Assembly: GCA_035710445.1 (NCBI GenBank)
Contig: DASTDH010000160.1
Coordinates: 1-40,176 of the forward strand
DNA: 40,176 nt
Origin: Chthoniobacterales bacterium
Lineage (GTDB): Bacteria > Verrucomicrobiota > Verrucomicrobiia > Chthoniobacterales > JAFAMB01
Direction of reading: 5' to 3'
Shown: one piece after another, positions 1-40,176 of the stretch
How positions within the stretch are numbered: position 1 is the first letter of the stretch
Layout: each line of letters starts with the position of its first letter
Notes under the pieces: model-generated
Seen by the model: the letters and a program-made list of their open reading frames with translations, nothing else
Database searches by the model: none
What the model was told of the DNA's origin: nothing
Program-made: the position numbers and the translations under genes

Positions 1-251
1 CACCCCATGAATGTCTTCTGGTGGTCGATGCTACCACCGGCAGCAACGCTTTGGTACAGGCCAAAGAGTTTCGGGAAGCGATTGGCTTGAGTGGCTTGGT
101 GGTGACCAAACTGGATGGCTCCGGCAAAGGAGGGATAGTCATCGCGATCCAGAACGAACTTGGGATACCGCCGCGATTTGTCGGAACTGGAGAAAGACTT
201 GAGGATTTCGCCTATTTCAACAAGGAGGATTTTGTCCAAAATCTGCTCTAG
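1..251 (+). CDS. ftsY: Signal recognition particle receptor FtsY, C-terminal end only (5' part lies upstream of the window)
   Basis: The frame is open from the window edge (codons from nt 3: PHECLLVVDATTGSN...). It carries SRP-GTPase G4/G5 motifs (TKLDGSGKGG, VGTGERLEDF). The protein ends directly after the NG domain with no Ffh M-domain. The 'M' at nt 21 in the ORF track is an internal GTG. Confidence 0.85.
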   Translation, partial: PHECLLVVDATTGSNALVQAKEFREAIGLSGLVVTKLDGSGKGGIVIAIQNELGIPPRFVGTGERLEDFAYFNKEDFVQNLL

Positions 252-1660
252 CCGGTCGATTCTTTCAATTCGTCTTTGGTTTCATTCTCGGGCAAAGGGT
301 GCTCCCGTTTGAAGTGGAGCTGAAGAATTCGTCGTCCGTCAGTCTGCGTGATTGTGACGAGGTAACCTTCAACCCGCACTTGCTCTCCCTGCCGTGGCAG
401 GTGCCCAAGCAGTTGCACGACGTAACCACCGATAGTGCTGACGTCCGAGGTCTCTAGCTCCAGATCAGCTAACTCCTGAAGTTCATACAGGTTTAGCTGT
501 CCTTGAACGACAAATTCCTCGTCGCTGAGCCGGACGAATTCGCGCGCCTGCTCCTGGTCAAATTCATCTTTGATCTCACCGACTAGCTCGCCCAATACAT
601 CGTCCAAAGTAACGATGCCGACGGCCCCGCCGTATTCGTCTACCACCACGGCAAAATGCGCCCGTTTGGTCAGAAAAGCTTTGAGCAGTTTTTCTAGCGG
701 CATGAATTCCGGCACCGGCATTAAGTCGCGCTTCACGCTGAGCAGATCCGGTTTCGGCTTTTTCATTTCTTGCATCAGATCTTTGACGTGAATCAGCCCG
801 ATGGTGTTATCCAAATGGCCTTGCACTAAAGGAAACCGAGTGTGTCCAGATTCGAAGGCGACCTGCAAATTCGTCTCGAAGGAATCTTGAACGTCCAAGT
901 AAATGACATCGCCGCGCGGGGTCATGATGTCCCGCACGACGCGTCGTCGAAAATCAAGCGCATTGATCAGCAACTCCTTGCTTAACGGTGTGACCGCGGC
1001 TTCCGAGTCACTTTCGGTCAGGATGACTCTCAACTCTTCCTCGCTGTGGCTGAGCTCATGCTGAGCCACCGGATTGACGCGAAAAATCACTTTCAGCACA
1101 AACCGGGCGGAGACCTGCAAAAACCAGATCGCCGGGCGGAAAATTGTATAGAAAAGATGCAAAGGTGCGACCAACAGCAAACTCGCACCCAAAGATTTGC
1201 GGATCGCCAAAGTCTTGGGCGTCAACTCGCCCAAAACGATATGGAGATACGTGATCAGTGAGAAGCCGATTGCAAACGAGATGCCGCTAATGACGGCCGG
1301 TGAACTCACACCGACGCGGAGCAATAACGGTTGCAGCAGCTGAGCTACATACGGTTCGCCGATCCAGCCTAGTCCCAAGCTGGATAAAGTAATGCCCAGT
1401 TGGGTGGCCGAGAGATAAGCATCGAGATTGGAAATGACATGTCGAACGAACCCGGCCCGCTTGTTACCTTCCTCTTCCAGAGCATCAAGCTGACTCGAAC
1501 GTACCTTGACCAAGGCAAATTCCGAGGCGACAAAAAAACCGTTCAAAAGAACCAGCGCCAGGATGACTAAGGCGTTCAGAATCACGACGCTGGGGGACGC
1601 AAATTCCACCTGGACATCAAGCAAGTCTGACCCTGTACTGACCAGAGAACCAATTGTCAT
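248..1660 (-). CDS. CNNM/CorC-HlyC family transporter (DUF21 membrane domain, CBS pair, CorC_HlyC C-terminal domain)
   Basis: N-terminal TM block with NGFFVASEFALVKVR (DUF21). CBS pair region VRDIMTPRGDVIYLD...IGLIHVKDL. C-terminal GGYVVQLLGHLPRQGEQVRVEGYLVTI (transporter-associated domain). Start placed at ATG 1660 (MTIGSL...); the longest ORF reaches 1723. Confidence 0.85.
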   Translation of the reverse strand: MTIGSLVSTGSDLLDVQVEFASPSVVILNALVILALVLLNGFFVASEFALVKVRSSQLDALEEEGNKRAGFVRHVISNLDAYLSATQLGITLSSLGLGWIGEPYVAQLLQPLLLRVGVSSPAVISGISFAIGFSLITYLHIVLGELTPKTLAIRKSLGASLLLVAPLHLFYTIFRPAIWFLQVSARFVLKVIFRVNPVAQHELSHSEEELRVILTESDSEAAVTPLSKELLINALDFRRRVVRDIMTPRGDVIYLDVQDSFETNLQVAFESGHTRFPLVQGHLDNTIGLIHVKDLMQEMKKPKPDLLSVKRDLMPVPEFMPLEKLLKAFLTKRAHFAVVVDEYGGAVGIVTLDDVLGELVGEIKDEFDQEQAREFVRLSDEEFVVQGQLNLYELQELADLELETSDVSTIGGYVVQLLGHLPRQGEQVRVEGYLVTITQTDGRRILQLHFKREHPLPENETKDELKESTG

Positions 1661-1924
1661 CAAAACTGTCTGCACCCTCCTCAGCACGACCCTGAGACCG
1701 CGATCCCAGCGTAATCCCAGCAAATCGACAGAGTCTTGAAGTAACAGATCCGAACCAGATCCGATAGTTCAAAAACCTGGGCTGGCTAACCTGGTATGTT
1801 TTATCCGGCCAATAGGAGACGATGCACCAAGCATCATATTTGTCGACTCGCCGATCGAGAAAGCTTGCTCAAAGAAGCGACCGCTCCGAGCCAGAATCTG
1901 CTCCGGTGCCCGAGAAACGCGAGA

Positions 1925-2194
1925 TCACCAACTCGACTTCGTAACCCCGGGAATCAGCCCCTGGGACGCATATTCGCGAAACGCGATTCGTGACAGACGA
2001 AAGCGCCGGATGAAACTACGCCGACGACCGCTCTGCTCACAACGGTTAACCAGGCGAGTGGGGCTGGCATCGCGCGGAAGCTGGGCAAGGCCCTCGTAGT
2101 CGCCCTTGGCCTTCAACTCGGCCCGAAGTGCGGCATACTTCTGTACGGTCTTCTGCTTGCGCTTATTCCTTTCGATCCAAGCTTTCTTCGCCAT
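1925..2194 (-). CDS. rpsN: 30S ribosomal protein S14, long non-zinc (C-minus) form, 89 aa
   Basis: [28 protein letters not shown]...[40 protein letters not shown] is a full-length S14. It has a single Cys, so no CxxC...CxxC zinc ribbon. Start set at the MAKK ATG (2194), not the upstream ATG at 2224. Confidence 0.9.
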
Positions 2195-2242
2195 AAAAGA
2201 GCAAGGAAAGTAACGGGAATTCACCGGCTTGCAACGGAAAAG

Positions 2243-2419
2243 TTACGGCCGTCCGGAAAACCAGGAAGAGAGATCCTGAGGGAAATAGGGTGCGGCCTCA
2301 TATTGAGGCCCTGTTGTGGAAATGTGATAACGCGTCTGTCCAACCAGGTAAATAAACCCAACCAGGTTCATAATCCCAAAGGCGAGATAGGCGATTACTC
2401 GGATTTTGCATGCTTTCAT
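2243..2419 (-). CDS. Hypothetical 58-aa single-pass membrane micro-protein (below the 60-aa cut-off of the ORF track)
   Basis: Hand translation of the minus strand gives ATG(2419) MKACKIRVIAYLAFGIMNLVGFIYLVGQTRYHISTTGPQYEAAPYFPQDLSSWFSGRP TAA(2243). It has one clear hydrophobic helix and ends 48 nt upstream of rpsN on the same strand. No homology recognised. Confidence 0.3.
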   Translation of the reverse strand: MKACKIRVIAYLAFGIMNLVGFIYLVGQTRYHISTTGPQYEAAPYFPQDLSSWFSGRP

Positions 2420-2521
2420 GTTCCGATCCTAGCCTTGGATTACACCGAAGAATAATCGATAAATAAGCCGTGGACATTGATATGATCGATACTTACCCTT
2501 CGCAAAGGCCTATAACGGCAC

Positions 2522-2583
2522 GGCGAAAACCCGAGTTCGCCAAACGCGTGTCGCCCTAGGCTTTGAAAAGGCGGGTTTTCGCC
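2522..2583. repeat. Perfect 12-bp inverted repeat GGCGAAAACCCG / CGGGTTTTCGCC with a 38-nt spacer, just downstream of the PHP::GT4 stop
   Basis: Read directly: 2522-2533 and 2572-2583 are exact reverse complements. On the minus strand the right arm region (2566-2585) also forms a short GGCG/CGCC hairpin followed by TTTT. This is a possible weak terminator of the 8589->2632 operon. Confidence 0.4.
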
Positions 2584-2631
2584 CTGGCCGAATCGGCGGT
2601 GACCGCCACCACTCACCCTTCACCGACCGCC

Positions 2632-5031
2632 TCACAGCGTCTCATTCCAGAATTGGCGAAAGGCGTGACTCCAGTTCCGGTCCTGCACGCGTTCGCGGGC
2701 TCGTTGCGCCATCTTTTGCCGGAGATCCTGGTCAAGAACGAGCCGGCGCACCGCCCTGGCAAAATCTTCGGCGTCATGAGAGCGAGTCACGAGCCCGTCC
2801 ACTCCATCCTCTACCAGCTCGTGCGGTCCGCCTTGATCGGAAACAACGCAAGGCAGACCTGCCGCCTGCGCCTCGATGACCACATTTCCAAAAGTATCAG
2901 TCGTACTGGGGAAGACAAAGATATCGCTTGAGGCGTACGCGGTCGCTAGTTCCCTCCCTTTCAAGTAGCCGGTGTAGCATGCCTCTGGAGCGATCTCCAT
3001 CAGCTCCTTGAGATAGGGACCGTCGCCTACTACTAATAGTCGCACCGCCAATCCTTCCTGGCGAAGGAGCCGAAGCGCTTCCACCGCAACGTTGAGATTC
3101 TTTTCCTTGGAAATCCGGCCAACGTAAAGCAACCCAATATCTTCCGCCTCCTTGCCAAATTGAGTCCAGAACTTCGTACTGCGTAGTTCAGGGTTGAACT
3201 GGAGTTGATCCAATCCGCGCGGAAAGATTTTGAGTTTTTCCGGAGCGATTCCGCGATCGATCCAACGCTGGCGATAGTGCTCCGAATTGACGTAAACGAG
3301 ATCGAGCTGGGAGTAGAACCAGTGCATAAAGTTCCAAGCCAGCGTCTCCATGTAATTGTCCTGGGTCAGGATCCGAACGTATTGGGGAAAGTCGGTATGG
3401 TAAATGCCGGTGGTCTTGAGATCGAGCATCTTCCCGGCCAATAGCGCGGTCAATCCAACGGGTCCGGGGGTGCTAATGATTAACTCGGTAAACCGCTCGC
3501 GCTGAATATAGTCGATCATATGCAGGACCGGCGGGAAACTGAGTTTCTGCAGCTCGTACTCCGGAAGTTCGAATTCGCCGATCGGGGCAAAGTTCTTGAT
3601 CGGGATATCGGCCAGACTGATCTGCTGACGTGAGGTCACAACGATCAGGTCGGCCCCGCATTCCAAACCAGCTGCCGTCATCTTGCGAATCGTGGTGGTT
3701 ACTCCATTGACATCCTCGAGAGTATCCGTGAACCACGCGCGTCTGGTATTTTGGAGGACGTCCGGTACGAAATTTACGGTGCCGACGCAGATATCAGTCA
3801 ATCGACGACGAGAAGGGGCTTGGCTATGAAAGCCGTAAAAATATGGACCGAGCAACATCCCCATCGGCAGAAGGGCGCTGAGCGTTTGCATGGCCTCCAC
3901 CACGTTACCGCCGGTTATCTGTTGAACAAATTTGTCGAAGAAACGAAACCCGAGCTGGTTGAAGATTAAGGCAACCAGCAGGAACGCTCGCCTTTCCGGC
4001 TCCTTCACTCCTTCGGTTTCCCGAGCCAATTGTGCCTGGACGTTGGCGTTGCCAAAATAATTCGCCAGCTCCGGCCAAATGGAAAGATTAGAGGGCCTCG
4101 CCAGCTCGAAGATCTTACCGGAGAGGATGCCGCTGAACATGAGGCCAATCTTTTCCCCGAGGCTGAATTGAGTCGGATTCTTTCCCTCCATGAAGCGGGA
4201 AAACACTACTTCGAGGAAATCGAGGTTGGGACTGACCGCGGAAAACTTAGCTTTGGCAAATTGGTAGGTCGTATTGTACAGGCCGTGTGCTATCGCGAGC
4301 GGGGTACCGCCAGGGCCACGGACTACGCAATCGCCGTGCTCGATGTATCGAAAGAATTCCGCCACGTTCTCGCTGGTGGGTGCTTCGGTGTAAGCCGATG
4401 CAGGAAAAATGCCGGCGTGATCGTCTGAGCCACCAATCAGGATCTTGCGCCATGGTTCTTTGTGGGTCGGGGTTAATTTCTGTCGATCCGAGAATTTCTC
4501 GATCAGTTCGGGAGTAAGCGATCGAAAAACAAACCGCGCGACTTCGCTGAGCAGAGAGTCACGGAGCCCGTTTACTCCTTCGAAGTGCCTGAAAAGCAAA
4601 ACCAACTTTTGAACATGGTCAGCCGTTAATCGTCGGTCTTTGTCGTAAAACGGATGAGCGACGGCGTGAACGATTCCTCGATCGGCCAGATAGGCCCGCA
4701 ACTCGTAAATATTCCGTCGTACTTGTTGGATCTCCCGGTGCTCGACTTCCGTAATATTCCAGACCAGCACATGGACGCCGACCTGGTCCTCGGGAAACTC
4801 CGCCGCAACCTCACAGCTAACGAAAGTCTCTGGCTGATCGGCTATCTCCAGGCAACCATCGATTCGGTTGTGATCGGTGAATGTAACAAAAGACATCCCC
4901 TTTTCCCGCAATCGCTTGTACAGGCTGCGCGGATCGGAATAACTATCGGGAAATTCGAAACGCCGAAACAGCCACTCGACAGAGCGATCACTGAAACGTG
5001 AGTGCAGATGCAAATCAACTTTCGCAGCCAT
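2632..5031 (-). CDS. PHP-domain phosphoesterase fused to a family 4 (GT-B, Glycos_transf_1) glycosyltransferase, 799 aa
   Basis: N-terminus has VDLHLHSRFSDRS...TFTDHN...GGSDDHAG, the PHP metal-binding His/Asp motifs. The central part is hydrophobic or amphipathic (AFLLVALIFNQLGFRFF, LSALLPMGMLLGPYFYGF). C-terminus has WFTDTLEDVNGVTTTI...LLYVGRISKEKN...FVFPSTTDTFGNVVIEAQAAGLPCVVSDQGGPHELVEDGVDG, a GT4 E-x7-E type motif. Confidence 0.85.
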   Translation of the reverse strand: MAAKVDLHLHSRFSDRSVEWLFRRFEFPDSYSDPRSLYKRLREKGMSFVTFTDHNRIDGCLEIADQPETFVSCEVAAEFPEDQVGVHVLVWNITEVEHREIQQVRRNIYELRAYLADRGIVHAVAHPFYDKDRRLTADHVQKLVLLFRHFEGVNGLRDSLLSEVARFVFRSLTPELIEKFSDRQKLTPTHKEPWRKILIGGSDDHAGIFPASAYTEAPTSENVAEFFRYIEHGDCVVRGPGGTPLAIAHGLYNTTYQFAKAKFSAVSPNLDFLEVVFSRFMEGKNPTQFSLGEKIGLMFSGILSGKIFELARPSNLSIWPELANYFGNANVQAQLARETEGVKEPERRAFLLVALIFNQLGFRFFDKFVQQITGGNVVEAMQTLSALLPMGMLLGPYFYGFHSQAPSRRRLTDICVGTVNFVPDVLQNTRRAWFTDTLEDVNGVTTTIRKMTAAGLECGADLIVVTSRQQISLADIPIKNFAPIGEFELPEYELQKLSFPPVLHMIDYIQRERFTELIISTPGPVGLTALLAGKMLDLKTTGIYHTDFPQYVRILTQDNYMETLAWNFMHWFYSQLDLVYVNSEHYRQRWIDRGIAPEKLKIFPRGLDQLQFNPELRSTKFWTQFGKEAEDIGLLYVGRISKEKNLNVAVEALRLLRQEGLAVRLLVVGDGPYLKELMEIAPEACYTGYLKGRELATAYASSDIFVFPSTTDTFGNVVIEAQAAGLPCVVSDQGGPHELVEDGVDGLVTRSHDAEDFARAVRRLVLDQDLRQKMAQRARERVQDRNWSHAFRQFWNETL

Positions 5032-5055
5032 GCCTGAATTCGCCCGCAGCGACGC

Positions 5056-5808
5056 CTAAGATTCGGTTGAATCGAGATGGTTAGCAATGAACTTCTCGTA
5101 GGTCAACGGCCGGCGATCTTCTAACGCGGAGCCGAGCAGACTTTTCACCTGAGCCCAAACCATTGGGATCTCTCGATCGGTTGGATGGATCGCAATCCGG
5201 AGCAGGGGCCGCTCCCGCAAGCGAGAGCTTAGGCCATGGTTCCAAGCCAAACTGACTACCCGACGCCAGGAAGACCGGGTACTCCAAACTAATGAGCGAG
5301 AGACATAACGATGCAGGCCCTCAAAAACATCGACCGAGCTGACCGTCGTTATATAGCGAAAGCCGACATGTCGCACGGCCGCTTCTGCCTCAAAACCGAG
5401 TAGCCAGGCCGGCGCCACAAATCCGGAAATTGGTCTCTGCAAAAACTCCAGATCGGTCAGACCGCGGCGCAATCGCCGAGACGCTTCGGATCGATCCAGA
5501 TCGTAGAATTCTCCTTCTCCAGCAGTGTAAACCTGGTTGGTGAACTTTACGATCCCGGCATCGGTGTCCTTGGGACTTCGAGCGTGAAAATAACCATGCA
5601 AAATTGGCTCATGACCTTCATTCACCTTCGCTTTCAGCCATCCCCGAAAATCTTCAGATTCCGTGACCGGAGCTCGCTCATGGTGATTGGGAATTATCAG
5701 AAGCGACGTTATTGGAACGCCGAGCTCCCGCAAATCGTCCAAAATTCGAGCGCAACTTGCTTGGGTTAGCGGGGAGACATCATGGATGGAAACGACGAGG
5801 TTCCGCAT
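5056..5808 (-). CDS. DUF2334 family protein (polysaccharide-deacetylase-like fold)
   Basis: MRNLVVSIHDVSPLTQASCARILDDLRELGVPITSLLIIPNHH...GHEPILHGYFH matches my recollection of the DUF2334 N-terminal signature (IHDVSP...HGY.H). Overlaps the upstream Lnt-like gene by 29 nt and lies 24 nt upstream of the PHP::GT4 start. Confidence 0.6.
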   Translation of the reverse strand: MRNLVVSIHDVSPLTQASCARILDDLRELGVPITSLLIIPNHHERAPVTESEDFRGWLKAKVNEGHEPILHGYFHARSPKDTDAGIVKFTNQVYTAGEGEFYDLDRSEASRRLRRGLTDLEFLQRPISGFVAPAWLLGFEAEAAVRHVGFRYITTVSSVDVFEGLHRYVSRSLVWSTRSSWRRVVSLAWNHGLSSRLRERPLLRIAIHPTDREIPMVWAQVKSLLGSALEDRRPLTYEKFIANHLDSTES

Positions 5809-7279
5809 AAAACTTCTTCAAGCCTTCACTCAAAGCTAAAAACAGCGCTAACATACCCATGGCAATCGGGAACCAATCGCCATGGGCAGCGTAATAGGAA
5901 GAATCAACCCCAACCGGTGGATCGATTTCCCCTACGTTCGCTCCTTCGATCTCCGGATCTGCTGAAGCGGTCAACCGTCCGGAGCTAGCCATGAGGATCG
6001 CTCCCGCTCGACGCGAGTTGAACACAATTGGTCGACCGAGCGCAACCGCCCAGGCGCGGACATTTTGTTTTAGTTGCTCTTCCTCAGCAGCGACCGCAGC
6101 CGGTTGATCAACGAGTACCACGAAACATTGAATTTGTTTCTGGACGGCGGCCCGCAATCTCTCCAGCGAGCCGGCATCATTCGCCAAAAAAGGAAGAATG
6201 GAGGCGTCCTTACAGGTGATGGGCTGATCGTTGCGTAAACGCTGATCGGCAATCAGCTGAAAAAGCGGATGCGATGCGAAAGCAAATACGCTTCGGACCG
6301 ATCCAGGGGCGAAGATATTGTATCCAGTGAGAGGCGCTTCGGGCGAAGCAGCTGTCCCGGCAATCAGCGTGATGCTCTGTCCGAGCGAGGCCTTGCTCAA
6401 AACTTGGTAATCACCGCTGTGCAATTGGGTTCGGCGCCACACAACCAAATCGCAGTGGGTAGCTGGAGCAACGAGTGACAGATCGGTCAAATGGTTGAGA
6501 TCGGTCTCCGAAGAAGAAACGATACAAACCTTGAGCCCCTTCGGCTCTGACGCAGATCGCAAGGACCAAAAGCCGGCCACTGCGACCAGGAGCAGCACGG
6601 CTAAGGTTGCGGTGACATCGAAGCGTCCCGCCCAATTCATGCGTCCAGGTTGGAGAATCAAACGCCTGATGTTGGCTAGAATGATCGTATTCGCGAACAC
6701 CACGATAAAGGTTAGCCCGCTGAGACCGACAACTTTGGTGAGTTGAAGCAACGCCAGATTGCCGGCGACCGGCAATCCCGCTTGATTCCAAATTGGCAAA
6801 ATAAAACCTCGCAGCCACTCCAGACCGATCCAGGCGGAGGCAACCAGGGCCGCGAGACGGAGGTGTGCTCCCGAACCAATCCACGCGTCGGTTGAGCGCC
6901 CTGGAGCAACCAGGATTGGTTCAAGCGAACCCTTCTTTCCGGTTTTTCCCTTAGAAAACTCTGGAAGGACAGCAAATCGCCCAATCAGCCAGGCCCAAAC
7001 CGCTCCTGCGACGGCCAAGGATCCGACATTTTGGGCTAACTCATTCCACCGGGTCTCCACTCCCAGCCAGCTAAACGCGATGAAGCCAAAGGTCGCACAA
7101 AACAGCGCCCCTTGAACCAGTAAGACCAACGCGGACCCTCTCAGAATGAGCAAACCGCCCAGTACTGGAACGAAAGCAATCCAAACGAGCCAAGACACGT
7201 TCCACGGTGGAAACGCTAAGCCCAAGAGCACACCGCTTAGCAAGCTCAAGCCGATCTGCCAAATCAGGTGTATTTTCAT
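5780..7279 (-). CDS. Apolipoprotein N-acyltransferase (Lnt)-like membrane protein with a degenerate CN-hydrolase domain
   Basis: N-terminal polytopic domain with LAFPPWNVSWLVWIAFVPVL and LEWLRGFILPIW, compared with E. coli LAFSPYDVW and TEFLRGWVLTGFPW. C-terminal TM (YYAAHGDWFPIAMGMLALFLAL). The periplasmic domain aligns by eye with the Lnt nitrilase domain but without the E-K-C triad (see findings). The ATGA overlaps the DUF4105 gene stop. Confidence 0.7.
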   Translation of the reverse strand: MKIHLIWQIGLSLLSGVLLGLAFPPWNVSWLVWIAFVPVLGGLLILRGSALVLLVQGALFCATFGFIAFSWLGVETRWNELAQNVGSLAVAGAVWAWLIGRFAVLPEFSKGKTGKKGSLEPILVAPGRSTDAWIGSGAHLRLAALVASAWIGLEWLRGFILPIWNQAGLPVAGNLALLQLTKVVGLSGLTFIVVFANTIILANIRRLILQPGRMNWAGRFDVTATLAVLLLVAVAGFWSLRSASEPKGLKVCIVSSSETDLNHLTDLSLVAPATHCDLVVWRRTQLHSGDYQVLSKASLGQSITLIAGTAASPEAPLTGYNIFAPGSVRSVFAFASHPLFQLIADQRLRNDQPITCKDASILPFLANDAGSLERLRAAVQKQIQCFVVLVDQPAAVAAEEEQLKQNVRAWAVALGRPIVFNSRRAGAILMASSGRLTASADPEIEGANVGEIDPPVGVDSSYYAAHGDWFPIAMGMLALFLALSEGLKKFYAEPRRFHP

Positions 7280-8589
7280 CGAGCGCTTGGTCTCACGGGA
7301 GTTCTTCGATAAATCTCAATGGCGCAACGCCAGCCGAGCAAAATTGCGAGGGGATAGATGGCATGATGAAACTGCTGCGGCAACCAGGGCGACGCGATTG
7401 AGAAGAGCGCGATCTCCGCTAAAGCAATCGCGAAGTAGGCGCGCATCCAGTATCGCCCTGATCGCTGGAGGAAAATTAACCCGATGCCGGCCAGGAGATG
7501 AGTTGGCACCAACCAGCCAAGATTCCAATTGTCATAAGCCTCCCAATGTAATGTGTTCGCCGAAAAGAGGACCAGGAATGTTCCAACCCCGCCCAAAATA
7601 AGAAAGACGATTCCGGAGAGGGCAGCCGAAGCCGAGTAGCCTCTGATCATCCAGCAGGCGACCCAAAAAAGTAATAGAACCCAAAGGACGAATTCGGGCC
7701 GAAAATACCATGGTACCGAAGGCAATGGTTGTGGCCGGTAAATCGTCGTCGGTTTGCGACCCAAGGGACCGCTTTCGTTGGAACTTCCCTGAACCGCTCG
7801 TTCAAGATTGAAGGGCAAGAAACAGGCTTCGCGCGGGGTAACCAAACGATCAACCCGCGAACCCAAAAGAAGATAGATACCAAAACGTATCCAGGGGATT
7901 CGGAGAAAGTATGGATCCAGCATTTGGCGGAAGGTAATTTTTCCGATCGACGAATCGGCTACCGGATGGCCCCAAACTTTCTCAAATATGTCTCGTACTC
8001 GAGTTGAGCAGTTATCCAGTATGAAATCGTAACGATAGAAGCGATTTTCCGGCAGCAGATTGGTCTCCAACTCGGAGAACATCGCCTGGCGCTGATCAGC
8101 CTTGAAGTTCAAGATCGATTCAGTAACACCCTGGCCCAAAGTACCCCGCTCATTGATCTCCGCGGTCGATAGTCCCACCGACAACTGGTAAAGCAGATCT
8201 CCGCGAGCAAACTTGAGATAAAAGGCCTCCGTTTCGAAATCAAAAGTCCCAAAATTGTACAGCCGGTCAATCTCTTGGGCGTCATCTCGCACCCGGATCG
8301 AGCTGTGACCAAACGCTGTATAGAGCTCGTCGCCGGGAGAATAGGTAACCAATGAGATCGTCGCGTGATCACTCAAGCGCGGTAGATCGATACGCGGTGT
8401 CGCGAAGCTGACGATGGGAGCAAATACGGCCCAGAATAAAATGAGTGCAGAGTTCAGACGGTTGGCGCAGTTGCAAATGTTCCAGCGACCAGGAAGGACG
8501 CCGGAAGCATCGAGAAGGCCGACAACGCCGGGAACTGGATCTGAGTGCTCTGGTGTCGTGCTTTGGCAACTCCTTGCTGTCTCCATCAA
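7276..8589 (-). CDS. DUF4105 (Lnb_N-like periplasmic domain) protein with a C-terminal multi-pass membrane domain
   Basis: ISLVTYSPGDELYTAFGHSSIRVRDDAQEIDRLYNFGTFDFETEAFYLKFARGDLLY is the DUF4105 signature as I recall it. It is followed by about 5 hydrophobic helices (FVLWVLLLFWVACWMI, IVFLILGGVGTFLVLF, LLAGIGLIFL, FAIALAEIALFSIA, IYPLAILLGW). The exact start is uncertain. Confidence 0.65.
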   Translation of the reverse strand: MMETARSCQSTTPEHSDPVPGVVGLLDASGVLPGRWNICNCANRLNSALILFWAVFAPIVSFATPRIDLPRLSDHATISLVTYSPGDELYTAFGHSSIRVRDDAQEIDRLYNFGTFDFETEAFYLKFARGDLLYQLSVGLSTAEINERGTLGQGVTESILNFKADQRQAMFSELETNLLPENRFYRYDFILDNCSTRVRDIFEKVWGHPVADSSIGKITFRQMLDPYFLRIPWIRFGIYLLLGSRVDRLVTPREACFLPFNLERAVQGSSNESGPLGRKPTTIYRPQPLPSVPWYFRPEFVLWVLLLFWVACWMIRGYSASAALSGIVFLILGGVGTFLVLFSANTLHWEAYDNWNLGWLVPTHLLAGIGLIFLQRSGRYWMRAYFAIALAEIALFSIASPWLPQQFHHAIYPLAILLGWRCAIEIYRRTPVRPSAR

Positions 8590-8735
8590 CTAGCACCGGC
8601 CATTGTTTTGGTGGTCATTCATCAACGATTCAAAGGAAAGAACCGACACTCTGCCAAGCCTGCAGTGTCCCGCAAGCAAAAGAGACAGTGTCCTGACGTG
8701 CGGCGAAGGGACGCTTTAATTTTGGTTTTCCTCCC

Positions 8736-10682
8736 CTACCCTACCCTGGCTTTCGCATCGGCTTGCAACCAATCCCATAAGCGATTCAGCGATCCGCGCA
8801 GTTCGCTCTTTGCTTCGGCAAGCGTTGGTCGAGTTAACCTTTCCCTTTTGCCGAACAAATAGAACTTGATCTTTGGCTCGGTACCGGAAGGACGAACCGC
8901 GATCCTGCGACCGTCCGCTAACGTGAAGATCGTCATCTTCTCGCTCGGAAGCAAATCGCCTTCGCTATCACGGATCGTGCCGGAGGTGAAGTCCTGGATC
9001 TGTGAAACTCCTACTTCGTCGATTTGTTCGGGAGGCGTTCGGTTGTACGAATCGGCTAGCCGCCGGATTTTATCCGCGCCTTCCGCCCCTTCGAACACCA
9101 ATGAGCCGCTCTGTTCAAAATAGTAGCCGTACTCCAAGTAAATCTCGTCTAACAATTCATCCAAAGTGAGACCTTGCGACTTCGCGTACGCCGCGACCTC
9201 AGCGAACATGAGAGCGGCGCCATTGGCGTCTTTGTCTCGAACAAAATCGGCACCGCTGTAGCCGTAGCTCTCTTCTCCGCCGAACACGAAGAAATAGGAA
9301 TGTTCCAACCGAGCTTTGCGCGATTCATCCTCGCTCAACATGCGATACGAATTGCGAATCGATGCCGGCAACGCTTTCTCATATTTCAAAAGTTTGGCGC
9401 CAATATATTTGAACCCAGTGAGCGTTTCTACACAATGGAGTCCGTGGCTTTGCGCGATCGCTTTTTGCAGGTCAGTGGTTACCAGCGTCTTGATGACGAC
9501 AACGTGGTGTTGGTTTTGATCGTTTAGAATTCCAAGCTGCCTTAACGTTCGAGAACGGTAGTAGGTCAACAAAGAGCCAATTTGGTTTCCGGTCAGCAAA
9601 ACTAACTTTCCGGCACGGTTGCGCACTGCTACACCCATTCGGTCACAGTCCGGATCGGTGCCGATAACCAGGTCGGCGGTTTCTTTGCGGGCGAGGTCCA
9701 TCGCCATTAAAAGCGCTTCGGGGTTCTCCGGATTCGGTGACTTGACCGTGGGAAACAAACCATCCTGACGATCCTGTTCCGGTACCGTCAACACGTTAAC
9801 CCCGATGTCGCGCAACAGCGGCACCGAGATTACACCGCCGGTCCCGTGGATGGGCGAAAAAACCACCTTGAGATCTCTCTGCTGCGCCACTACCGCCGGT
9901 TGCAAGATCAGCGAACGTAATCTCGCTTTGTAGATCTCATCGAAGTCCGAGCCAAGGACCACGAGCTTGCCTCTCTGCTCGGTGGCAGTCGGCTTATAGT
10001 CTTCGCTCGTGATCGCATTCACCTGCTCGATAATGGCGCCAGCATGGGGTTCAACCACCTGAGCGCCATCCTCAAAATAAACCTTGTAGCCGTTGTCGTG
10101 CGGAGGATTGTGGCTCGCCGTTATGACGATTCCGGCAGTCGCATTGTTATAACGAACCGCAAAAGAAAGCTCCGGTGTCGATCGCGCCGACTCAAAGAGG
10201 AAAACGTCACAGCCCAACTCGATTGCGACCGTGGCAGCGAGCTCGGCAAATTGGCGGGAAAAAAGCCGGGTATCGTGAGCGATCGCCAGGCTCGGCCTCC
10301 GATCTGAGTGAATAGAAGCCAGGTAGTCTTTCAGGTAATTAACCAGCCCTTGCGTCGCTCGACTCACACTATAAAAGTTCATCGCGTTAGTCCCGACACA
10401 GGGATGCTCAGGCGGCTCAGACTCCAGGTGCGATCCCCGTTCGGCCTGGGTGACTCGATTGCCGATCGACCGGCCACGCAGCCCACCAGTGCCGAACGCA
10501 AGCGCCTTGAAGAAGCGATCGTTCAACTCGGACCAGGCTTTTGCTTCCACCAGCTGGGAAATAGCGAGCGGATAGAGCGGATTGTTCCCGCCAGCTAGCA
10601 ACAGTGCGATGTTGCCAGCGCTGGTTGCTAACAAATGTCCGTCCTCGGCAGCTTGCTCCAAAGTTTCTCGCAAGGCGCTCAT
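8736..10682 (-). CDS. Phosphoglucomutase/phosphomannomutase family phospho-sugar mutase
   Basis: Phosphoserine loop ITASHNPPHDNGYKVY. Metal loop VIGTDPDCDRMGVAV. Sugar-binding FGGEESYGYS. Phosphate-binding RPSGTEPKIKFY. Start set at ATG 10682 (MSALRETLEQ...); an upstream in-frame ATG at 10757 adds 25 odd hydrophobic residues. Confidence 0.85.
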   Translation of the reverse strand: MSALRETLEQAAEDGHLLATSAGNIALLLAGGNNPLYPLAISQLVEAKAWSELNDRFFKALAFGTGGLRGRSIGNRVTQAERGSHLESEPPEHPCVGTNAMNFYSVSRATQGLVNYLKDYLASIHSDRRPSLAIAHDTRLFSRQFAELAATVAIELGCDVFLFESARSTPELSFAVRYNNATAGIVITASHNPPHDNGYKVYFEDGAQVVEPHAGAIIEQVNAITSEDYKPTATEQRGKLVVLGSDFDEIYKARLRSLILQPAVVAQQRDLKVVFSPIHGTGGVISVPLLRDIGVNVLTVPEQDRQDGLFPTVKSPNPENPEALLMAMDLARKETADLVIGTDPDCDRMGVAVRNRAGKLVLLTGNQIGSLLTYYRSRTLRQLGILNDQNQHHVVVIKTLVTTDLQKAIAQSHGLHCVETLTGFKYIGAKLLKYEKALPASIRNSYRMLSEDESRKARLEHSYFFVFGGEESYGYSGADFVRDKDANGAALMFAEVAAYAKSQGLTLDELLDEIYLEYGYYFEQSGSLVFEGAEGADKIRRLADSYNRTPPEQIDEVGVSQIQDFTSGTIRDSEGDLLPSEKMTIFTLADGRRIAVRPSGTEPKIKFYLFGKRERLTRPTLAEAKSELRGSLNRLWDWLQADAKARVG

Positions 10683-10725
10683 ATTCTTTGCATTTATCCT
10701 CGGCTGCGAGGATACGCAAATCAGG

Positions 10726-11622
10726 ATGTACCCCACTGAACAGATCATGAGCGCCATCGCCCAAAGGTCGGGTCTCCGCCAGAGCGGAACGACCGCTTAT
10801 CGCATTGTTGATGGCATCGGTGACGGTCTGCCGGATTGGGTGATTGACGATTTCAATGGAAACTGGCTGATCGGTCTCCAACCAGGACGTCAGGTTCCGA
10901 ACCTGGGCGCCACCCTCGGCTACCATTCTCTCTATGCAAAAGTACTGACTAACGAAAAAAGGAAACCTCCATTCTTTCTCGCCGGTGATCCGGTCATCAT
11001 GAAATTCCTGGTTCAAGAGCGCAGCTTGAATTTTTGGATCGATTTCCAAGCTGGGTACTCGCAAGGGATCTTTCTCGACCAACGCCTTAACCGACAGCGC
11101 GTCAGAGAGATCAGTTACGGGAAGAGCGTACTTAATACATTTGCCTACACCTGCGCTTTCGGTGTTGCTGCAGCAGTGGGCGGCGGTTCTACCGTCAATG
11201 TCGACCTTTCACGAGCATACCTGAATTGGGGTCGCGAAAATTATTCAGCCAACGGTATCGACGATCAAAAGCACGAGTTTATCTATGGAGATGTATTCGA
11301 CTGGCTCAAGCGGTTCGCAAAAAAGGGACAACATTTCGATCTGATCATTTTAGATCCGCCCACATTTTCACGGGATCGGAATGGACGGGTTTTTCGAGCC
11401 GAAACTGACTATGGCGAGCTGCTCCAATTGACACTCTCTGTTAGCTCGAAAGACAGCCAACTGCTTTGCTGCACGAATTCTCACCGCCTTCCCCGCGCCG
11501 GCTTCGAAAAGATTCTGCGAGCCTGCCTGCCTAAGTCTGCCGCGATGGTTGACCTGGGGATGCCGGAAGATTTTCCCGGCAGCGATCATTTGAAGTCCTT
11601 CTGGATACAACGAAGTGGCTGA
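10726..11622 (+). CDS. Class I SAM-dependent methyltransferase, RlmI/RlmK-like (no PUA domain)
   Basis: VLNTFAYTCAFGVAAAVGGGSTVNVDLSRAYLNWGRENY...FDLIILDPPTFSR is the Methyltrans_SAM/RlmI-type core, including the DPPxF motif. Start is ATG 10726 or 10747. The TTG at 10582 in the ORF track would overlap the divergent mutase gene. Confidence 0.7.
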   Translation: MYPTEQIMSAIAQRSGLRQSGTTAYRIVDGIGDGLPDWVIDDFNGNWLIGLQPGRQVPNLGATLGYHSLYAKVLTNEKRKPPFFLAGDPVIMKFLVQERSLNFWIDFQAGYSQGIFLDQRLNRQRVREISYGKSVLNTFAYTCAFGVAAAVGGGSTVNVDLSRAYLNWGRENYSANGIDDQKHEFIYGDVFDWLKRFAKKGQHFDLIILDPPTFSRDRNGRVFRAETDYGELLQLTLSVSSKDSQLLCCTNSHRLPRAGFEKILRACLPKSAAMVDLGMPEDFPGSDHLKSFWIQRSG

Positions 11623-11683
11623 AGTTTCGGTTGAACTCCGCCACCGGACTGCGTTAGATCTAACGCGGTTTAAGACCCCACTC

Positions 11684-11875
11684 ATGATCCGCTTCGTTTG
11701 CTCTTGCCTCGCTCTTACCATCTTAGGCCTCACCGGTTGCGATAATCGTACCCAAGAAAACCGGCGCTGGGAAACGATCGCCAAGAATCAGCAGTCAGGG
11801 CGGGCAACCCAACGTTGGCAAGAGGCGGCGGATCCCTGGAGCAACGACGAGCACCACAGCGGCGTCGCCTGGTGA
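11684..11875 (+). CDS. Small putative lipoprotein, 63 aa
   Basis: MIRFVCSCLALTILGLTGC: signal peptide with lipobox L-T-G-C. A hairpin + T-run terminator follows 15 nt after the stop. No homology recognised. Confidence 0.4.
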   Translation: MIRFVCSCLALTILGLTGCDNRTQENRRWETIAKNQQSGRATQRWQEAADPWSNDEHHSGVAW

Positions 11876-11889
11876 TGAGAGGGGTTACA

Positions 11890-11937
11890 GGTTGCGTGTC
11901 GGGGCGTGATCGGTGATGCCCGTCGCAACCGTTTTTC
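11890..11937 (+). terminator. Rho-independent terminator candidate
   Basis: GGTTGCG (11890-11896) pairs perfectly with CGCAACC (11924-11930). An inner CGGG/CCCG extension adds to the stem. GTTTTTC follows at 11931-11937. Confidence 0.5.
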
Positions 11938-11970
11938 TAGCCGCATCTACTCAGCCAAAATAGCAAGCCG

Positions 11971-12204
11971 CTAGCCATTTTGGGGCTTGGCGGTCGTTCC
12001 GCCGGCAGGCCCTCGATCGAGCCTGACTATTTCCGTTCGGGCTGGCGCCTGGCGGGGCGATTCGTTTTTGCCAAGCCTTAAGGAAAGGCAGCTACTCAAA
12101 AAGAGCGATCCAGCTAACAATAAAGCGCATCTTGCGAATCGACTTCTGATAGCAAATGTTGGAATGGCGGTCAGCGAAGGCACAAGTAGAGAGAGAGTAT
12201 TCAT
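11971..12204 (-). CDS. Small putative lipoprotein, 77 aa
   Basis: RSRFARCALLLAGSLFLSSC is a basic n-region, hydrophobic core and lipobox L-S-S-C. The mature part is short and Pro/Gly/Arg-rich. No homology recognised and the start is uncertain. Confidence 0.3.
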   Translation of the reverse strand: MNTLSLLVPSLTAIPTFAIRSRFARCALLLAGSLFLSSCLSLRLGKNESPRQAPARTEIVRLDRGPAGGTTAKPQNG

Positions 12205-12339
12205 AATACTTAAGCCAGAATGTCTATTGGACTGTAAATCCTTCGATCGTATTCGGATATAACGGTCCAGAAGGATGTAAAGCAGACGAATGGCAGGCGA
12301 AAAAGTTCGGCACCGCCCGGGTGGTTGCTTCTCTTCACG

Positions 12340-12795
12340 CTACTGAACCCGCCGAGCATACCGAAAAATCCGGTAGTCGGATGTCTCCCGGATCTGTTCC
12401 ACAGCCACGAACTTTGATTGGTATTCCGGAAAATAGATGTCGCCTGGATACTCCACCTTCAGCTCCGTAATCAACAGCTCGTCGCATCGGTCGAGTAGTT
12501 GTCGATAGATTTCGGCACCACCGATCACATAGACCTCTTCCCGATAGTCGGTGGGATCAAACTGGGAGAGATCGCGAATCATTTCTGCTCCCTCCCAGGT
12601 CTGACTTCGACTTACAATCAAATTTCGCCTACCTGGAAGCAGTCTTCCGATCGAGAGATGGGTCTTGCTTCCCATCAAAACACAATGTCCCATCGTGACT
12701 TCTCTGAACCACTTTTGTTCTCCAGGGATCTTCCAAGGAATCGAATTTCCGCGGCCAATCACACGGCTCGGAGTCATCGCGGCGATGGCCTTCAC
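12340..12795 (-). CDS. folA: Dihydrofolate reductase
   Basis: (V->M)KAIAAMTPSRVIGRGNSIPWKIPGEQKWFREVTMGHCVLMGSKTHLSIGRLLPGRRNLIVSR...VYVIGGAEIYRQLL is a canonical DHFR. Homology begins at GTG 12795, preceded by GAGGGCGAGAACCGG. The TTG at 12954 would add about 53 non-homologous residues. Confidence 0.85.
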   Translation of the reverse strand: MKAIAAMTPSRVIGRGNSIPWKIPGEQKWFREVTMGHCVLMGSKTHLSIGRLLPGRRNLIVSRSQTWEGAEMIRDLSQFDPTDYREEVYVIGGAEIYRQLLDRCDELLITELKVEYPGDIYFPEYQSKFVAVEQIRETSDYRIFRYARRVQ

Positions 12796-12823
12796 CCGGT
12801 TCTCGCCCTCCGGCTCAAACGGA

Positions 12824-12851
12824 ATAGCCAATAGCCGATACTCGATAGCCA
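12824..12851 (-). repeat. Four tandem heptamers (plus strand ATAGCCA ATAGCCG ATACTCG ATAGCCA) in the thyA-folA spacer
   Basis: Read directly. The array ends 29 nt upstream of the proposed folA GTG start. On the coding strand it reads TGGCTAT CGAGTAT CGGCTAT TGGCTAT. Confidence 0.5.
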
Positions 12852-12943
12852 ACTGTTTCGCCGGATCACCGCCATAACAACGACCGCGTTGAGCCCTCTC
12901 GACCTCTTGGCTCCTAAATTCTAGATTCGGGTTTCTGATCCAC

Positions 12944-13738
12944 TCACACCGCAATCGGCGCCTTGATCGCTGGATAAGGATCGTATTTCAGCAATTCAAT
13001 ATCCTCGTATCGAAAGTCTTCAAGGCGCTCGGGAATCCGTTGAAACAGCACCCGGGGAAGCGGTCTCGGTGACCGGCTGAGTTGCTCCCGGACCTGGTCG
13101 AGGTGGTTCTTATAGATGTGCAGGTCGCCAAAGGTGTGGACAAAATCGCCCGGTTCTAGACCGCACACTGCTGCCACCATGTGTGTCAGCAGCGCGTAAG
13201 ATGCGATATTGAAAGGCACCCCAAGAAAAAGATCGGCGCTGCGCTGATAGAGCTGACAGCTCAATTGGCCCTCCAGCACGTAGAACTGAAAGAGGGCATG
13301 GCATGGCGGTAATGCCATCTCGCTTAGCTCACCCGGATTCCAGGCCGAAACGATCAAGCGACGACTCGCCGGATTAGTTCGAATCATTTCGACGACCTGA
13401 GCGATTTGGTCGACTGATTTCCCGCCGGCGATCCGCCAATCTCGCCATTGCGCGCCGTAAACCCGACCGAGATCTCCTTTTTCGTCCGCCCACTCGTTCC
13501 AAATTGTTACGTCGTTATCGGTAAGGAATCGAATATTCGTCTCTCCTCGCAAGAACCAAAGGAGTTCGTAAACGATCGATTTAAAATGGACTTTTTTGGT
13601 CGTGATCAGGGGAAATCCCCGACGCAAATCGAGCCGCACTTGCGCGCCAAAGTATGATATAGTCCCAGTTCCAGTACGGTCATCCTTGGAGCGCCCTTTT
13701 TCTAAGACAAGACGGAGCAACTGATGATATTCCTGCAC
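12944..13738 (-). CDS. thyA: Thymidylate synthase (ThyA type), 264 aa
   Basis: (V->M)[30 protein letters not shown] aligns residue-for-residue with the E. coli ThyA N-terminus [26 protein letters not shown]. Catalytic [12 protein letters not shown] is present, followed by [18 protein letters not shown]. The GTG at 13738 gives the canonical 264 aa (alternative ATG at 13786). The ORF-track start at 14101 overlaps folE2 antisense. Confidence 0.9.
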
Positions 13739-13801
13739 AGTCTGTAAAGTATAATGAAGGGGAAAAATTTCGTCCCGCGTCTTCATGACAACACGAAATC
13801 T

Positions 13802-14596
13802 ATGGAACAGCAAACTACTTTGATCGATACGCAGAATCTTCCTGATCACCGAGAAGTAGCCATCGACCGGGTGGGGGTAAAGAAGCTGCGTTTTCCGATC
13901 CTGGTCCGGGACAAAGCGCACACCTCTCAGCATACCGTGGCAACGGTGAGTTTGACCGTCGATCTGCCTCACCATTTCAAGGGCACTCACATGAGTCGCT
14001 TCATCGAAGTGCTCAATCATCATGGAACCGTTATTCACGTCGACAATATCAAGGTGATCCTGCGGGAACTGCAGTCGCGACTGGACGCCGAGGCGGCTCA
14101 TGTCGAATTCGAATTCCCCTACTTCATTGAGAAAAAAGCTCCAGTAACCGGCGCATCAGGATTACTGGAATATGCAGTGCGATTTAATGCCAGCGCGCAC
14201 CAGAGCGATTCCGAATTCGAAGTGACGGTCATGGTTCCAGTTACCACCCTCTGCCCGTGCTCTAAGGCGATCAGCAAGCACGGTGCACACAATCAACGGA
14301 GCCTGGTGACCTTTGCGGTGCGGTTCAGTAGCCCAATCTGGATCGAGGACCTGGTGCGCATGGTTGAGACATCGGCCAGTGCGGAACTTTTCAGCTTATT
14401 GAAGCGTCCTGACGAAAAGGCCGTCACCGAGCGCGCCTACGATCATCCGGTTTTTGTCGAGGATCTGGTTCGTAACATCGCGGTCAAAGCCAATGCTGAG
14501 CCACGGATTGTCTGGTATCGGGTCGAAGCGGAGAACTACGAGTCGATCCACAACCACAACGCCTACGCGATGATCGAGGGTCAGCCGCCGAGCTGA
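13802..14596 (+). CDS. folE2: GTP cyclohydrolase IB (FolE2/MptA family)
   Basis: [25 protein letters not shown]...[13 protein letters not shown]...[20 protein letters not shown] are the FolE2 (DUF198) signature motifs. Start set at ATG 13802 (MEQQTT...), 63 nt from the divergent thyA start. Confidence 0.85.
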
Positions 14597-14753
14597 TAAA
14601 CAGCGCTGTCGGGATGCTCTGAGCCGGCGAGTGGCAGAAGAAATGGTAGAGCTCTTGGGCGAACATCTCTGGCGTAAATACGACGCTATCGAGGCGAACT
14701 TCGATCGGGCATAGATCTTGTGAGGGAAGAAATAAGTCCTGAATCTCGGGAAA

Positions 14754-14848
14754 TGCATGCAAAATAGATCAGGCATATCCTTTGCGTAAGCTCTTGATTA
14801 TAAGAAACTAAGGATTCTCTAAAAATTGAGATTGCCTTTTTGCATGCA
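14754..14848. promoter_or_regulatory. Two copies of the 8-bp palindrome TGCATGCA forming an 11-bp inverted repeat (TGCATGCAAAA / TTTTGCATGCA), centres 87 bp apart
   Basis: Read directly at 14754-14764 and 14838-14848. They sit inside the AT-richer 433-bp non-coding region upstream of the 12-gene plus-strand block. Function is inferred only from position. Confidence 0.2.
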
Positions 14849-15029
14849 ATCAGTAGATACTCGCATACACGCTGTCTCCGCAAAAGGTCCTACTCCCTCA
14901 AGCAGGATATTTACGGATCTCGCCCAACCCCGATCCTTCCAAGAAATTAGCGACCTGAGGCCAGACCGATCTGACCCTTGGCCGATGTGATTGACACTAA
15001 CAAATGCATTCGTCTGACCTATTGATCAT

Positions 15030-16052
15030 ATGAATAAACGCGATTTTGGTGGATACAGTGCGGCGGCAGTCGCGCTGTCTTTACTTGCAACAATCTTCCT
15101 TACGTTGAACGCATCGGCCCAGGATAAAGCGGCCGTGCTGCTACCGGGTAGCATCAACGATCAAAGCTGGAACGCCCAGGGCTACGCCGGCGTTTTACGA
15201 CTGAAGGAAAAGGGTTGGGATGTGGCTTATTCCGAAAATGTTCAACCAGCGGACATGGCGCAAGCGCTGCAAGACTATGCCCGAAAAAATTATACTCTCA
15301 TTATCGGCCATACCGGCCGGTTTCTGTCCCCGATGCAGCTGGTAGGCCCTAAATTTCCAAAAGCGACTTTCATCGTGGGATCCGGCAATGCCGGCTCTGG
15401 AAAGAATGTTGCCTCGATTGATTTTGATAACACACAATTTGGCTATCTGATCGGCGTGTTAGCGGCTCGCATGAACAAGACCGGCAAGATCGGTTCAGTC
15501 AATGGCTTGGAAGGGTTACCCAACGTGGTCGCGCAAGTGGGCGCCTACCGAAAGGGAGCAAAAAGCGTCAATCCCAACATTGAAGTGAAGGTCATTTACG
15601 TCCAGGACATGGAAGACGCAGCTGGGGCGAAAGAAGCGGCGCTTTCCCTGAGTGCCTGGGGAGCGGACTATCTCAGTGGGAAGCTCAATGCGGGCCAACT
15701 TGGCATCATTCAAGCCGCCAAAGAAAAAGGGATTCACGCCAATGGTCGTTCAATTGAGGACACAGCAATTGCTCCCGACACTGTGCTGACAAATATCGTC
15801 GAGAAGTGGGGAGATATGTACGCAACGGCGGCCGACGAAGCCAAGGCGGGAACTTTAGGCGGGAAATTTGAACTGTATGGCTTGAACTCCAAAGGTTGCA
15901 CCGGCGCAGAGTTACTTTATACGAAAGACAAGGAGCTGAATCCGAACGTTCCTCAGGATATCGTGGATGAAATCCAGGCCGTTAAGAAAAAATTCGCCTC
16001 CGGTGAATTGAAAATCAGTGTCACGAAAGAAGATGCGCGCGGCGGCTTATGA
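15030..16052 (+). CDS. BMP-family (PnrA/Med-like) ABC transporter substrate-binding protein
   Basis: Signal peptide ending LNASAQD. The BMP-type body follows (AVLLPGSINDQSWN...LIIGHTG...GKIGSVNGLEGLPNVV...). A matching ATPase and two permeases come next. Confidence 0.8.
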   Translation: MNKRDFGGYSAAAVALSLLATIFLTLNASAQDKAAVLLPGSINDQSWNAQGYAGVLRLKEKGWDVAYSENVQPADMAQALQDYARKNYTLIIGHTGRFLSPMQLVGPKFPKATFIVGSGNAGSGKNVASIDFDNTQFGYLIGVLAARMNKTGKIGSVNGLEGLPNVVAQVGAYRKGAKSVNPNIEVKVIYVQDMEDAAGAKEAALSLSAWGADYLSGKLNAGQLGIIQAAKEKGIHANGRSIEDTAIAPDTVLTNIVEKWGDMYATAADEAKAGTLGGKFELYGLNSKGCTGAELLYTKDKELNPNVPQDIVDEIQAVKKKFASGELKISVTKEDARGGL

Positions 16053-17605
16053 GCCATGACGCGGCTCGACCTGAGAGTGTATCGTTGCCGATGCTCGAGA
16101 TGCGCGGCATCAATAAGCGATACGGCGCAATTCGAGCCAATGAGGGCATTGATCTGAGCGTCGCGGCAGGCCGGATCGTCGGCCTGCTTGGAGAGAATGG
16201 TTCAGGCAAAAGCACCTTGATGAAGGTGCTTTTCGGCATGGTCAAGCCGGATGCGGGGACTATCAGGTTCAAAGGTGAGATTCTTTCGGTTCACACGCCG
16301 CGCGAAGCTATCCGTGCAGGAATTGGCATGATCCATCAGCATTTCATGCTGGTGAACGCTATGACCGTAGTGGAGAACGTTATGCTCGGATGGTCGCGGG
16401 CTGGCACCTGGCTGCGAACGGAGCAAGTAGCCGAGCAGATCCGTCAAACGAGCAAGACTTATGGGCTCGAGCTTGATCCTGGTGCACTGGTTAGCGACCT
16501 ACCGTTTGGTCACCGGCAACGAGTTGAAATAGTGAAAGCTCTTCTCCGGGGCGCGGAGCTTCTGATCCTGGATGAACCGACTTCCAATCTCAGCCCTCCT
16601 GAGATCAGTGGTCTGCTAGCGGTCATGCGACGGATCGCGAAGCAAGGTCGCGCTATCATTTTCATTACGCATAAGCTGGGCGAAGTCTTTGACATCTGTG
16701 ACGAAGTGGTGGTCCTGCGCGATGGGAGAGTGGTGGGAAGATCGCCGATCGCAAACGCAACCCGGTCGGGCCTCGCCCACATGATGGTAGGACGGGAAGT
16801 GAGTTCTGGCCTGATTCGAATCGACCTCCCCGCCGGACCGGAGGTCCTGGTCGTGCGAGGCTTGGGGTTACGAGATTCCTCGGGCTTCCAACGGTTGCAC
16901 GACATCAATCTTACCCTGCGGGAAGGCGAAATCCTGGCGATCGCCGGCGTGGACGGCAATGGGCAAACCGATCTTGTCGATGTGCTCGCTGGTTTGAAGT
17001 TCCCGACGACTGGAACTATCACGCTGAACGGAAGAAACCTGACCCGGTCAACGGTTTCCGATCGGCTCACGGCGGGTCTCGCCTGTATACCGGTGGATCG
17101 CGGGACCACGGGTCTGGTCCCTGGAATGACGATCGAAGAAAACCTCGGTTTGCGTGATTTTACTCGTCCACCATTGAGGCACGGAGTTTGGTTAGATCAC
17201 GGATCGTTCCGGAAAGAAGCGAAAGCAAAAATGGCAGAGTTCGGTATCTTGGCGTCGAGCCCAGATACGCCTGTGCAAACACTTTCGGGCGGTAACCAAC
17301 AAAAAGTGGTGGTTGCGCGCGAGATTGGTCGCAAACCGAGGGTACTGATCGCGTGTCAAGCGACTTGGGGACTTGATCCCGGAGCGACGCGCTTCGTTAT
17401 CGATCAAGTTATAGCCTTGCGCAATCGGGGCGGAGCCGTGCTCTACATCTCATCTGAATTGGATGAAGTGCTGATGCTCGGCGATCGCATTGGAGTAATG
17501 TCTAATGGCCGGTTGCTCGGCGTTGTAGCGCGAACCGAGGTGGACATTACCCAAATCGGTCTAATCATGGCTGGCAGTAGCAGCGAAGTTTCGACGTTGT
17601 CATGA
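16049..17605 (+). CDS. ABC transporter ATP-binding protein, duplicated ATPase (sugar/nucleoside CUT2 type)
   Basis: Walker A GENGSGKST. Signature and Walker B region LILDEPTSNLS. Second-half signature LSGGNQQKVVVAREI. A 4-nt overlap with the SBP gene stop. Confidence 0.9.
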   Translation: MSHDAARPESVSLPMLEMRGINKRYGAIRANEGIDLSVAAGRIVGLLGENGSGKSTLMKVLFGMVKPDAGTIRFKGEILSVHTPREAIRAGIGMIHQHFMLVNAMTVVENVMLGWSRAGTWLRTEQVAEQIRQTSKTYGLELDPGALVSDLPFGHRQRVEIVKALLRGAELLILDEPTSNLSPPEISGLLAVMRRIAKQGRAIIFITHKLGEVFDICDEVVVLRDGRVVGRSPIANATRSGLAHMMVGREVSSGLIRIDLPAGPEVLVVRGLGLRDSSGFQRLHDINLTLREGEILAIAGVDGNGQTDLVDVLAGLKFPTTGTITLNGRNLTRSTVSDRLTAGLACIPVDRGTTGLVPGMTIEENLGLRDFTRPPLRHGVWLDHGSFRKEAKAKMAEFGILASSPDTPVQTLSGGNQQKVVVAREIGRKPRVLIACQATWGLDPGATRFVIDQVIALRNRGGAVLYISSELDEVLMLGDRIGVMSNGRLLGVVARTEVDITQIGLIMAGSSSEVSTLS

Positions 17606-17612
17606 GTAGGTT

Positions 17613-18737
17613 GTGAGCACTTCGCTACCCAAAGAGAAGGAGGTGGACCGGAGTGATCAGGTTGATCAACCTGGCACTCCAACCGGATCGCTACTACCCG
17701 CCGCGTTCGGCAGAAATGCCGATTTTTGGCGTCGTACCGCTCTCGCTGGCCTGGCGGTCTCACTGTCATTCGTGGTCGCTGCTATTCCAATTATTGTCGC
17801 GGGAAAGAATCCGATACTTGCCTATTGGGCGCTGGCCAGGGGCGCATGCGGGTCTGTCGATTCTATCGCGTTTGCGTTAAACAAAAGCACTCCTTATATA
17901 CTTGCGGGCGTCGGCGTGGCCCTTTGTTTTCGGGCCCGAGTGATCAACATTGGAGCCGAGGGGCAAATTGCGCTCGGCGGTATCGCCGCATCCTGGACCG
18001 CATTGAACGGTGCGGCTCTACCTGGTCAGCTCTTAATTCCTCTAGCGCTTCTCGTGGGCGGGTGCGCCGGGGCAGGATGGGCGGCAATCGCCGCCGTTAT
18101 GCGGCTTGCGCGCGGTGTTCATGAAGTGCTCGGAACGCTATTATTGAATTTCGTCGGTTTGCTCATGGTCAGCGAGGTATTGCATGGCCCGATGGGCGAA
18201 GTAGGAGCTGGTTTTCCGCAATCTCCTTTGTTTCCGGAACAGGCTTGGCTCCCACCGCTCGTTCCGGGCACGGACTTGCACATCGGTATCATTCTTGCCG
18301 TCGTTGCTGTTTTCATTTGTCATTGGGTGTTTTGGCATACCCCCTTCGGCTTTCGTCTGCGATTGCTCGGAAGCACCGATGCCGCTGCGACCTATGCTGG
18401 TGTGTCAATCGTTCGTGGTCTGTTTTCCGTCATGCTGATCGCGGGCGGTTTGGCCGGAGCCGCCGGTGCGGTCGAAGTGCTGGGCGTTCACTACCGGTTG
18501 ATTCAGGGTTTCTCCGTCGGCTTCGGCTTTAACGCGGTGGCAATTGCGCTGCTTGCCTCCTTGAATCCGATCGCAGTCTTACCCGCAGGTCTGTTCTTCG
18601 GGTTTCTGGAAACCGGTGCGCTGGCGATGCAGCGGGAGATTGGAGTTCCCTCTTCGCTCGTGTTTGTGATTCAAGGATTGACCATGGTTTTCGTCCTTTG
18701 CGCGTTGGGTATCAGCCTGAGACGACAACGAATTTGA
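17613..18737 (+). CDS. ABC transporter permease (BMP/CUT2 type)
   Basis: Polytopic hydrophobic protein of about 10 helices, 7 nt after the ATPase gene. The typical INIGAEGQI motif of this permease family is present. Confidence 0.85.
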   Translation: MSTSLPKEKEVDRSDQVDQPGTPTGSLLPAAFGRNADFWRRTALAGLAVSLSFVVAAIPIIVAGKNPILAYWALARGACGSVDSIAFALNKSTPYILAGVGVALCFRARVINIGAEGQIALGGIAASWTALNGAALPGQLLIPLALLVGGCAGAGWAAIAAVMRLARGVHEVLGTLLLNFVGLLMVSEVLHGPMGEVGAGFPQSPLFPEQAWLPPLVPGTDLHIGIILAVVAVFICHWVFWHTPFGFRLRLLGSTDAAATYAGVSIVRGLFSVMLIAGGLAGAAGAVEVLGVHYRLIQGFSVGFGFNAVAIALLASLNPIAVLPAGLFFGFLETGALAMQREIGVPSSLVFVIQGLTMVFVLCALGISLRRQRI

Positions 18738-18741
18738 AAGT

Positions 18742-19665
18742 GTGAACTACCCTGTTATCATCGAACTTCTGACCGCCTCAGTCCGCATCGCGACACCGCT
18801 TCTATTCGTGGCGCTTGGCGGTGTGATCTCGGAGTCCGGCGGAACGTTTGCGGTCGGAGTGGAGGGGATGATGCTGGGAGGAGCTTTCGGCGGGGCGGTG
18901 ACGGTCTTAGTGACCAAAAACGTCTTGCTTGGTCTTATGGCCAGCTCGATTTCAGGAGTCGTGCTTGCTGCGATCGTTGCGGTGGCAACGGTCCGCTTCA
19001 GAACGGATCACATGGTTACCGGGCTGGCTGTCAATATTTTTGCTTTGGGCCTAACTAGCTTCCTGCTGAGGGGACTCTTCGGCGGGAAGACGCCGGTGAT
19101 GGTATTGCCTACACTCGGCGCGCTGCAAATTCCCGGGCTGTGCGATTTGCCTTTGGTTGGTCCTGTTCTGTTTGACGAACCGGCGATGACCTATCTCGCT
19201 TTTCTGTTGGTTATTCCAGTACATTTGTTTCTTCGGAGAACATGTGCTGGCTTGACGCTCCGCGCGGCAGGCGAGAATCCTGCCGCTGCCTTCTCGGTCG
19301 GGGCCAACCCGGAACAGATCCGGATGGTCGCAGTGATCGTATGTGGCGCATTTGCGGGACTGGGCGGTGCGGTGCTTTCTCTACAAGAGTTAGGAACGTT
19401 TACCGACGGAATGACAAACGGTCGTGGTTTCCTTGCTCTCGCGGCGATTATCGTTGGCCGCTGGATGCCGTTTCGAGTGATGGGTGGCTGCCTGTTAATT
19501 GGCGCTGCTTCGGCGCTGGCGCTGAACATCCAGGGCTGGGGATTGCCGGTAAGTTCTTACGTAATCCAAATGACCCCCTATTTAATCGCTTTGGCAGTTC
19601 TTTGCGGGATCGGGCGCAAGGCCCGCATGCCGGAGGCGATCGGTAAAGCGTTCATCCGCAACTGA
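18742..19665 (+). CDS. ABC transporter permease (BMP/CUT2 type), second subunit
   Basis: GTG start 4 nt after the previous stop. Polytopic, with the GVEGMMLGGAF motif paralogous to the preceding permease. Confidence 0.85.
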   Translation: MNYPVIIELLTASVRIATPLLFVALGGVISESGGTFAVGVEGMMLGGAFGGAVTVLVTKNVLLGLMASSISGVVLAAIVAVATVRFRTDHMVTGLAVNIFALGLTSFLLRGLFGGKTPVMVLPTLGALQIPGLCDLPLVGPVLFDEPAMTYLAFLLVIPVHLFLRRTCAGLTLRAAGENPAAAFSVGANPEQIRMVAVIVCGAFAGLGGAVLSLQELGTFTDGMTNGRGFLALAAIIVGRWMPFRVMGGCLLIGAASALALNIQGWGLPVSSYVIQMTPYLIALAVLCGIGRKARMPEAIGKAFIRN

Positions 19666-19695
19666 ACGAACGAAGAGGAAATCAACAGCATTACT

Positions 19696-20787
19696 ATGAA
19701 AATTGGCGTCTATAAAGTGGCGATGGCTTCGCCTAGTGATGTATCCGAGTTAACCCAGTTGATCGATTCCCATGAGATCGATCCGGCTGAAATTGTCGCT
19801 CTGATCGGTAAAACCGAGGGTAACGGTGGTGCGAACGATTTCACACGTGGGTTCGCGACATTGTCGTACCAACTGATGCTTGCGAGCCGGCTCGGGCTTC
19901 CGCCCAAGGAAGTCGGGGAGCGTATCGCCTTTGTTTGGTCCGGAGGAACGGAGGGGGTTCTCTCTCCGCATGCCACGGTGTTTACACGCTCAGCAAAATC
20001 TGGCGAGGCAAATGGCTCCAGGCTGGCTTTAGGTATTGAAGCGACCCGCAACATTTTGCCGGAGGAAGTTGGCACGATGATTCAGGTACGAGAAGTGGCT
20101 GATGCCGTTCGCCGCTGCCTCAAGCAAGCCGGGATCAATGATTCAAAAGACGTCCACTACGTGCAAGTTAAGGGTCCGCTTCTGACCCCGGCCAGCATCG
20201 CCGACGCCGATGCGCGACAAAAGAAACTAGTCACGCGGGATCCTAACGGTTCTAAGCCTTATGCCCGAGGTGCGACAGCGCTGGGGGTGGCGCTAGGTCT
20301 AGGTGAAGTAAAAGAAGAAGCTCTTTCCGATGAAGTCATTGCGCGCCAGCTCGATATTTTTTCGGCGGTTGCGTCGACCTCGGCCGGCGGCGAACTAAAG
20401 AATTGCGAGGTATTGCTTTTTGGTAACTCGCCAACGGCGACCAGCGCATATCGGATCGGCCACGCAGTGCTTCGGGATGCGATTGACGCCGACGGGATTC
20501 GCGCGGCGCTGTCGGATGCAGGTCTTTCCGGATCGATTTCGCCCGTTGAATCAAAAAGGATAGCAGCCGTGTTCGCCAAAGCGGATGCCAGTCCAAATGG
20601 CCTGGTTCGAGGGCGGCGGACTACGATGTTGTCTGACGCGGATATTAACTATGAGCGCCATGCGCGGGCGGCGTTAGGCGCCGTGATTGCCTCAATTACC
20701 AACGACCCGGCAATTTTTGTTTCGGGTGGAACCGAGCATCAATGTGCTCCGGGAGCGGCACCGATTGCGGCCATTGTTCACGTGTGA
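19696..20787 (+). CDS. Ring-opening amidohydrolase, AtzD/TrzD cyanuric acid hydrolase / barbiturase family, paralogue 1 (363 aa)
   Basis: IVALIGKTEGNGGANDFTRGFATL is present. The threefold pseudo-repeat Ser motifs are FVWSGGTEG, STSAGGELK and FVSGGTEHQ. The partner lysines lie in GKTEG, VQVKGP and FAKAD. The C-terminal HQCAPGAAP deviates from the usual HQGPxGGG. Confidence 0.85.
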   Translation: MKIGVYKVAMASPSDVSELTQLIDSHEIDPAEIVALIGKTEGNGGANDFTRGFATLSYQLMLASRLGLPPKEVGERIAFVWSGGTEGVLSPHATVFTRSAKSGEANGSRLALGIEATRNILPEEVGTMIQVREVADAVRRCLKQAGINDSKDVHYVQVKGPLLTPASIADADARQKKLVTRDPNGSKPYARGATALGVALGLGEVKEEALSDEVIARQLDIFSAVASTSAGGELKNCEVLLFGNSPTATSAYRIGHAVLRDAIDADGIRAALSDAGLSGSISPVESKRIAAVFAKADASPNGLVRGRRTTMLSDADINYERHARAALGAVIASITNDPAIFVSGGTEHQCAPGAAPIAAIVHV

Positions 20788-20808
20788 AACCGCGTGACGG
20801 GAGCGTGT

Positions 20809-22212
20809 ATGGCAAAAGAACTCTGGCAAAGATCCGGCGTCGAGCTTGGCGCTGCTTACGCCAGCGGTGAGTGCACGCCTGTTGACGTCCTGGAGGCCGT
20901 TCTCCAGCGGATCGAAAGGGTTAACCCGGTAATCAACGCCTTTGTCACGCTGGATTCCGCTGGAGCACGGCAGTCGGCCGAAGCGAGCGCAAAGCGTTGG
21001 CAAACAGGAACCGAATCCGGGCCTTTGGACGGTGCCCCGATTAGCGTCAAAGACAATATCACCGTGGGCGGTCTCCGATCTACATGGGGCAGCAAGTTAT
21101 ACTCCGATTTTGTTCCTAAGTCTGACGAGCTCCCGATCAGTCGGCTTCGGTCCAAGGGCGCCATCATCCTTGGCAAGACCAATTGCCCTGAGTTCACTCT
21201 CCAAGGGTATACCGATAATCTGCTCTTTGGGGTCACCCGGAATCCCTGGAATCCGGAATTGACGCCAGGCGGATCCAGCGGGGGAGCGGTCGCGGCGGTC
21301 GCGGCGGGGCTTGGGCCAATCGCCATCGCGACTGATGGTGGAGGTTCTATTCGGCGCCCCGCTTCGCACACAGGTCTGGTCGGCCTGAAACCGTCTCGAG
21401 GCCGGGTTCCACGCTGCGATGGTTTCCCTGCCATCCTGCTCGACTTCGAGTCCGTCGGCCCTGTCGCTCGAACAATCCAAGATATCATTCTCGTGATGCA
21501 AGCAATCAGCGGATATGATTCGCGCGATCCGTTGGCTTTGGCGTTCAAGGATACGCCGTTCGCAACCAGTTCCGTTCCTCGAAACCGGATTCGGTTTGTT
21601 CGGAAATTCGGCGAATCTCCGGTAGACCCAGAAATAGCAAAGAATGTTGAAGCTGCTGCGGCGGTATTCGCCGAGCTCGGGCATATCGTCGAAGAAGGAG
21701 ACGCACCTTTCGATCTCGAACCGCTGAATGAAGCATGGGCGGTGATCAGCCAAACCGGCTTGGCCTGGTTGCTACGGTCGTTTCCAAAATGGCATGGAAA
21801 AATTACGCCCGCACTCGAGGAAATGGCGAGAAACGGTGAAAAGCGGACGGGTTCAGCGTATGTTGCAGCTTTAGATGCCGTGTGGCGCTTACAGAAGAGC
21901 CTATCGATCTTCTTCAGCGACCATGACGTTATCCTGACACCGTCCGCCGCTGCCCTACCTTGGCCAGCTTCGGAACCGTTTCCAACCCAGATCGCCGGAG
22001 AGCGTGTGGGACCGCGCGGTCACGCGATTTTCACCGGTTTTGCCAACATGGCGGGGTGCCCCGGAATTAGCGTTCCCGCGGCGCCGTCTGCCGAAGGCTT
22101 GCCGATCGGCTTTCAGATGGTCGCGGCACCAGGGCAAGACGGGATGTTGTGTGCTTTGGCCGGCCAATATGAAAGTATTCAACCCTGGGTCGATCGTTTC
22201 CCGCGGCTGTGA
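20809..22212 (+). CDS. Amidase-signature (AS) family amidohydrolase
   Basis: Ser-cisSer-Lys triad context: PISVKDNI, TPGGSSGGAVAAVAAG, ATDGGGSIRRPAS. Start set at ATG 20809 (MAKELWQ). Confidence 0.85.
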   Translation: MAKELWQRSGVELGAAYASGECTPVDVLEAVLQRIERVNPVINAFVTLDSAGARQSAEASAKRWQTGTESGPLDGAPISVKDNITVGGLRSTWGSKLYSDFVPKSDELPISRLRSKGAIILGKTNCPEFTLQGYTDNLLFGVTRNPWNPELTPGGSSGGAVAAVAAGLGPIAIATDGGGSIRRPASHTGLVGLKPSRGRVPRCDGFPAILLDFESVGPVARTIQDIILVMQAISGYDSRDPLALAFKDTPFATSSVPRNRIRFVRKFGESPVDPEIAKNVEAAAAVFAELGHIVEEGDAPFDLEPLNEAWAVISQTGLAWLLRSFPKWHGKITPALEEMARNGEKRTGSAYVAALDAVWRLQKSLSIFFSDHDVILTPSAAALPWPASEPFPTQIAGERVGPRGHAIFTGFANMAGCPGISVPAAPSAEGLPIGFQMVAAPGQDGMLCALAGQYESIQPWVDRFPRL

Positions 22213-22270
22213 AAACGTTCTTCGCGCTACCGCAACTGGAAAAATTGATCCCCCAATAGTTGGCTTCCAA

Positions 22271-23377
22271 ATGCGTGCGGACGTTCACCGATTCAGCCTG
22301 AAAGATCCGAGTGATGTCTCAGGTCTTAATGAGGCCATCGAGAAAGGCGATATCGATCCGGAAAAGATTGTCGCCGTTATCGGCAAGACGCATGGAAACG
22401 GCCTGGTTAACGATTATACGCGCGGTTACCTGACGCTCTGCCTGTCGCAGCTAATAGGTGCTCGGATGGGTTCGCCGGCCGAGAGCGTGAGGAAGCGTGT
22501 TCCATTTGTTTTCTCCGGTGGCGTTGAAGGCGTGTTGTCCCCGCATTATGTCGTTTTCACGGTCGATCCGGACGCGGCGGCGAGCGGTGAGGAGAAGTCG
22601 CTCGCCATCGGTGTCGGGTTCACACCGGAGTTCTCCCCTTCGGACGTCGGTAGGCAACGCCAGATCGACGCGACGGCAGAGGCTGTGAGCGAAGCGATGA
22701 CCAGCGCAGGCATAGAGAGTCCTGCTGATGTCCATTTCGTTCAAGTCAAAGGTCCTGCTTTCACCACTGACGACCTAATCGCGGCAGGCAAAGCCAAACT
22801 GACCTGCGCGACCGAGAACCCGGGTAAGCTGATGGGCTTCGGGCGAGCTGCTTCGGCATTGGGCGTCGCAAAGGCCTTAGGCGAAATCACAGCCAACGAG
22901 GCACGGGAGGCCGCAGTGCTTCACAACTTCGACGCCTATTCCTCTGTCGCGAGCGTTTCTGCGGGAGTCGAGGTGCGCGCAAACGAAATCATTGTCGCGG
23001 GTCTCAGCCGGATGTGGTCTGGGCCGTTGACGATCGCTCATCGCGCTATCAAAGACGCGCTCGACATCGCCAGTGTAACCGACCTGGCCCGTGGTCTGGG
23101 CCTCTCGCCCGCACCGCAAGTTCCAGCCGCGCAGGCGCGCCGCATCCGGGCCGCCTTCGTCAAGTGCGAGGCACAACGCGATGGAACGATCCGCGGCCGC
23201 CCTCACACCATGCTCAACGACGGAGATATTGACCAGCAACGGCACATTCGGGGCGCGGTCGGTGCGATTGTGGCAGCCGTGCTTAATGATACGGCGCTTT
23301 TTGTGTCGGGTGGCGCAGAACACCAAGGTCCTGACGGTGGCGGATTGATTGCCCTCATCGTCGACAAAACGATTTGA
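22271..23377 (+). CDS. Ring-opening amidohydrolase, AtzD/barbiturase family, paralogue 2 (368 aa)
   Basis: IVAVIGKTHGNGLVNDYTRGYLTL is present. The Ser motifs are FVFSGGVEG, SVSAGVEVR and FVSGGAEHQGPDGGG. The partner lysines lie in GKTHG, VQVKGP and FVKCEA. Start set at ATG 22271 (MRADVHRF...); the ORF-track start at 22004 overlaps the amidase. Confidence 0.85.
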   Translation: MRADVHRFSLKDPSDVSGLNEAIEKGDIDPEKIVAVIGKTHGNGLVNDYTRGYLTLCLSQLIGARMGSPAESVRKRVPFVFSGGVEGVLSPHYVVFTVDPDAAASGEEKSLAIGVGFTPEFSPSDVGRQRQIDATAEAVSEAMTSAGIESPADVHFVQVKGPAFTTDDLIAAGKAKLTCATENPGKLMGFGRAASALGVAKALGEITANEAREAAVLHNFDAYSSVASVSAGVEVRANEIIVAGLSRMWSGPLTIAHRAIKDALDIASVTDLARGLGLSPAPQVPAAQARRIRAAFVKCEAQRDGTIRGRPHTMLNDGDIDQQRHIRGAVGAIVAAVLNDTALFVSGGAEHQGPDGGGLIALIVDKTI

Positions 23378-23477
23378 TCCAACCACGGAGTTTAGGGCGG
23401 CACCAGGCGCCGTCCCACATTGAACAAAGCATTTGATGTATGATATTGCTGCCTTCGATGGCGGCAGGAGCAACACG

Positions 23478-24743
23478 ATGACCGATGCAAAAAAGGTCGA
23501 CCCGTCGCGACCCGACCCCGACAATAAAGCCGATCCGTCGCCAAACCGGATCCTCCCGCTCAGACACCTTCGGGTTCTCGATATCAGCCAAGTAATGGCA
23601 GGCCCATTTTGCGGCATGCTTCTGGGCGACATGGGGGCCGACGTTATTAAAATCGAGCCGCCGGGATCGGGAGACCAGACTCGCCGCGCGATGGGCTTTA
23701 AACTCAAAGGCTCCGATAGCCTCGGCTTCATTAACATGAACCGGAACAAGCGGAGCATGGTTCTCAATCTTAAAACCGAGGCTGGACGCGAGGTGTTTTA
23801 TCAATTGGTGGGAACGGCGGACGTGCTGCTCGAGAACTATCGTCCGGGCGTAACCGCGCGCCTCGGTATCGATTATGAAACGTTGAAGGCCATCAATCCG
23901 CGCCTCATTTACGCAAGCATTTCGGGCTTCGGTCAAACCGGTCCGTGGTCGCAGCGGCCAGGCTTTGACCTGATAGCCCAAGCGATGGGTGGGATCATGA
24001 GCATAACGGGTGATCCCGATGGTCCACCGGCAAAGTCCGGAGTTCCGGTGGCAGATATTGGCTGTGCTCTACTCGCGCTCTACGCCATCTTGAGCGCGTA
24101 TATCGGACGGCTCGAAACGGGTGAAGGCCAATATATCGACGCTTCCCTATTTGAGGCGGCAATCGCATTCGCAGTCTGGGACATATCTGAATTCTGGGGA
24201 ACCGGCAAAGTGCCGCAAAAACTGGGCACCGCCAACCGGATGAGCGCGCCCTATCAGGCAGTCAGGGCAAGTGACGGTTACTTCGTAATGGGCGCGAACA
24301 ACAACAAGCTTTGGCGCAGCCTCTGCGAGCTAATTAATCGGCCTGATCTTCTGGGGGACTCACGGTTCGCCAGCATCGCCGATCGCCTGGCCAACCGGAT
24401 CGCGCTGATCGAGGAGCTCGAAAAAACTTTAATCACGCGGCCGGCCGAACATTGGGTCGAGCAAATGCTCGCTGCCGGGATACCGGCTGGCCCGATCTAC
24501 GACTATGCTCAGGCGCTTGACAACGATCATGCGCGCCATCGCAATATCATCATGGAGATCGATCACCCGGTCGAGGGAAAGGTTCGCTCGATCGGATTTC
24601 CGGTAAAGCTGAGTGGTACGCCACAGCAGCTTCGGATGCCGCCGCCTCTTCTTGGCGCGCACACCGAGGAGATTTTGACCGAACTCGGTGTGGGACCCGA
24701 CGCAATGAAAAAACTTCGGACCAGCGGAGCTTTCGCGCCGTGA
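23478..24743 (+). CDS. Family III CoA-transferase (CaiB/BaiF/Frc type)
   Basis: LRVLDISQVMAGPFCGMLLGDMGADVIKIEPPGSGDQTR and GFDLIAQAMGGIMSITG (catalytic Asp context) are typical of the family. Start is ATG 23478, or 23436. Confidence 0.85.
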   Translation: MTDAKKVDPSRPDPDNKADPSPNRILPLRHLRVLDISQVMAGPFCGMLLGDMGADVIKIEPPGSGDQTRRAMGFKLKGSDSLGFINMNRNKRSMVLNLKTEAGREVFYQLVGTADVLLENYRPGVTARLGIDYETLKAINPRLIYASISGFGQTGPWSQRPGFDLIAQAMGGIMSITGDPDGPPAKSGVPVADIGCALLALYAILSAYIGRLETGEGQYIDASLFEAAIAFAVWDISEFWGTGKVPQKLGTANRMSAPYQAVRASDGYFVMGANNNKLWRSLCELINRPDLLGDSRFASIADRLANRIALIEELEKTLITRPAEHWVEQMLAAGIPAGPIYDYAQALDNDHARHRNIIMEIDHPVEGKVRSIGFPVKLSGTPQQLRMPPPLLGAHTEEILTELGVGPDAMKKLRTSGAFAP

Positions 24744-24955
24744 GTGTTGGCGAGATGCAGTTCGCGACGTGCGACGGTATCGCTTCGGCTGGATTCCAGC
24801 GACCGGGTAGATCGCGCACGACATGGTCAACGCCTGACTTTTTGAATGTGTTAGTTCAACAACTGATGATACGATCCTGAGCCATTGCGGACACTGACTG
24901 ACCAAACCAGTCTCGGTTCAGTCGGATCGCAGACACAGGGATCGAAGCGACCACC

Positions 24956-26296
24956 ATGTGCAAGAATGCATGCTTCAATCGATGGGCGGGAGCGGCGGGA
25001 ATCGCCGCTGTCATACTATTTCTTGGCTCGATTTCGTCCGGCTCGGCTGCCGATGAGAAAGGGATCGGCTTCAGCCTGGACAAGGCATCTTCCGGGACCG
25101 AGGTGCCGCAGGCAGAGGTAAGTCTCGGCATGCGTCCCTATGCCAACGATTTGATCTTCGTTGCCGGAATAAAGCAGGGGTTTTACAAGGATGTCGGTCT
25201 AACCGTTACACCCGCTCCGTATGGACGGAAGGTGCTGCCAGATCAGGCGATCCCGCTTCTGGTCAACAAGCAGATCGACTTCATGGCGCTCTATCCACCC
25301 GACATCATTGCGACCATGGATTCGGTCCAAAACGTTCGATTTATCGCGTTAACCGACCTTTTCCAAGGATTTGCTGTCCTCGCTCGCCCAGGCTCGAACG
25401 TGAAAACCGTCGAACAGTTCATGTCTGATGGGTTGACTTTTGAAGAAGCGATGAAGCGAACCATGGCTCAGCTCAAGGGTAAGAGCTTCGTTACCGCGCC
25501 GGTCGTCGACAACCGCATCTTTCTTGAGACGGTCTTTTCGCTTGGCGGAATGAACATGGACAAAGATACGAAGTTGGTTGTCACACCTGACTCGAATGCG
25601 CTCCAGCTCGAGACTGGCGGCAAGGTCGATTTTGCCTCGCCGACCGGCGCCCCGTTTACAGCACAGCTCCGTTTTGCGGGTTGGATCCCGCTGGTCACCC
25701 CGCTCGACGTACTAACCAATATGCCAGCCGGTCCGGGTTCACCAACGGCAGCTTTGGTCGGCACGCCAGGCGTCGCTTGTGACGCGCAATGGGCGCGGGA
25801 GCACGCCGAAACCGTACTCCGCTTCACATCGGTGATGTTTCGCATCATCGAACAGGAGCAAAAAGACCCCGACCTGATGCTCAAATCGATGCTCGATTAC
25901 GTGAATTCTTTTGCCGGCACGAGTCTCGATATTGCCGGGCTCAAACTGACGATCGACAGCTTAAGCCCTTTGTCGAACTTTGAGTTTCAAAAGAACTACT
26001 TCGACAATCAGAATTCGGCGTTGTACTACCGGACAGCTTTCGACGCGGCGGTAAAATTTAACGTCGACAAGGGCGTTCTACCCAACGGCAAATACGATGC
26101 CGACGACGTGATCTGGGCCTCCGGTGTGTATCACGACATGGTTGCGTTGAAGCAGGCGGCGGACGACCTGCTCAAGCGAGCCGGAGGTTCGAATCTTTCA
26201 AGCCAAAACCAAGCTCTGCTCGAGAAAGCAAAGCAGTTCTACGGTTGGTACGACTATCTGGACGCTTATCGGCTGCTGCGCGTGGCGGTGCAATGA
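24956..26296 (+). CDS. ABC transporter substrate-binding protein, NMT1/THI5-like (NitT/TauT family) with a C-terminal extension of about 100 aa
   Basis: Sec signal (AAVILFLGSISSGSAADE). Body has GFYKDVGLTVT...VNKQIDFMALYPP...FAVLARPGSNVKTVEQF, typical of NitT/TauT binding proteins. TauC/TauB-like partners follow. At 446 aa it is about 100 aa longer than usual. Confidence 0.6.
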   Translation: MCKNACFNRWAGAAGIAAVILFLGSISSGSAADEKGIGFSLDKASSGTEVPQAEVSLGMRPYANDLIFVAGIKQGFYKDVGLTVTPAPYGRKVLPDQAIPLLVNKQIDFMALYPPDIIATMDSVQNVRFIALTDLFQGFAVLARPGSNVKTVEQFMSDGLTFEEAMKRTMAQLKGKSFVTAPVVDNRIFLETVFSLGGMNMDKDTKLVVTPDSNALQLETGGKVDFASPTGAPFTAQLRFAGWIPLVTPLDVLTNMPAGPGSPTAALVGTPGVACDAQWAREHAETVLRFTSVMFRIIEQEQKDPDLMLKSMLDYVNSFAGTSLDIAGLKLTIDSLSPLSNFEFQKNYFDNQNSALYYRTAFDAAVKFNVDKGVLPNGKYDADDVIWASGVYHDMVALKQAADDLLKRAGGSNLSSQNQALLEKAKQFYGWYDYLDAYRLLRVAVQ

Positions 26297-27162
26297 CTTT
26301 TCGTGCAACCCAGCATTCGTCGGATCCACTTCTGCCGAGCTCACGAATGGACCCGACCGGCCGCCTCATCAAACGCACCACTACACGAAAGAATCTCATC
26401 GGCATCCTCTATACCCTCGCTGGCCTGGGCCTCTTCATTGTGGCTTGGTGGTACGCCGCGAGCCAGCTTCCCAGGAGCCGGCTGGTTACGCCGCTTGAAG
26501 CCGGAACCGATATTTGGATCAATTTTCTGTATTCACGTCGTCTTGCTGTCTTTGGCTTGGGCAAGGTAGGCTACGGCTCGCTATTGCTTTATACGGTCGG
26601 CAACGTGCTCACCGGGCTCGCAGCCGGCGGGGCGATCGGTATATTTATTGGAACCGCTAGCACGCGATTGCGTCTCCTCCGGCTATTCGTAGACCCCGTT
26701 GTCCTGGTTCTAGGAACCGTACCCGTCCTAGTGGCCGCACCGCTTTTCCTCCTTTGGTTTGGAGTCGTCCCATTCACGCAGGTCTTGCTCGTCGCCTTTT
26801 ACAGTGCGGTCATGATGGTTCTGTTTAGCCAGCGAGCGGCGGAAAACATAGATCCGGTTTATGAGCGCTGGGCCACGACTTTCGGCGCAGGAATCGCTGT
26901 TCGAATCCGTCATATCCTCATTCCTGGCACAGTCCCCGAGATCATTGGCGGCTTGCGTATTACGCTGGCGAGCGCTTGGGGCCTTGAGGTCTTCGCGGAA
27001 ATTCTGGGCGCTCCGAGCGGTATGGGCCAGGCAATAAAGGCATTTACCAACCTCAATAATGTATCCGGCCTTCTTGCCTGCGTCGTCATCGTGGCGGTAA
27101 CCGCTATAGTCACTGACATTCTCCTAGTCGCACTTGCGCGGCGAGTCACTGCGTGGGCGTAG
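26293..27162 (+). CDS. ABC transporter permease (NitT/TauT family)
   Basis: The ATGA overlaps the SBP stop (26293-26296). It has 6 TM helices and the family loop ASAWGLEVFAEILGAPSGMGQAI. Confidence 0.8.
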   Translation: MTFRATQHSSDPLLPSSRMDPTGRLIKRTTTRKNLIGILYTLAGLGLFIVAWWYAASQLPRSRLVTPLEAGTDIWINFLYSRRLAVFGLGKVGYGSLLLYTVGNVLTGLAAGGAIGIFIGTASTRLRLLRLFVDPVVLVLGTVPVLVAAPLFLLWFGVVPFTQVLLVAFYSAVMMVLFSQRAAENIDPVYERWATTFGAGIAVRIRHILIPGTVPEIIGGLRITLASAWGLEVFAEILGAPSGMGQAIKAFTNLNNVSGLLACVVIVAVTAIVTDILLVALARRVTAWA

Positions 27163-27164
27163 TC

Positions 27165-27929
27165 ATGGACCCCCAGAAACCCGCTCTTGCCGTTCAAGAC
27201 ATTGGGGTACGTTTTGTGCGCGCCGACGGCACCCCGGTTGTGGCCCTCGAAGGCGTGTCGCTTCAAGTTTTGCCGGGCGAATTTGTCTGCATACTAGGGC
27301 GCTCGGGCCACGGCAAAACGACGCTGCTCAATGTCGTCGCGGGATTGCTTAAGGCGCAGCGTGGAGAAGTGCGAGTGATGGATCAGCTGGTGACTGGTCC
27401 CGGCCCTGACCGGGGCGTCATTTTCCAGCAAGATGCCGTGTATCCTTGGATGCGAGTAGAGGACAACGTCGCTTTTGGCCTCAGGGTTCGCCATATCTCT
27501 AACCAGGAACGGTTGCGGATCGCGCGCGAACAGTTGGCACTGGTTGGCCTTTCCTCGGTGGCTCGCGCCTGGCCGCGCGAGTTATCGGGCGGCATGCGTG
27601 CCCGGGTTGCCATTGCCGCGGTCTTTGCCAATGATCCTCCTATCCTGCTGGCCGACGAGCCGTTCGGCGCGCTCGACTATGTGACCCGGCGTCAGCTTCA
27701 AGCGGTGATGCAAAATCTTTGGCGACGGACGGGGAAGACAGTCCTCTTCGTCACTCACGATGTGGACGAGGCTATGATGCTCGGGACGCGCGTCATTGTC
27801 GTAAAGAACGGTGGCATAGCAGAGGATCGACCGATCGATTTGCCAATGCCGCGGAGCGACGACGATGTCGCCACTGAAGCGGGGCTCGCGATTAAGCATC
27901 TACTGTTGCATCACATCGGGTTGGAATAA
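27165..27929 (+). CDS. ABC transporter ATP-binding protein (NitT/TauT family)
   Basis: Walker A GRSGHGKTT. Signature LSGGMRARVAIA. Walker B ILLADEPFGALD. H-loop VTHD. ATG lies 2 nt after the permease stop. Confidence 0.9.
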   Translation: MDPQKPALAVQDIGVRFVRADGTPVVALEGVSLQVLPGEFVCILGRSGHGKTTLLNVVAGLLKAQRGEVRVMDQLVTGPGPDRGVIFQQDAVYPWMRVEDNVAFGLRVRHISNQERLRIAREQLALVGLSSVARAWPRELSGGMRARVAIAAVFANDPPILLADEPFGALDYVTRRQLQAVMQNLWRRTGKTVLFVTHDVDEAMMLGTRVIVVKNGGIAEDRPIDLPMPRSDDDVATEAGLAIKHLLLHHIGLE

Positions 27930-27933
27930 GTAG

Positions 27934-28842
27934 ATGAAGATGAATATTCGAGTATCGGGCCCGCTCGGAGGTGTTACTGTTCTACTGGTCCTGGTTATCG
28001 CCTGGGAATTGCTTTCCTTCATCGTAACCGCCAAAGGCAGCTATGACGAGCCCTTGATCCCTGGCTGGGGCTATCTGGTCGGCAATTCGCTATTGCGCAT
28101 GTCAGATTATTGGGGCGGCGGATTTGGAGTGCCGGCTCCATCGGAAGGGGGCCCGCCCACTTACGCAGCCGCGTTTCTTGCGCTAGGCAGCGCATCCCTT
28201 GTCACTTTCCAGCGAGTACTTTTCGGCATCATGTTCGGAACGCTCGGCGGTATCAGCCTCGGGCTGCTTGTGGCGACCTTCGATGCGGCCCGCCGCCTGA
28301 TCGCGCCGACCGTACACATCGTCCGTATGACGCCCTTTTTGGCAATGATTCCGCTCTTCAATTTATGGTTTGGAGCAAACACTTTCGGGATCGTCTTGTT
28401 TGTCGCCTATGGTGTCGCAGTCATTATGTTCATCGGCACCGTGAACGCGGTTCGCAACGTGCCAAAAGTCTATTTCGAACGTGCGGCAACCGTGGGCGCG
28501 AGCCGAGCTACAGTGTTTCGCCACGTGGTCCTGCCGGCGATATTCCCGGAAATCCGCGCATCCTTCTTGCTCAGCTTTGGTCTTTCGTGGAGCCTCGTCG
28601 TCGGTGGCGAGCTGCTCGGAGCCCAGAGTGGTCTCGGCGTCATCGTGACTTACGCGTTGCAATTCGCCTATACCGGGCGGGTGATGATAATAGCGTTCCT
28701 ATTCGTCATCTATGCTGGACTCAGCTTCGCGCTCTTCGACGCGATCTCTCGCCGGATCATCGATTGGCATCCGCAGGTGGTGCAGAGACTGATTTCGGCA
28801 CAAGTAAGCCGACGCGGTGTAGTCGGCACCATCCGCCAGTGA
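27934..28842 (+). CDS. ABC transporter permease (NitT/TauT family), second subunit
   Basis: Polytopic. Paralogous loop SWSLVVGGELLGAQSGLGVIV. ATG lies 4 nt after the ATPase stop. Confidence 0.8.
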   Translation: MKMNIRVSGPLGGVTVLLVLVIAWELLSFIVTAKGSYDEPLIPGWGYLVGNSLLRMSDYWGGGFGVPAPSEGGPPTYAAAFLALGSASLVTFQRVLFGIMFGTLGGISLGLLVATFDAARRLIAPTVHIVRMTPFLAMIPLFNLWFGANTFGIVLFVAYGVAVIMFIGTVNAVRNVPKVYFERAATVGASRATVFRHVVLPAIFPEIRASFLLSFGLSWSLVVGGELLGAQSGLGVIVTYALQFAYTGRVMIIAFLFVIYAGLSFALFDAISRRIIDWHPQVVQRLISAQVSRRGVVGTIRQ

Positions 28843-28854
28843 ACGCCTGTCAAG

Positions 28855-28884
28855 AGACTTGAAAGCGTGGGTTGACTGGGACTC
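28855..28884 (-). repeat. Orphan inverted copy of the 3' end of tRNA-Lys plus part of its downstream flank (att-like remnant)
   Basis: 28867-28884 (gtgggttgactgggactc) is the exact reverse complement of 40102-40119 (T-loop/T-stem, acceptor 3' strand, discriminator, first C of CCA). 28855-28862 (agacttga) is the reverse complement of tcaagtct at 40128-40135, and a GCT also matches between the two blocks. No acceptor 5' strand, D arm or anticodon arm is present, so it is not a tRNA gene. Confidence 0.85.
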
Positions 28885-29110
28885 TCGCGAAGCCCAAAGC
28901 GATCTTTTGCCGGGCCCGTCTTTTCGGAAGCTCGGTTAGCACGCCCGGCGCTAGAGCAGTGGGTGGAATGGTTCGAGGAAACGAAATTCCTATCACGGAC
29001 GTGCGGCGGCAGGAACAGTAAATACGGCAAATCGGCCAAAAAACGGGCTGTCTTTCAAATCGTGTTGTCTAGTGCCTCTACTTCGGAACGATCGTCCGCC
29101 GAATGGAGAA

Positions 29111-29572
29111 ATGAACGAGTACTCTAAGAATCACCGACACGTTAGTGACCGCCGGCCGGAGAAGTCCCGCTTCTCGAAATGTTTGGTCGAACTCTGGCGC
29201 GATCTGCATGATGACCAGCATTGGAAGTATGAAGCATCTTCGCCGGTGCAAATACTCGAAAACTTGAAGCTGGATAGGTGCCAACAGAACCATGATGAAC
29301 TCGTGCGTGCCGAATGGTTCTGGAATCGCCGGCCACGCTTCCTTCGCGCGACCAGCTATGCGGTTTGGCTTTTGGCGGCTCTCGGGCTGCCATTCTGGCT
29401 TTTCATAATTCCTGCAATCGGAGTACCGCTGCTCATAATATCGGCGGTGGCGGTCGGTACCGAGATCGTGCAAAACGTGCGATGGCGACGCCAGTACGAA
29501 CTGAGTATCGATCGACTGGTCCGCGCTTCGGTAAGCGGTAAAGATACCTTCGGTGTGGATGCGTTCGCGTAG
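29111..29572 (+). CDS. Hypothetical membrane protein (two adjacent TM helices)
   Basis: Open frame with AVWLLAALGLPFWLFIIPAIGVPLLIISAVAVG. No family recognised. Start is ATG 29111 or GTG 29072. Convergent with the hybrid kinase gene. Confidence 0.35.
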   Translation: MNEYSKNHRHVSDRRPEKSRFSKCLVELWRDLHDDQHWKYEASSPVQILENLKLDRCQQNHDELVRAEWFWNRRPRFLRATSYAVWLLAALGLPFWLFIIPAIGVPLLIISAVAVGTEIVQNVRWRRQYELSIDRLVRASVSGKDTFGVDAFA

Positions 29573-29709
29573 ACCGGATCAACAACCGCTTCGTACGGTT
29601 CTGCCATGATCGCTTGGGAAGACCGTGCGCGGTCCCCTTCGGATAGCGCTTATTGGATTTCGCACCGAGCCAGATCCTTTTGTCCGTTGGAGCGGCACAA
29701 GAACGAAAA

Positions 29710-32073
29710 TCATTTTGGTTTTAATCGTCTTCGATAGTCGTCAACCGAAACAGTTAGTGACTCCTTTAGATCAGCGACCGCTCTCTGATCGACTTGAGAG
29801 CGTGACGATTTAGCGGCGTTCTCCACGACGTTGCAGAAATGGGCTACCCGCATCGCGCCGACGTATCCAGCGGCGGCCTTCAGCTTATGTGCCTCTGAGG
29901 CAAGGACATTCGGCTTGTCTACCAACTCAGGCAGCCGGCGGGCCAATCGTTCGGCTTGGACAATGAAGAGTTGTAGAACCTCGGTAACAAACTGATCAGG
30001 TTCATCAACTTCCATAAGTTCCCTTAATTGGCCCTCGTCACACACCGGCAAATCAGAGCCCGCCGCGGGCGAAGGTCGATCAGCCGATCCTGTTTTGCTG
30101 GTTGCTGTCAATACCTCTTTCAACTCATCCATGCCCACCGGTTTGGTGAGCTTATCATCCATACCGGCTCCGAGGCATCGTTCCCGTTCCTCGCTGAGAG
30201 CAGTCGCCGTGAGGCCGACGATTCGCGGTTGCCTGGAATTTGGTAATGAGAGACGAATCTGGTGGGTGGCCTGCAAACCGTCGACTCCAGGCATTTGTAC
30301 GTCCATCAAGATGAGGTCAAAGGCTTGGCTTTGCACGGCGGCGATTGCTTGGAGTCCGTCTTCGGCTTCCGAAATCTTCCGGACCCCAAGTTTTTGCAAC
30401 TGCGCGACGCAAACCCGGCGATTCACGGTGTTGTCATCCACCACCAGAATGTTGAGTCTGGAGAGAGTCGGATCTGGCTCCGAAACTGGTTCTGACAAAG
30501 CACCGGCGTCGTTGGTGTCGACTAACAATCCAACTGCGTGAAGGAAGTGGCGCTTTTTGAGTGGAAGCGACAGCACGGTGGCGCTCGGATAACGGTTCGC
30601 CAGTTCGGAGATGTTCTTGGAACGAGTAAGAAGAACGATTCCTGGGCCGACCTGCGGAATCCGAATCTCGCAGTGATCGGCGTCGATGACCAAGTAGTCC
30701 GGCGGAGGGCTATCGAGAGTTTCCGGTTGCTCGGATCGGACGGTGAATTCCGCGGCAAGCTCTTCCGCCCAAGTGGCCAGCAGTCGAGCGAGTCGGGTAT
30801 CCTGGACTACTGCAACCATCCGCTTGCCACTCAAATCCTCGGCTTTGTGAGAGGTTTCGATGTCGGCGCTGGGAAGTGAGATTACAAAATGAAATCGAGT
30901 ACCCTTCCCCTCCGTGCTTTCCACCCAAATCCGACCACCCATGATTGCGGTCAAGTTTTGACAGATTGATAGACCTAATCCCGTGCCGCCAAAACGTCGG
31001 TTAGTCGACGCGTCTACCTGGCTGAAGGCACGAAAAAGCCGATCGAGTTTGTCCGGTGGGATACCCACGCCAGTATCTTCCACGCAAAAATGTATCATCT
31101 CATCGCTACCAACCGAAGGCTCTACCTGTAGGTAGATTTCGCCGCCGGACGTGAACTTGATCGCGTTGTTCACCAGATTGAGGAGGATTTGCCTTACCCT
31201 GGTAATATCGCCGACAACCGTGCAAGGCGTCCGCGGGTCGATCCAAGCGCTGATTTCAAGCCCCTTATCGAATGCCATCGGTGCCAATAGATCCATCGCC
31301 TGATCGACTACGTCGCGGAGCGTAAAGTGAATTGACTCCAGTTCCAGTTTACCGGATTCGAACTTGGACAGATCCAGGATATCGTTGATGATGTGTAACA
31401 GAGTTCCCCCGCTCGTGTGAATGAGATTGACAAACTCGCGCTGACGAGCGTCGAGGCTCGTGTCAGAAAGGATCTCCGCCATCCCAAGAATCCCGATCAG
31501 TGGCGTCCGTACCTCATGGCTCACATTTGCGAAGAAGACCGATTTGAAACGAGTCGCATCCTCCAACTTTTGGTTGAGAAGCACTAACTCGCAGTTTTTC
31601 TCGGTCAGTTCCCGTTGACTCGCTTCGAGAGCCTGAAACGCTCGCTGTCGTTGCAATTCGTGGATGTACGCTTGTGAATGCAAACGCACTCGCGCGAGCA
31701 ATTCGATCCGGTGCGGCAATTTGACCATGTAATCGTTCGCTCCTGATTCAAACGCTATCCGTTTGATGGCGGGATCCTCTTTGCTGGAAAGGACAATGAC
31801 CGGAACCGCGCGGGTAAGCGGGTGCTTGCGATATTCTTTTAGCAGGTCGAGTCCGTTCGCCCCGGGCATCACGAGGTCCTGCAAGATCACAGTGGGACTG
31901 ATCTTGACGGCCGATTCGAGCGCTTCCTTGGGATCGCTTACGTAGTGGAAGGCGATCGCCGGATCGGCTTCCAGCATGCGTCGAACGCCCTCGGCCACCA
32001 TTGCTTGGTCATCTACTAATAACACCAAGATCTTCTCAGTCTCCTTCTTGATGTCTTTGATTGTCGAACTCAT
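29710..32073 (-). CDS. Hybrid sensor histidine kinase/response regulator: REC, coiled coil, HisKA, HATPase_c, receiver-like module, REC, Hpt (787 aa)
   Basis: N-REC (LVLLVDDQ...VILQDLVMPGANG...VLSSKED...DYMVKLP). H-box FFANVSHEVRTPL. N-box LLNLVNNAIKFT. G1 DTGVGIP. G2 GGTGLGLSI. C-REC (ILVVDDN...LILMDVQMPGVDG...LTATA...KLTKP). Hpt (ASEAHKLKAAAGYVG). There is no TM segment and no recognisable sensor domain other than the N-terminal receiver. Confidence 0.9.
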   Translation of the reverse strand: MSSTIKDIKKETEKILVLLVDDQAMVAEGVRRMLEADPAIAFHYVSDPKEALESAVKISPTVILQDLVMPGANGLDLLKEYRKHPLTRAVPVIVLSSKEDPAIKRIAFESGANDYMVKLPHRIELLARVRLHSQAYIHELQRQRAFQALEASQRELTEKNCELVLLNQKLEDATRFKSVFFANVSHEVRTPLIGILGMAEILSDTSLDARQREFVNLIHTSGGTLLHIINDILDLSKFESGKLELESIHFTLRDVVDQAMDLLAPMAFDKGLEISAWIDPRTPCTVVGDITRVRQILLNLVNNAIKFTSGGEIYLQVEPSVGSDEMIHFCVEDTGVGIPPDKLDRLFRAFSQVDASTNRRFGGTGLGLSICQNLTAIMGGRIWVESTEGKGTRFHFVISLPSADIETSHKAEDLSGKRMVAVVQDTRLARLLATWAEELAAEFTVRSEQPETLDSPPPDYLVIDADHCEIRIPQVGPGIVLLTRSKNISELANRYPSATVLSLPLKKRHFLHAVGLLVDTNDAGALSEPVSEPDPTLSRLNILVVDDNTVNRRVCVAQLQKLGVRKISEAEDGLQAIAAVQSQAFDLILMDVQMPGVDGLQATHQIRLSLPNSRQPRIVGLTATALSEERERCLGAGMDDKLTKPVGMDELKEVLTATSKTGSADRPSPAAGSDLPVCDEGQLRELMEVDEPDQFVTEVLQLFIVQAERLARRLPELVDKPNVLASEAHKLKAAAGYVGAMRVAHFCNVVENAAKSSRSQVDQRAVADLKESLTVSVDDYRRRLKPK

Positions 32074-32159
32074 TTGTCGCCGGTCGCTGATCGTTTATCG
32101 GCGGCACCTCTCAGGGCCCGCTGGCAACCTTCCGTTTCTGCCGGTAGCCTGTTTACCGA

Positions 32160-33194
32160 TCAGCGAACTCCTCTCTTGGAATCTGTTGCTCTCACTTCAG
32201 GACTAAAAAGTTCCCTCAGGCGTGGTCCAATCTTCTGCAGTGGTAAAATTTCACTCGCAGCGTTGATTGCGGCGGCAGCTTTCGGCATGCCGTACACCGC
32301 GCTGGTGCTTTGGTCCTGCGAAATGGTATGATGTCCGGCATCGCGCAAAGTTTTTAAACCTCGCGCACCGTCCCGACCCATTCCGGTCAAGAGGACGGCT
32401 GTAATTGGTCCTCGAAACAAGCGCGCTGCACTACCGAAGAACACATCGACGGAAGGGCGGTACGGATTTTCTTTCGGCTCGACGGTGTAGCCAAGTTCGT
32501 GGGAATTCTTGAAAACAAGATGATCTTCGCTCCCGGCGACAAAAACCTTGCCCGAACTCACTGCATCGCCTTCACAAGCCAAACGCACTGGTAACTTTGA
32601 ATACTCATTTAACCACTCTACCAGTCCCGGCGCGAACAGCTGGCCAATATGCTGAACGATGACAACGCCGGGAGAAAAATCTTCCGGCAGAGAGGACAGA
32701 ACCTCGACTAATGCAGCCGGGCCGCCCGCGGAGGCGCCAATTAGAATTAACTTGTTAGCTGTGCCTTCAACTTTTGGAACTATGTCACCGGCCACATGAT
32801 CCAAGCCGGCAATCTGACGCTCAATGCTCTTTATCTTCACCAGCAACGCCGGTCCGGTCTTTTGCGACGCAAAAGCCGTCGGGGTATGTATGGCGTCTAT
32901 CGCACCTGCGCTCAAAGCTTCAAAAACCTTGGCCGCATTTCCGGCAACGGTCGCTGTCACAATCAGTATCGGACAAGGCGTACGACTCATGATTCGACGA
33001 GTTGCTTCGGCCCCGTCCATGTATGGCATGATTAGATCCATCAAGACGAGTTCCGGCAAATCGCTTTCACATAGCTTGACGGCTTCTGCGCCGTCGCGTG
33101 CAATCCAGGCGATCTGATGCTCCACCGAAGAGCAGACGAGCCGGCGCAGCAATTCAGTTGCCATTGGCGAATCGTTCACGATGCCAATTCTCAT
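32160..33194 (-). CDS. cheB: Chemotaxis response regulator protein-glutamate methylesterase (WspF-like)
   Basis: REC (RIGIVNDS...LVLMDLIMPYMDG) plus the methylesterase domain (LILIGASAGGPAAL, VVIVQHI, GMGRDGA). The ATGA overlaps the cheA stop. Confidence 0.9.
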   Translation of the reverse strand: MRIGIVNDSPMATELLRRLVCSSVEHQIAWIARDGAEAVKLCESDLPELVLMDLIMPYMDGAEATRRIMSRTPCPILIVTATVAGNAAKVFEALSAGAIDAIHTPTAFASQKTGPALLVKIKSIERQIAGLDHVAGDIVPKVEGTANKLILIGASAGGPAALVEVLSSLPEDFSPGVVIVQHIGQLFAPGLVEWLNEYSKLPVRLACEGDAVSSGKVFVAGSEDHLVFKNSHELGYTVEPKENPYRPSVDVFFGSAARLFRGPITAVLLTGMGRDGARGLKTLRDAGHHTISQDQSTSAVYGMPKAAAAINAASEILPLQKIGPRLRELFSPEVRATDSKRGVR

Positions 33195-35476
33195 TCGGTC
33201 GCCTCGCCTATTAAGTTTACCACTGCCTGGAGTAACGCCTCGTCATGGAAACCTGCTTTGACCAGATAATAGTCTGCTCCGGCATCTAACCCGCGTTGTC
33301 GATCTTCTGCGCGATCCTTGTAGGAAACAATCATTACCGGGAGTGACTTCAGGTTTGAAGCCTTTTTGATGAGCGTCACCAACTCGATGCCATCCATGCG
33401 CGGCATATCAATATCGGTAATGACTAAGTCAAAGTGACCTGTCCGGGCAGCATTCCAGCCATCCATCCCATCGACGGCAACCTCGACTTCGTAGTGTCGA
33501 GTCTGCAAAAGCTTCTTCTCCAATTCACGGACCGTCAGTGAATCGTCCACCACCAATACACGCTTGGGTCTTTTTTGCGTCTCTTCGCGGCCCACATTTT
33601 GCACTGCACCCGAGGTCCCGGCTTCAATATTTTTTTCGATGGAGCGAATCAGATCCTCTACGTCTACGATCAAAACCGGTGAACCATCATCCAGAAGTGC
33701 TCCCGAACTGATATCCTTGATCTTTCCTAATCGCGGGTCCAACGGCCTTATTACGAGTTCCCGTTCACCAAGAAATTTCTCGGTGACGATGCCGTAACAA
33801 TTTGCTTGGTTGCCGACGACAACCACAGAGACCTGCTCGCTCGAGTAACTGTCTTCCCTACCTCCGAAAATCCGGTTAGCCGCGATGAGACCGATTTGGC
33901 GATCCTGGAAGCGAAAATGCTGCCGTCCCGCTGTAATCTGAATATCCTTTTTCGCCACTTTGAGCGCACGATTGATGTGCACCAGTGGAAAAGCATATGG
34001 CTCGTCGCCAATCTCAACAAGCAACGCTCTTACGATCGAGAGGGTCAAGGGTAGCTGCATCTGCAAGGTTGTTCCGCGACCGACGTCCGTCCAGATGCGG
34101 ATAGCGCCGCGTACCTCCCTGACTATTGCCTGAACCGCATCCAAACCGACTCCGCGGCCGGAAATCTCCGTAATCGTCTGCTTCATCGTGAAGCCGGGCA
34201 GCAGAAGAAACTCGAGCACTTCGCTATCGCTCATTTGTTCCGCCGCCTCTGGGGACGTGAGGTTCTTTTGGACGATAGTATTTCGTAATTCCGCCAGGTC
34301 GACTCCGCGGCCATCGTCGGAAATAGTAATTAGAAGATTGCCGGCACTATGTTGGGCCTCCAGCCGTATGTTACCCTCAACTGATTTACCTGCCACGCGG
34401 CGCACCTCGGGTAGCTCAATCCCGTGATCGATAGCGTTGCGCAAAAGATGGGTAAGCGGTGCTTCCAGCTTTTCCAGAATATCGCGATCGACGTAGGTGT
34501 CGGGGCCTCGTATTTCAAGCCTCACTTGTTTTCCGAGATCGCGCGCCAAATCGCGCACCATTCGCGGAAAACCGTGGATGCCGTCGGCAAACGGTCTCAT
34601 CCGACAGGCTAAGGCCTCGTCGTAGAGGCGATGCGAGAGATTGGCCGAACGCCGGTGGAAGCTCTCCAACTCGAGTAACCGTTCTGACAAGTCCTCGCGA
34701 CATCGCATCAATTGAGCCCGCGCTTGGGCAACTTGAACTTCTGCATGTTCGCCCACGTCCTCCAAGCTGAGCAACTCGCGAACTTGATCGAGTATTTGAG
34801 TCAACTCGTTATGCTGTCGCTTGATACGCAGCAACGACTCTAAAAAAGGAACCAACCGACGGGATTCGACCAGCGATTCACCGGTGAGTGCAAGAAGTCG
34901 ATTTAAATTTTCCGGAGTGACGCGCAAAAATCGCTGACGCTTCCGCTTGGCATCTTCGACATCGTTTGACGGCGAAGGGATTGCCGCCTGCGCCTTGGGC
35001 GTAATCGTCGCAGAACCATTGGCGTCCTCTGATTGCGACGACTCGGTGTCAGACGAGTCGTCAATTCGCAGCTTGGCGAGGGCTCCTAGAAGCTGTTGCA
35101 CCTCGGCCGCACGCTTCGATTTCTCTGTCTCGATTTCGTCATCTGGCGCTTGGGCGATTCGCTGTAGCAAATCCACACCGCGCAACAGCAGATCGACATG
35201 TTCGGGGAGCAGTACCAGCGATCCTTGCTGCGCCGCGACGAATACATCTTCCAACTCGTGCGCCACAGAGACCGCGGCGTCGCGATCTACCATCCGTGCG
35301 GCGCCTTTCAGCGAATGCGCCGCGCGCATCAGTGCTTCCAACCGCGATGCATCGGTTGGATCTGCCTCCAGCCCAAGCAAATTCTCCGTAAAGACAACGC
35401 TCTGGTTTTCCACCTCGAGCCGGAAAAGCTCGGTCATGGAAAACTCGCTCAAATCATTTGGATCTTTTGCGCTCAC
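33191..35476 (-). CDS. cheA: CheA-type histidine kinase with a C-terminal receiver (WspE-like CheA/CheY hybrid)
   Basis: Hpt (AAHSLKGAARMV). N-box HLLRNAIDHGIE. G1 DDGRGVD. G2 SGRGVGLDAV. CheW-like domain. C-terminal REC (VLVVDDS...LVITDIDMPRMDG...VSYKD...YYLVKAG). The GTG start overlaps the upstream cheW stop (GTGA). Confidence 0.9.
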   Translation of the reverse strand: MSAKDPNDLSEFSMTELFRLEVENQSVVFTENLLGLEADPTDASRLEALMRAAHSLKGAARMVDRDAAVSVAHELEDVFVAAQQGSLVLLPEHVDLLLRGVDLLQRIAQAPDDEIETEKSKRAAEVQQLLGALAKLRIDDSSDTESSQSEDANGSATITPKAQAAIPSPSNDVEDAKRKRQRFLRVTPENLNRLLALTGESLVESRRLVPFLESLLRIKRQHNELTQILDQVRELLSLEDVGEHAEVQVAQARAQLMRCREDLSERLLELESFHRRSANLSHRLYDEALACRMRPFADGIHGFPRMVRDLARDLGKQVRLEIRGPDTYVDRDILEKLEAPLTHLLRNAIDHGIELPEVRRVAGKSVEGNIRLEAQHSAGNLLITISDDGRGVDLAELRNTIVQKNLTSPEAAEQMSDSEVLEFLLLPGFTMKQTITEISGRGVGLDAVQAIVREVRGAIRIWTDVGRGTTLQMQLPLTLSIVRALLVEIGDEPYAFPLVHINRALKVAKKDIQITAGRQHFRFQDRQIGLIAANRIFGGREDSYSSEQVSVVVVGNQANCYGIVTEKFLGERELVIRPLDPRLGKIKDISSGALLDDGSPVLIVDVEDLIRSIEKNIEAGTSGAVQNVGREETQKRPKRVLVVDDSLTVRELEKKLLQTRHYEVEVAVDGMDGWNAARTGHFDLVITDIDMPRMDGIELVTLIKKASNLKSLPVMIVSYKDRAEDRQRGLDAGADYYLVKAGFHDEALLQAVVNLIGEATE

Positions 35477-36177
35477 GTCAGGCTCCGATCGAGCATATCG
35501 AAAAGCAATTGATCATCGAGGCAGCCAACACTCTTGTTCTGCCAAGGCAGTATGCCTCTCAGGTAAGTCGTGTGTGCTTTTGCGACTGTGGAGGGAACCC
35601 CGGTCAACTCATCTGAGCTAAACCGGCAGATGCCATGCACTTCGTCGACGGGGAAAACAAATCGCGAACCTTCGCGACCCGCCACCACCAACCGACGATA
35701 AATCGCGCGTTTTGAGCTCACCGGTTCCGGCCCGATTTTTTCTAACCCAAGCAGTTGGTCGAGGGCCACGCAGACTAACAATTCCCCACGAATATTGGCT
35801 AAGCCCAAAAGAATGCTGCTTCGTGCCTGTGGCACGGAGTGAGCAGGACGATCCTCCGCAATTTCTTGTAAATTCGTTGGTGACAATGCCAGCCACTCCG
35901 CACCGATGCGAAATATCAGAGCAGCTTGCATCGAGTGGCTCTCGACTCTTACCTCGGTGGCGAAATGCGTGGTCCAGCCTTCCAAATAATCCTTGGGCAG
36001 TTCTCCTCCAAGGAGTTGGGCAGCCGCCGATGAATAGACGATGCAGTTGCGGCAATGGATCAAGTGTTTCAACTCGCCGCATTCGCGATTGCCCCAAACA
36101 CCGATCTTGTTCCAACAATCGTTGAGCTTGACGGAACTCATAGATCCCGAAAGCGCTTTCGGCAGATCCGGTTTCAT
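35473..36177 (-). CDS. cheW: CheW-like coupling protein with an N-terminal four-Cys extension (WspD-like)
   Basis: NDCWNKIGVWGNRECGELKHLIHCRNCIVYS (C-x11-C-x8-C-x2-C) is followed by a CheW domain (ALIFRIGAEWLALSPTNLQEI...GLANIRGELLVCVALDQLLG). ATG 36177 forms an ATGA overlap with the cheR stop; the longest ORF starts at 36216. Confidence 0.85.
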   Translation of the reverse strand: MKPDLPKALSGSMSSVKLNDCWNKIGVWGNRECGELKHLIHCRNCIVYSSAAAQLLGGELPKDYLEGWTTHFATEVRVESHSMQAALIFRIGAEWLALSPTNLQEIAEDRPAHSVPQARSSILLGLANIRGELLVCVALDQLLGLEKIGPEPVSSKRAIYRRLVVAGREGSRFVFPVDEVHGICRFSSDELTGVPSTVAKAHTTYLRGILPWQNKSVGCLDDQLLFDMLDRSLT

Positions 36178-37412
36178 TTCGTTCGCTCCAAAACGCGGTG
36201 AGCACGGTTTTTCCAAGCCTCGGCCGCTGCGCGGTCGCCGTTTTTGTCCGCCAGCAGCGCGAGGTGAATCAGCGAATCATAATGATCCGGTTCAAGATAA
36301 AGCGCTTTGCGATAGAACTCATTCGCCTGGTACTGATCTCCCGCGCAATCGCGGATCAAGCCCAGCAAATGAAAGGCGTGTGCCGAGGGGCCTTGCTCAC
36401 GCAAAACGACTTCGCAGATCTCGGCCGCTTCTCTCAGTCGTCCTTGATCGGCTAATTGTTGAGCAAAAGCTAGATCAGGCACTAAGTTATTTTCGTACTT
36501 CACGGTTTCCGGCACGGCTTTCTTAGGAGCTATCAAATCCGGCTTGCGAATGGCTTCGCTCCGGCGTGCCTTCGCAGGCAGCCAAACTTTCGGTTTCACT
36601 TTCGGCAGTGGACGAAAAGCAACCGGCTCGCTCTTGCAAAAAGCAAATGCCATCGGCAATTTCACAGAGGAAAAACCGTGCTGAGTGAGTAGGGCTGTTT
36701 CCGCTGACCCGACAAACAATAGTCCGTCTGCAGTCAATAACTCGCTTAAGCTTTTAAGCGTTTGCCGCTGTGCCTCGCCATCAAAATAGATCAGCAGGTT
36801 GCGGCAGAAGATAAAATCGTAGGGTTCGCCGCCAAGTCCAAAACGTTCTTCCAACACGTTTCTTTGCTCAAATCTTACGCACTGACGCACGGATTCGCAT
36901 AGACAAAAGCCGGCATCGGTCTTCTGGAAATATCGATCCCGAAATTTAAGGTCGCTGCCCCGGAATGAATTGCCGCCGAACAGGCCGAGCCTTCCGATAT
37001 CGAGCAAATGCGCGCTGATGTCGATCGCATCAATTTGCAATCTCTCCGGCGGAAATCCGGCCTCGAACAAGGTCATGGCGATCGAATAGGGCTCTTCACC
37101 AGTCGAGCAGGCGACGCTCAGCGCCCGCATCTTTTTCGTTCCAAGGAGAAATCGTTCTCCGACGATCTGTCGCAAGGCGATGAATGATTCAGGGTATCGA
37201 AAGAAAAAGGTCTCTGGGATCACTACCACTTCAACTAAGCTCTGCAATTCTGTTTGCGAGCGTTGCAAAAGTTCAGCGTAACGCGAAATATCTCGAAGGT
37301 CGTTCGCGCGCAGGCGCTGTTGGACAGCGCGTTCGATCAAGCTGAGTCCGACCGACGCGACATCGAGACCGATGGTCTGGCGGAGCAATGCAATGATGGA
37401 TGCAGGCGACAT
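36174..37412 (-). CDS. cheR: Chemotaxis protein methyltransferase with a C-terminal TPR region (WspC-like)
   Basis: The CheR SAM-binding core is present (ALSVACSTGEEPYSIAM, FIFCRNLLIYFD). The C-terminal TPR-like repeats follow (AFAQQLADQGRLREAAEICEVVL...FHLLGLIRD...YRKALYLEPDHYDSLIHLALL). Confidence 0.9.
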   Translation of the reverse strand: MSPASIIALLRQTIGLDVASVGLSLIERAVQQRLRANDLRDISRYAELLQRSQTELQSLVEVVVIPETFFFRYPESFIALRQIVGERFLLGTKKMRALSVACSTGEEPYSIAMTLFEAGFPPERLQIDAIDISAHLLDIGRLGLFGGNSFRGSDLKFRDRYFQKTDAGFCLCESVRQCVRFEQRNVLEERFGLGGEPYDFIFCRNLLIYFDGEAQRQTLKSLSELLTADGLLFVGSAETALLTQHGFSSVKLPMAFAFCKSEPVAFRPLPKVKPKVWLPAKARRSEAIRKPDLIAPKKAVPETVKYENNLVPDLAFAQQLADQGRLREAAEICEVVLREQGPSAHAFHLLGLIRDCAGDQYQANEFYRKALYLEPDHYDSLIHLALLADKNGDRAAAEAWKNRAHRVLERTK

Positions 37413-37909
37413 CAGCTTGAAACAAGTTCACGAAACAGCACATCACGAAGTTCGGGCGTGAGCAATCGTTCGACCTCGATCCACTGGATTAACCCACCGG
37501 CGTCAGTAACCACTCGGCCAAGATAGGGCGCATTCTCGGACTCAACTCCTGTCTCCACAAAATCTTGGGCCGATCGCCGAATCATACTCGTCGCGCGCTC
37601 AGCGATCAGACCGAGCGGATGTGGATTTTGAGCCTGGAGCGGATACTTCACTAGAATGATGCGCGTGCTCAAGCGCTGCGCGGCAGGTTCCGCCAGCGTC
37701 ATTTCGTTTAAATCGATCACCGGCACGGGAGTTCCATGATAATTTAATATCCCGGCCACCCCGACCGGCGCACCGGGCACTCTTTTCAGGTTTATCAGTG
37801 GAAGAACCTCAATGATAACGCCGGCAGACAATGCGTAACGGTCCCGACCAATCTGGAATAAGATAAAAAGCATGCGGAAGGAGATGGGGGTATGGAGGTC
37901 AAGCGCCAT
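37412..37909 (-). CDS. cheW: CheW-like coupling protein (WspB-like)
   Basis: [23 protein letters not shown]...[15 protein letters not shown] is a CheW fold signature. Overlaps the MCP stop by 11 nt and the cheR start by 1 nt. Confidence 0.85.
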
Positions 37910-39392
37910 TCAACTTGAACCGCGAGACGCTGGTGCGCAGATCGTTGGCGGTGGAATTCAATTGATCCATCACGATGCTTGATTGATGGAGCGACTGGAC
38001 GGTTTGCTGTGCCGATTCGGTCAACTGGGCCAGCGCTTCGCTGATCTGTTGTGCGCCGGTCGACTGCGATTGCATCCCTTCGTTTACGGTTTCGAACTGA
38101 GGCGTTAATGCCTGAACTTGGCTGATGATTTGCGCCAATTGTTCGCTCACCTGTTCGACTTCTTGCACTCCTCGGCGGACCTCTTCGGAGAACTTGTCCA
38201 TACCCATTACCCCGGCAGAAACCGCCGACTGCATCTCCTTTACAAGCTGTTCGATATCGTAACTGGCTACGGCTGTTTGGTCCGCAAGCCGCCGAATCTC
38301 CGTAGCGACAACAACGAACCCGCGGCCATGCTCGCCGGCCTTTTCCGCTTCGATGGCCGCATTGAGCGAAAGTAGATTCGTTTGGTCGGCGACCTTCGTG
38401 ATGGTCGTCACAACCTGGTTAATGTTACTCGCTTTCTCATTCAAGACTGCCAGCTTGGCATTAACCGCCCCCCCGGCTTCCATCACCTGCCGCATAGTGG
38501 CTTCCATCCGGGCCAAGCCGCTCTGGCCGGTGCCGGCCAAACTGGCCGTTTGCTCCGCGACTTCAGTCACCTCATTGATTGTGTTGAGCAGCACCTTGGA
38601 GGTTGCCGCAATCTCCTTGGAGGTTGCCCCTATTTCGCTGGTCGCAGACGCCGTCTCCGCGCTGGTAGCCTGATGTTCTTTGCCGGTAGCCGCAATCTCG
38701 GTCACCGAAGAGGCCACTTGCAACGCTGAACGCTGCACTTGAGTAATCAACGAATTGATTGCGCGCACAACGGAGTAGCAAATCAGCACCGCAAGAATGA
38801 GACTGAGGATTATACCGATGATAAGGACGACTTTTGACTGCGCGGCTGCCGAGTTGAGTTTCTCGACCGCGGTCGCGGCCGCTCTCTTGTTGTATGCCAG
38901 GTCATCGTTGATACCCGCTAGAAACGCCCTGAATTTTGGCTGGAGCTGTTGGTCGTAGAAGTTGTAGGCCTCTTGATCTTTCTGGGCCCGGCTCAGTTTC
39001 AGAACCTCCTCCAGGTTAGTAACGTAAGCCGAATAGGTCGTGTTCAGCCGCTGAAACCGTTCGGTCTCTTCGGTACCAAAGACCGTCGCCTCGAAGGCTT
39101 TGAAGAGGGCGCTTAACTTTTCGTGGTTCTCCTGCAACGCCTCGTCCAGTTTCTGCACTTCCTGGGCATCGTTGGCCTTAATGTGCTGTAGAATCAACGC
39201 AACTTCCCGTTCACTAAAAGCCGTGATCTGTGCCATCAAAACTGCCCCGGGAAGACTATCCTTGGCCAGAGTTGCCGCCTGACTTTGGATCGCCCCTAAT
39301 CGCGAAAATGCGTAAACACTTACGCAAAGAGTTATCAGTATGACCCCGGCAAATCCGAGGGTAAGCCGCTTCCCAATAGTCCAATTTTTCAT
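37899..39392 (-). CDS. Methyl-accepting chemotaxis protein, 4-helix-bundle periplasmic sensor (WspA-like)
   Basis: TM1 ([16 protein letters not shown]). Helical periplasmic domain of about 155 aa. TM2 ([22 protein letters not shown]). Signalling hairpin [35 protein letters not shown]. Confidence 0.9.
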
Positions 39393-40045
39393 GATTCTCG
39401 CTGCCGCACTCCCGCCGTGTATCGTTAAGTGCTCATCAGGTCGCCGAGAACAACAGAACTGCCCTCACGCCGCGATGATGGGCTCGCTGTCTGGAGCCCG
39501 CGGGGAAATTATGATGTCCAGGAGAATCGGGGCTAACTCCGAACGCCCAAAGCAGTATGGATTGCCAGCCGGAGGGACGAACGCTGATTGGCTGGTTCCT
39601 CTCTTCGCGAATGTGCGCGATCCTCGAAAAACCGAAATGAGGTGTGACCGGAATGGGCGCGATGGAATGGCAATGAAACGAGCAAACGTCACGTTTGCCG
39701 AGTTTGCACTTAACGGCGCCGGGAGGCAATGATATTCATAATTACAATAGTTGCTGGAATGGAATCGGATTGAGGTCGACCGGGAGTTCTACACATCCAC
39801 CGTGCGTTGGACAACCTGGCCGCATCACAGCGACGATCGAGGTCTTCCGTCGAACCGATTATAGTAGCCTCCGCGAGGACTTCGGTTTGACGAGACGCCG
39901 CTCAAACCGGCCGAAACACCCTGTGCTCCCAAATAGAACAGGTCAATGGTTGGCCAAACCGACGAGTGGGATGTATGTTGCCTCGGGGCCGCGGAAAAGC
40001 GCTTGCAGCACTGGATTTCGACGATACTGTTCCATTCCTTTTGCC

Positions 40046-40121
40046 GGGTTGATAGCTCAATCGGTAGAGCAGCGCCCTTTTAAGGCGTTGGTTCTGGGTT
40101 CGAGTCCCAGTCAACCCACCA
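40046..40121 (+). tRNA. tRNA-Lys (anticodon UUU), CCA encoded
   Basis: The cloverleaf was folded by hand. Acceptor stem GGGTTGA/TCAACCC (7 bp). D stem GCTC/GAGC. Anticodon stem GCGCC/GGCGT with loop CTTTTAA. 5-nt variable loop. T stem CTGGG/CCCAG with loop TTCGAGT. Discriminator A, then CCA. Confidence 0.9.
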
Positions 40122-40176
40122 GCTAGATCAAGTCTAGGAGCCGATCCGCGAACCAAATCGGCGATTCACCAAAAAA

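Follow-up and report, generated by a model that had tools for sequence, protein, structure and literature searches.

The window, i.e., the whole 40,176-nt stretch of DNA that was analyzed, comes from a soil Chthoniobacterales (Verrucomicrobiota) bacterium. Four ORFs on its minus strand, together with the gene that lies upstream of them, are listed below. The ORFs and direct reading of their junctions bore out the four-gene arrangement described in an earlier sequence-only reading of this DNA.

2632–5031, minus strand: PHP::GT4 fusion, 799 aa
4282–5031, minus strand: PHP-type phosphoesterase part of the fusion, divergent (residues ~1–250)
3742–4281, minus strand: conserved helical linker of the fusion (residues ~251–430)
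2632–3741, minus strand: GT4 glycosyltransferase part of the fusion, GpgS-like (residues ~431–799)
5032–5055, minus strand: 24-nt spacer between the DUF2334 and PHP::GT4 genes
5056–5808, minus strand: DUF2334 protein, 250 aa
5780–5808, minus strand: 29-nt overlap of the dead Lnt and DUF2334 genes
5780–7279, minus strand: dead Lnt (pseudo-Lnt), 499 aa
7276–7279, minus strand: ATGA stop/start overlap of the Lnb and dead Lnt genes
7276–8589, minus strand: Lnb-type (DUF4105) protein, 437 aa
8736–10757, minus strand: phosphohexomutase (PGM/PMM family), PGM_PMM domains I–IV by Pfam

The four-gene order was found again in more than 50 Chthoniobacterales loci (22 genome and approximately 28 metagenome loci), indicating that the neighborhood is not a chance arrangement. 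The Lnb–Lnt junction showed a median distance of −4 nt, with an overlap in 31 of 46 loci, and the Lnt–DUF2334 junction, at −29 nt in approximately 50 of 56 loci, was the most conserved of the cluster. Among 80 metagenome loci, every one that extended far enough contained the DUF2334–PHP::GT4 pair. The proposal of a conserved operon for the envelope or for lipids, with translational coupling of its genes, was upheld.

The Lnb-type protein carries a signal anchor at its N-terminus, followed by an NlpC/P60-like domain in the periplasm and, at the C-terminus, a 5-TM domain. It passed the Pfam thresholds of Lnb_N (72.4 bits) and 5TMH_Lnb (67.7 bits), and the assignment to DUF4105 thus held, this DUF4105 protein being of the Lnb type. 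The NCBIfam Lnb model NF051878 was matched over positions 21–383 of 394 with 196 bits against a cut-off of 550. The predicted catalytic residues H95 (8305–8307), N112 (8254–8256) and C194 (8008–8010) were unchanged in 45 of 45 orthologs, and their spacing (+17, +99) equals that of H49, N66 and C148 in B. theta Lnb, of which C148 is essential; because of this invariant and identically spaced triad, the protein is likely to be active. The dN/dS of the gene was 0.04–0.14. Since the orthologs are 436 aa or shorter, the ATG at 8586 is the most likely start codon.

The third fatty acid of lipoproteins is usually attached by Lnt, of which structures from E. coli and P. aeruginosa are available (5N6H, 5N6M and others). 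The Lnt-type protein of the window passed the threshold of the membrane domain LNT_N (51 bits), gave no Pfam match to CN_hydrolase, and scored 31 bits against TIGR00546 (cut-off 132.9). At the WPE position stands W281-R282-R283 (6431–6439), by which the catalytic Glu is gone, and throughout the family WPE is changed to WR[RCSW]. Alignment with canonical Chthoniobacterales Lnt further revealed that the YxKxHLVPFGE segment is deleted, removing the Lys, and that LICFED is replaced by PFLAND, leaving the catalytic Cys absent. An active Lnt-type acyltransferase was therefore rejected as a candidate function; the description as Lnt-like stands for the LNT_N membrane domain and the fold, but not for an active enzyme with its Glu-Lys-Cys triad. 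By sequence, no PDB entry was matched even with a family profile. The two AlphaFold models were of low confidence (pLDDT 56–57), and in a Foldseek search with such a low-confidence model the top 24 matches were all Lnt structures (E ~1e-11, TM ~0.45). By fold, the C-terminal domain, from which the triad is missing, is nitrilase-like. The ORF was intact in more than 50 loci, with a dN/dS of 0.10–0.15 overall, 0.09–0.17 in the TM domain and 0.075–0.14 in the C-terminal domain. Given the intact ORF, the low values in both domains and the recovered Lnt fold, the gene of the dead Lnt is no pseudogene but is retained under purifying selection (dN/dS about 0.1).

The state of Lnt correlated strictly with the presence of Lnb. 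Motif read-out of 74 Lnt ORFs gave 56 dead and 18 canonical proteins without any intermediate, L006 and L032, both truncated ahead of the Lys and Cys positions, being classed by the Glu motif only. Lnb lay directly upstream in every dead-Lnt locus with upstream sequence (at least 46 loci), and was found within 8–10 kb of the canonical Lnt in none of the 18 loci. The dead Lnt is the positional ortholog of the canonical Lnt in sister lineages, whose gene immediately follows the phosphohexomutase gene (PGM) and in many loci immediately precedes DUF2334–PHP::GT4 (L080, L085, L093 and L115; partial layouts in L091, L092, L094, L097 and L103). For related lineages, the ancestral order runs PGM, canonical Lnt, DUF2334 and PHP::GT4. 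In an NJ tree, the dead Lnt proteins formed a monophyletic clade (47 sequences) on a long stem. A scan of the dead-Lnt genomes with the motif F[IVL][VA]VFAN[TAV]I, carried by every canonical Chthoniobacterales Lnt compared, returned one locus per genome, including on a 5.04-Mb contig, which is weak evidence against a second Lnt.

The phosphohexomutase most likely starts at Met26 (10682), because its orthologs are 648 aa long. Its best NCBIfam match was the archaeal-type GlmM (139 bits; cut-off 439). The gap to the Lnb gene is 146 nt in the window and varies from 109 to 1001 nt across loci; the gene is therefore a conserved neighbor that is not translationally coupled. PGM and Lnt remain adjacent where DUF2334–GT4 lies elsewhere or is absent from the locus (L029–L034, L037), and DUF2334–GT4 pairs occur without PGM (L099, L105, L109, L116). 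The mutase thus tracks the Lnt gene and not the GT4 gene, so that the suggestion that it supplies the sugar-1-phosphate precursor gains nothing from synteny.

The DUF2334 protein (COG3233) passed the Pfam DUF2334 threshold with 77.5 bits, and its best NCBIfam match was the GlcNAc-PG deacetylase NF053788 (184 bits over positions 2–240 of 241; cut-off 280). Likewise, the GT4 part passed both Glycos_transf_1 (128.7 bits) and Glyco_transf_4 (60 bits), with the GlcNAc-PG synthase NF053787 as its best NCBIfam match (133 bits against a cut-off of 480; next family, 88 bits). The PHP part stayed at 17–19 bits, under the gathering score of 26.4, and its only PDB profile match was the PHP phosphoesterase 3e0f (E 0.27); the motifs DLHxHS, TDH, HAVAHP and GGSDDHG are invariant, and PHP_C in the ortholog L099 scored 21.6 bits, just over its cut-off. 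Of the families named in the sequence-only reading, DUF2334 and GT4 were hence confirmed, as were Lnb_N/5TMH_Lnb and LNT_N, whereas CN_hydrolase found no match and PHP stayed below threshold. PHP::GT4 was the most conserved protein of the cluster (dN/dS 0.025–0.05; DUF2334, 0.03–0.07). No signal peptide, TM helix or, in the DUF2334 protein, other hydrophobic segment was found, and both proteins are predicted to be cytoplasmic.

From these matches, the pair is probably GpgD/GpgS-like and makes a glucosamine-bearing membrane lipid. The earlier idea that the operon builds or remodels a glycolipid is accordingly reasonable for two of its four genes. The view that the combination belongs to no named pathway no longer applies, since DUF2334 with GT4 resembles GpgD/GpgS (PMC12713373) and DUF4105 corresponds to Lnb (PMC11573676). 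As the Lnb, GpgS-like and GpgD-like proteins all score well below their equivalog cut-offs, their substrates could differ from those of the namesakes.

The reading that we prefer, with a probability of roughly 0.6, is that Lnb took over lipoprotein N-acylation, that the dead Lnt serves as its non-catalytic partner, and that an aminoglycolipid module of the GpgSD type is coupled to the two. The analysis itself shows the gene anatomy, the residue states, the selection, the synteny and the strict Lnb/dead-Lnt correlation; all biochemical activities, the substrates, the Lnb–Lnt partnership and the reason for the coupling are what we infer here. In the first module, the gene of Lnb, an N-acyltransferase of the Bacteroidota type, immediately precedes the ancestral lnt gene; Lnb would use a phospholipid as acyl donor for the alpha-amino group of diacylglyceryl-cysteine, while the dead Lnt may have been kept as a membrane partner for substrate binding or as a scaffold. 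In the second, at the cytoplasmic face, a lipid of the phosphatidylglycerol type would receive a sugar, presumably GlcNAc donated by UDP-GlcNAc, from the GpgS-like GT4; the PHP phosphoesterase fused to it would cleave off a phosphate, phosphatidylglycerol phosphate being one plausible acceptor; and deacetylation by the GpgD-like DUF2334 enzyme would leave a cationic GlcN-lipid. Besides the scores under the equivalog cut-offs, the sub-threshold PHP match and the low-confidence models, two points count against this reading: two independent modules do not account for the tight Lnt–DUF2334 coupling, and no flippase of the GpgF/MprF type was found in or near the operon, so that the route of a cytoplasmic-face GlcN-lipid to the periplasmic leaflet lacks an explanation.

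The −29-nt junction favors a single integrated pathway, a sharper form of the hypothesis of the sequence-only reading, in which all four proteins act on one product, either an aminoglycolipid carrying an N-acyl group or a lipoprotein anchor in modified form: PHP::GT4 and DUF2334 would produce a glucosamine that is linked to a lipid and has a free amine, which would be flipped and then N-acylated by Lnb or used by it as acyl donor or acceptor, the dead Lnt being an acceptor-binding subunit or the flippase itself. Canonical Lnt is likewise followed by DUF2334 at gaps of ~2–90 nt in the nine loci cited above (L080, L085, L091–L094, L097, L103, L115), and the two genes are also adjacent in a separate bin that has no PHP::GT4 within 10 kb (L035/L036). 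Furthermore, amine N-acylation is the reaction of Lnt and of Lnb alike, and a deacetylase yields a free amine; a polytopic membrane protein stands where gpgSDF has the flippase GpgF; and the Ppm1/Ppm2 operon of Corynebacterineae ties Lnt to a glycosyltransferase. The predicted cytoplasmic location of DUF2334 and PHP::GT4, however, is at odds with the periplasmic catalytic domains of Lnt and Lnb, and the adjacent Lnt of the canonical genomes is presumably the housekeeping enzyme. The modules also come apart: in Udaeobacter-type genomes, DUF2334–PHP::GT4 stands free among unrelated genes with PGM–Lnt elsewhere (L034, L099, L105, L109, L116), and in L028 a 4-kb insertion separates them. We thus regard an integrated pathway as doubtful.

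It is less probable still that the Lnb-type protein is an NlpC/P60 enzyme that remodels lipids in another way, for example as a phospholipase or transacylase, in a clade that has lost N-acylation, carries diacyl lipoproteins and has recruited the dead Lnt for an unrelated role. Its NCBIfam score far under the cut-off, its low identity to Bacteroides Lnb and the presence of phospholipase or acyltransferase toxins in the permuted NlpC/P60 clade that holds DUF4105 (PMC12994826) would fit. Nevertheless, the protein retains both Lnb domains in full and the exact spacing of the triad, in-situ displacement between Lnt and DUF4105 has been published for other genomes (PMC12994826), and the gain of Lnb and the catalytic loss of Lnt co-occur strictly, at the same genomic position and translationally coupled, for which functional take-over is the simplest explanation. 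We consider it very improbable that PHP::GT4 and DUF2334 make a soluble GlcN-glycoside in the style of MshA–phosphatase–MshB or BshA–BshB, and lie beside lipoprotein genes through inherited synteny that has no functional meaning. By sequence, the closest solved GT4 structures are BshA, sucrose-phosphate synthase (SPS), PimA and MshA, and the NCBIfam MshA and BshA models score 82 bits each. MshA and SPS typify a synthase that acts on a phosphorylated acceptor and is followed by a phosphatase, a route that the PHP fusion would fit. The GpgS model, however, scores higher (133 versus 82 bits) and the match of DUF2334 to GpgD spans the full length, whereas MshB and BshB are deacetylases of the LmbE family and not of DUF2334. 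In addition, no cysteine ligase was found nearby, and the operon partners are membrane lipid enzymes.

Among known systems, Corynebacterineae Ppm1/Ppm2 joins an Lnt domain with polyprenyl-phosphate-mannose synthase. Genetic coupling of an Lnt-type membrane protein to a glycosyltransferase is common to both, but there a GT2 enzyme making a polyprenyl-phosphate sugar accompanies an active Lnt, and here a GT4 and a deacetylase accompany an inactive one. P. aeruginosa GpgS/GpgD, described in 2025, make glucosaminyl-phosphatidylglycerol, and gpgSDF, to which C. difficile hexSDF is analogous, includes the flippase GpgF (PMC12713373). As in gpgSDF, a GT4 adjoins a DUF2334/COG3233 deacetylase, with both predicted to be cytoplasmic and best matched by these families. 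The Chthoniobacterales operon differs in its reversed order with the deacetylase first, in the N-terminal PHP-like domain and helical linker (~430 residues) of its GT4, in the absence of a GpgF/UPF0104 flippase, in scores under the equivalog cut-offs, and in its linkage to Lnt/Lnb.

S. aureus LnsA/LnsB, in which LnsA, an NlpC/P60 enzyme, depends on the membrane protein LnsB and the latter's own family motif residues are dispensable (PMC13559823), is the model that we propose for Lnb and the dead Lnt: an NlpC/P60-superfamily catalytic protein with a polytopic partner. That partner, however, is of the CPBP family and unrelated to the Lnt-derived one, for which partnership is presumed. Bacteroides Lnb (PMC11573676) shares with the Chthoniobacterales protein a DUF4105/NlpC-P60-like domain in the periplasm, the five TM helices after it, and the identically spaced Asn-His-Cys triad; the Chthoniobacterales protein differs in coming from Verrucomicrobiota instead of Bacteroidota, in falling far short of the equivalog cut-off (196 versus 550), and in being always paired and translationally coupled with a catalytically dead Lnt. 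Lastly, DUF4105 and Lnt have been described as replacing one another in equivalent gene neighborhoods (PLoS Biol 2026, PMC12994826); the genomic context seen here (DUF2334, PHP::GT4, Chthoniobacterales) was not found in the text of that paper or in the supplements examined. Lnb-type and Lnt-type genes at equivalent positions of related genomes are seen here as well, but in Chthoniobacterales Lnt has not been lost; it has been kept beside Lnb as a conserved pseudoenzyme.

Four minus-strand open reading frames were recovered in the window at 7276-8589, 5780-7279, 5056-5808 and 2632-5031, encoding, in the direction of transcription, an Lnb-type (DUF4105) protein, an Lnt-like protein, a DUF2334 protein and a PHP::GT4 protein. 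The junctions that the sequence-only reading had described were confirmed base by base: Lnb and the Lnt-like gene share an ATGA stop/start overlap (7276-7279), the Lnt-like gene and DUF2334 overlap by 29 nt (5780-5808), and 24 nt (5032-5055) separate DUF2334 from PHP::GT4. A PGM/PMM-family phosphohexomutase gene (PGM, 8736-10757) is located 146 nt away from the cluster. Ortholog lengths led to two revised gene starts, most likely the ATG at 8586 for DUF4105 and Met26 (10682) for the mutase. A promoter and terminator scan, not calibrated for this phylum, gave no excess over shuffled sequence.

A scan with the family alignment of the Lnt-like protein (one genome per species) yielded 31 loci, nearly all labelled Chthoniobacterales or Verrucomicrobiota MAGs and of soil origin; identical copies of the cluster proteins were found on short metagenome contigs only. 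The neighbourhood PGM, Lnb, Lnt-like, DUF2334, PHP::GT4, rpsN and CNNM was indeed conserved in 22 of the 31 genome loci and in two metagenome contigs. At the deepest split within the group sharing PGM-Lnb-Lnt-like-DUF2334-PHP::GT4, identity to the window proteins was ~76% for PHP::GT4, ~67% for PGM, ~54% for DUF2334, ~50% for Lnb and ~41% for the Lnt-like protein. Scanning metagenomes with DUF2334 as the seed gave 80 further loci, and in all of these that reached far enough PHP::GT4 lay directly 3' of DUF2334. Across loci, the Lnb-Lnt junction had a median of -4 nt (overlapping in 31 of 46), the Lnt-DUF2334 junction was -29 nt in ~50 of 56, and the DUF2334-GT4 junction had a median of 21 nt (range -17 to 1324). 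The PGM-Lnb spacer varied from 109 to 1001 nt, and PGM is therefore not coupled to Lnb. The genes surrounding the cluster are listed below.

Flanking features of the window (coordinates, strand, description)
248-1723, minus strand, CNNM/CorC-type metal transporter, adjoining the S14 gene
1925-2224, minus strand, stand-alone ribosomal protein S14, 99 aa, outside any ribosomal operon
2243-2419, minus strand, 58-aa ORF between PHP::GT4 and rpsN, with one hydrophobic helix; MKACKIRVIAYLAFGIMNLVGFIYLVG...
10582-11622, plus strand, SAM-dependent methyltransferase (PF10672), divergent, flanking the mutase
12340-14101, minus strand, DHFR and thymidylate synthase, on the mutase flank beyond the methyltransferase
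15030-28842, plus strand, putative degradation cluster
19696-20787 and 22004-23377, plus strand, two AtzD/TrzD-type ring-opening amidohydrolases
20794-22212, plus strand, amidase
23433-24743, plus strand, family III CoA-transferase
29710-39392, minus strand, chemotaxis-like signalling cluster
29710-32073, minus strand, hybrid histidine kinase with Hpt
32160-33194, minus strand, CheB
33191-35476, minus strand, CheA-like kinase with CheW and receiver domains
36174-37412, minus strand, CheR

The S14-CNNM/CorC pair lies downstream of the operon in the ~20 loci reaching that far, and the stand-alone S14 may be an alternative, metal-regulated paralog. The 58-aa ORF is kept in the closest relatives (loci L007-L010, L038, L040 and L042; 57-72% identity) and weakly in L044, and a 58-aa gene is called at its position in L004. 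The methyltransferase-DHFR-thymidylate synthase flank is syntenic in L004 and L005 as well. The plus-strand cluster at 15030-28842, which also has two ABC uptake systems of the Bmp/PnrA and NMT1 types, resembles a locus for degrading N-heterocycles of the cyanuric-acid or barbiturate type.

The assignment of the second protein as Lnt-like held for its membrane half: LNT_N (PF20154) matched at 51 bits against a cut-off of 27.1, but CN_hydrolase (PF00795) had no Pfam match at all, as opposed to 60-95 bits in Lnts of neighbouring lineages. Its score against TIGR00546 was 31 bits against 132.9. In seven loci of more distant Chthoniobacterales (L029-L034 and L037), the gene directly 3' of PGM carries both LNT_N and CN_hydrolase; as judged from sequence, the Lnt that holds this position there is canonical. 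The catalytic residues were examined in an alignment of the window family with canonical Lnts, in which positions were tied to E267, K335 and C387 of E. coli Lnt by means of a PDB alignment. In the window family, the Glu motif WPE is replaced by WRR or WRC, the Lys-bearing segment YxKxHLVPFGE is deleted, and the Cys motif LICFED reads PFLAND or PLxNWE with no cysteine. Over 74 Lnt ORFs, this read-out gave 56 dead and 18 canonical proteins with no intermediates, L006 and L032, which end before the Lys and Cys positions, being classed on the Glu motif alone. The triad was lost in all 56 members of the dead clade (in L006 readable at the Glu motif only). In a neighbor-joining tree, 47 dead-Lnt sequences were monophyletic on a long stem.

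Despite this loss, the dead Lnt showed dN/dS values of 0.10-0.15 against four relatives, with similar values for the membrane domain (0.09-0.17) and the former catalytic domain (0.075-0.14). These values, together with intact ORFs in more than 50 loci, ruled out a decaying pseudogene. An AlphaFold2 model of low confidence (pLDDT 56), used for coarse fold matching only, gave Lnt structures as the top 24 Foldseek matches, followed by nitrilase-superfamily enzymes; a PDB sequence search with the family profile found nothing at E ≤ 1. An HMM search run exhaustively against 1.8 billion cluster representatives recovered only ~10 full-length relatives, beyond which scores dropped sharply to true Lnts matched mainly over the membrane domain. 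The dead-Lnt family is small and lineage-restricted.

The DUF4105/Lnb assignment of the 437-aa protein was borne out by Pfam, with the periplasmic domain (Lnb_N, PF13387) at 72.4 bits against a cut-off of 22.2 and the C-terminal five-helix membrane domain (5TMH_Lnb, PF25221) at 67.7 bits against 25.2; hydrophobic segments fall at residues 300-403. The protein is below equivalog level (NCBIfam NF051878, 195.7 bits against 550). This model stems from recent work on Lnb, the lipoprotein N-acyltransferase of Bacteroides; C148 of the B. thetaiotaomicron enzyme is essential (PMC11573676). H95, N112 and C194 of the window protein have the spacing (+17, +99) of the B. thetaiotaomicron triad H49/N66/C148, and were invariant in 45 of 45 orthologs. 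The best 120 matches of a homolog search were all from the same order, and are uninformative on distribution beyond it. A database protein from L006 (P0043, 2963-5696, 671 aa), in which Lnb_N and LNT_N are joined, was considered as an Lnb::Lnt Rosetta-stone fusion and rejected as a frameshift product of a poor metagenome assembly, its frame changing near 4003-4008 and 5104-5118.

Lnb was found immediately upstream in every dead-Lnt locus with upstream sequence (n at least 46), and within 8-10 kb of none of the 18 canonical-Lnt loci. The full order PGM, canonical Lnt, DUF2334, PHP::GT4 occurs in L080, L085, L093 and L115, and partial versions of it in L091, L092, L094, L097 and L103, so that the operon in its ancestral form carried a functional Lnt. 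Insertion of Lnb ahead of Lnt, and loss of the Lnt chemistry, would have taken place in one clade. The pattern F[IVL][VA]VFAN[TAV]I, present in every canonical Chthoniobacterales Lnt of the set, served as second pattern of the genome scan and hit one locus only in each dead-Lnt genome, including one on a 5.04-Mb contig (CAWIPH010000002.1), which argues weakly against a second canonical Lnt in these genomes. The anatomy of the cluster, the state of its residues, the selection and this co-occurrence were observed directly, and from here on we infer the activities of all four proteins.

DUF4105 and Lnt genes have been reported to swap places in equivalent neighbourhoods (PMC12994826), the supplements of that paper mentioning neither DUF2334 nor Chthoniobacter. 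In S. aureus, the NlpC/P60 enzyme LnsA requires the polytopic LnsB, whose family motifs are dispensable (PMC13559823). With these two precedents in support, we propose that Lnb would be the active lipoprotein N-acyltransferase, and that the dead Lnt, both of whose domains are under selection, would be kept as its partner in the membrane without a catalytic role.

The two downstream genes appear to form a second module. The DUF2334 assignment of the 250-aa protein (PF10096, 77.5 bits against a cut-off of 26) and the GT4 assignment of residues ~440-790 of the 799-aa protein (Glyco_transf_4, 60 bits; Glycos_transf_1, 128.7 bits) were both verified with Pfam, and the DUF2334 gene is directly upstream of the PHP::GT4 gene. 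GT4 enzymes are retaining glycosyltransferases of the GT-B fold. The DUF2334 protein aligned end to end (positions 2-240 of 241) with the GlcNAc-phosphatidylglycerol deacetylase family NF053788 at 184.3 bits, the cut-off of 280 not being reached. The top NCBIfam family of the GT4 domain was the GlcNAc-phosphatidylglycerol synthase NF053787 (132.8 bits against 480; model positions 90-351 of 361), with the next family at 88 bits. Neither protein has a TM helix or signal peptide. A profile search with DUF2334 returned no meaningful structure, and the nearest solved relatives of the GT4 domain include MshA and sucrose-phosphate synthase. Both NCBIfam models go back to a recent paper on gpgSDF of P. 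aeruginosa (PMC12713373), in which GpgS is a GT4 enzyme, GpgD a COG3233 deacetylase and GpgF a flippase. Like gpgSDF, the window cluster places a GT4 glycosyltransferase next to a GpgD homolog; unlike it, the cluster has no third gene for a UPF0104/MprF-type flippase, which was absent from the window operon and from the flanks of L034, L036, L093 and L099. By analogy with GpgS and GpgD, cytoplasmic PHP::GT4 would make a GlcNAc-lipid, which DUF2334 would deacetylate to a cationic GlcN-lipid. A literature search on Chthoniobacterales polar lipids found nothing usable.

The PHP assignment proved weaker than the sequence-only reading had supposed. PF02811 stayed below its gathering score (17-19 bits against 26.4; 15-19 bits over the window protein and two orthologs), while invariant motifs and matches to PHP_C and 3e0f were supportive, though not conclusive. 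DLHxHS, TDH, HAVAHP and GGSDDHG were invariant in 15 orthologs; the residues D6-L7-H8-x-H10, T52-D53-H54, H122/H126 and G201-S-D203-D204-H205 are candidate counterparts of the PHP His/Asp metal-binding motifs (HxH, DH, H, H, DxH). PHP_C was just above threshold in L099 only (21.6 against 21.3 bits), and the sole PDB match of the family profile was the PHP phosphoesterase 3e0f, a weak one (E 0.27) with collinear motif segments. An AlphaFold2 model of PHP::GT4 (pLDDT 57, low confidence) was too poor to confirm the metal-binding motifs, and the best 120 homolog matches of the domain, all from the same order, are uninformative on distribution beyond that order. MshA and sucrose-phosphate synthase pathways run a synthase step and then a phosphatase step. 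Following this logic, a phosphoesterase fused to GT4 suggests that the acceptor would be phosphorylated, for example phosphatidylglycerol phosphate.

Whether the two modules belong together was weighed from both sides. In favor of a real link, the Lnt-DUF2334 junction is the tightest of the cluster, and canonical Lnt, too, lies directly 5' of DUF2334 in several lineages. One of these is a separate high-GC bin labelled "uncultured bacterium" (MFD04580.bin.2.110), whose two near-identical loci (L035/L036) each have DUF2334 directly after a canonical Lnt that is long (652 aa) and carries large membrane-domain insertions, with no PHP::GT4 within 10 kb; class A PBP and GH113 genes are close by. Against an obligatory link, DUF2334-PHP::GT4 stands alone among unrelated housekeeping genes in Udaeobacter-type genomes, with PGM-Lnt elsewhere (L034, L099, L105, L109 and L116), a 4-kb insertion (11461-15628) parts the dead Lnt from DUF2334 in L028, and the flippase is missing near the operon. 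The L028 insertion carries, on the opposite strand, another lipid-related set, consisting of a fatty-acid hydroxylase family protein, a radical-SAM/DUF3641 protein and a GT2 glycosyltransferase. The mutase had been suggested to supply the sugar precursor; being uncoupled and following Lnt rather than GT4, it gains no support for this role from synteny.

A bolder reading makes the dead Lnt an obligate subunit, itself non-catalytic, of a two-component N-acylation machine in which substrate binding derives from Lnt and catalysis from Lnb. The dead Lnt would also physically couple lipoprotein maturation to glucosamine-phospholipid synthesis, the GlcN-lipid being the preferred acyl donor or itself periplasmically N-acylated, and the Lnt membrane domain helping to present or flip it. 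We consider this unlikely. Were it true, lipoprotein acylation and aminoglycolipid synthesis would be linked in a way not known before, and nature would offer an example of an essential enzyme turned scaffold.

Most diderm bacteria cannot do without lipoprotein N-acylation, a drug target whose routes differ by phylum (Lnt, Lnb, LnsAB, Lit and others) and are still under study. Under our preferred reading of Lnb as the enzyme and dead Lnt as its partner, the clade would show N-acylation passing from Lnt to Lnb while the displaced Lnt persists as a conserved pseudoenzyme. This makes non-catalytic roles of Lnt, such as substrate binding, partner docking and scaffolding, testable, and would extend the range of Lnb beyond Bacteroidota. 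Verrucomicrobiota would likewise possess a conserved version of the recently discovered GlcN-phosphatidylglycerol pathway, with a phosphoesterase fusion and without the flippase; it occurs in soil bacteria that are abundant, Udaeobacter-type lineages among them, and predicts that they make a cationic glycolipid. The repeated coupling to Lnt leads one to ask whether head-group chemistry of membrane lipids is coordinated with lipoprotein acylation.

Each component has known relatives, namely Lnb, Lnt, GpgS and GpgD, and the displacement between Lnt and DUF4105 is already described. As far as the literature searched shows, the new elements are an Lnb-type enzyme in Verrucomicrobiota, the strict pairing of Lnb with an Lnt that is conserved but catalytically dead, a GpgSD-like module, universal in these lineages, that carries a PHP fusion and has no flippase, and the recurrent coupling of this module to a lipoprotein N-acyltransferase gene.

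Follow-up and report, generated by a model that had tools for sequence, protein, structure and literature searches.

A lipoprotein N-acyltransferase orthologue lacking its catalytic triad overlaps an Lnb-type gene in a lineage of soil Chthoniobacterales

Results

The window is the whole 40,176-nucleotide stretch of contig DASTDH010000160.1 (assembly GCA_035710445.1) from a Chthoniobacterales bacterium. On its minus strand, a phosphoglucomutase-family gene is followed by four genes that are all joined by stop/start overlaps or short gaps. The features of the locus are as follows.

8736 to 10757, minus strand: phosphoglucomutase-family gene (PGM), a synteny anchor that immediately precedes canonical lnt in sister lineages
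7276 to 8589, minus strand: Lnb-type putative lipoprotein N-acyltransferase (Pfam Lnb_N and 5TMH_Lnb, NF051878)
7276 to 7279, minus strand: ATGA overlap of the Lnb-type stop and the Lnt* start, suggesting translational coupling
5780 to 7279, minus strand: triad-less Lnt orthologue, here called Lnt*, 499 amino acids (open reading frame, LNT_N, hhalign, AF2)
6545 to 7279, minus strand: Lnt* membrane domain, residues 1-245, seven transmembrane helices (Pfam LNT_N, AF2 helices)
5879 to 6544, minus strand: Lnt* periplasmic nitrilase-fold domain without the triad, residues 246-467 (AF2, Foldseek)
5783 to 5878, minus strand: C-terminal eighth transmembrane helix of Lnt*, residues 468-499 (AF2 helix 469-492; hhalign to H8 of E. 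coli Lnt)
5056 to 5808, minus strand: DUF2334, GpgD-like lipid deacetylase (Pfam DUF2334, 1.3e-21)
2632 to 5031, minus strand: PHP-like N-terminus fused to a GT4 glycosyltransferase (GpgS-like), the last gene of the block

The Lnt* reading frame is exactly that given by an earlier sequence-only reading of this DNA, which had also recognized in the protein the membrane domain, the periplasmic domain and the terminal transmembrane helix of Lnt. Profile alignment, structure prediction and Foldseek all bore this out. We compared Lnt* with the E. coli and P. aeruginosa enzymes, PDB entries 5N6H, 5N6M and 8AQ2, family TIGR00546 and branch 9 of the nitrilase superfamily. The Pfam search returned LNT_N (PF20154) alone (E 2.4e-13, residues 15-198); CN_hydrolase gave no match, and the score against TIGR00546 (lnt) was 31.4 bits, below the cutoff of 132.9. 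BLASTP found no significant similarity to E. coli Lnt, and phmmer against PDB sequences gave nothing beyond noise matches to an intein. Since single-sequence methods miss the homology of the periplasmic domain, profiles were required. When a profile of 30 clade members was aligned with one of 28 canonical Lnts including that of E. coli, hhalign matched the two families end to end (probability 100%, E 2.5e-76, 443 columns), with Lnt* residues 1-492 on residues 6-512 of E. coli Lnt.

An AF2 run on 36 mostly close homologues was unusable (pLDDT 55). When the input was widened by 25 divergent clade members and 18 canonical Lnts, the model reached a pLDDT of 85.6 and a pTM of 0.87, with a bias to the Lnt fold because canonical Lnts sat in its alignment. 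In this model, the order of strands and helices in the periplasmic domain is that of the αββα nitrilase fold. The best 24 Foldseek matches in the PDB were all Lnt (TM 0.55-0.68), followed by free-standing nitrilase-superfamily amidases (target-normalized TM 0.5-0.59). The membrane domain retains the LEWxRG motif, with R157 at the position of E. coli R139 and W164 at that of W148, residues whose roles are described for E. coli Lnt (PMC5500888). W150, W155, R157, W164, Q179, G185 and G188 are invariant in the clade and common to canonical Lnts. A Lys-rich insertion at about residues 108-133 is placed by the alignment in the cytoplasmic loop of E. coli Lnt, and the periplasmic domain is about 50 residues shorter than its E. 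coli counterpart.

The three sites of the catalytic triad were then located on the minus strand as follows.

6431 to 6433, minus strand: R283 at the position of catalytic Glu267 (IIWPE to VVWRR; hhalign and MAFFT)
6290 to 6292, minus strand: S330 at the position of catalytic Lys335 (YNKNHL to VRSVFA; hhalign)
6182 to 6184, minus strand: A366 at the position of the nucleophile Cys387 (AAICYE to PFLAND; hhalign, MAFFT, AF2)

The profile alignment and the clade columns thus agreed with the earlier claim that all three triad residues are replaced. The replacement of E267 by R283 at 6431-6433 had been placed exactly, whereas the proposed equivalents of K335 (A335) and C387 (L362) gave way to S330 and A366. 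The earlier Lys and Cys positions lay 4 to 5 residues off. An alignment made independently with MAFFT supports the Glu and Cys sites but is gappy and unreliable around K335. Assignment of C387 to A366 is backed by hhalign, by MAFFT at the Cys position and by the DSSP order of the model, in which a strand at 359-365 is followed by a helix from 366, so that A366 sits at the nucleophile elbow. A hand placement of K335 at K357 (CKDASILPF against NKNHLVPF) and of C387 at L389 (VVLVD) was rejected, since it passes over one β-α unit of the fold; K357 is Lys in just 17 of the 30 clade members.

A register shift through C356, which the sequence-only reading had flagged, was also excluded: this residue is Cys in just 4 of 30 members, and in the periplasmic domain (residues 246-467) none of the columns across these 30 proteins is at least 80% Cys, Glu or Lys. 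Among them, site 283 is Arg in 15, Cys in 9, Ser in 2, Trp in 2, and Gly and Ala in one each. Site 330 is Asn in 18, Ser in 10, and Thr and Lys in one each, and the neighboring R329 is Arg or Lys in 29 of 30. Site 366 has an Asn consensus (Asn 25, Gly 3, Ala 1, Glu 1). Beyond the triad, hhalign places N367 and D368 at Y388 and E389, the latter a conservative change. Two arms are shortened in the same alignment: arm 7 (the W237 loop) is 12 residues shorter with the W237 segment deleted, and arm 3 is about 9 to 16 residues shorter with the E343 segment deleted. The G145-F146 pair of E. coli Lnt is deleted as well. From the alignment and the model, we infer that Lnt* is inactive and would be unable to form a thioester acyl-enzyme. 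Source databases label these proteins "apolipoprotein N-acyltransferase," which is probably wrong as to the activity of Lnt*.

Within the Chthoniobacterales, the triad-less proteins are monophyletic (support 100/100). The stem of this clade is long, at 1.45 substitutions per site, and lies among the canonical Lnts of Verrucomicrobiota. Such proteins are rare: when two truncated or poorly aligned rows were set aside, only 7 of the 101 full-length nearest representatives, drawn from 1.84 billion proteins, were without E-K-C, and these were the clade members. About 30 genomes carry the gene with its reading frame intact, at divergence down to 38-45% identity, and about 75 residues are invariant across the clade. 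The invariant polar residues around the former pocket are D277, R282, Q341, D358, D391, Q402, N406 and R416. Over seven pairs, the membrane domain had a dN/dS of 0.09-0.16 and the periplasmic domain one of 0.10-0.19. Strong purifying selection on both domains argues that Lnt* is a functional protein.

The gene directly upstream encodes a periplasmic NlpC/P60-like Lnb_N domain (PF13387, 4.3e-20) followed by a five-transmembrane domain (5TMH_Lnb, PF25221, 1.4e-18). The sequence-only reading had placed the Bacteroides lipoprotein N-acyltransferase Lnb in DUF4105, and this was right (PMC11573676), as the Pfam matches also indicate. The alignment to NF051878 covers positions 21-383 of 394, and its score of 195.7 bits falls short of the equivalog cutoff of 550. 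The substrate of the protein could differ from that of Bacteroides Lnb. By motif and spacing, rather than by direct alignment of the Bacteroides sequence, we assigned a putative triad on the minus strand.

8305 to 8307, minus strand: H95
8254 to 8256, minus strand: N112
8008 to 8010, minus strand: C194

The spacing of 17 and 82 residues is that of H49, N66 and C148 in B. thetaiotaomicron Lnb, of which C148 is essential (PMC11573676). The His-Asn-Cys triad and its spacing are invariant in all 28 neighbors of Lnt*. The true start of the Lnb-type gene may lie downstream of the TTG at 8589.

Two further kinds of match were set aside. In some family genomes, high-scoring Lnb_N matches (about 130 bits) come from proteins that have DUF4105 only, with neither a 5TMH domain nor an NF051878 match, and none occurs in this genome. 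An apparent Lnb_N and LNT_N fusion (P0043) has a junk-like middle, no 5TMH domain and a short contig. It is probably a frameshift read-through and was for that reason not counted as Rosetta-stone evidence.

The overlap of the Lnt* start codon with the DUF4105 stop, also noted earlier, is real and measures 4 nt. Among 28 related loci, the two genes overlap in 20, by 4 nt in 17 and by 20 nt in 3. The Lnb-type gene lies directly upstream in all 28 triad-less loci and in none of 21 canonical loci. In 16 of these 21 sister loci, canonical Lnt directly follows PGM. In the canonical loci L057 and L068, the genes next in order after lnt are likewise DUF2334 and PHP::GT4, with a 4-nt overlap. Lnt* therefore holds the lnt position. 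It had earlier been called a paralogue; it is instead the positional orthologue and the sole Lnt homologue found in the genome. By position, Lnt* is the lnt of this uncultured soil lineage of Chthoniobacterales (Verrucomicrobiota). Because the wider synteny (thyA-folA, PGM, S14 and CorC) is itself kept across the clade, conserved adjacency weighs less than it would between distant taxa. Adjacency and overlap indicate co-expression of the Lnb-type gene and Lnt*, not interaction.

On the downstream side, the DUF2334 start overlaps the Lnt* stop by 29 nt, an arrangement kept in nearly all loci. The DUF2334 protein scored 184 bits against NF053788 (cutoff, 280). The PHP::GT4 protein, 74-93% identical across the clade, scored 133 bits against NF053787 (cutoff, 480). 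By these scores, the two are related to GpgS and GpgD but are not equivalogs, and the block contains no UPF0104 flippase gene. The lnt gene also adjoins DUF2334 in genomes G029 and G038. The Lnt/DUF2334 overlap is older than the loss of the triad, which provides another possible reason for keeping Lnt*.

A second, intact lnt gene had been named as the point to check. No canonical Lnt was found in this genome, which is 93% complete in 770 contigs, so that the absence is not absolute; Lgt and LspA are present. Among 25 genomes of the family, the sole match above the Lnt cutoff lay on one contig in G002, a genome of the same genus. This contig (C12) was rejected as a family canonical Lnt: at 65% GC and with the order lnt-corC-ybeY-phoH, it has the look of a proteobacterial contaminant. 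A very divergent Lnt-like paralogue with E/K/C motifs was likewise rejected as a second intact lnt: it occurs only in G001 and G022 (2 of 25), and this genome encodes nothing that corresponds to it. Outside the family, 13 of 16 genomes of the order have a match above the cutoff. Lnb_N was found in 23 of the 25 family genomes versus 3 of the 16 from other families, and the two family genomes without the Lnb-type gene are also without Lnt*. The two genes are both present or both absent in all 25.

Discussion

Lnt, which adds the third fatty acid to lipoproteins, is regarded as universal and essential in diderm bacteria, where it is the third enzyme of lipoprotein maturation, and it is a target for antibiotics. 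The discovery of Lnb, first made in Bacteroides, dates only from 2024. The sequence-only reading had suggested that a noncatalytic Lnt was replaced by, or partnered with, the DUF4105 protein, and the testable points agree with it, namely the loss of the triad throughout the clade, the Lnb architecture and triad spacing of the upstream gene, the adjacency in 28 of 28 versus 0 of 21 loci, and the missing canonical Lnt in a genome that has Lgt and LspA. We consider it fairly probable that the Lnb-type enzyme took over N-acylation, as the phyletic pattern and synteny suggest, and that the dead Lnt was kept as its noncatalytic membrane or lipid-binding partner. In the ancestor of one family-level clade, a full-architecture Lnb gene would have been inserted between the phosphoglucomutase gene and lnt, and its product, with the His-Asn-Cys triad intact, would have taken over the N-acylation of apolipoproteins. 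Lnt would then have lost its Glu, Lys and Cys and shortened two substrate-funnelling arms. It would have been retained under selection on its eight-helix membrane and nitrilase-fold domains, with its start still overlapping the Lnb stop. As a lipid- or apolipoprotein-binding scaffold, Lnt* could present substrate to Lnb through its old membrane domain and domain interface; alternatively, it could stabilize Lnb.

A more tentative proposal is an obligate heteromeric N-acyltransferase made up of the Lnb-type protein and the dead Lnt. In such a complex, Lnt* would use its membrane domain and remodelled periplasmic pocket to bind one of the substrates, either the diacylated apolipoprotein or the phospholipid donor, and pass it on to Lnb at its NlpC/P60 active site. 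In E. coli, Bacteroides Lnb is active by itself (PMC11573676), and there is therefore no intrinsic need of Lnb for a partner.

The older link to the downstream genes raises the possibility, which we regard as rather unlikely, that Lnt* was kept for the sake of these glycolipid genes, as an anchor, activator or lipid-handling subunit of the GpgD-like deacetylase and PHP::GT4. The 29-nt overlap would fit such a role, as would the same gene order beside canonical Lnt in L057 and L068 and the lnt-DUF2334 pair in G029 and G038. The block also lacks the UPF0104 flippase that goes with GpgS and GpgD in Pseudomonas (PMC12713373), and there is a precedent in mycobacteria and corynebacteria, where an Lnt domain is linked to the polyprenol-phosphate-mannose synthase Ppm1; Lnt/Ppm fusion or adjacency is documented in actinobacteria (PMC3850990). 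However, the lnt-DUF2334 link is loose: about 17 of the 21 canonical loci have no DUF2334 beside lnt, though DUF2334 is present in 38 of 41 genomes of the order. The exact coincidence of triad loss with Lnb insertion would also be left unexplained, and a membrane anchor alone would not explain purifying selection on the periplasmic domain. Since all four genes are tightly joined, they could instead make up one pathway for an N-acylated amino-glycolipid, in which GT4 would add GlcNAc to a lipid, DUF2334 would deacetylate it, and the Lnb-type protein and Lnt* would N-acylate the amine in the periplasm, acting no longer, or not only, on lipoproteins. GpgS and GpgD do give a free amine on a diacylglycerol-anchored molecule, chemically like the apolipoprotein N-terminus (PMC12713373), and the Lnb-type protein is far under the Lnb cutoff. 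Yet lnt was already linked to DUF2334 and GT4 before the Lnb gene was inserted, and the linkage is also seen beside a catalytically intact Lnt. Most family genomes would, moreover, be left without any lipoprotein N-acyltransferase. A lipid of this kind is not known, and we consider this pathway improbable.

Lnt* could still be an enzyme, either an N-acyltransferase with noncanonical residues or a neofunctionalized hydrolase or transferase. Purifying selection on the periplasmic domain and the eight invariant polar residues around the former pocket speak for this, but the domain has no conserved Cys, Ser, His, Glu or Lys as nucleophile or base. Its conserved hydroxyls are only T461 (25 of 30) and the invariant Y463, which is common to canonical Lnts. 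The nucleophile position varies within the clade (Asn, Gly, Ala or Glu), arms 3 and 7 are truncated, and all characterized nitrilase-superfamily enzymes need the E-K-C triad (PMC5500888), which makes continued catalysis very unlikely. The least credible reading, and one that we disfavor, is that Lnt* is a functionless relic decaying after displacement by Lnb. The lost triad, the two shortened arms and the long stem branch would be expected of a relic; the low dN/dS of both domains (0.10-0.19), the frame intact in about 30 genomes at 38-45% identity, the roughly 75 invariant residues and the conserved stop/start overlap would not.

In the preferred reading, with the dead Lnt as partner of Lnb, the clade shows an incoming Lnb type, its triad intact, beside a resident Lnt that is triad-less and still selected, and the locus would be a natural intermediate of nonorthologous displacement. 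It argues for a scaffold function of Lnt that is separable from catalysis, be it substrate binding, partner stabilization or hand-over to Lol. The heteromer, if true, would be a third architecture of the lipoprotein N-acylation machinery and a natural intermediate of Lnt-to-Lnb replacement, and it would reveal a separable, noncatalytic substrate-handling function of Lnt.

Compared with known systems, Lnt* is like Lnt in its eight-helix membrane domain with the LNT_N signature, in its αββα nitrilase-fold periplasmic domain inserted between TM7 and TM8 and in its genomic position, which is that of lnt in sister lineages; unlike Lnt, it is without the essential residues W237, E343, Y388 and E389 besides the triad. 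The Lnb-type gene, like Bacteroides Lnb, occurs in genomes without canonical Lnt. However, it is divergent and verrucomicrobial rather than of Bacteroidota, and, in contrast to the stand-alone Bacteroides gene, it adjoins a dead Lnt in every locus and mostly overlaps it.

Staphylococcus LnsA and LnsB combine an NlpC/P60-type protein with a separate polytopic membrane protein (PMC11573676, PMC13559823). By analogy, this two-protein arrangement may serve as a working model for the Lnb-type protein and Lnt*, whose role would be comparable, with the difference that Lnb already has its own five-transmembrane domain. LnsB is a CAAX-protease-type (CPBP) membrane protein and is not known to derive from Lnt.

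Second, apparently inactive Lnt homologues are described in actinobacteria, namely M. bovis BCG_2279c (C387S) and Streptomyces scabies Lnt2, for which an accessory or contributory role was proposed (PMC3850990). They resemble Lnt* as Lnt homologues unable alone to N-acylate lipoproteins. They are, however, paralogues that accompany an active Lnt, with at most one triad residue changed, whereas Lnt* is the only Lnt homologue found in its genome, retains none of the three residues and has lost part of the funnel for substrates, and the presumed active enzyme beside it is of the nonhomologous Lnb type. Comparative genomics has already noted the repeated displacement of DUF4105 and Lnt in fixed genomic contexts (PMC12994826). 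The exchange proposed here likewise involves these two families at a single locus; in contrast to such either/or displacement, both genes coexist here, and the displaced Lnt is conserved as a pseudoenzyme.

Loss of the catalytic residues in a retained Lnt fold

The Lnt-derived protein, here called Lnt*, and its neighbours in the window are encoded as follows.

7276-8589, minus strand: Lnb-type gene, Lnb_N plus 5TMH_Lnb, the full Lnb architecture
5780-7279, minus strand: Lnt*, 499 aa
5056-5808, minus strand: GpgD-like DUF2334 deacetylase gene
2632-5031, minus strand: PHP::GT4 gene

Public sources name the proteins of the Lnt* clade 'apolipoprotein N-acyltransferase'. Pfam identified in Lnt* only the LNT_N membrane domain (residues 15-198, E 2.4e-13) and no CN_hydrolase domain, and the NCBIfam lnt equivalog matched the membrane domain alone, with 31 bits against a cut-off of 133. 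Searches with the single Lnt* sequence against solved structures and E. coli Lnt were uninformative. We then aligned a profile of 30 clade members with one of 28 canonical Lnts, E. coli Lnt among them. The alignment ran over the full length of the two profiles (probability 100%, E 2.5e-76, 443 columns), with the catalytic positions replaced in Lnt*.

Catalytic positions of E. coli Lnt and their equivalents in Lnt* (profile-profile alignment)
IIWPE (E267): VVWRR (R283)
YNKNHL (K335): VRSVFA (S330)
AAICYE (C387, Y388, E389): PFLAND (A366, N367, D368)

A joint MAFFT alignment gave identical Glu and Cys columns; its surroundings of K335 were gappy and unreliable. The absence of the triad, as claimed in the sequence-only reading, was borne out. 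Of the residue equivalents proposed there, R283 was exact, while A335 and L362 lay five and four residues away from the correct S330 and A366. A register shift involving C356 was excluded, since this residue is Cys in just 4 of the 30 clade members and no column across residues 246-467 of these members is at least 80% Cys, Glu or Lys.

Foldseek searches of the Lnt* model against the PDB returned Lnt structures as the first 24 entries (E ~1e-14, TM 0.55-0.68), followed by free-standing nitrilase-superfamily enzymes; therefore Lnt* is a true Lnt derivative in which both domains are present. In the second AF2 model (pLDDT 85.6, pTM 0.87), a strand (359-365) is followed by a helix from residue 366, the predicted geometry being that expected of a nucleophile elbow at the Cys position. 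The membrane-domain signature residues are retained (LEWxRG, with R157 equivalent to R139, and W164 equivalent to W148). In E. coli Lnt, the essential W237 is on arm 7, and G145-F146 contacts Y388 (PMC5500888). The profile alignment showed that in Lnt* the arm 7 loop is 12 residues shorter, arm 3 (the long β5-β6 loop, E343 region) is ~16 residues shorter, and the G145-F146 pair is deleted.

Lnt* also carries a Lys-rich insertion (SKGKTGKKGSLEPILVAPGRSTDAW; residues 108-133, window ~6881-6958) that aligns to the TM4-TM5 loop, which is cytoplasmic in E. coli Lnt. P121, W133 and S136 are invariant in this region, where AF2 confidence is low, and a shorter form occurs in canonical verrucomicrobial Lnts (P0057). 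A cytoplasmic partner could dock at this insertion.

Lnt* occupies the lnt position in a family without canonical Lnt

The Lnt* homologues were all from uncultured soil Chthoniobacterales (Verrucomicrobiota): full-length relatives at ~30 genome loci (38-86% identity) and canonical Lnts at ~20 further loci (23-33% identity). The triad-less proteins group together in a single clade (100/100) with a long stem of 1.45 substitutions per site, nested among canonical verrucomicrobial Lnts. Of the 101 nearest full-length representatives in a set of 1.84 billion proteins, E-K-C was missing only from 7 clade members, setting aside two truncated or poorly aligned rows. Canonical lnt is immediately preceded by the phosphoglucomutase-family (PGM) gene of the Lnt* block in 16 of 21 loci, and two of the canonical loci compared (L057 and L068) also share the DUF2334 and PHP::GT4 genes of this block after lnt. 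Lnt*, first taken for a paralogue, is thus an orthologue of lnt. The whole PGM-Lnb-Lnt*-DUF2334-PHP::GT4 block was also present in L033 (JBPYDQ010000752.1), labelled Terriglobales (Acidobacteriota); this contig nests within the Chthoniobacterales clade and is probably mis-binned.

The window's genome contains Lgt and LspA, and a search of it for a second, intact lnt found no canonical Lnt. The 25 family genomes gave a single match above the Lnt cut-off, on a proteobacterial-looking contig of 65% GC in G002; of 16 genomes from the order's other families, 13 reach the cut-off. This G002 locus (L017, G002:C12:437000-449000) has the order lnt-corC-ybeY-phoH and 65% GC versus ~54% for the rest of the genome, its lnt appears frameshifted, and it looks like proteobacterial contamination of the MAG. 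A very divergent Lnt-like paralogue of 570-591 aa (L016:5345-7057 in G001:C1; L019:3617-5392 in G022:C480), with native GC, a very long branch and intact-looking E/K/C motifs (LPEGA, DKQxGAP, AIC[NS]E), was present in only 2 of the 25 family genomes and was not found in the window's genome.

Strict coupling to a triad-intact Lnb-type gene

NF051878 aligned to the Lnb-type gene over almost the whole model, at 196 bits, below its cut-off of 550. The spacing of H95, N112 and C194 (17 and 82 residues) is exactly that of the B. thetaiotaomicron Lnb triad, H49/N66/C148 (PMC11573676), and the three residues were invariant in 28/28 neighbours. All 28 triad-less loci with upstream flank carry this gene immediately upstream of Lnt*; it had this position relative to lnt in 0/21 canonical loci. 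In 17 loci its stop and the Lnt* start share an ATGA, the 4-nt overlap also seen in the window; in 3 other loci the overlap is 20 nt. Both genes were present in 23 of 25 family genomes; the remaining two, which are incomplete, have neither.

The higher-scoring Lnb_N matches in some family genomes were DUF4105-only proteins (in G001, L084:2557-3570, L085:2662-3678 and L086:2400-3536). They are 337-378 aa long, carry Lnb_N at ~130-285 without a 5TMH domain, occur in 1-4 copies in about half of the family genomes and are distinct from the Lnb architecture. We rejected them as an alternative Lnb: they are without a membrane domain, do not match NF051878 and are absent from the window's genome. An apparent Lnb_N+LNT_N fusion (P0043, NCBI, 671 aa) was also rejected, as its central segment resembles an out-of-frame translation and the 5TMH domain is missing; it probably reflects a frameshift or an error in gene calling.

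Why Lnt* is retained

Lnt* overlaps the DUF2334 gene, with PHP::GT4 next, which offers a rival reason for its retention: two glycolipid-centred readings, which even combined we consider rather unlikely. DUF2334 and PHP::GT4 are related to the GlcN-PG pathway proteins without being equivalogs of them, and the block contains no UPF0104 flippase. The lnt-DUF2334 linkage is found with intact Lnt as well (L057, L068, G029:C1 and G038:C62), and DUF2334 is near universal in the order irrespective of Lnt state; therefore the linkage is older than, and independent of, triad loss. The overlap of the lnt stop with the DUF2334 start, followed by the PHP::GT4 fusion, is likewise found in lineages with catalytically intact Lnt, which suggests that an amino-glycolipid pathway and lipoprotein N-acylation have long been linked by an operon in Chthoniobacterales. 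PHP::GT4 is far better conserved than its neighbours (74-93% identity where Lnt* has 38-45%) and keeps ~57% identity even when compared with lineages that have canonical Lnt.

Residues at the former triad sites vary within the clade (283, R/C/S/W/G/A; 330, N/S; 366, N/G/A/E), and residual enzymatic activity of Lnt* appears improbable. The reading frame is unbroken in ~30 genomes, and dN/dS for seven clade pairs was 0.09-0.16 in the membrane domain and 0.10-0.19 in the periplasmic domain, indicating purifying selection; that Lnt* is a functionless relic is very hard to credit.

The pattern is that of a non-orthologous displacement in which an Lnb-type enzyme supplants Lnt while the genes of both persist. 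We infer that the Lnb-type protein performs lipoprotein N-acylation and that Lnt* probably acts as its non-catalytic partner. The triad loss and strict coupling support the initial suggestion of a triad-less Lnt replaced by, or partnered with, the DUF4105 gene. What makes the finding interesting is that both a non-catalytic function of the Lnt scaffold and the way in which Lnb replaces Lnt can be tested directly.

Comparison with known systems

No description of an Lnt that lacks its triad and is coupled to Lnb emerged from our literature search. Actinobacteria have second Lnts that look inactive, namely BCG_2279c (C387S) and Lnt2 of S. scabies (PMC3850990); unlike Lnt*, these are paralogues beside an active Lnt, with at most one triad residue changed. 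A recent comparative study independently reported that DUF4105 and Lnt swap for each other in fixed contexts (PMC12994826). What is new here is that Lnt, although displaced, has been kept: it is conserved without its triad and in translational coupling with the Lnb-type gene that replaced it.

Follow-up and report, generated by a model that had tools for sequence, protein, structure and literature searches.

Twelve adjacent plus-strand genes at positions 15030-28842 of the window, the whole 40,176-nucleotide stretch of Chthoniobacterales DNA analysed here, form a composite cluster in which two conserved modules are joined head to tail. Module 1 consists of a BMP-type ABC importer, the AtzD-family enzyme A and an amidase-signature (AS) amidase, and module 2 of the AtzD-family enzyme B, a family III CoA-transferase and an NMT1-type ABC importer (Table 1). 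With a probability of about one half, the cluster serves the catabolism of small cyclic ureides, namely six-membered triones of the cyanurate or barbiturate type. Both ring-opening enzymes are members of widespread subfamilies and unusual relatives of cyanuric acid hydrolase (CAH) and barbiturase, each carrying a new residue at position 321.

Table 1. Features of the composite cluster and its upstream flank
Feature	Position	Strand	Basis
GntR/FCD regulator remnant, last ~39 codons	14592..14708	+	tblastn with L169 GntR
BMP/PnrA-family substrate-binding protein, importer 1	15030..16052	+	Pfam Bmp, 161 bits
Two-domain ABC ATPase, importer 1	16049..17605	+	Pfam ABC_tran, two stretches
Permease 1, importer 1	17613..18737	+	Pfam BPD_transp_2, 122 bits
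Permease 2, importer 1	18742..19665	+	Pfam BPD_transp_2, 112 bits
AtzD/barbiturase-family amidohydrolase A, ring-opening	19696..20787	+	Pfam PF09663 (Amido_AtzD_TrzD), 494 bits
AS amidase, proposed N-acylurea (ureido-acid) hydrolase	20809..22212	+	Pfam Amidase, 340 bits
AtzD/barbiturase-family amidohydrolase B, ring-opening	22271..23377	+	Pfam PF09663 (Amido_AtzD_TrzD), 427 bits
Family III CoA-transferase, dicarboxylate type	23478..24743	+	Pfam CoA_transf_3, 446 bits
NMT1-like substrate-binding protein, importer 2	24956..26296	+	Pfam NMT1_2, 39 bits
Permease, importer 2	26245..27162	+	Pfam BPD_transp_1, 77 bits
ABC ATPase, importer 2	27153..27929	+	Pfam ABC_tran, 97 bits
Second permease, importer 2	27934..28842	+	Pfam BPD_transp_1, 70 bits

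Organization of the cluster

The first eight genes (15030-24743) are separated by recomputed gaps of -4, 7, 4, 30, 21, 58 and 100 nt, the importer 1 ATPase start overlapping the stop of the BMP gene by 4 nt, and both these gaps and the Pfam families of all eight genes agree with an earlier sequence-only reading of this DNA. That reading took the eight genes as a single unit; they belong instead to two modules, each conserved on its own and joined in this DNA, and the run extends four plus-strand genes further, from 24956, after a 212-nt gap from 24743, to 28842. A promoter and terminator scan returned chance-level results and found no terminator in the gaps, so that co-transcription of the twelve genes is suggested by spacing only.

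Module 1 recurs in all six loci sampled through A, with orthologues of the BMP binding protein (74-94% identity) upstream of A in five. In relatives, it is headed by a GntR/FCD regulator, which L169, L170 and L174 carry intact ahead of the BMP importer; the window retains a remnant that aligns with residues 208-246 of the 248 of the L169 GntR (49% identity, E=2.5e-8, tblastn). The best solved relative of the BMP binding protein is AtzT (6pi5, 109 bits), which belongs to an atrazine plasmid, so a cyanurate-type substrate is possible for module 1.

The four importer 2 genes are co-conserved in relatives with B and the CoA-transferase. Orthologues of the NMT1-like binding protein, for which a search for solved relatives found none, follow the CoA-transferase in seven related loci, at 83-94% identity in L007, L089, L090, L096 and L146 and at 70-71% in L012 and L013. 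The adjoining permease belongs to a family common to L007, L012 and L013, and its open reading frame, which begins at 26245, overlaps the NMT1-like gene by 52 nt; the true start is probably later.

Specificity signatures of the two ring-opening enzymes

Both A and B keep all nine catalytic residues of the Toblerone-fold active site, six of them in three Ser-Lys dyads and the others three Arg. A CAH motif, SGGxExQGPxGGGP, has been published (PMC9118981) and is matched by 52/52 canonical sequences, including four solved CAHs, and by none of the six A-clade or 38 B and sister members; in A, it fails at four positions. Position 321, the specificity position defined by Peat et al. (PMC3758960), is Thr or Ser in CAHs and His in barbiturase. 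It is Glu in A and Gln in B, invariant within each clade, with Gln in 38/38 members of the B and sister clades. A is 'E-type', with the signature R-E-R-G-G and the C-terminal loop SGGTEHQCAPGAAP, and B is 'Q-type', with R-Q-R-G-G, GKTHGNG and the loop ...GGGL. Further clade-specific substitutions in B adjoin K40, S79, K156, R188, K285 and R314. Judged by these signatures, A and B are neither canonical CAHs nor barbiturases.

A is 54% identical to the Moorella CAH, 50% to AtzD and 43% to barbiturase, while B is 45% identical to AtzD, 40% to barbiturase and 44-45% to the four solved CAHs, as far from them as barbiturase itself (42-49%). In a neighbour-joining tree, the A clade has a bootstrap of 100, and B, whose clade is supported at 86 (100 together with its sister), is nested among CAH lineages. 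This nesting counts against the cyclic-ureide reading, as do the bootstrap of only 36 for how A is placed with respect to the Moorella and TrzD enzymes and the match of A and B to four of the five CAH signature positions and none of the five barbiturase positions.

These features could instead denote an ordinary cyanuric acid nitrogen-scavenging cluster, in which A and B would be CAH isozymes, the BMP importer would take up cyanurate and the AS amidase would replace BiuH or AtzE, acting on biuret or 1-carboxybiuret, with the CoA-transferase and importer 2 belonging elsewhere. The intact catalytic residues are in keeping with this, and so are R195, R325 and the Gly-Gly pair (G345, G346), which separate CAHs from barbiturase and are kept in both enzymes. 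CAHs are the best solved relatives of A and B, as AtzT is of the BMP protein, and BMP orthologues (53-70% identity) lie beside several AtzD clades, including AtzD-like ones (L065, L080). Both enzymes also pass the NCBIfam 'cyanuric acid amidohydrolase' equivalog cut-off (A 455 bits, B 449), but a Nocardioides barbiturase passes too (478 bits), so that this model carries no weight on specificity. The motif failure throughout both clades and the change at position 321, together with the gene neighbourhoods described below, make plain cyanurate use rather unlikely.

Gene neighbourhoods

A neighbourhood census covered 98 non-canonical AtzD genes (84 Q-type and 14 E-type) and 48 canonical ones. Partners of the non-canonical genes include a group-A flavin monooxygenase (69/98), an orthologue of the amidase (47/98), the CoA-transferase (18/98) and a CoxL-type molybdenum hydroxylase (14/98), with a BiuH-like hydrolase beside none of the 98. 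Canonical genes, in contrast, have a BiuH-like cysteine hydrolase in 8/48 cases, the amidase in one, and neither the monooxygenase nor the CoA-transferase in any. The flavin monooxygenase, molybdenum hydroxylase, class V aminotransferase, CoA-transferase and crotonase, usual partners of the non-canonical genes, have no role in cyanurate mineralization. Within the window, AtzG, AtzH, allophanate hydrolase, biuret hydrolase (BiuH) and molybdenum hydroxylase were all missing from the open reading frame list, Pfam scans and tblastn searches with seed proteins, which bears out the earlier view that the cluster does not match the canonical cyanuric acid route (atz or BiuH) and agrees with its statement that uracil/thymine dehydrogenase is absent.

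The amidase scores under every NCBIfam cut-off (AtzE, 203 against 426 bits; allophanate hydrolase, 184 against 487). Its orthologues (at least 44% identity) lie within 10 kb of 14/14 E-type, 33/84 Q-type and 1/48 canonical AtzD genes. The 33 Q-type genes lack an A gene and have the amidase as a regular partner, so that B probably needs the amidase sited in module 1.

The best solved relatives of the CoA-transferase are SUGCT (9br6, 297 bits) and YfdE. In six of the nine informative relatives, defined by a B at 74% identity or above, an orthologue of this enzyme (82-93% identity) is encoded 26-126 nt downstream of B. Others (66-74%) adjoin B in alphaproteobacterial genomes and in metagenome contigs resembling them, including those of Devosia, Bauldia and an uncultured alphaproteobacterial MAG (69-74%, near B). 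B and the CoA-transferase thus remain paired across two phyla, in relatives from Verrucomicrobiota and in several Alphaproteobacteria, despite rearrangement. The amidase and the CoA-transferase sit in separate modules, and not one of the six A-sampled loci has the CoA-transferase, which weighs against the cyclic-ureide reading.

The same distribution raises the question of whether the modules are unrelated units that share no metabolite and are neighbours by chance, module 1 being an N-heterocycle operon and B, the CoA-transferase and importer 2 serving another pathway, or the CoA-transferase having travelled horizontally with B. In five of the six A-sampled loci, module 1 has neither B nor the CoA-transferase with it, the CoA-transferase gene is set off by 100 nt on one side and 212 nt on the other, and most Q-type loci lack the CoA-transferase (present beside only ~17% of Q-type genes, a point that also counts against the cyclic-ureide reading). 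The modules are moreover convergent in L007 and L146 and arranged in yet another way in L001. They nevertheless lie at most 10 kb apart in the loci of four close relatives despite these three arrangements (the window, L007/L146 and L001), which argues for selection on proximity. Given also the amidase beside Q-type genes that lack A and the B/CoA-transferase pairing in two phyla, a chance association appears quite improbable.

Proposed pathway

For the catabolism of cyclic ureides, the AtzT-like BMP-type importer of module 1 would take up a ring compound, either cyanurate-like or barbiturate-like to judge from A, which would hydrolyse one ring amide bond to give a linear N-acylurea. The AS amidase would then cleave the acylurea to urea or ammonia and an acid. 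In module 2, a related ring, most likely barbiturate or a 5-substituted barbiturate in type, would enter through the NitT/TauT-type ABC importer and be opened by B, and the SUGCT/YfdE-like CoA-transferase would convert the acid of the carbon skeleton, presumably of the malonate type, into its CoA thioester. In close relatives, a member of the crotonase family without the hydratase glutamates comes next and may act on the thioester by decarboxylation or cleavage. This protein is missing from the window, which also has no monooxygenase, molybdenum hydroxylase or urea-handling gene, and these absences count against the pathway. The sequence-only reading had proposed a similar route for a single operon. 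Its observation is confirmed and its interpretation partly supported: the pathway logic is plausible, with more in its favour than plain use of cyanurate has, and the unit boundaries need changing.

Comparison with known systems

The atzDGEHF and atzRSTUVW genes of Pseudomonas sp. ADP likewise combine an AtzD-family hydrolase with an AS amidase (AtzE) and a BMP-family binding protein (AtzT; PMC6834077). The window differs in having no AtzG, AtzH or AtzF and in an amidase below the AtzE cut-off, and the A and B enzymes, 50% and 45% identical to AtzD, lack the CAH motif.

Gene order in module 1 of the relatives is that of the characterized cyanuric acid cluster on pRL10 of Rhizobium leguminosarum (johnstonii) 3841 (L175), with GntR, a BMP-family ABC importer, an AtzD-family hydrolase and a downstream amidohydrolase. 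This layout speaks for the cyanuric acid reading. BMP-family importers lie in two genuine cyanurate/triazine loci, that of AtzT and this one, which counts against the cyclic-ureide reading. The Rhizobium enzyme is, however, a canonical CAH with the motif and Thr321, it is accompanied by BiuH, a cysteine hydrolase of the isochorismatase family, instead of an AS amidase, its cluster has no CoA-transferase, and the BMP proteins are only 25% identical.

The oxidative pyrimidine pathway of Rhodococcus proceeds through uracil/thymine dehydrogenase, barbiturase and ureidomalonase. The Rhodococcus locus, whose barbiturase is 99% identical over 89% of the crystallized enzyme, also holds an AS amidase, CoA_transf_3, a fused AccD/AccA carboxyltransferase and CoxMSL, a molybdenum hydroxylase whose large subunit is 44-45% identical to those beside two B-sister genes (L028, L067). 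In Nocardioides, CoA_transf_3 adjoins barbiturase. A route of ring opening, acylurea amidase and CoA activation therefore has real precedent: the window shares the ring-opening hydrolase beside an AS amidase, the family III CoA-transferase within the locus (L087; L088) and, in the proposed chemistry, the sequence from ring to acylurea, to urea and diacid, and to acyl-CoA. The likeness noted earlier stands to this extent but not at the level of the proteins. Neither A nor B carries any position of the barbiturase signature N-H-K-V-S, and the Rhodococcus amidase (PRK07486, 715 bits, passing, against 297) is of another subfamily. At identities of only 32% for the amidase and 33-36% for the CoA-transferase, orthology gives no support to the analogy, and the window proteins are, by sequence, analogues of the Rhodococcus and Nocardioides ones, not orthologues. 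The window also has no molybdenum hydroxylase, carboxyltransferase or UPRT gene, and has two paralogues and two ABC importers.

In the AtzD/barbiturase family, members of Groups IV and V have neither activity, and one Group V protein that was tested was inactive on both substrates (Peat et al. 2013, PMC3758960). A and B resemble them as family members with a specificity signature unlike those of both AtzD and barbiturase. Yet R-E-R-G-G (A) and R-Q-R-G-G (B) fit none of the six groups described by Peat et al. 2013, and unlike Group V, both enzymes have the Arg195 position.

Layout of the cluster

The eight plus-strand genes that a sequence-only reading had proposed as a single N-heterocycle operon belong exactly to the families described there, as judged from the ORF list and Pfam, and the gaps between them (-4, 7, 4, 30, 21, 58 and 100 nt) were identical when recomputed with the same start codons. 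The proposed end of the array at 24743 did not hold, as same-strand genes resume after 212 nt and run to 28842, adding a second ABC importer. At 446 aa, the NMT1-like binding protein of this importer is long; its Pfam NMT1_2 match is weak (39 bits), and no relative of it could be detected among solved structures. Upstream of the cluster are found folE2, thyA and folA, the real start of thyA lying probably near 13735, since the Pfam match starts only at residue 123 of the listed ORF; downstream, an ORF without a family match is followed by a block of minus-strand ORFs. A scan of the window for consensus promoters and terminators returned counts at the level of shuffled sequence, and tblastn detected no crotonase, flavin monooxygenase, VOC protein, class V aminotransferase, molybdenum hydroxylase or short-chain dehydrogenase (SDR) in it. 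The closest relatives of the cluster genes come from Chthoniobacterales and 'Verrucomicrobia' MAGs.

Features of the cluster and its upstream flank
Feature	Positions	Strand	Details
thyA ORF as listed	12944-14101	-	~122-codon N-terminal extension overlapping the folE2 start region
folE2	13754-14596	+	GntR remnant directly after its stop
GntR/FCD regulator remnant	14592-14708	+	Last ~39 codons; 49% identity (E=2.5e-8) to the intact regulator heading module 1 in relatives
Eight-gene array	15030-24743	+	Pfam order: Bmp / ABC_tran (two domains) / BPD_transp_2 / BPD_transp_2 / Amido_AtzD_TrzD / Amidase / Amido_AtzD_TrzD / CoA_transf_3
A, AtzD/barbiturase-family enzyme (Glu321, E-type)	19696-20787	+	Module 1
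Amidase-signature (AS) amidase	20809-22212	+	Module 1
B, AtzD/barbiturase-family enzyme (Gln321, Q-type)	22271-23377	+	Module 2
Family III CoA-transferase	23478-24743	+	Module 2
NMT1-like binding protein	24956-26296	+	Module 2, importer 2
Importer 2	24956-28842	+	NMT1-like binding protein, permease, ATPase, second permease; gaps -52, -10, 4 nt

Two separately conserved modules

Rather than one eight-gene operon, the genes form two modules, each conserved separately: module 1 (BMP-type ABC importer, A and AS amidase) and module 2 (B, CoA-transferase and NMT1-type importer). Loci were retrieved by peptide patterns, 80 genome and 80 metagenome loci through relatives of B and six loci through A, and compared with the window by tblastn and ORF clustering. 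In the six loci sampled through A, an amidase orthologue (49-82% identity) is always present within the operon, the BMP importer is immediately upstream of A in five, four have a class V aminotransferase, three or four a GntR/FCD regulator and none the CoA-transferase. The cluster in the window seems to have lost both its own regulator and the class V aminotransferase of its relatives. A second AtzD paralogue accompanies A in one of these six loci, and a constant association of the two was therefore rejected; the apparent pairing is an ascertainment bias, because the loci that displayed it had come from B-based queries.

Module 2 has its own pattern of conservation. Among nine close relatives (B at least 74% identical, with at least 1.5 kb of downstream sequence), the CoA-transferase follows B by 26-126 nt in six, and in four of those six (L007, L089, L090 and L146) a crotonase-family gene stands between it and the importer, a gene absent from that position in L096 and in the window (212-nt gap, 24744-24955). 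The crotonase-family gene of these close relatives (5138-5908 in L007) matches NCBIfam PRK06144 with 344 bits. Compared with 3-hydroxypropionyl-CoA dehydratase, the relatives' protein carries GGGLAIA for GGGLELA and GVPIA for GLPEIN, and thus lacks both glutamates that serve as catalytic residues of enoyl-CoA hydratases, so that it is a candidate for decarboxylating or hydrolysing the thioester. CoA-transferase orthologues (66-74% identity) also adjoin B-clade genes (63-67% to B) in Devosia, Bauldia, the MAG of an uncultured alphaproteobacterium and metagenome contigs of the same kind, often together with a crotonase and an NMT1 importer (70-71% identity). Cultured carriers of the B clade include Devosia subaequoris DSM 23447 and Phyllobacterium trifolii CECT 7015. 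No B-clade member was found in the plasmid collection, where every match was below 60% identity. The two modules are adjacent in the loci of four close relatives, in three arrangements (the window, L007/L146 and L001); although each is also conserved on its own, we consider it improbable that they are unrelated neighbours.

Family membership and specificity signatures of A and B

The family was defined by a full-length PF09663/TIGR02714 match, three Ser-Lys dyads and the conserved Arg54 equivalent, and both proteins belong to it: A and B score 494 and 427 bits with PF09663 and 451 and 391 bits with TIGR02714 (cut-off 153), and neither has lost any of the nine catalytic residues (K-R-S-K-R-S-K-R-S). 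Among solved proteins both are closest to cyanuric acid hydrolases (CAHs), and against a cut-off of 360 bits for the NCBIfam equivalog NF052395 'cyanuric acid amidohydrolase' A scores 455 and B 449. This match was rejected as proof of CAH identity, since a barbiturase from Nocardioides, which shares 89% identity with the crystallised one, outscores both on the same model with 478 bits; labelling barbiturases and both new clades as CAHs, NF052395 produces a systematic over-annotation.

Five solved sequences, taken from HMMER alignments and missing their termini, were aligned with 91 family members. The four solved CAHs are 52-65% identical to each other and the barbiturase is 42-49% identical to them; A shares 45-54% and B 44-45% identity with the solved CAHs, and A and B 40% with each other. 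In a neighbour-joining tree rooted on the barbiturase, the A clade (bootstrap 100) is tentatively placed apart from the four solved CAHs, at a split with a bootstrap of only 36, and where it stands with respect to the Moorella and TrzD enzymes is equally uncertain (bootstrap 36). The B clade (bootstrap 86) falls within a 38-member superclade (bootstrap 100) that holds no solved CAH.

The published CAH motif, S-G-G-x-E-x-Q-G-P-x-G-G-G-P (PMC9118981), separates these groups sharply. It is present in all 52 canonical sequences and in none of the six A-clade members (SGGTEHQC.PG..P), the 38 members of B plus its sister group or the barbiturase; A reads SGGTEHQCAPGAAP, with four mismatches, and B reads SGGAEHQGPDGGGL, in which the final Pro is replaced by Leu, a position occupied by Leu, Met, Ile or Thr across B and its sister group. 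The AtzD-like (R195, T321, R325, G345, G346) and Bar-like (N195, H321, K325, V345, S/A346) signatures (PMC3758960) give R-T-R-G-G in canonical enzymes and N-H-K-V-S in barbiturase, as against R-E-R-G-G in the A clade and R-Q-R-G-G in B plus sister. A and B thus each match four of the five AtzD-like positions and none of the five Bar-like ones, and their two patterns correspond to none of the six groups described in that study, in which some family members were already known to have neither activity (PMC3758960). The arginines equivalent to AtzD R194/195 and R324/325 are present in A, B and their clades. Position 321 is Glu in all six A-clade members, Gln in all 38 of the B superclade and Thr or Ser in all 51 canonical sequences, and across all sources Gln or Glu at this position and failure of the motif coincide without exception. 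The B clade has additional changes beside catalytic residues, at sites invariant in the 51 canonical sequences (E42H, M78F, T82V, C157G, L159A, L160F, S187G, G189A, A286C and A313I; A. caulinodans numbering). With barbiturase, B shares only Ile324 and the Cys after the third catalytic Lys, whereas the residues common to A and barbiturase are Gly46 and Trp78, the latter preceding the first catalytic Ser.

With intact catalytic residues and failed diagnostics, A and B are, at the level of sequence, members of the family with conserved chemistry that cannot be assigned to either of the characterised activity classes.

Gene neighbourhoods

The neighbours of E-type, Q-type and canonical genes form distinct sets.

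Genes within 10 kb of each AtzD-family gene; loci were sampled with B-like and A-like queries, so that fractions are descriptive and not population estimates
Neighbour	Q-type, B-like (n=84)	E-type, A-like (n=14)	Canonical (n=48)
AS amidase (orthologue, >=44% identity)	33	14	1
Flavin monooxygenase	63	6	0
CoA-transferase	14	4	0
Crotonase	11	3	0
CoxL-type hydroxylase	14	0	0
BiuH-like (seeds from the characterised R. leguminosarum cluster)	0	0	8

The AS amidase is the partner common to E-type and Q-type genes and was never seen beside a canonical CAH that stands alone, the sole canonical gene with an amidase adjoining an E-type gene. The flavin monooxygenase has 6-hydroxynicotinate 3-monooxygenase and HpxO as its best solved relatives. 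A recurrent order, CoxL / AtzD (Q-type) / HpxO-NicC-like monooxygenase / VOC protein / AS amidase, was observed in L152, L161, L163-L168, L028 and L067, and this arrangement, which recurs in genomes as well as in contigs from soil metagenomes, has the look of a so far uncharacterised pathway for N-heterocycles. In another set of loci from Alphaproteobacteria and related contigs (L003, L005, L012, L102 and L171), B-clade genes have as neighbours a short-chain dehydrogenase and a protein of the NAD-dependent epimerase/dehydratase family, often with ECF-type transporter, PfkB, SIS and polysaccharide-deacetylase genes nearby, and L171 also carries a ureidoglycolate lyase gene; such loci could mean that the substrate is glycosylated or that there is a connection with purine catabolism.

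Proposed pathway and alternatives

In the pathway that we propose as the best supported, the two ABC systems would import cyanurate- or barbiturate-type rings, A and B would each hydrolyse one ring amide bond to yield an N-acylurea, the AS amidase would cleave the acylurea and the CoA-transferase would activate the acid of the carbon skeleton; we infer all steps after ring opening. The amidase scores 203 bits against 426 for TIGR02715 and 199 against 461 for PRK09201, which sets it apart from AtzE, and the flanking gaps of 21 and 58 nt are too small for an ORF encoding an AtzG partner. It is likewise not an allophanate hydrolase (184 bits against 487), its 467 aa lacking an AH_C domain. The CoA-transferase is a family III member (PF02515, 446 bits, profile positions 1-366 of 366) that falls under every substrate-specific NCBIfam cut-off, and its nearest structures, SUGCT (297 bits) and YfdE, are of the dicarboxylate type.

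Plain cyanurate utilisation, particularly for module 1, would fit the importer, as BMP-family importers are present in genuine cyanurate/triazine loci, exemplified by AtzT (PMC6834077) and by the R. leguminosarum 3841 cluster (GntR / BMP ABC, formamidase, cysteine hydrolase, atzD, ATPase, cysteine hydrolase). Among solved structures, the window's BMP binding protein is closest to AtzT (109 bits); its orthology to the BMP protein of the R. leguminosarum cluster was rejected at 25% identity. The partners of cyanurate mineralisation (BiuH, AtzEGH and allophanate hydrolase) were absent from the window by ORF list, Pfam/NCBIfam and tblastn, and BiuH-like genes lie near none of the 98 Q- and E-type genes as against 8 of the 48 canonical ones, which upholds the initial view that this is not the canonical cyanuric acid route. 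Moreover, cyanurate mineralisation offers a CoA-transferase nothing to act on, its products being all carbamates, urea derivatives or CO2. We regard plain cyanurate utilisation as unlikely, though less so for module 1, and the need of the CoA-transferase for a carbon acid is the main reason for favouring a carbon-containing ring at B.

A bolder and rather doubtful version of the carbon-ring pathway makes A (Glu321) and B (Gln321) the founders of two new Toblerone-fold substrate classes that open 5-substituted barbiturates arising from pyrimidine or purine oxidation. The rings would be dialurate (5-hydroxybarbiturate), alloxan or uramil (5-aminobarbiturate), with the polar residue 321 reading the substituent at ring position 5. 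The partners found across both clades (CoxL-type hydroxylase, HpxO/NicC-like monooxygenase, SDR, class V aminotransferase, acylurea amidase, dicarboxylate CoA-transferase and non-hydratase crotonase) would then constitute a not yet described 'extended oxidative pyrimidine' pathway, whose end products would be urea together with tartronate, mesoxalate or aminomalonate and the corresponding CoA esters.

Significance

To our knowledge, the AtzD/barbiturase family is small and has two known activities, and databases call almost every member 'cyanuric acid amidohydrolase'. Clustered at 90% identity, the A clade comprises over 120 clusters that share at least 75% identity with A, and the B clade comprises at least 120 clusters at 64% or more to B among the matches listed, of 5,732 family matches. 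Both clades are common in soil metagenomes, where they are uniformly mislabelled as cyanuric acid hydrolases, and both sit in conserved operons incompatible in composition with cyanurate mineralisation. Neither clade, nor the CoA-transferase step, is described in the searchable literature on barbiturase, ureidomalonase and ureidomalonate, uracil dehydrogenase and AtzD-like proteins. Knowledge of the substrates would extend soil nitrogen and pyrimidine/purine turnover by a new reaction and probably also by a new route of ureide catabolism, would correct an annotation error affecting metagenome surveys of 'cyanuric acid/atrazine degradation potential', and would put to the test the idea that specificity in the threefold-symmetric active site is set by position 321.

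Comparison with barbiturase loci

The Rhodococcus barbiturase locus (L087), whose enzyme is 99% identical over 89% of the crystallised one, encodes UPRT, barbiturase, an AS amidase, a class III aminotransferase and CoxM/S/L, with a family III CoA-transferase and a fused AccD/AccA-type carboxyltransferase upstream, and in Nocardioides the barbiturase likewise lies beside a family III CoA-transferase. Such a composition is the one that the initial reading had put forward on chemical grounds. With identities of 32% for the amidase and 33-36% for the CoA-transferase, orthology to the proteins of the Rhodococcus and Nocardioides loci was rejected, and the two amidases belong to different NCBIfam subfamilies. 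The window also differs from a barbiturase-type locus in having the amidase and CoA_transf_3 genes without a molybdenum hydroxylase, a gene that stands beside 14 of the 84 Q-type genes sampled; the large hydroxylase subunits next to the B-sister genes of L028 and L067 are 44-45% identical to that of Rhodococcus.

In Rhodococcus qingshengii (L087, 4340-7074 and 10001-19867), the barbiturase locus thus combines the amidase and CoxMSL genes with a family III CoA-transferase and a fused AccD/AccA-like carboxyltransferase. No paper describing an extension of the oxidative pyrimidine pathway from malonate to malonyl-CoA or acetyl-CoA was found in the literature, and the gene content of L087 suggests that the known pathway goes on from malonate to malonyl-CoA and acetyl-CoA.

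Follow-up and report, generated by a model that had tools for sequence, protein, structure and literature searches.

The window analyzed is the whole stretch of 40,176 nucleotides. Its minus strand carries seven genes in the order MCP, CheW, CheR-TPR, Cys-motif CheW, CheA-REC, CheB and a REC-stalk-HisKA-HATPase-pseudoREC-REC-Hpt kinase:

29710-39392, minus strand: whole Wsp-type cluster of seven genes (ORFs and Pfam)
37899..39392, minus strand: WspA-like methyl-accepting receptor (MCP; Pfam 4HB_MCP_1 E 3e-28, MCPsignal E 4e-34)
37412..37909, minus strand: WspB-like CheW coupling protein (Pfam CheW E 1e-19; 11 nt overlap with the MCP gene)
36174..37412, minus strand: WspC-like CheR methyltransferase with C-terminal TPR region (Pfam CheR E 4e-38, CheR_N)
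35473..36177, minus strand: WspD-like CheW with the N-terminal four-cysteine motif CWNKIGVWGNRECGELKHLIHCRNC (Pfam CheW E 2e-18, residues 99-240)
33191..35476, minus strand: WspE-like hybrid CheA, Hpt(P1)-HATPase(P4)-CheW(P5)-REC (Pfam)
32160..33194, minus strand: WspF-like CheB methylesterase, REC plus CheB_methylest (Pfam CheB_methylest E 1e-55)
32074..32159, minus strand: intergenic gap of 86 nt between cheB and the kinase gene
29710-32073, minus strand: output kinase of 787 amino acids with REC, HisKA, HATPase_c, REC and Hpt (Pfam)

This order had been equated with that of Pseudomonas wsp in the initial annotation, which the ORFs and Pfam matches confirm, and the junctions given there agree with those recomputed here. 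From MCP to kinase they are -11, -1, -4 (ATGA), -4 (GTGA), -4 (ATGA) and +86 nt, amounting to tight packing on one strand. The ATGA between the CheR gene and the second CheW gene presumes the ATG start at 36177 for the latter; its longest ORF begins with TTG at 36216, in which case the overlap with the CheR gene would be 43 nt. In the corresponding cheB-kinase gap of related loci, 3 nt are found in L089 (annotated gene ends) and about 100 nt in L090, while in L011 about 14 nt separate the ends of the tblastn matches.

The MCP combines a periplasmic four-helix-bundle sensor with two transmembrane segments. A HAMP domain was not detected in it by Pfam; the domain is present in the L011 orthologue and in Burkholderia WspA, and absent from L012. 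The CheR protein is a CheR-TPR fusion as in WspC, with modest backing for the TPR part from weak TPR_8/TPR_17 matches at residues 344-393 (Pfam) and an NCBIfam TPR-repeat match at residues 312-399 (E 5e-8). In the second CheW, the N-terminal cysteines are spaced C-x11-C-x8-C-x2-C, and the WspD-type motif CW.RIG..G...C......HC.NC which they belong to is found in at least 32 of the 46 Wsp-type clusters compared (Verrucomicrobiota and Burkholderiaceae). The CheA is 50-57% identical to WspE of Burkholderiaceae Wsp clusters, and the CheB reaches 424 bits with the NCBIfam subfamily NF009206 (cut-off, 342).

The MAG contains one CheA, which is its sole full CheA, one MCP signalling domain, one CheR and one CheB. 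FlhA of flagellar export was not found in it, although the positive controls of the search did register. Judged by gene content, the host is a non-flagellated, Chthoniobacterales-like Verrucomicrobium from soil, and the cluster is its only chemosensory set. A CheR-TPR protein and a multidomain regulator (criteria of PMC3447774), a WspE-like CheA and the absence of FlhA serve as proxies for the alternative-cellular-function (ACF) class. The cluster is Wsp-type and, by these proxy features, probably of the ACF class.

The seventh gene occupies the slot of WspR. Its product is composed of the following parts:

31549..32031, minus strand: WspR-type receiver (D21, D22, D66, S96, K118) and helical stalk, residues 15-175
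30874..31548, minus strand: HisKA (His186) and HATPase_c core, residues 176-400 (Pfam HisKA E 1e-20, HATPase_c E 2e-33)
30529..30840, minus strand: degenerate receiver-like module, residues ~412-515 (hhalign and model; no Pfam match)
30091..30462, minus strand: canonical receiver (D546, D547, D591, T622, K644), residues 538-661 (Pfam Response_reg, 542-655)
29722..30036, minus strand: Hpt with His729, residues 680-784 (Pfam Hpt E 5e-9)

As had been proposed, the protein is soluble and devoid of any other sensor domain; neither a transmembrane segment nor a further sensor domain was found by Pfam or in the structure model. The diguanylate cyclase of Pseudomonas Wsp is lacking here, Pfam detecting no GGDEF domain in the output. 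The suggestion that the N-terminal receiver and stalk represent the WspR input design on a kinase core is borne out by a PDB search in which the WspR structures 3i5a (E 1e-53) and 3bre (E 2e-50) are matched over residues 7-164 at about 60% identity and 184 bits, followed by the next match at 1e-16 and 64 bits. Within the MAG this REC-stalk occurs once (354 bits against itself, at most 69 bits for any other receiver). By these comparisons, the first 165 residues really are a WspR input module. The kinase core is 45-51% identical to paralogues of the same genome and matches NCBIfam BarA with 443 bits over residues 154-759, all NCBIfam matches of the kinase being below the equivalog cut-offs. On this evidence, the WspR-type module is joined to a core of the ordinary hybrid-kinase family.

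Across 65 homologues H186, D591 and H729 are invariant, together with N299/N303, D333-G335-G337, F347/F350 and G363-G365-G367, as are all residues listed above for REC1 and REC2, so that the phosphorelay residues and the N, G1, F and G2 boxes of an unorthodox hybrid kinase are intact on the sequence level. For the middle module, called receiver-like in the initial annotation, no Pfam match was obtained at residues ~412-515, yet hhalign relates it to the REC1 profile with 99.0% and to the REC2 profile with 97.4%. Only Q-D is left of its acidic pair, it lacks the conserved Lys, and the fold is one helix short; the equivalent in L121 is a recognizable REC. By profile comparison, the module belongs to the receiver fold in degenerate form. 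A pseudo-receiver between kinase and receiver is reminiscent of RcsC and plant CRE1, and a faint Receiver_CRE1 Pfam match was obtained in L121. In the AlphaFold model (mean pLDDT 79.8), a single helix at 122-203 unites REC alpha5, the stalk and DHp alpha1 with His186; a reduced alpha/beta fold at 418-513, a (beta-alpha)5 REC2 and a four-helix bundle Hpt make up the other parts.

The seven-gene order ending in a REC-stalk-kinase recurs in L010, L011 and L183 (CheA 75-80% identical) and, more distantly, in L089 and L090 (52-55%), L121 and L122 (52-57%) and L144 (42%), from which it follows that the arrangement is not due to chance. Wsp-type clusters are present in about 7% of the sampled Verrucomicrobiota. 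A GGDEF motif was found in none of 29 sampled verrucomicrobial outputs, which are mostly PP2C phosphatases and, in few cases, kinases. This survey and the separate kinase fusion are modestly new.

Based on these data, the following pathway is the best reading. The sole membrane receptor, the two CheW proteins and the WspE-like hybrid CheA would form an array, with adaptation set by CheR-TPR and CheB. Upon stimulation, phosphate from the P1 histidine of CheA would be passed to CheB, to the C-terminal receiver of CheA itself and, by inference, to Asp66 of REC1 in the kinase. Because one continuous stalk helix links REC1 to the DHp helix with its His186, phosphorylation of REC1 is predicted to toggle the autophosphorylation or phosphatase state of the kinase; this could turn the kinase on, as is the case for WspR, or inhibit it, as for CheS3. 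The relay would proceed from His186 via Asp591 to His729 of the Hpt domain and end at a response regulator whose gene lies elsewhere, the end effect most likely being altered transcription of surface or envelope traits. A Wsp-type pathway with a receiver-gated kinase as output is regarded as the probable overall explanation, within which the phosphotransfer from CheA to REC1, the direction of the control exerted, the nature of the stimulus and the target at the end of the relay are inferred.

With the Wsp system of Pseudomonas (WspA-F plus WspR) the cluster shares the identical gene order, the 4HB-type MCP, CheW, CheR-TPR, four-Cys CheW, CheA-REC and CheB as well as the output receiver and stalk, which are about 60% identical to those of WspR (3i5a, 3bre). 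It differs in that HisKA-HATPase-pseudoREC-REC-Hpt takes the place of GGDEF, predicting a phosphorelay instead of c-di-GMP, in the MCP without HAMP and in the non-flagellated verrucomicrobial host. The unorthodox kinases BarA/GacS, ArcB, TorS and RcsC have the same HisKA-HATPase-REC-Hpt phosphorelay core; the window kinase lacks their membrane sensor and would receive its input through the N-terminal WspR-type receiver.

The view of the initial annotation that this is not a characterized system does not hold, since a REC-kinase replaces WspR in the "H-system" of Burkholderia cenocepacia, where wspH mutations suppress wsp phenotypes and RowR is a candidate downstream regulator (Kessler et al. 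2021, PMC8552884; Cooper et al. as cited there). This system equally combines the Wsp core with an output in which a histidine kinase, and not GGDEF, is attached to a WspR-type receiver, and the predicted logic leads likewise from WspE via the REC-kinase to an unlinked DNA-binding regulator, for which RowR is the candidate. The window kinase as a WspH orthologue is, however, contradicted by several features. The sampled WspH-type genes (L164 and others) encode 377 amino acids with only REC-HisKA-HATPase; in L164, L165, L167, L168 and L169 the gene lies 5' of the MCP gene wspA, while the window kinase follows cheB. The kinase cores are only about 25% identical (tblastn), and in BLASTP the alignment has a gap covering 35 residues of the window stalk ahead of the His box. 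In the WspE tree, the H-clade (100/100) is nested among the GGDEF systems of the Burkholderiaceae clade (98/99), apart from the window clade. From tree placement, core identity, stalk gap and gene size and position, the window fusion looks independent of that in Burkholderia.

Phosphotransfer in vitro from CheA3 to the receiver domain of the kinase CheS3 is known from Rhodospirillum centenum (He et al. 2013, PMC3868531). This Che3 system (CheA3, CheS3, CheY3) is of the ACF class and has two CheW, a CheA-REC hybrid, CheB, CheR and a receiver-gated second kinase. CheS3 is, however, a REC-REC-PAS-HWE_HK protein phosphorylating the separate, cluster-encoded single-domain CheY3, while the window kinase is of the HisKA type, without PAS, and with its own REC-Hpt relay; HWE and PAS were not found there by Pfam, nor was a single-domain CheY among the cluster ORFs. 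The lists of Munoz-Martinez et al. (2012, PMC3447774; Wuichet & Zhulin 2010 as cited there) tabulate CheR-TPR/ACF clusters with REC-HisK-HATPase(-REC-HPT) regulators, and about 40% of the regulators in CheR-TPR clusters are given there with HisKA plus HATPase. The output set listed matches that seen here on WspR-type receivers, although the entries are, as far as these lists go, bare lines without analysis, and the window kinase has no PAS and an extra pseudo-receiver. The design is real and conserved, but already catalogued and partly characterized in other bacteria.

It is unlikely that the kinase is a functionally independent neighbor, its receiver being served by another kinase and the adjacency to the che genes being incidental or a remnant of co-transfer. 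The gap of 86 nt would fit this, as would L138, where the same architecture occurs in a genome without WspE-type CheA, L009, where a paralogue lies beside mere fragments of CheA-REC and CheB-REC, and the more than 100 kinase/receiver matches of the MAG. Yet neither a terminator-like nor a sigma-70-like site was found on the minus strand of the gap, and the WspR-type REC-stalk, single in the MAG, follows CheB in 8 independent kinase-type and about 20 PP2C-type loci. Among the Burkholderiaceae clusters sampled, this module comes after CheB in all 15 of the GGDEF type and lies beside wspA in all 5 of the kinase type. The linkage of outputs to wspF homologues, for which a survey had been proposed, is not universal; it fails in L138 and for several PP2C-type outputs located tens of kb away from their own cluster. 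In L012, MCP-CheW-CheR is joined straight to a kinase without Hpt, and that MAG has no WspE. Similarly improbable is a role of the kinase as phosphate sink, phosphatase or internal feedback device, in which REC1, REC2 and Hpt would drain phosphate or return it to CheA-REC or CheB, with neither transcriptional output nor external regulator. It would account for the absence of a response-regulator gene nearby in the window and in the orthologous loci and for the four receiver-type domains of the module, and the receiver tethered to CheA3 in R. centenum has been read as a sink (PMC3868531). A sink could, though, do without an autokinase core that is complete and invariant in its H, N, G1, F and G2 boxes, and likewise without the invariant Hpt histidine. 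The simpler relatives L144 (a REC-HK of 399 amino acids) and Burkholderia WspH (377 amino acids) retain the kinase without REC2 and Hpt, pointing to kinase output as the conserved function; moreover, the DNA-binding regulator RowR is genetically downstream of WspH (PMC8552884).

Very unlikely, finally, is a recently acquired, possibly non-functional island instead of a working native pathway. The module lies between a tRNA-Lys (40046-40121) and an inverted repeat of the tRNA 3' end, perfect over 18 nt (28867-28884), its flanks differ from those of L009-L012 and L183, and the MCP has lost HAMP relative to L011. Against this, none of the seven ORFs is disrupted and their catalytic residues are conserved, the G+C content is that of the window, no integrase is present between tRNA and repeat, the repeat is inverted rather than direct, and each gene has its closest relatives in other Chthoniobacterales/Verrucomicrobiae; acquisition as such would not abolish function either. 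Summarizing, the pathway from a CheA-type kinase via a receiver-gated second kinase and a His-Asp-His relay to an unlinked regulator is preferred.

Earliest to branch in the WspE tree are the PP2C systems of Verrucomicrobiota, and the kinase systems of this phylum join the Wsp clade of Proteobacteria. An origin of Wsp outside the Proteobacteria with a non-c-di-GMP output would be compatible with this. Tentatively, receiver and stalk of the WspR type may form a portable input cassette, with independent fusions to five or more outputs (GGDEF, PP2C phosphatase, simple kinase, unorthodox REC-Hpt kinase and nucleotide cyclase); perhaps Wsp originated within the PVC group, its output then being other than c-di-GMP, and the textbook c-di-GMP Wsp would be a late derivative. 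If true, this would conflict with published accounts in which Wsp occurs exclusively in beta- and gammaproteobacteria, with kinase outputs confined to Burkholderia.

The chemosensory operon of the Chthoniobacterales contig is a real, well-formed and conserved system. By ORF calling and Pfam, seven ORFs are found on the minus strand across 29710-39392, listed here in the order of transcription:

37899-39392, minus strand: MCP (Pfam 4HB_MCP_1 and MCPsignal)
minus strand: first CheW (Pfam CheW)
minus strand: CheR (Pfam CheR_N and CheR, weak TPR; NCBIfam TPR-repeat, E 5e-8)
35473-36177, minus strand: second CheW, WspD-type (Pfam CheW; N-terminal extension of ~95 residues)
minus strand: CheA (Pfam Hpt-HATPase-CheW-REC)
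minus strand: CheB (Pfam REC-methylesterase; NCBIfam CheB subfamily, 424 bits versus a cut-off of 342)
minus strand: output kinase, 787 aa (Pfam REC, HisKA, HATPase_c, REC, Hpt)

The tight junctions described in the initial annotation were reproduced by computation (-11, -1, -4, -4, -4, and +86 nt) with the ATG at 36177 as the start of the second CheW, the longest ORF of which opens at a TTG at 36216. A promoter and terminator scan, which yielded fewer promoter-like sites than shuffled sequences, carries little weight, and Rfam gave no match over 28800-40176 apart from a tRNA. A non-coding stretch of ~115 nt 5' of the MCP gene (39521-39633), equally without an Rfam match, is 71% identical to positions 4649-4765 of L183, one of the closest related loci, and may represent conserved promoter or leader sequence. 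The MCPs of the window (37899-39392) and of the related locus L012 (6583-8103) are devoid of a HAMP domain, TM2 being separated from the signalling helices by no more than ~12 residues; since the domain is present in the orthologous MCP of L011 (2618-4255) and in Burkholderia WspA, its absence looks like a lineage-specific loss. Near its N-terminus (residues ~21-45, counted from the ATG), the WspD-type CheW contains the four-Cys motif CW.(R/K)IG..G(D/N)..C..L....HC(R/L)NC, which is found in at least 32 of 46 Wsp-type clusters, covering both Verrucomicrobiota and Burkholderiaceae, and may be a metal site.

The output kinase combines an input module of WspR type with a common kinase core. Residues 7-164, stalk included, are ~60% identical to the WspR structures 3i5a (E 1e-53) and 3bre (E 2e-50), while the next-best PDB match reaches E 1e-16; because the WspR structures far outscore it, the N-terminal module is a genuine WspR-type receiver-stalk, as had been proposed. 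The core belongs to a common hybrid-kinase family (NCBIfam BarA, 443 bits, under its cut-off) and shares 45-51% identity with its paralogues in this MAG. Invariant in an alignment of 65 homologues are D21, D22, D66, S96, and K118 of the first receiver (REC1); H186, N299/N303, D333-G335-G337, F347/F350, and G363-G365-G367 of the kinase core; D546, D547, D591, T622, and K644 of the C-terminal receiver (REC2); and H729 of the Hpt domain. In the AlphaFold model (pLDDT 79.8), residues 122-203 form one unbroken helix that runs from receiver alpha5 through the stalk into the DHp helix bearing His186, which in the model gives a predicted direct mechanical path by which phosphorylation of the receiver would act on the kinase. 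The segment separating the ATPase from the C-terminal receiver is without a Pfam match; its designation as receiver-like is nevertheless correct, since a 71-homologue profile matches those of REC1 and REC2 (probabilities of 99.0% and 97.4%, respectively) and a reduced alpha/beta fold is modelled.

A contig search with the full-length kinase returned, beyond the four closest relatives, mostly generic hybrid kinases outside che clusters and was uninformative for linkage; REC-stalk and CheA were used as probes instead. The seven-gene order ending in a REC-stalk-kinase recurs in L010, L011, and L183, as well as in L089 and L090, the called genes of which give the same Pfam set. The order is also found in L121 and L122, where the output kinase (693-703 aa) is without Hpt, and in L144, where the output is a REC-HK of only 399 aa. 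In L009, a kinase paralogue lies beside CheA-REC and CheB-REC fragments, and part of a Mu transposase is located 0.6 kb downstream of it; the same genome has an intact cluster elsewhere, namely L183. Just 5' of this paralogue, a 200-aa ORF (9305-9907) joins a C-terminal CheA-receiver part to an N-terminal CheB-receiver part and looks like a deletion scar from a duplicated cluster. In L012 (6583-12046), the gene directly after MCP-CheW-CheR, which it overlaps by 4 nt, encodes a REC-HK-REC kinase of 694 aa that lacks Hpt; a WspE-type CheA was not found in this MAG, and the locus represents a natural remnant devoid of CheA or, alternatively, an assembly that is incomplete or misjoined. L138 encodes a kinase with the complete architecture, in a genome where no WspE-type CheA was found.

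The host MAG comprises 6.1 Mb in 770 contigs (93% complete, 8.5% contaminated), with the window as one contig; the nearest loci, in which the kinase is 74-79% identical, belong to soil MAGs of uncultured Verrucomicrobiae/Chthoniobacterales. Its chemosensory inventory amounts to one CheA, one MCP signalling domain, one CheR, and one CheB, all at this locus. FlhA was not found in the MAG, while control genomes did give matches; flagellar steering by the pathway is therefore impossible. Adjacent genes encode ABC importers, two AtzD/TrzD-type ring-opening amidohydrolases, an amidase, a CoA-transferase, thyA, and folA. The plus-strand segment 15030-28842 resembles an operon for N-heterocycle catabolism, with a BMP-type ABC importer, an amidase between the two amidohydrolases, a family III CoA-transferase, and a NitT/TauT-type importer; assignment of the plus-strand genes at 15-29 kb to a cell-wall (dcw) cluster was ruled out by these Pfam matches, and a link to the chemosensory module is not apparent. 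A tRNA-Lys(UUU) is located at 40046-40121, upstream of the MCP gene, and its 3' end recurs as a perfect inverted repeat of 18 nt (GAGTCCCAGTCAACCCAC) at 28867-28884, just beyond the other end of the module and 11.2 kb apart from the tRNA.

The operon would most probably function as a receptor array signalling to the WspE-like CheA, which would transfer phosphate to Asp66 of REC1; the stalk would carry the state of REC1 to His186 and thereby control autophosphorylation, from where phosphate would be relayed via Asp591 and His729 to an unlinked regulator. That the kinase is an independent neighbour of the che genes is improbable: unlinking in relatives, by which the proposal was to be judged, was not the overall picture, with L009, L012, and L138 as exceptions. 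Equally improbable is a role of the kinase as phosphate sink or internal feedback element. No response regulator lies near the operon in the window, and no terminal one linked downstream is conserved among the window, L010, L011, L089, L090, L121, and L122, the downstream regions of L089 and L090 having only a Peptidase_S66 gene in common. An inert acquired island is the most unlikely of the alternatives. The flanks of the operon are not common to related genomes and the inverted 18-mer is real, but mobility of the tRNA-bracketed segment is unproven because neither an integrase inside the bracket nor a direct repeat was found.

The proposed survey of output genes behind wspF homologues places this phosphorelay in a wider context. 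The REC-stalk probe matched 30 of 401 sampled Verrucomicrobiota genomes (about 7%), in 21 of 185 genera. Excluding the window's own locus, 29 outputs were surveyed: 20 directly follow CheB in a Wsp-ordered che cluster, two come after a cluster without CheB, and for the other seven neither CheA nor CheB was found inside the fetched 12 kb. WspR-grade receiver-stalks together with the WspD Cys motif mark the Verrucomicrobiota clusters, by sequence criteria, as bona fide Wsp-type. A GGDEF motif was found in none of the 29; about 23 are REC-stalk-SpoIIE/PP2C proteins of ~400 aa and four carry a kinase (Pfam run on three). The PP2C fusion, seen in L124, L126, L143, and about 20 more loci, is the usual verrucomicrobial output and suggests partner-switching or dephosphorylation, not c-di-GMP. 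Within a set of 5.8 billion proteins, 2429 of kinase length have a WspR-type receiver (E<=1e-10), cyclase fusions included; two of them, P0078 and P0086 (~780-810 aa), contain three receivers, one WspR-like, and an adenylate/guanylate cyclase domain, a predicted further output on this input cassette.

Burkholderiaceae outputs are mostly GGDEF. WspH was missed by an order-level Burkholderiales sample and recovered by a family-level search with WspE: in 15 of the 20 clusters sampled, CheB is followed by REC-stalk-GGDEF, and in five a gene for a REC-HisKA-HATPase protein of 377 aa lies 5' of wspA, as published for WspH. The WspH receiver (L164) is roughly 55-60% identical to that of the window kinase, as read from the alignment, whereas the cores are only about 25% identical (tblastn) and the BLASTP alignment omits 35 residues of the window kinase's stalk ahead of the His box. 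In a maximum-likelihood WspE tree, the five WspH-type systems (100/100) are nested deep in the Burkholderiaceae clade (98/99); a separate clade (100/100) unites the window with L010 and L011 and adjoins other verrucomicrobial kinase types. PP2C types branch earlier; as the root lies on one long outgroup branch, with only two taxa sampled, the sequence of events is tentative. Since WspH and window systems stand apart on this tree and their cores are dissimilar, the kinase output on Wsp has at least two independent origins. One Burkholderiaceae contig (G885, C3) carries both a WspH-type (L169) and a WspR-type (L170) cluster, contrary to the published claim that no genome has both.

The opinion that this is not a characterised system could not be upheld, because Che clusters that signal to a receiver-gated kinase already form an established, partly characterised class (PMC8552884, PMC3868531, PMC3447774). 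For WspH, genetics, a c-di-GMP-independent output, and RowR as candidate downstream regulator have been described (Kessler et al. 2021, PMC8552884); CheA3 was shown to phosphorylate the receiver of CheS3, and CheS3~P to phosphorylate CheY3 (He et al. 2013, PMC3868531); and a kinase module is present in about 40% of CheR-TPR cluster regulators (Munoz-Martinez et al. 2012, PMC3447774), CheR-TPR genes being listed in Table S1 of that survey for Chthoniobacter flavus Ellin428 as well. Wsp was claimed to be exclusive to beta/gammaproteobacteria and the H-system restricted to Burkholderia (Kessler et al. 2021, PMC8552884); Wsp genes were noted in soil Planctomycetes (Andrei et al. 2019, PMC6461901). 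New here are only the wider distribution of the design and its independent origins: to the Wsp literature are added Wsp-type clusters in Verrucomicrobiota, their non-GGDEF outputs, and the repeated origin of a kinase output. A non-motile host with one receptor and one Che set would be a clean model for the path from a chemoreceptor array via a phosphorelay to gene regulation.
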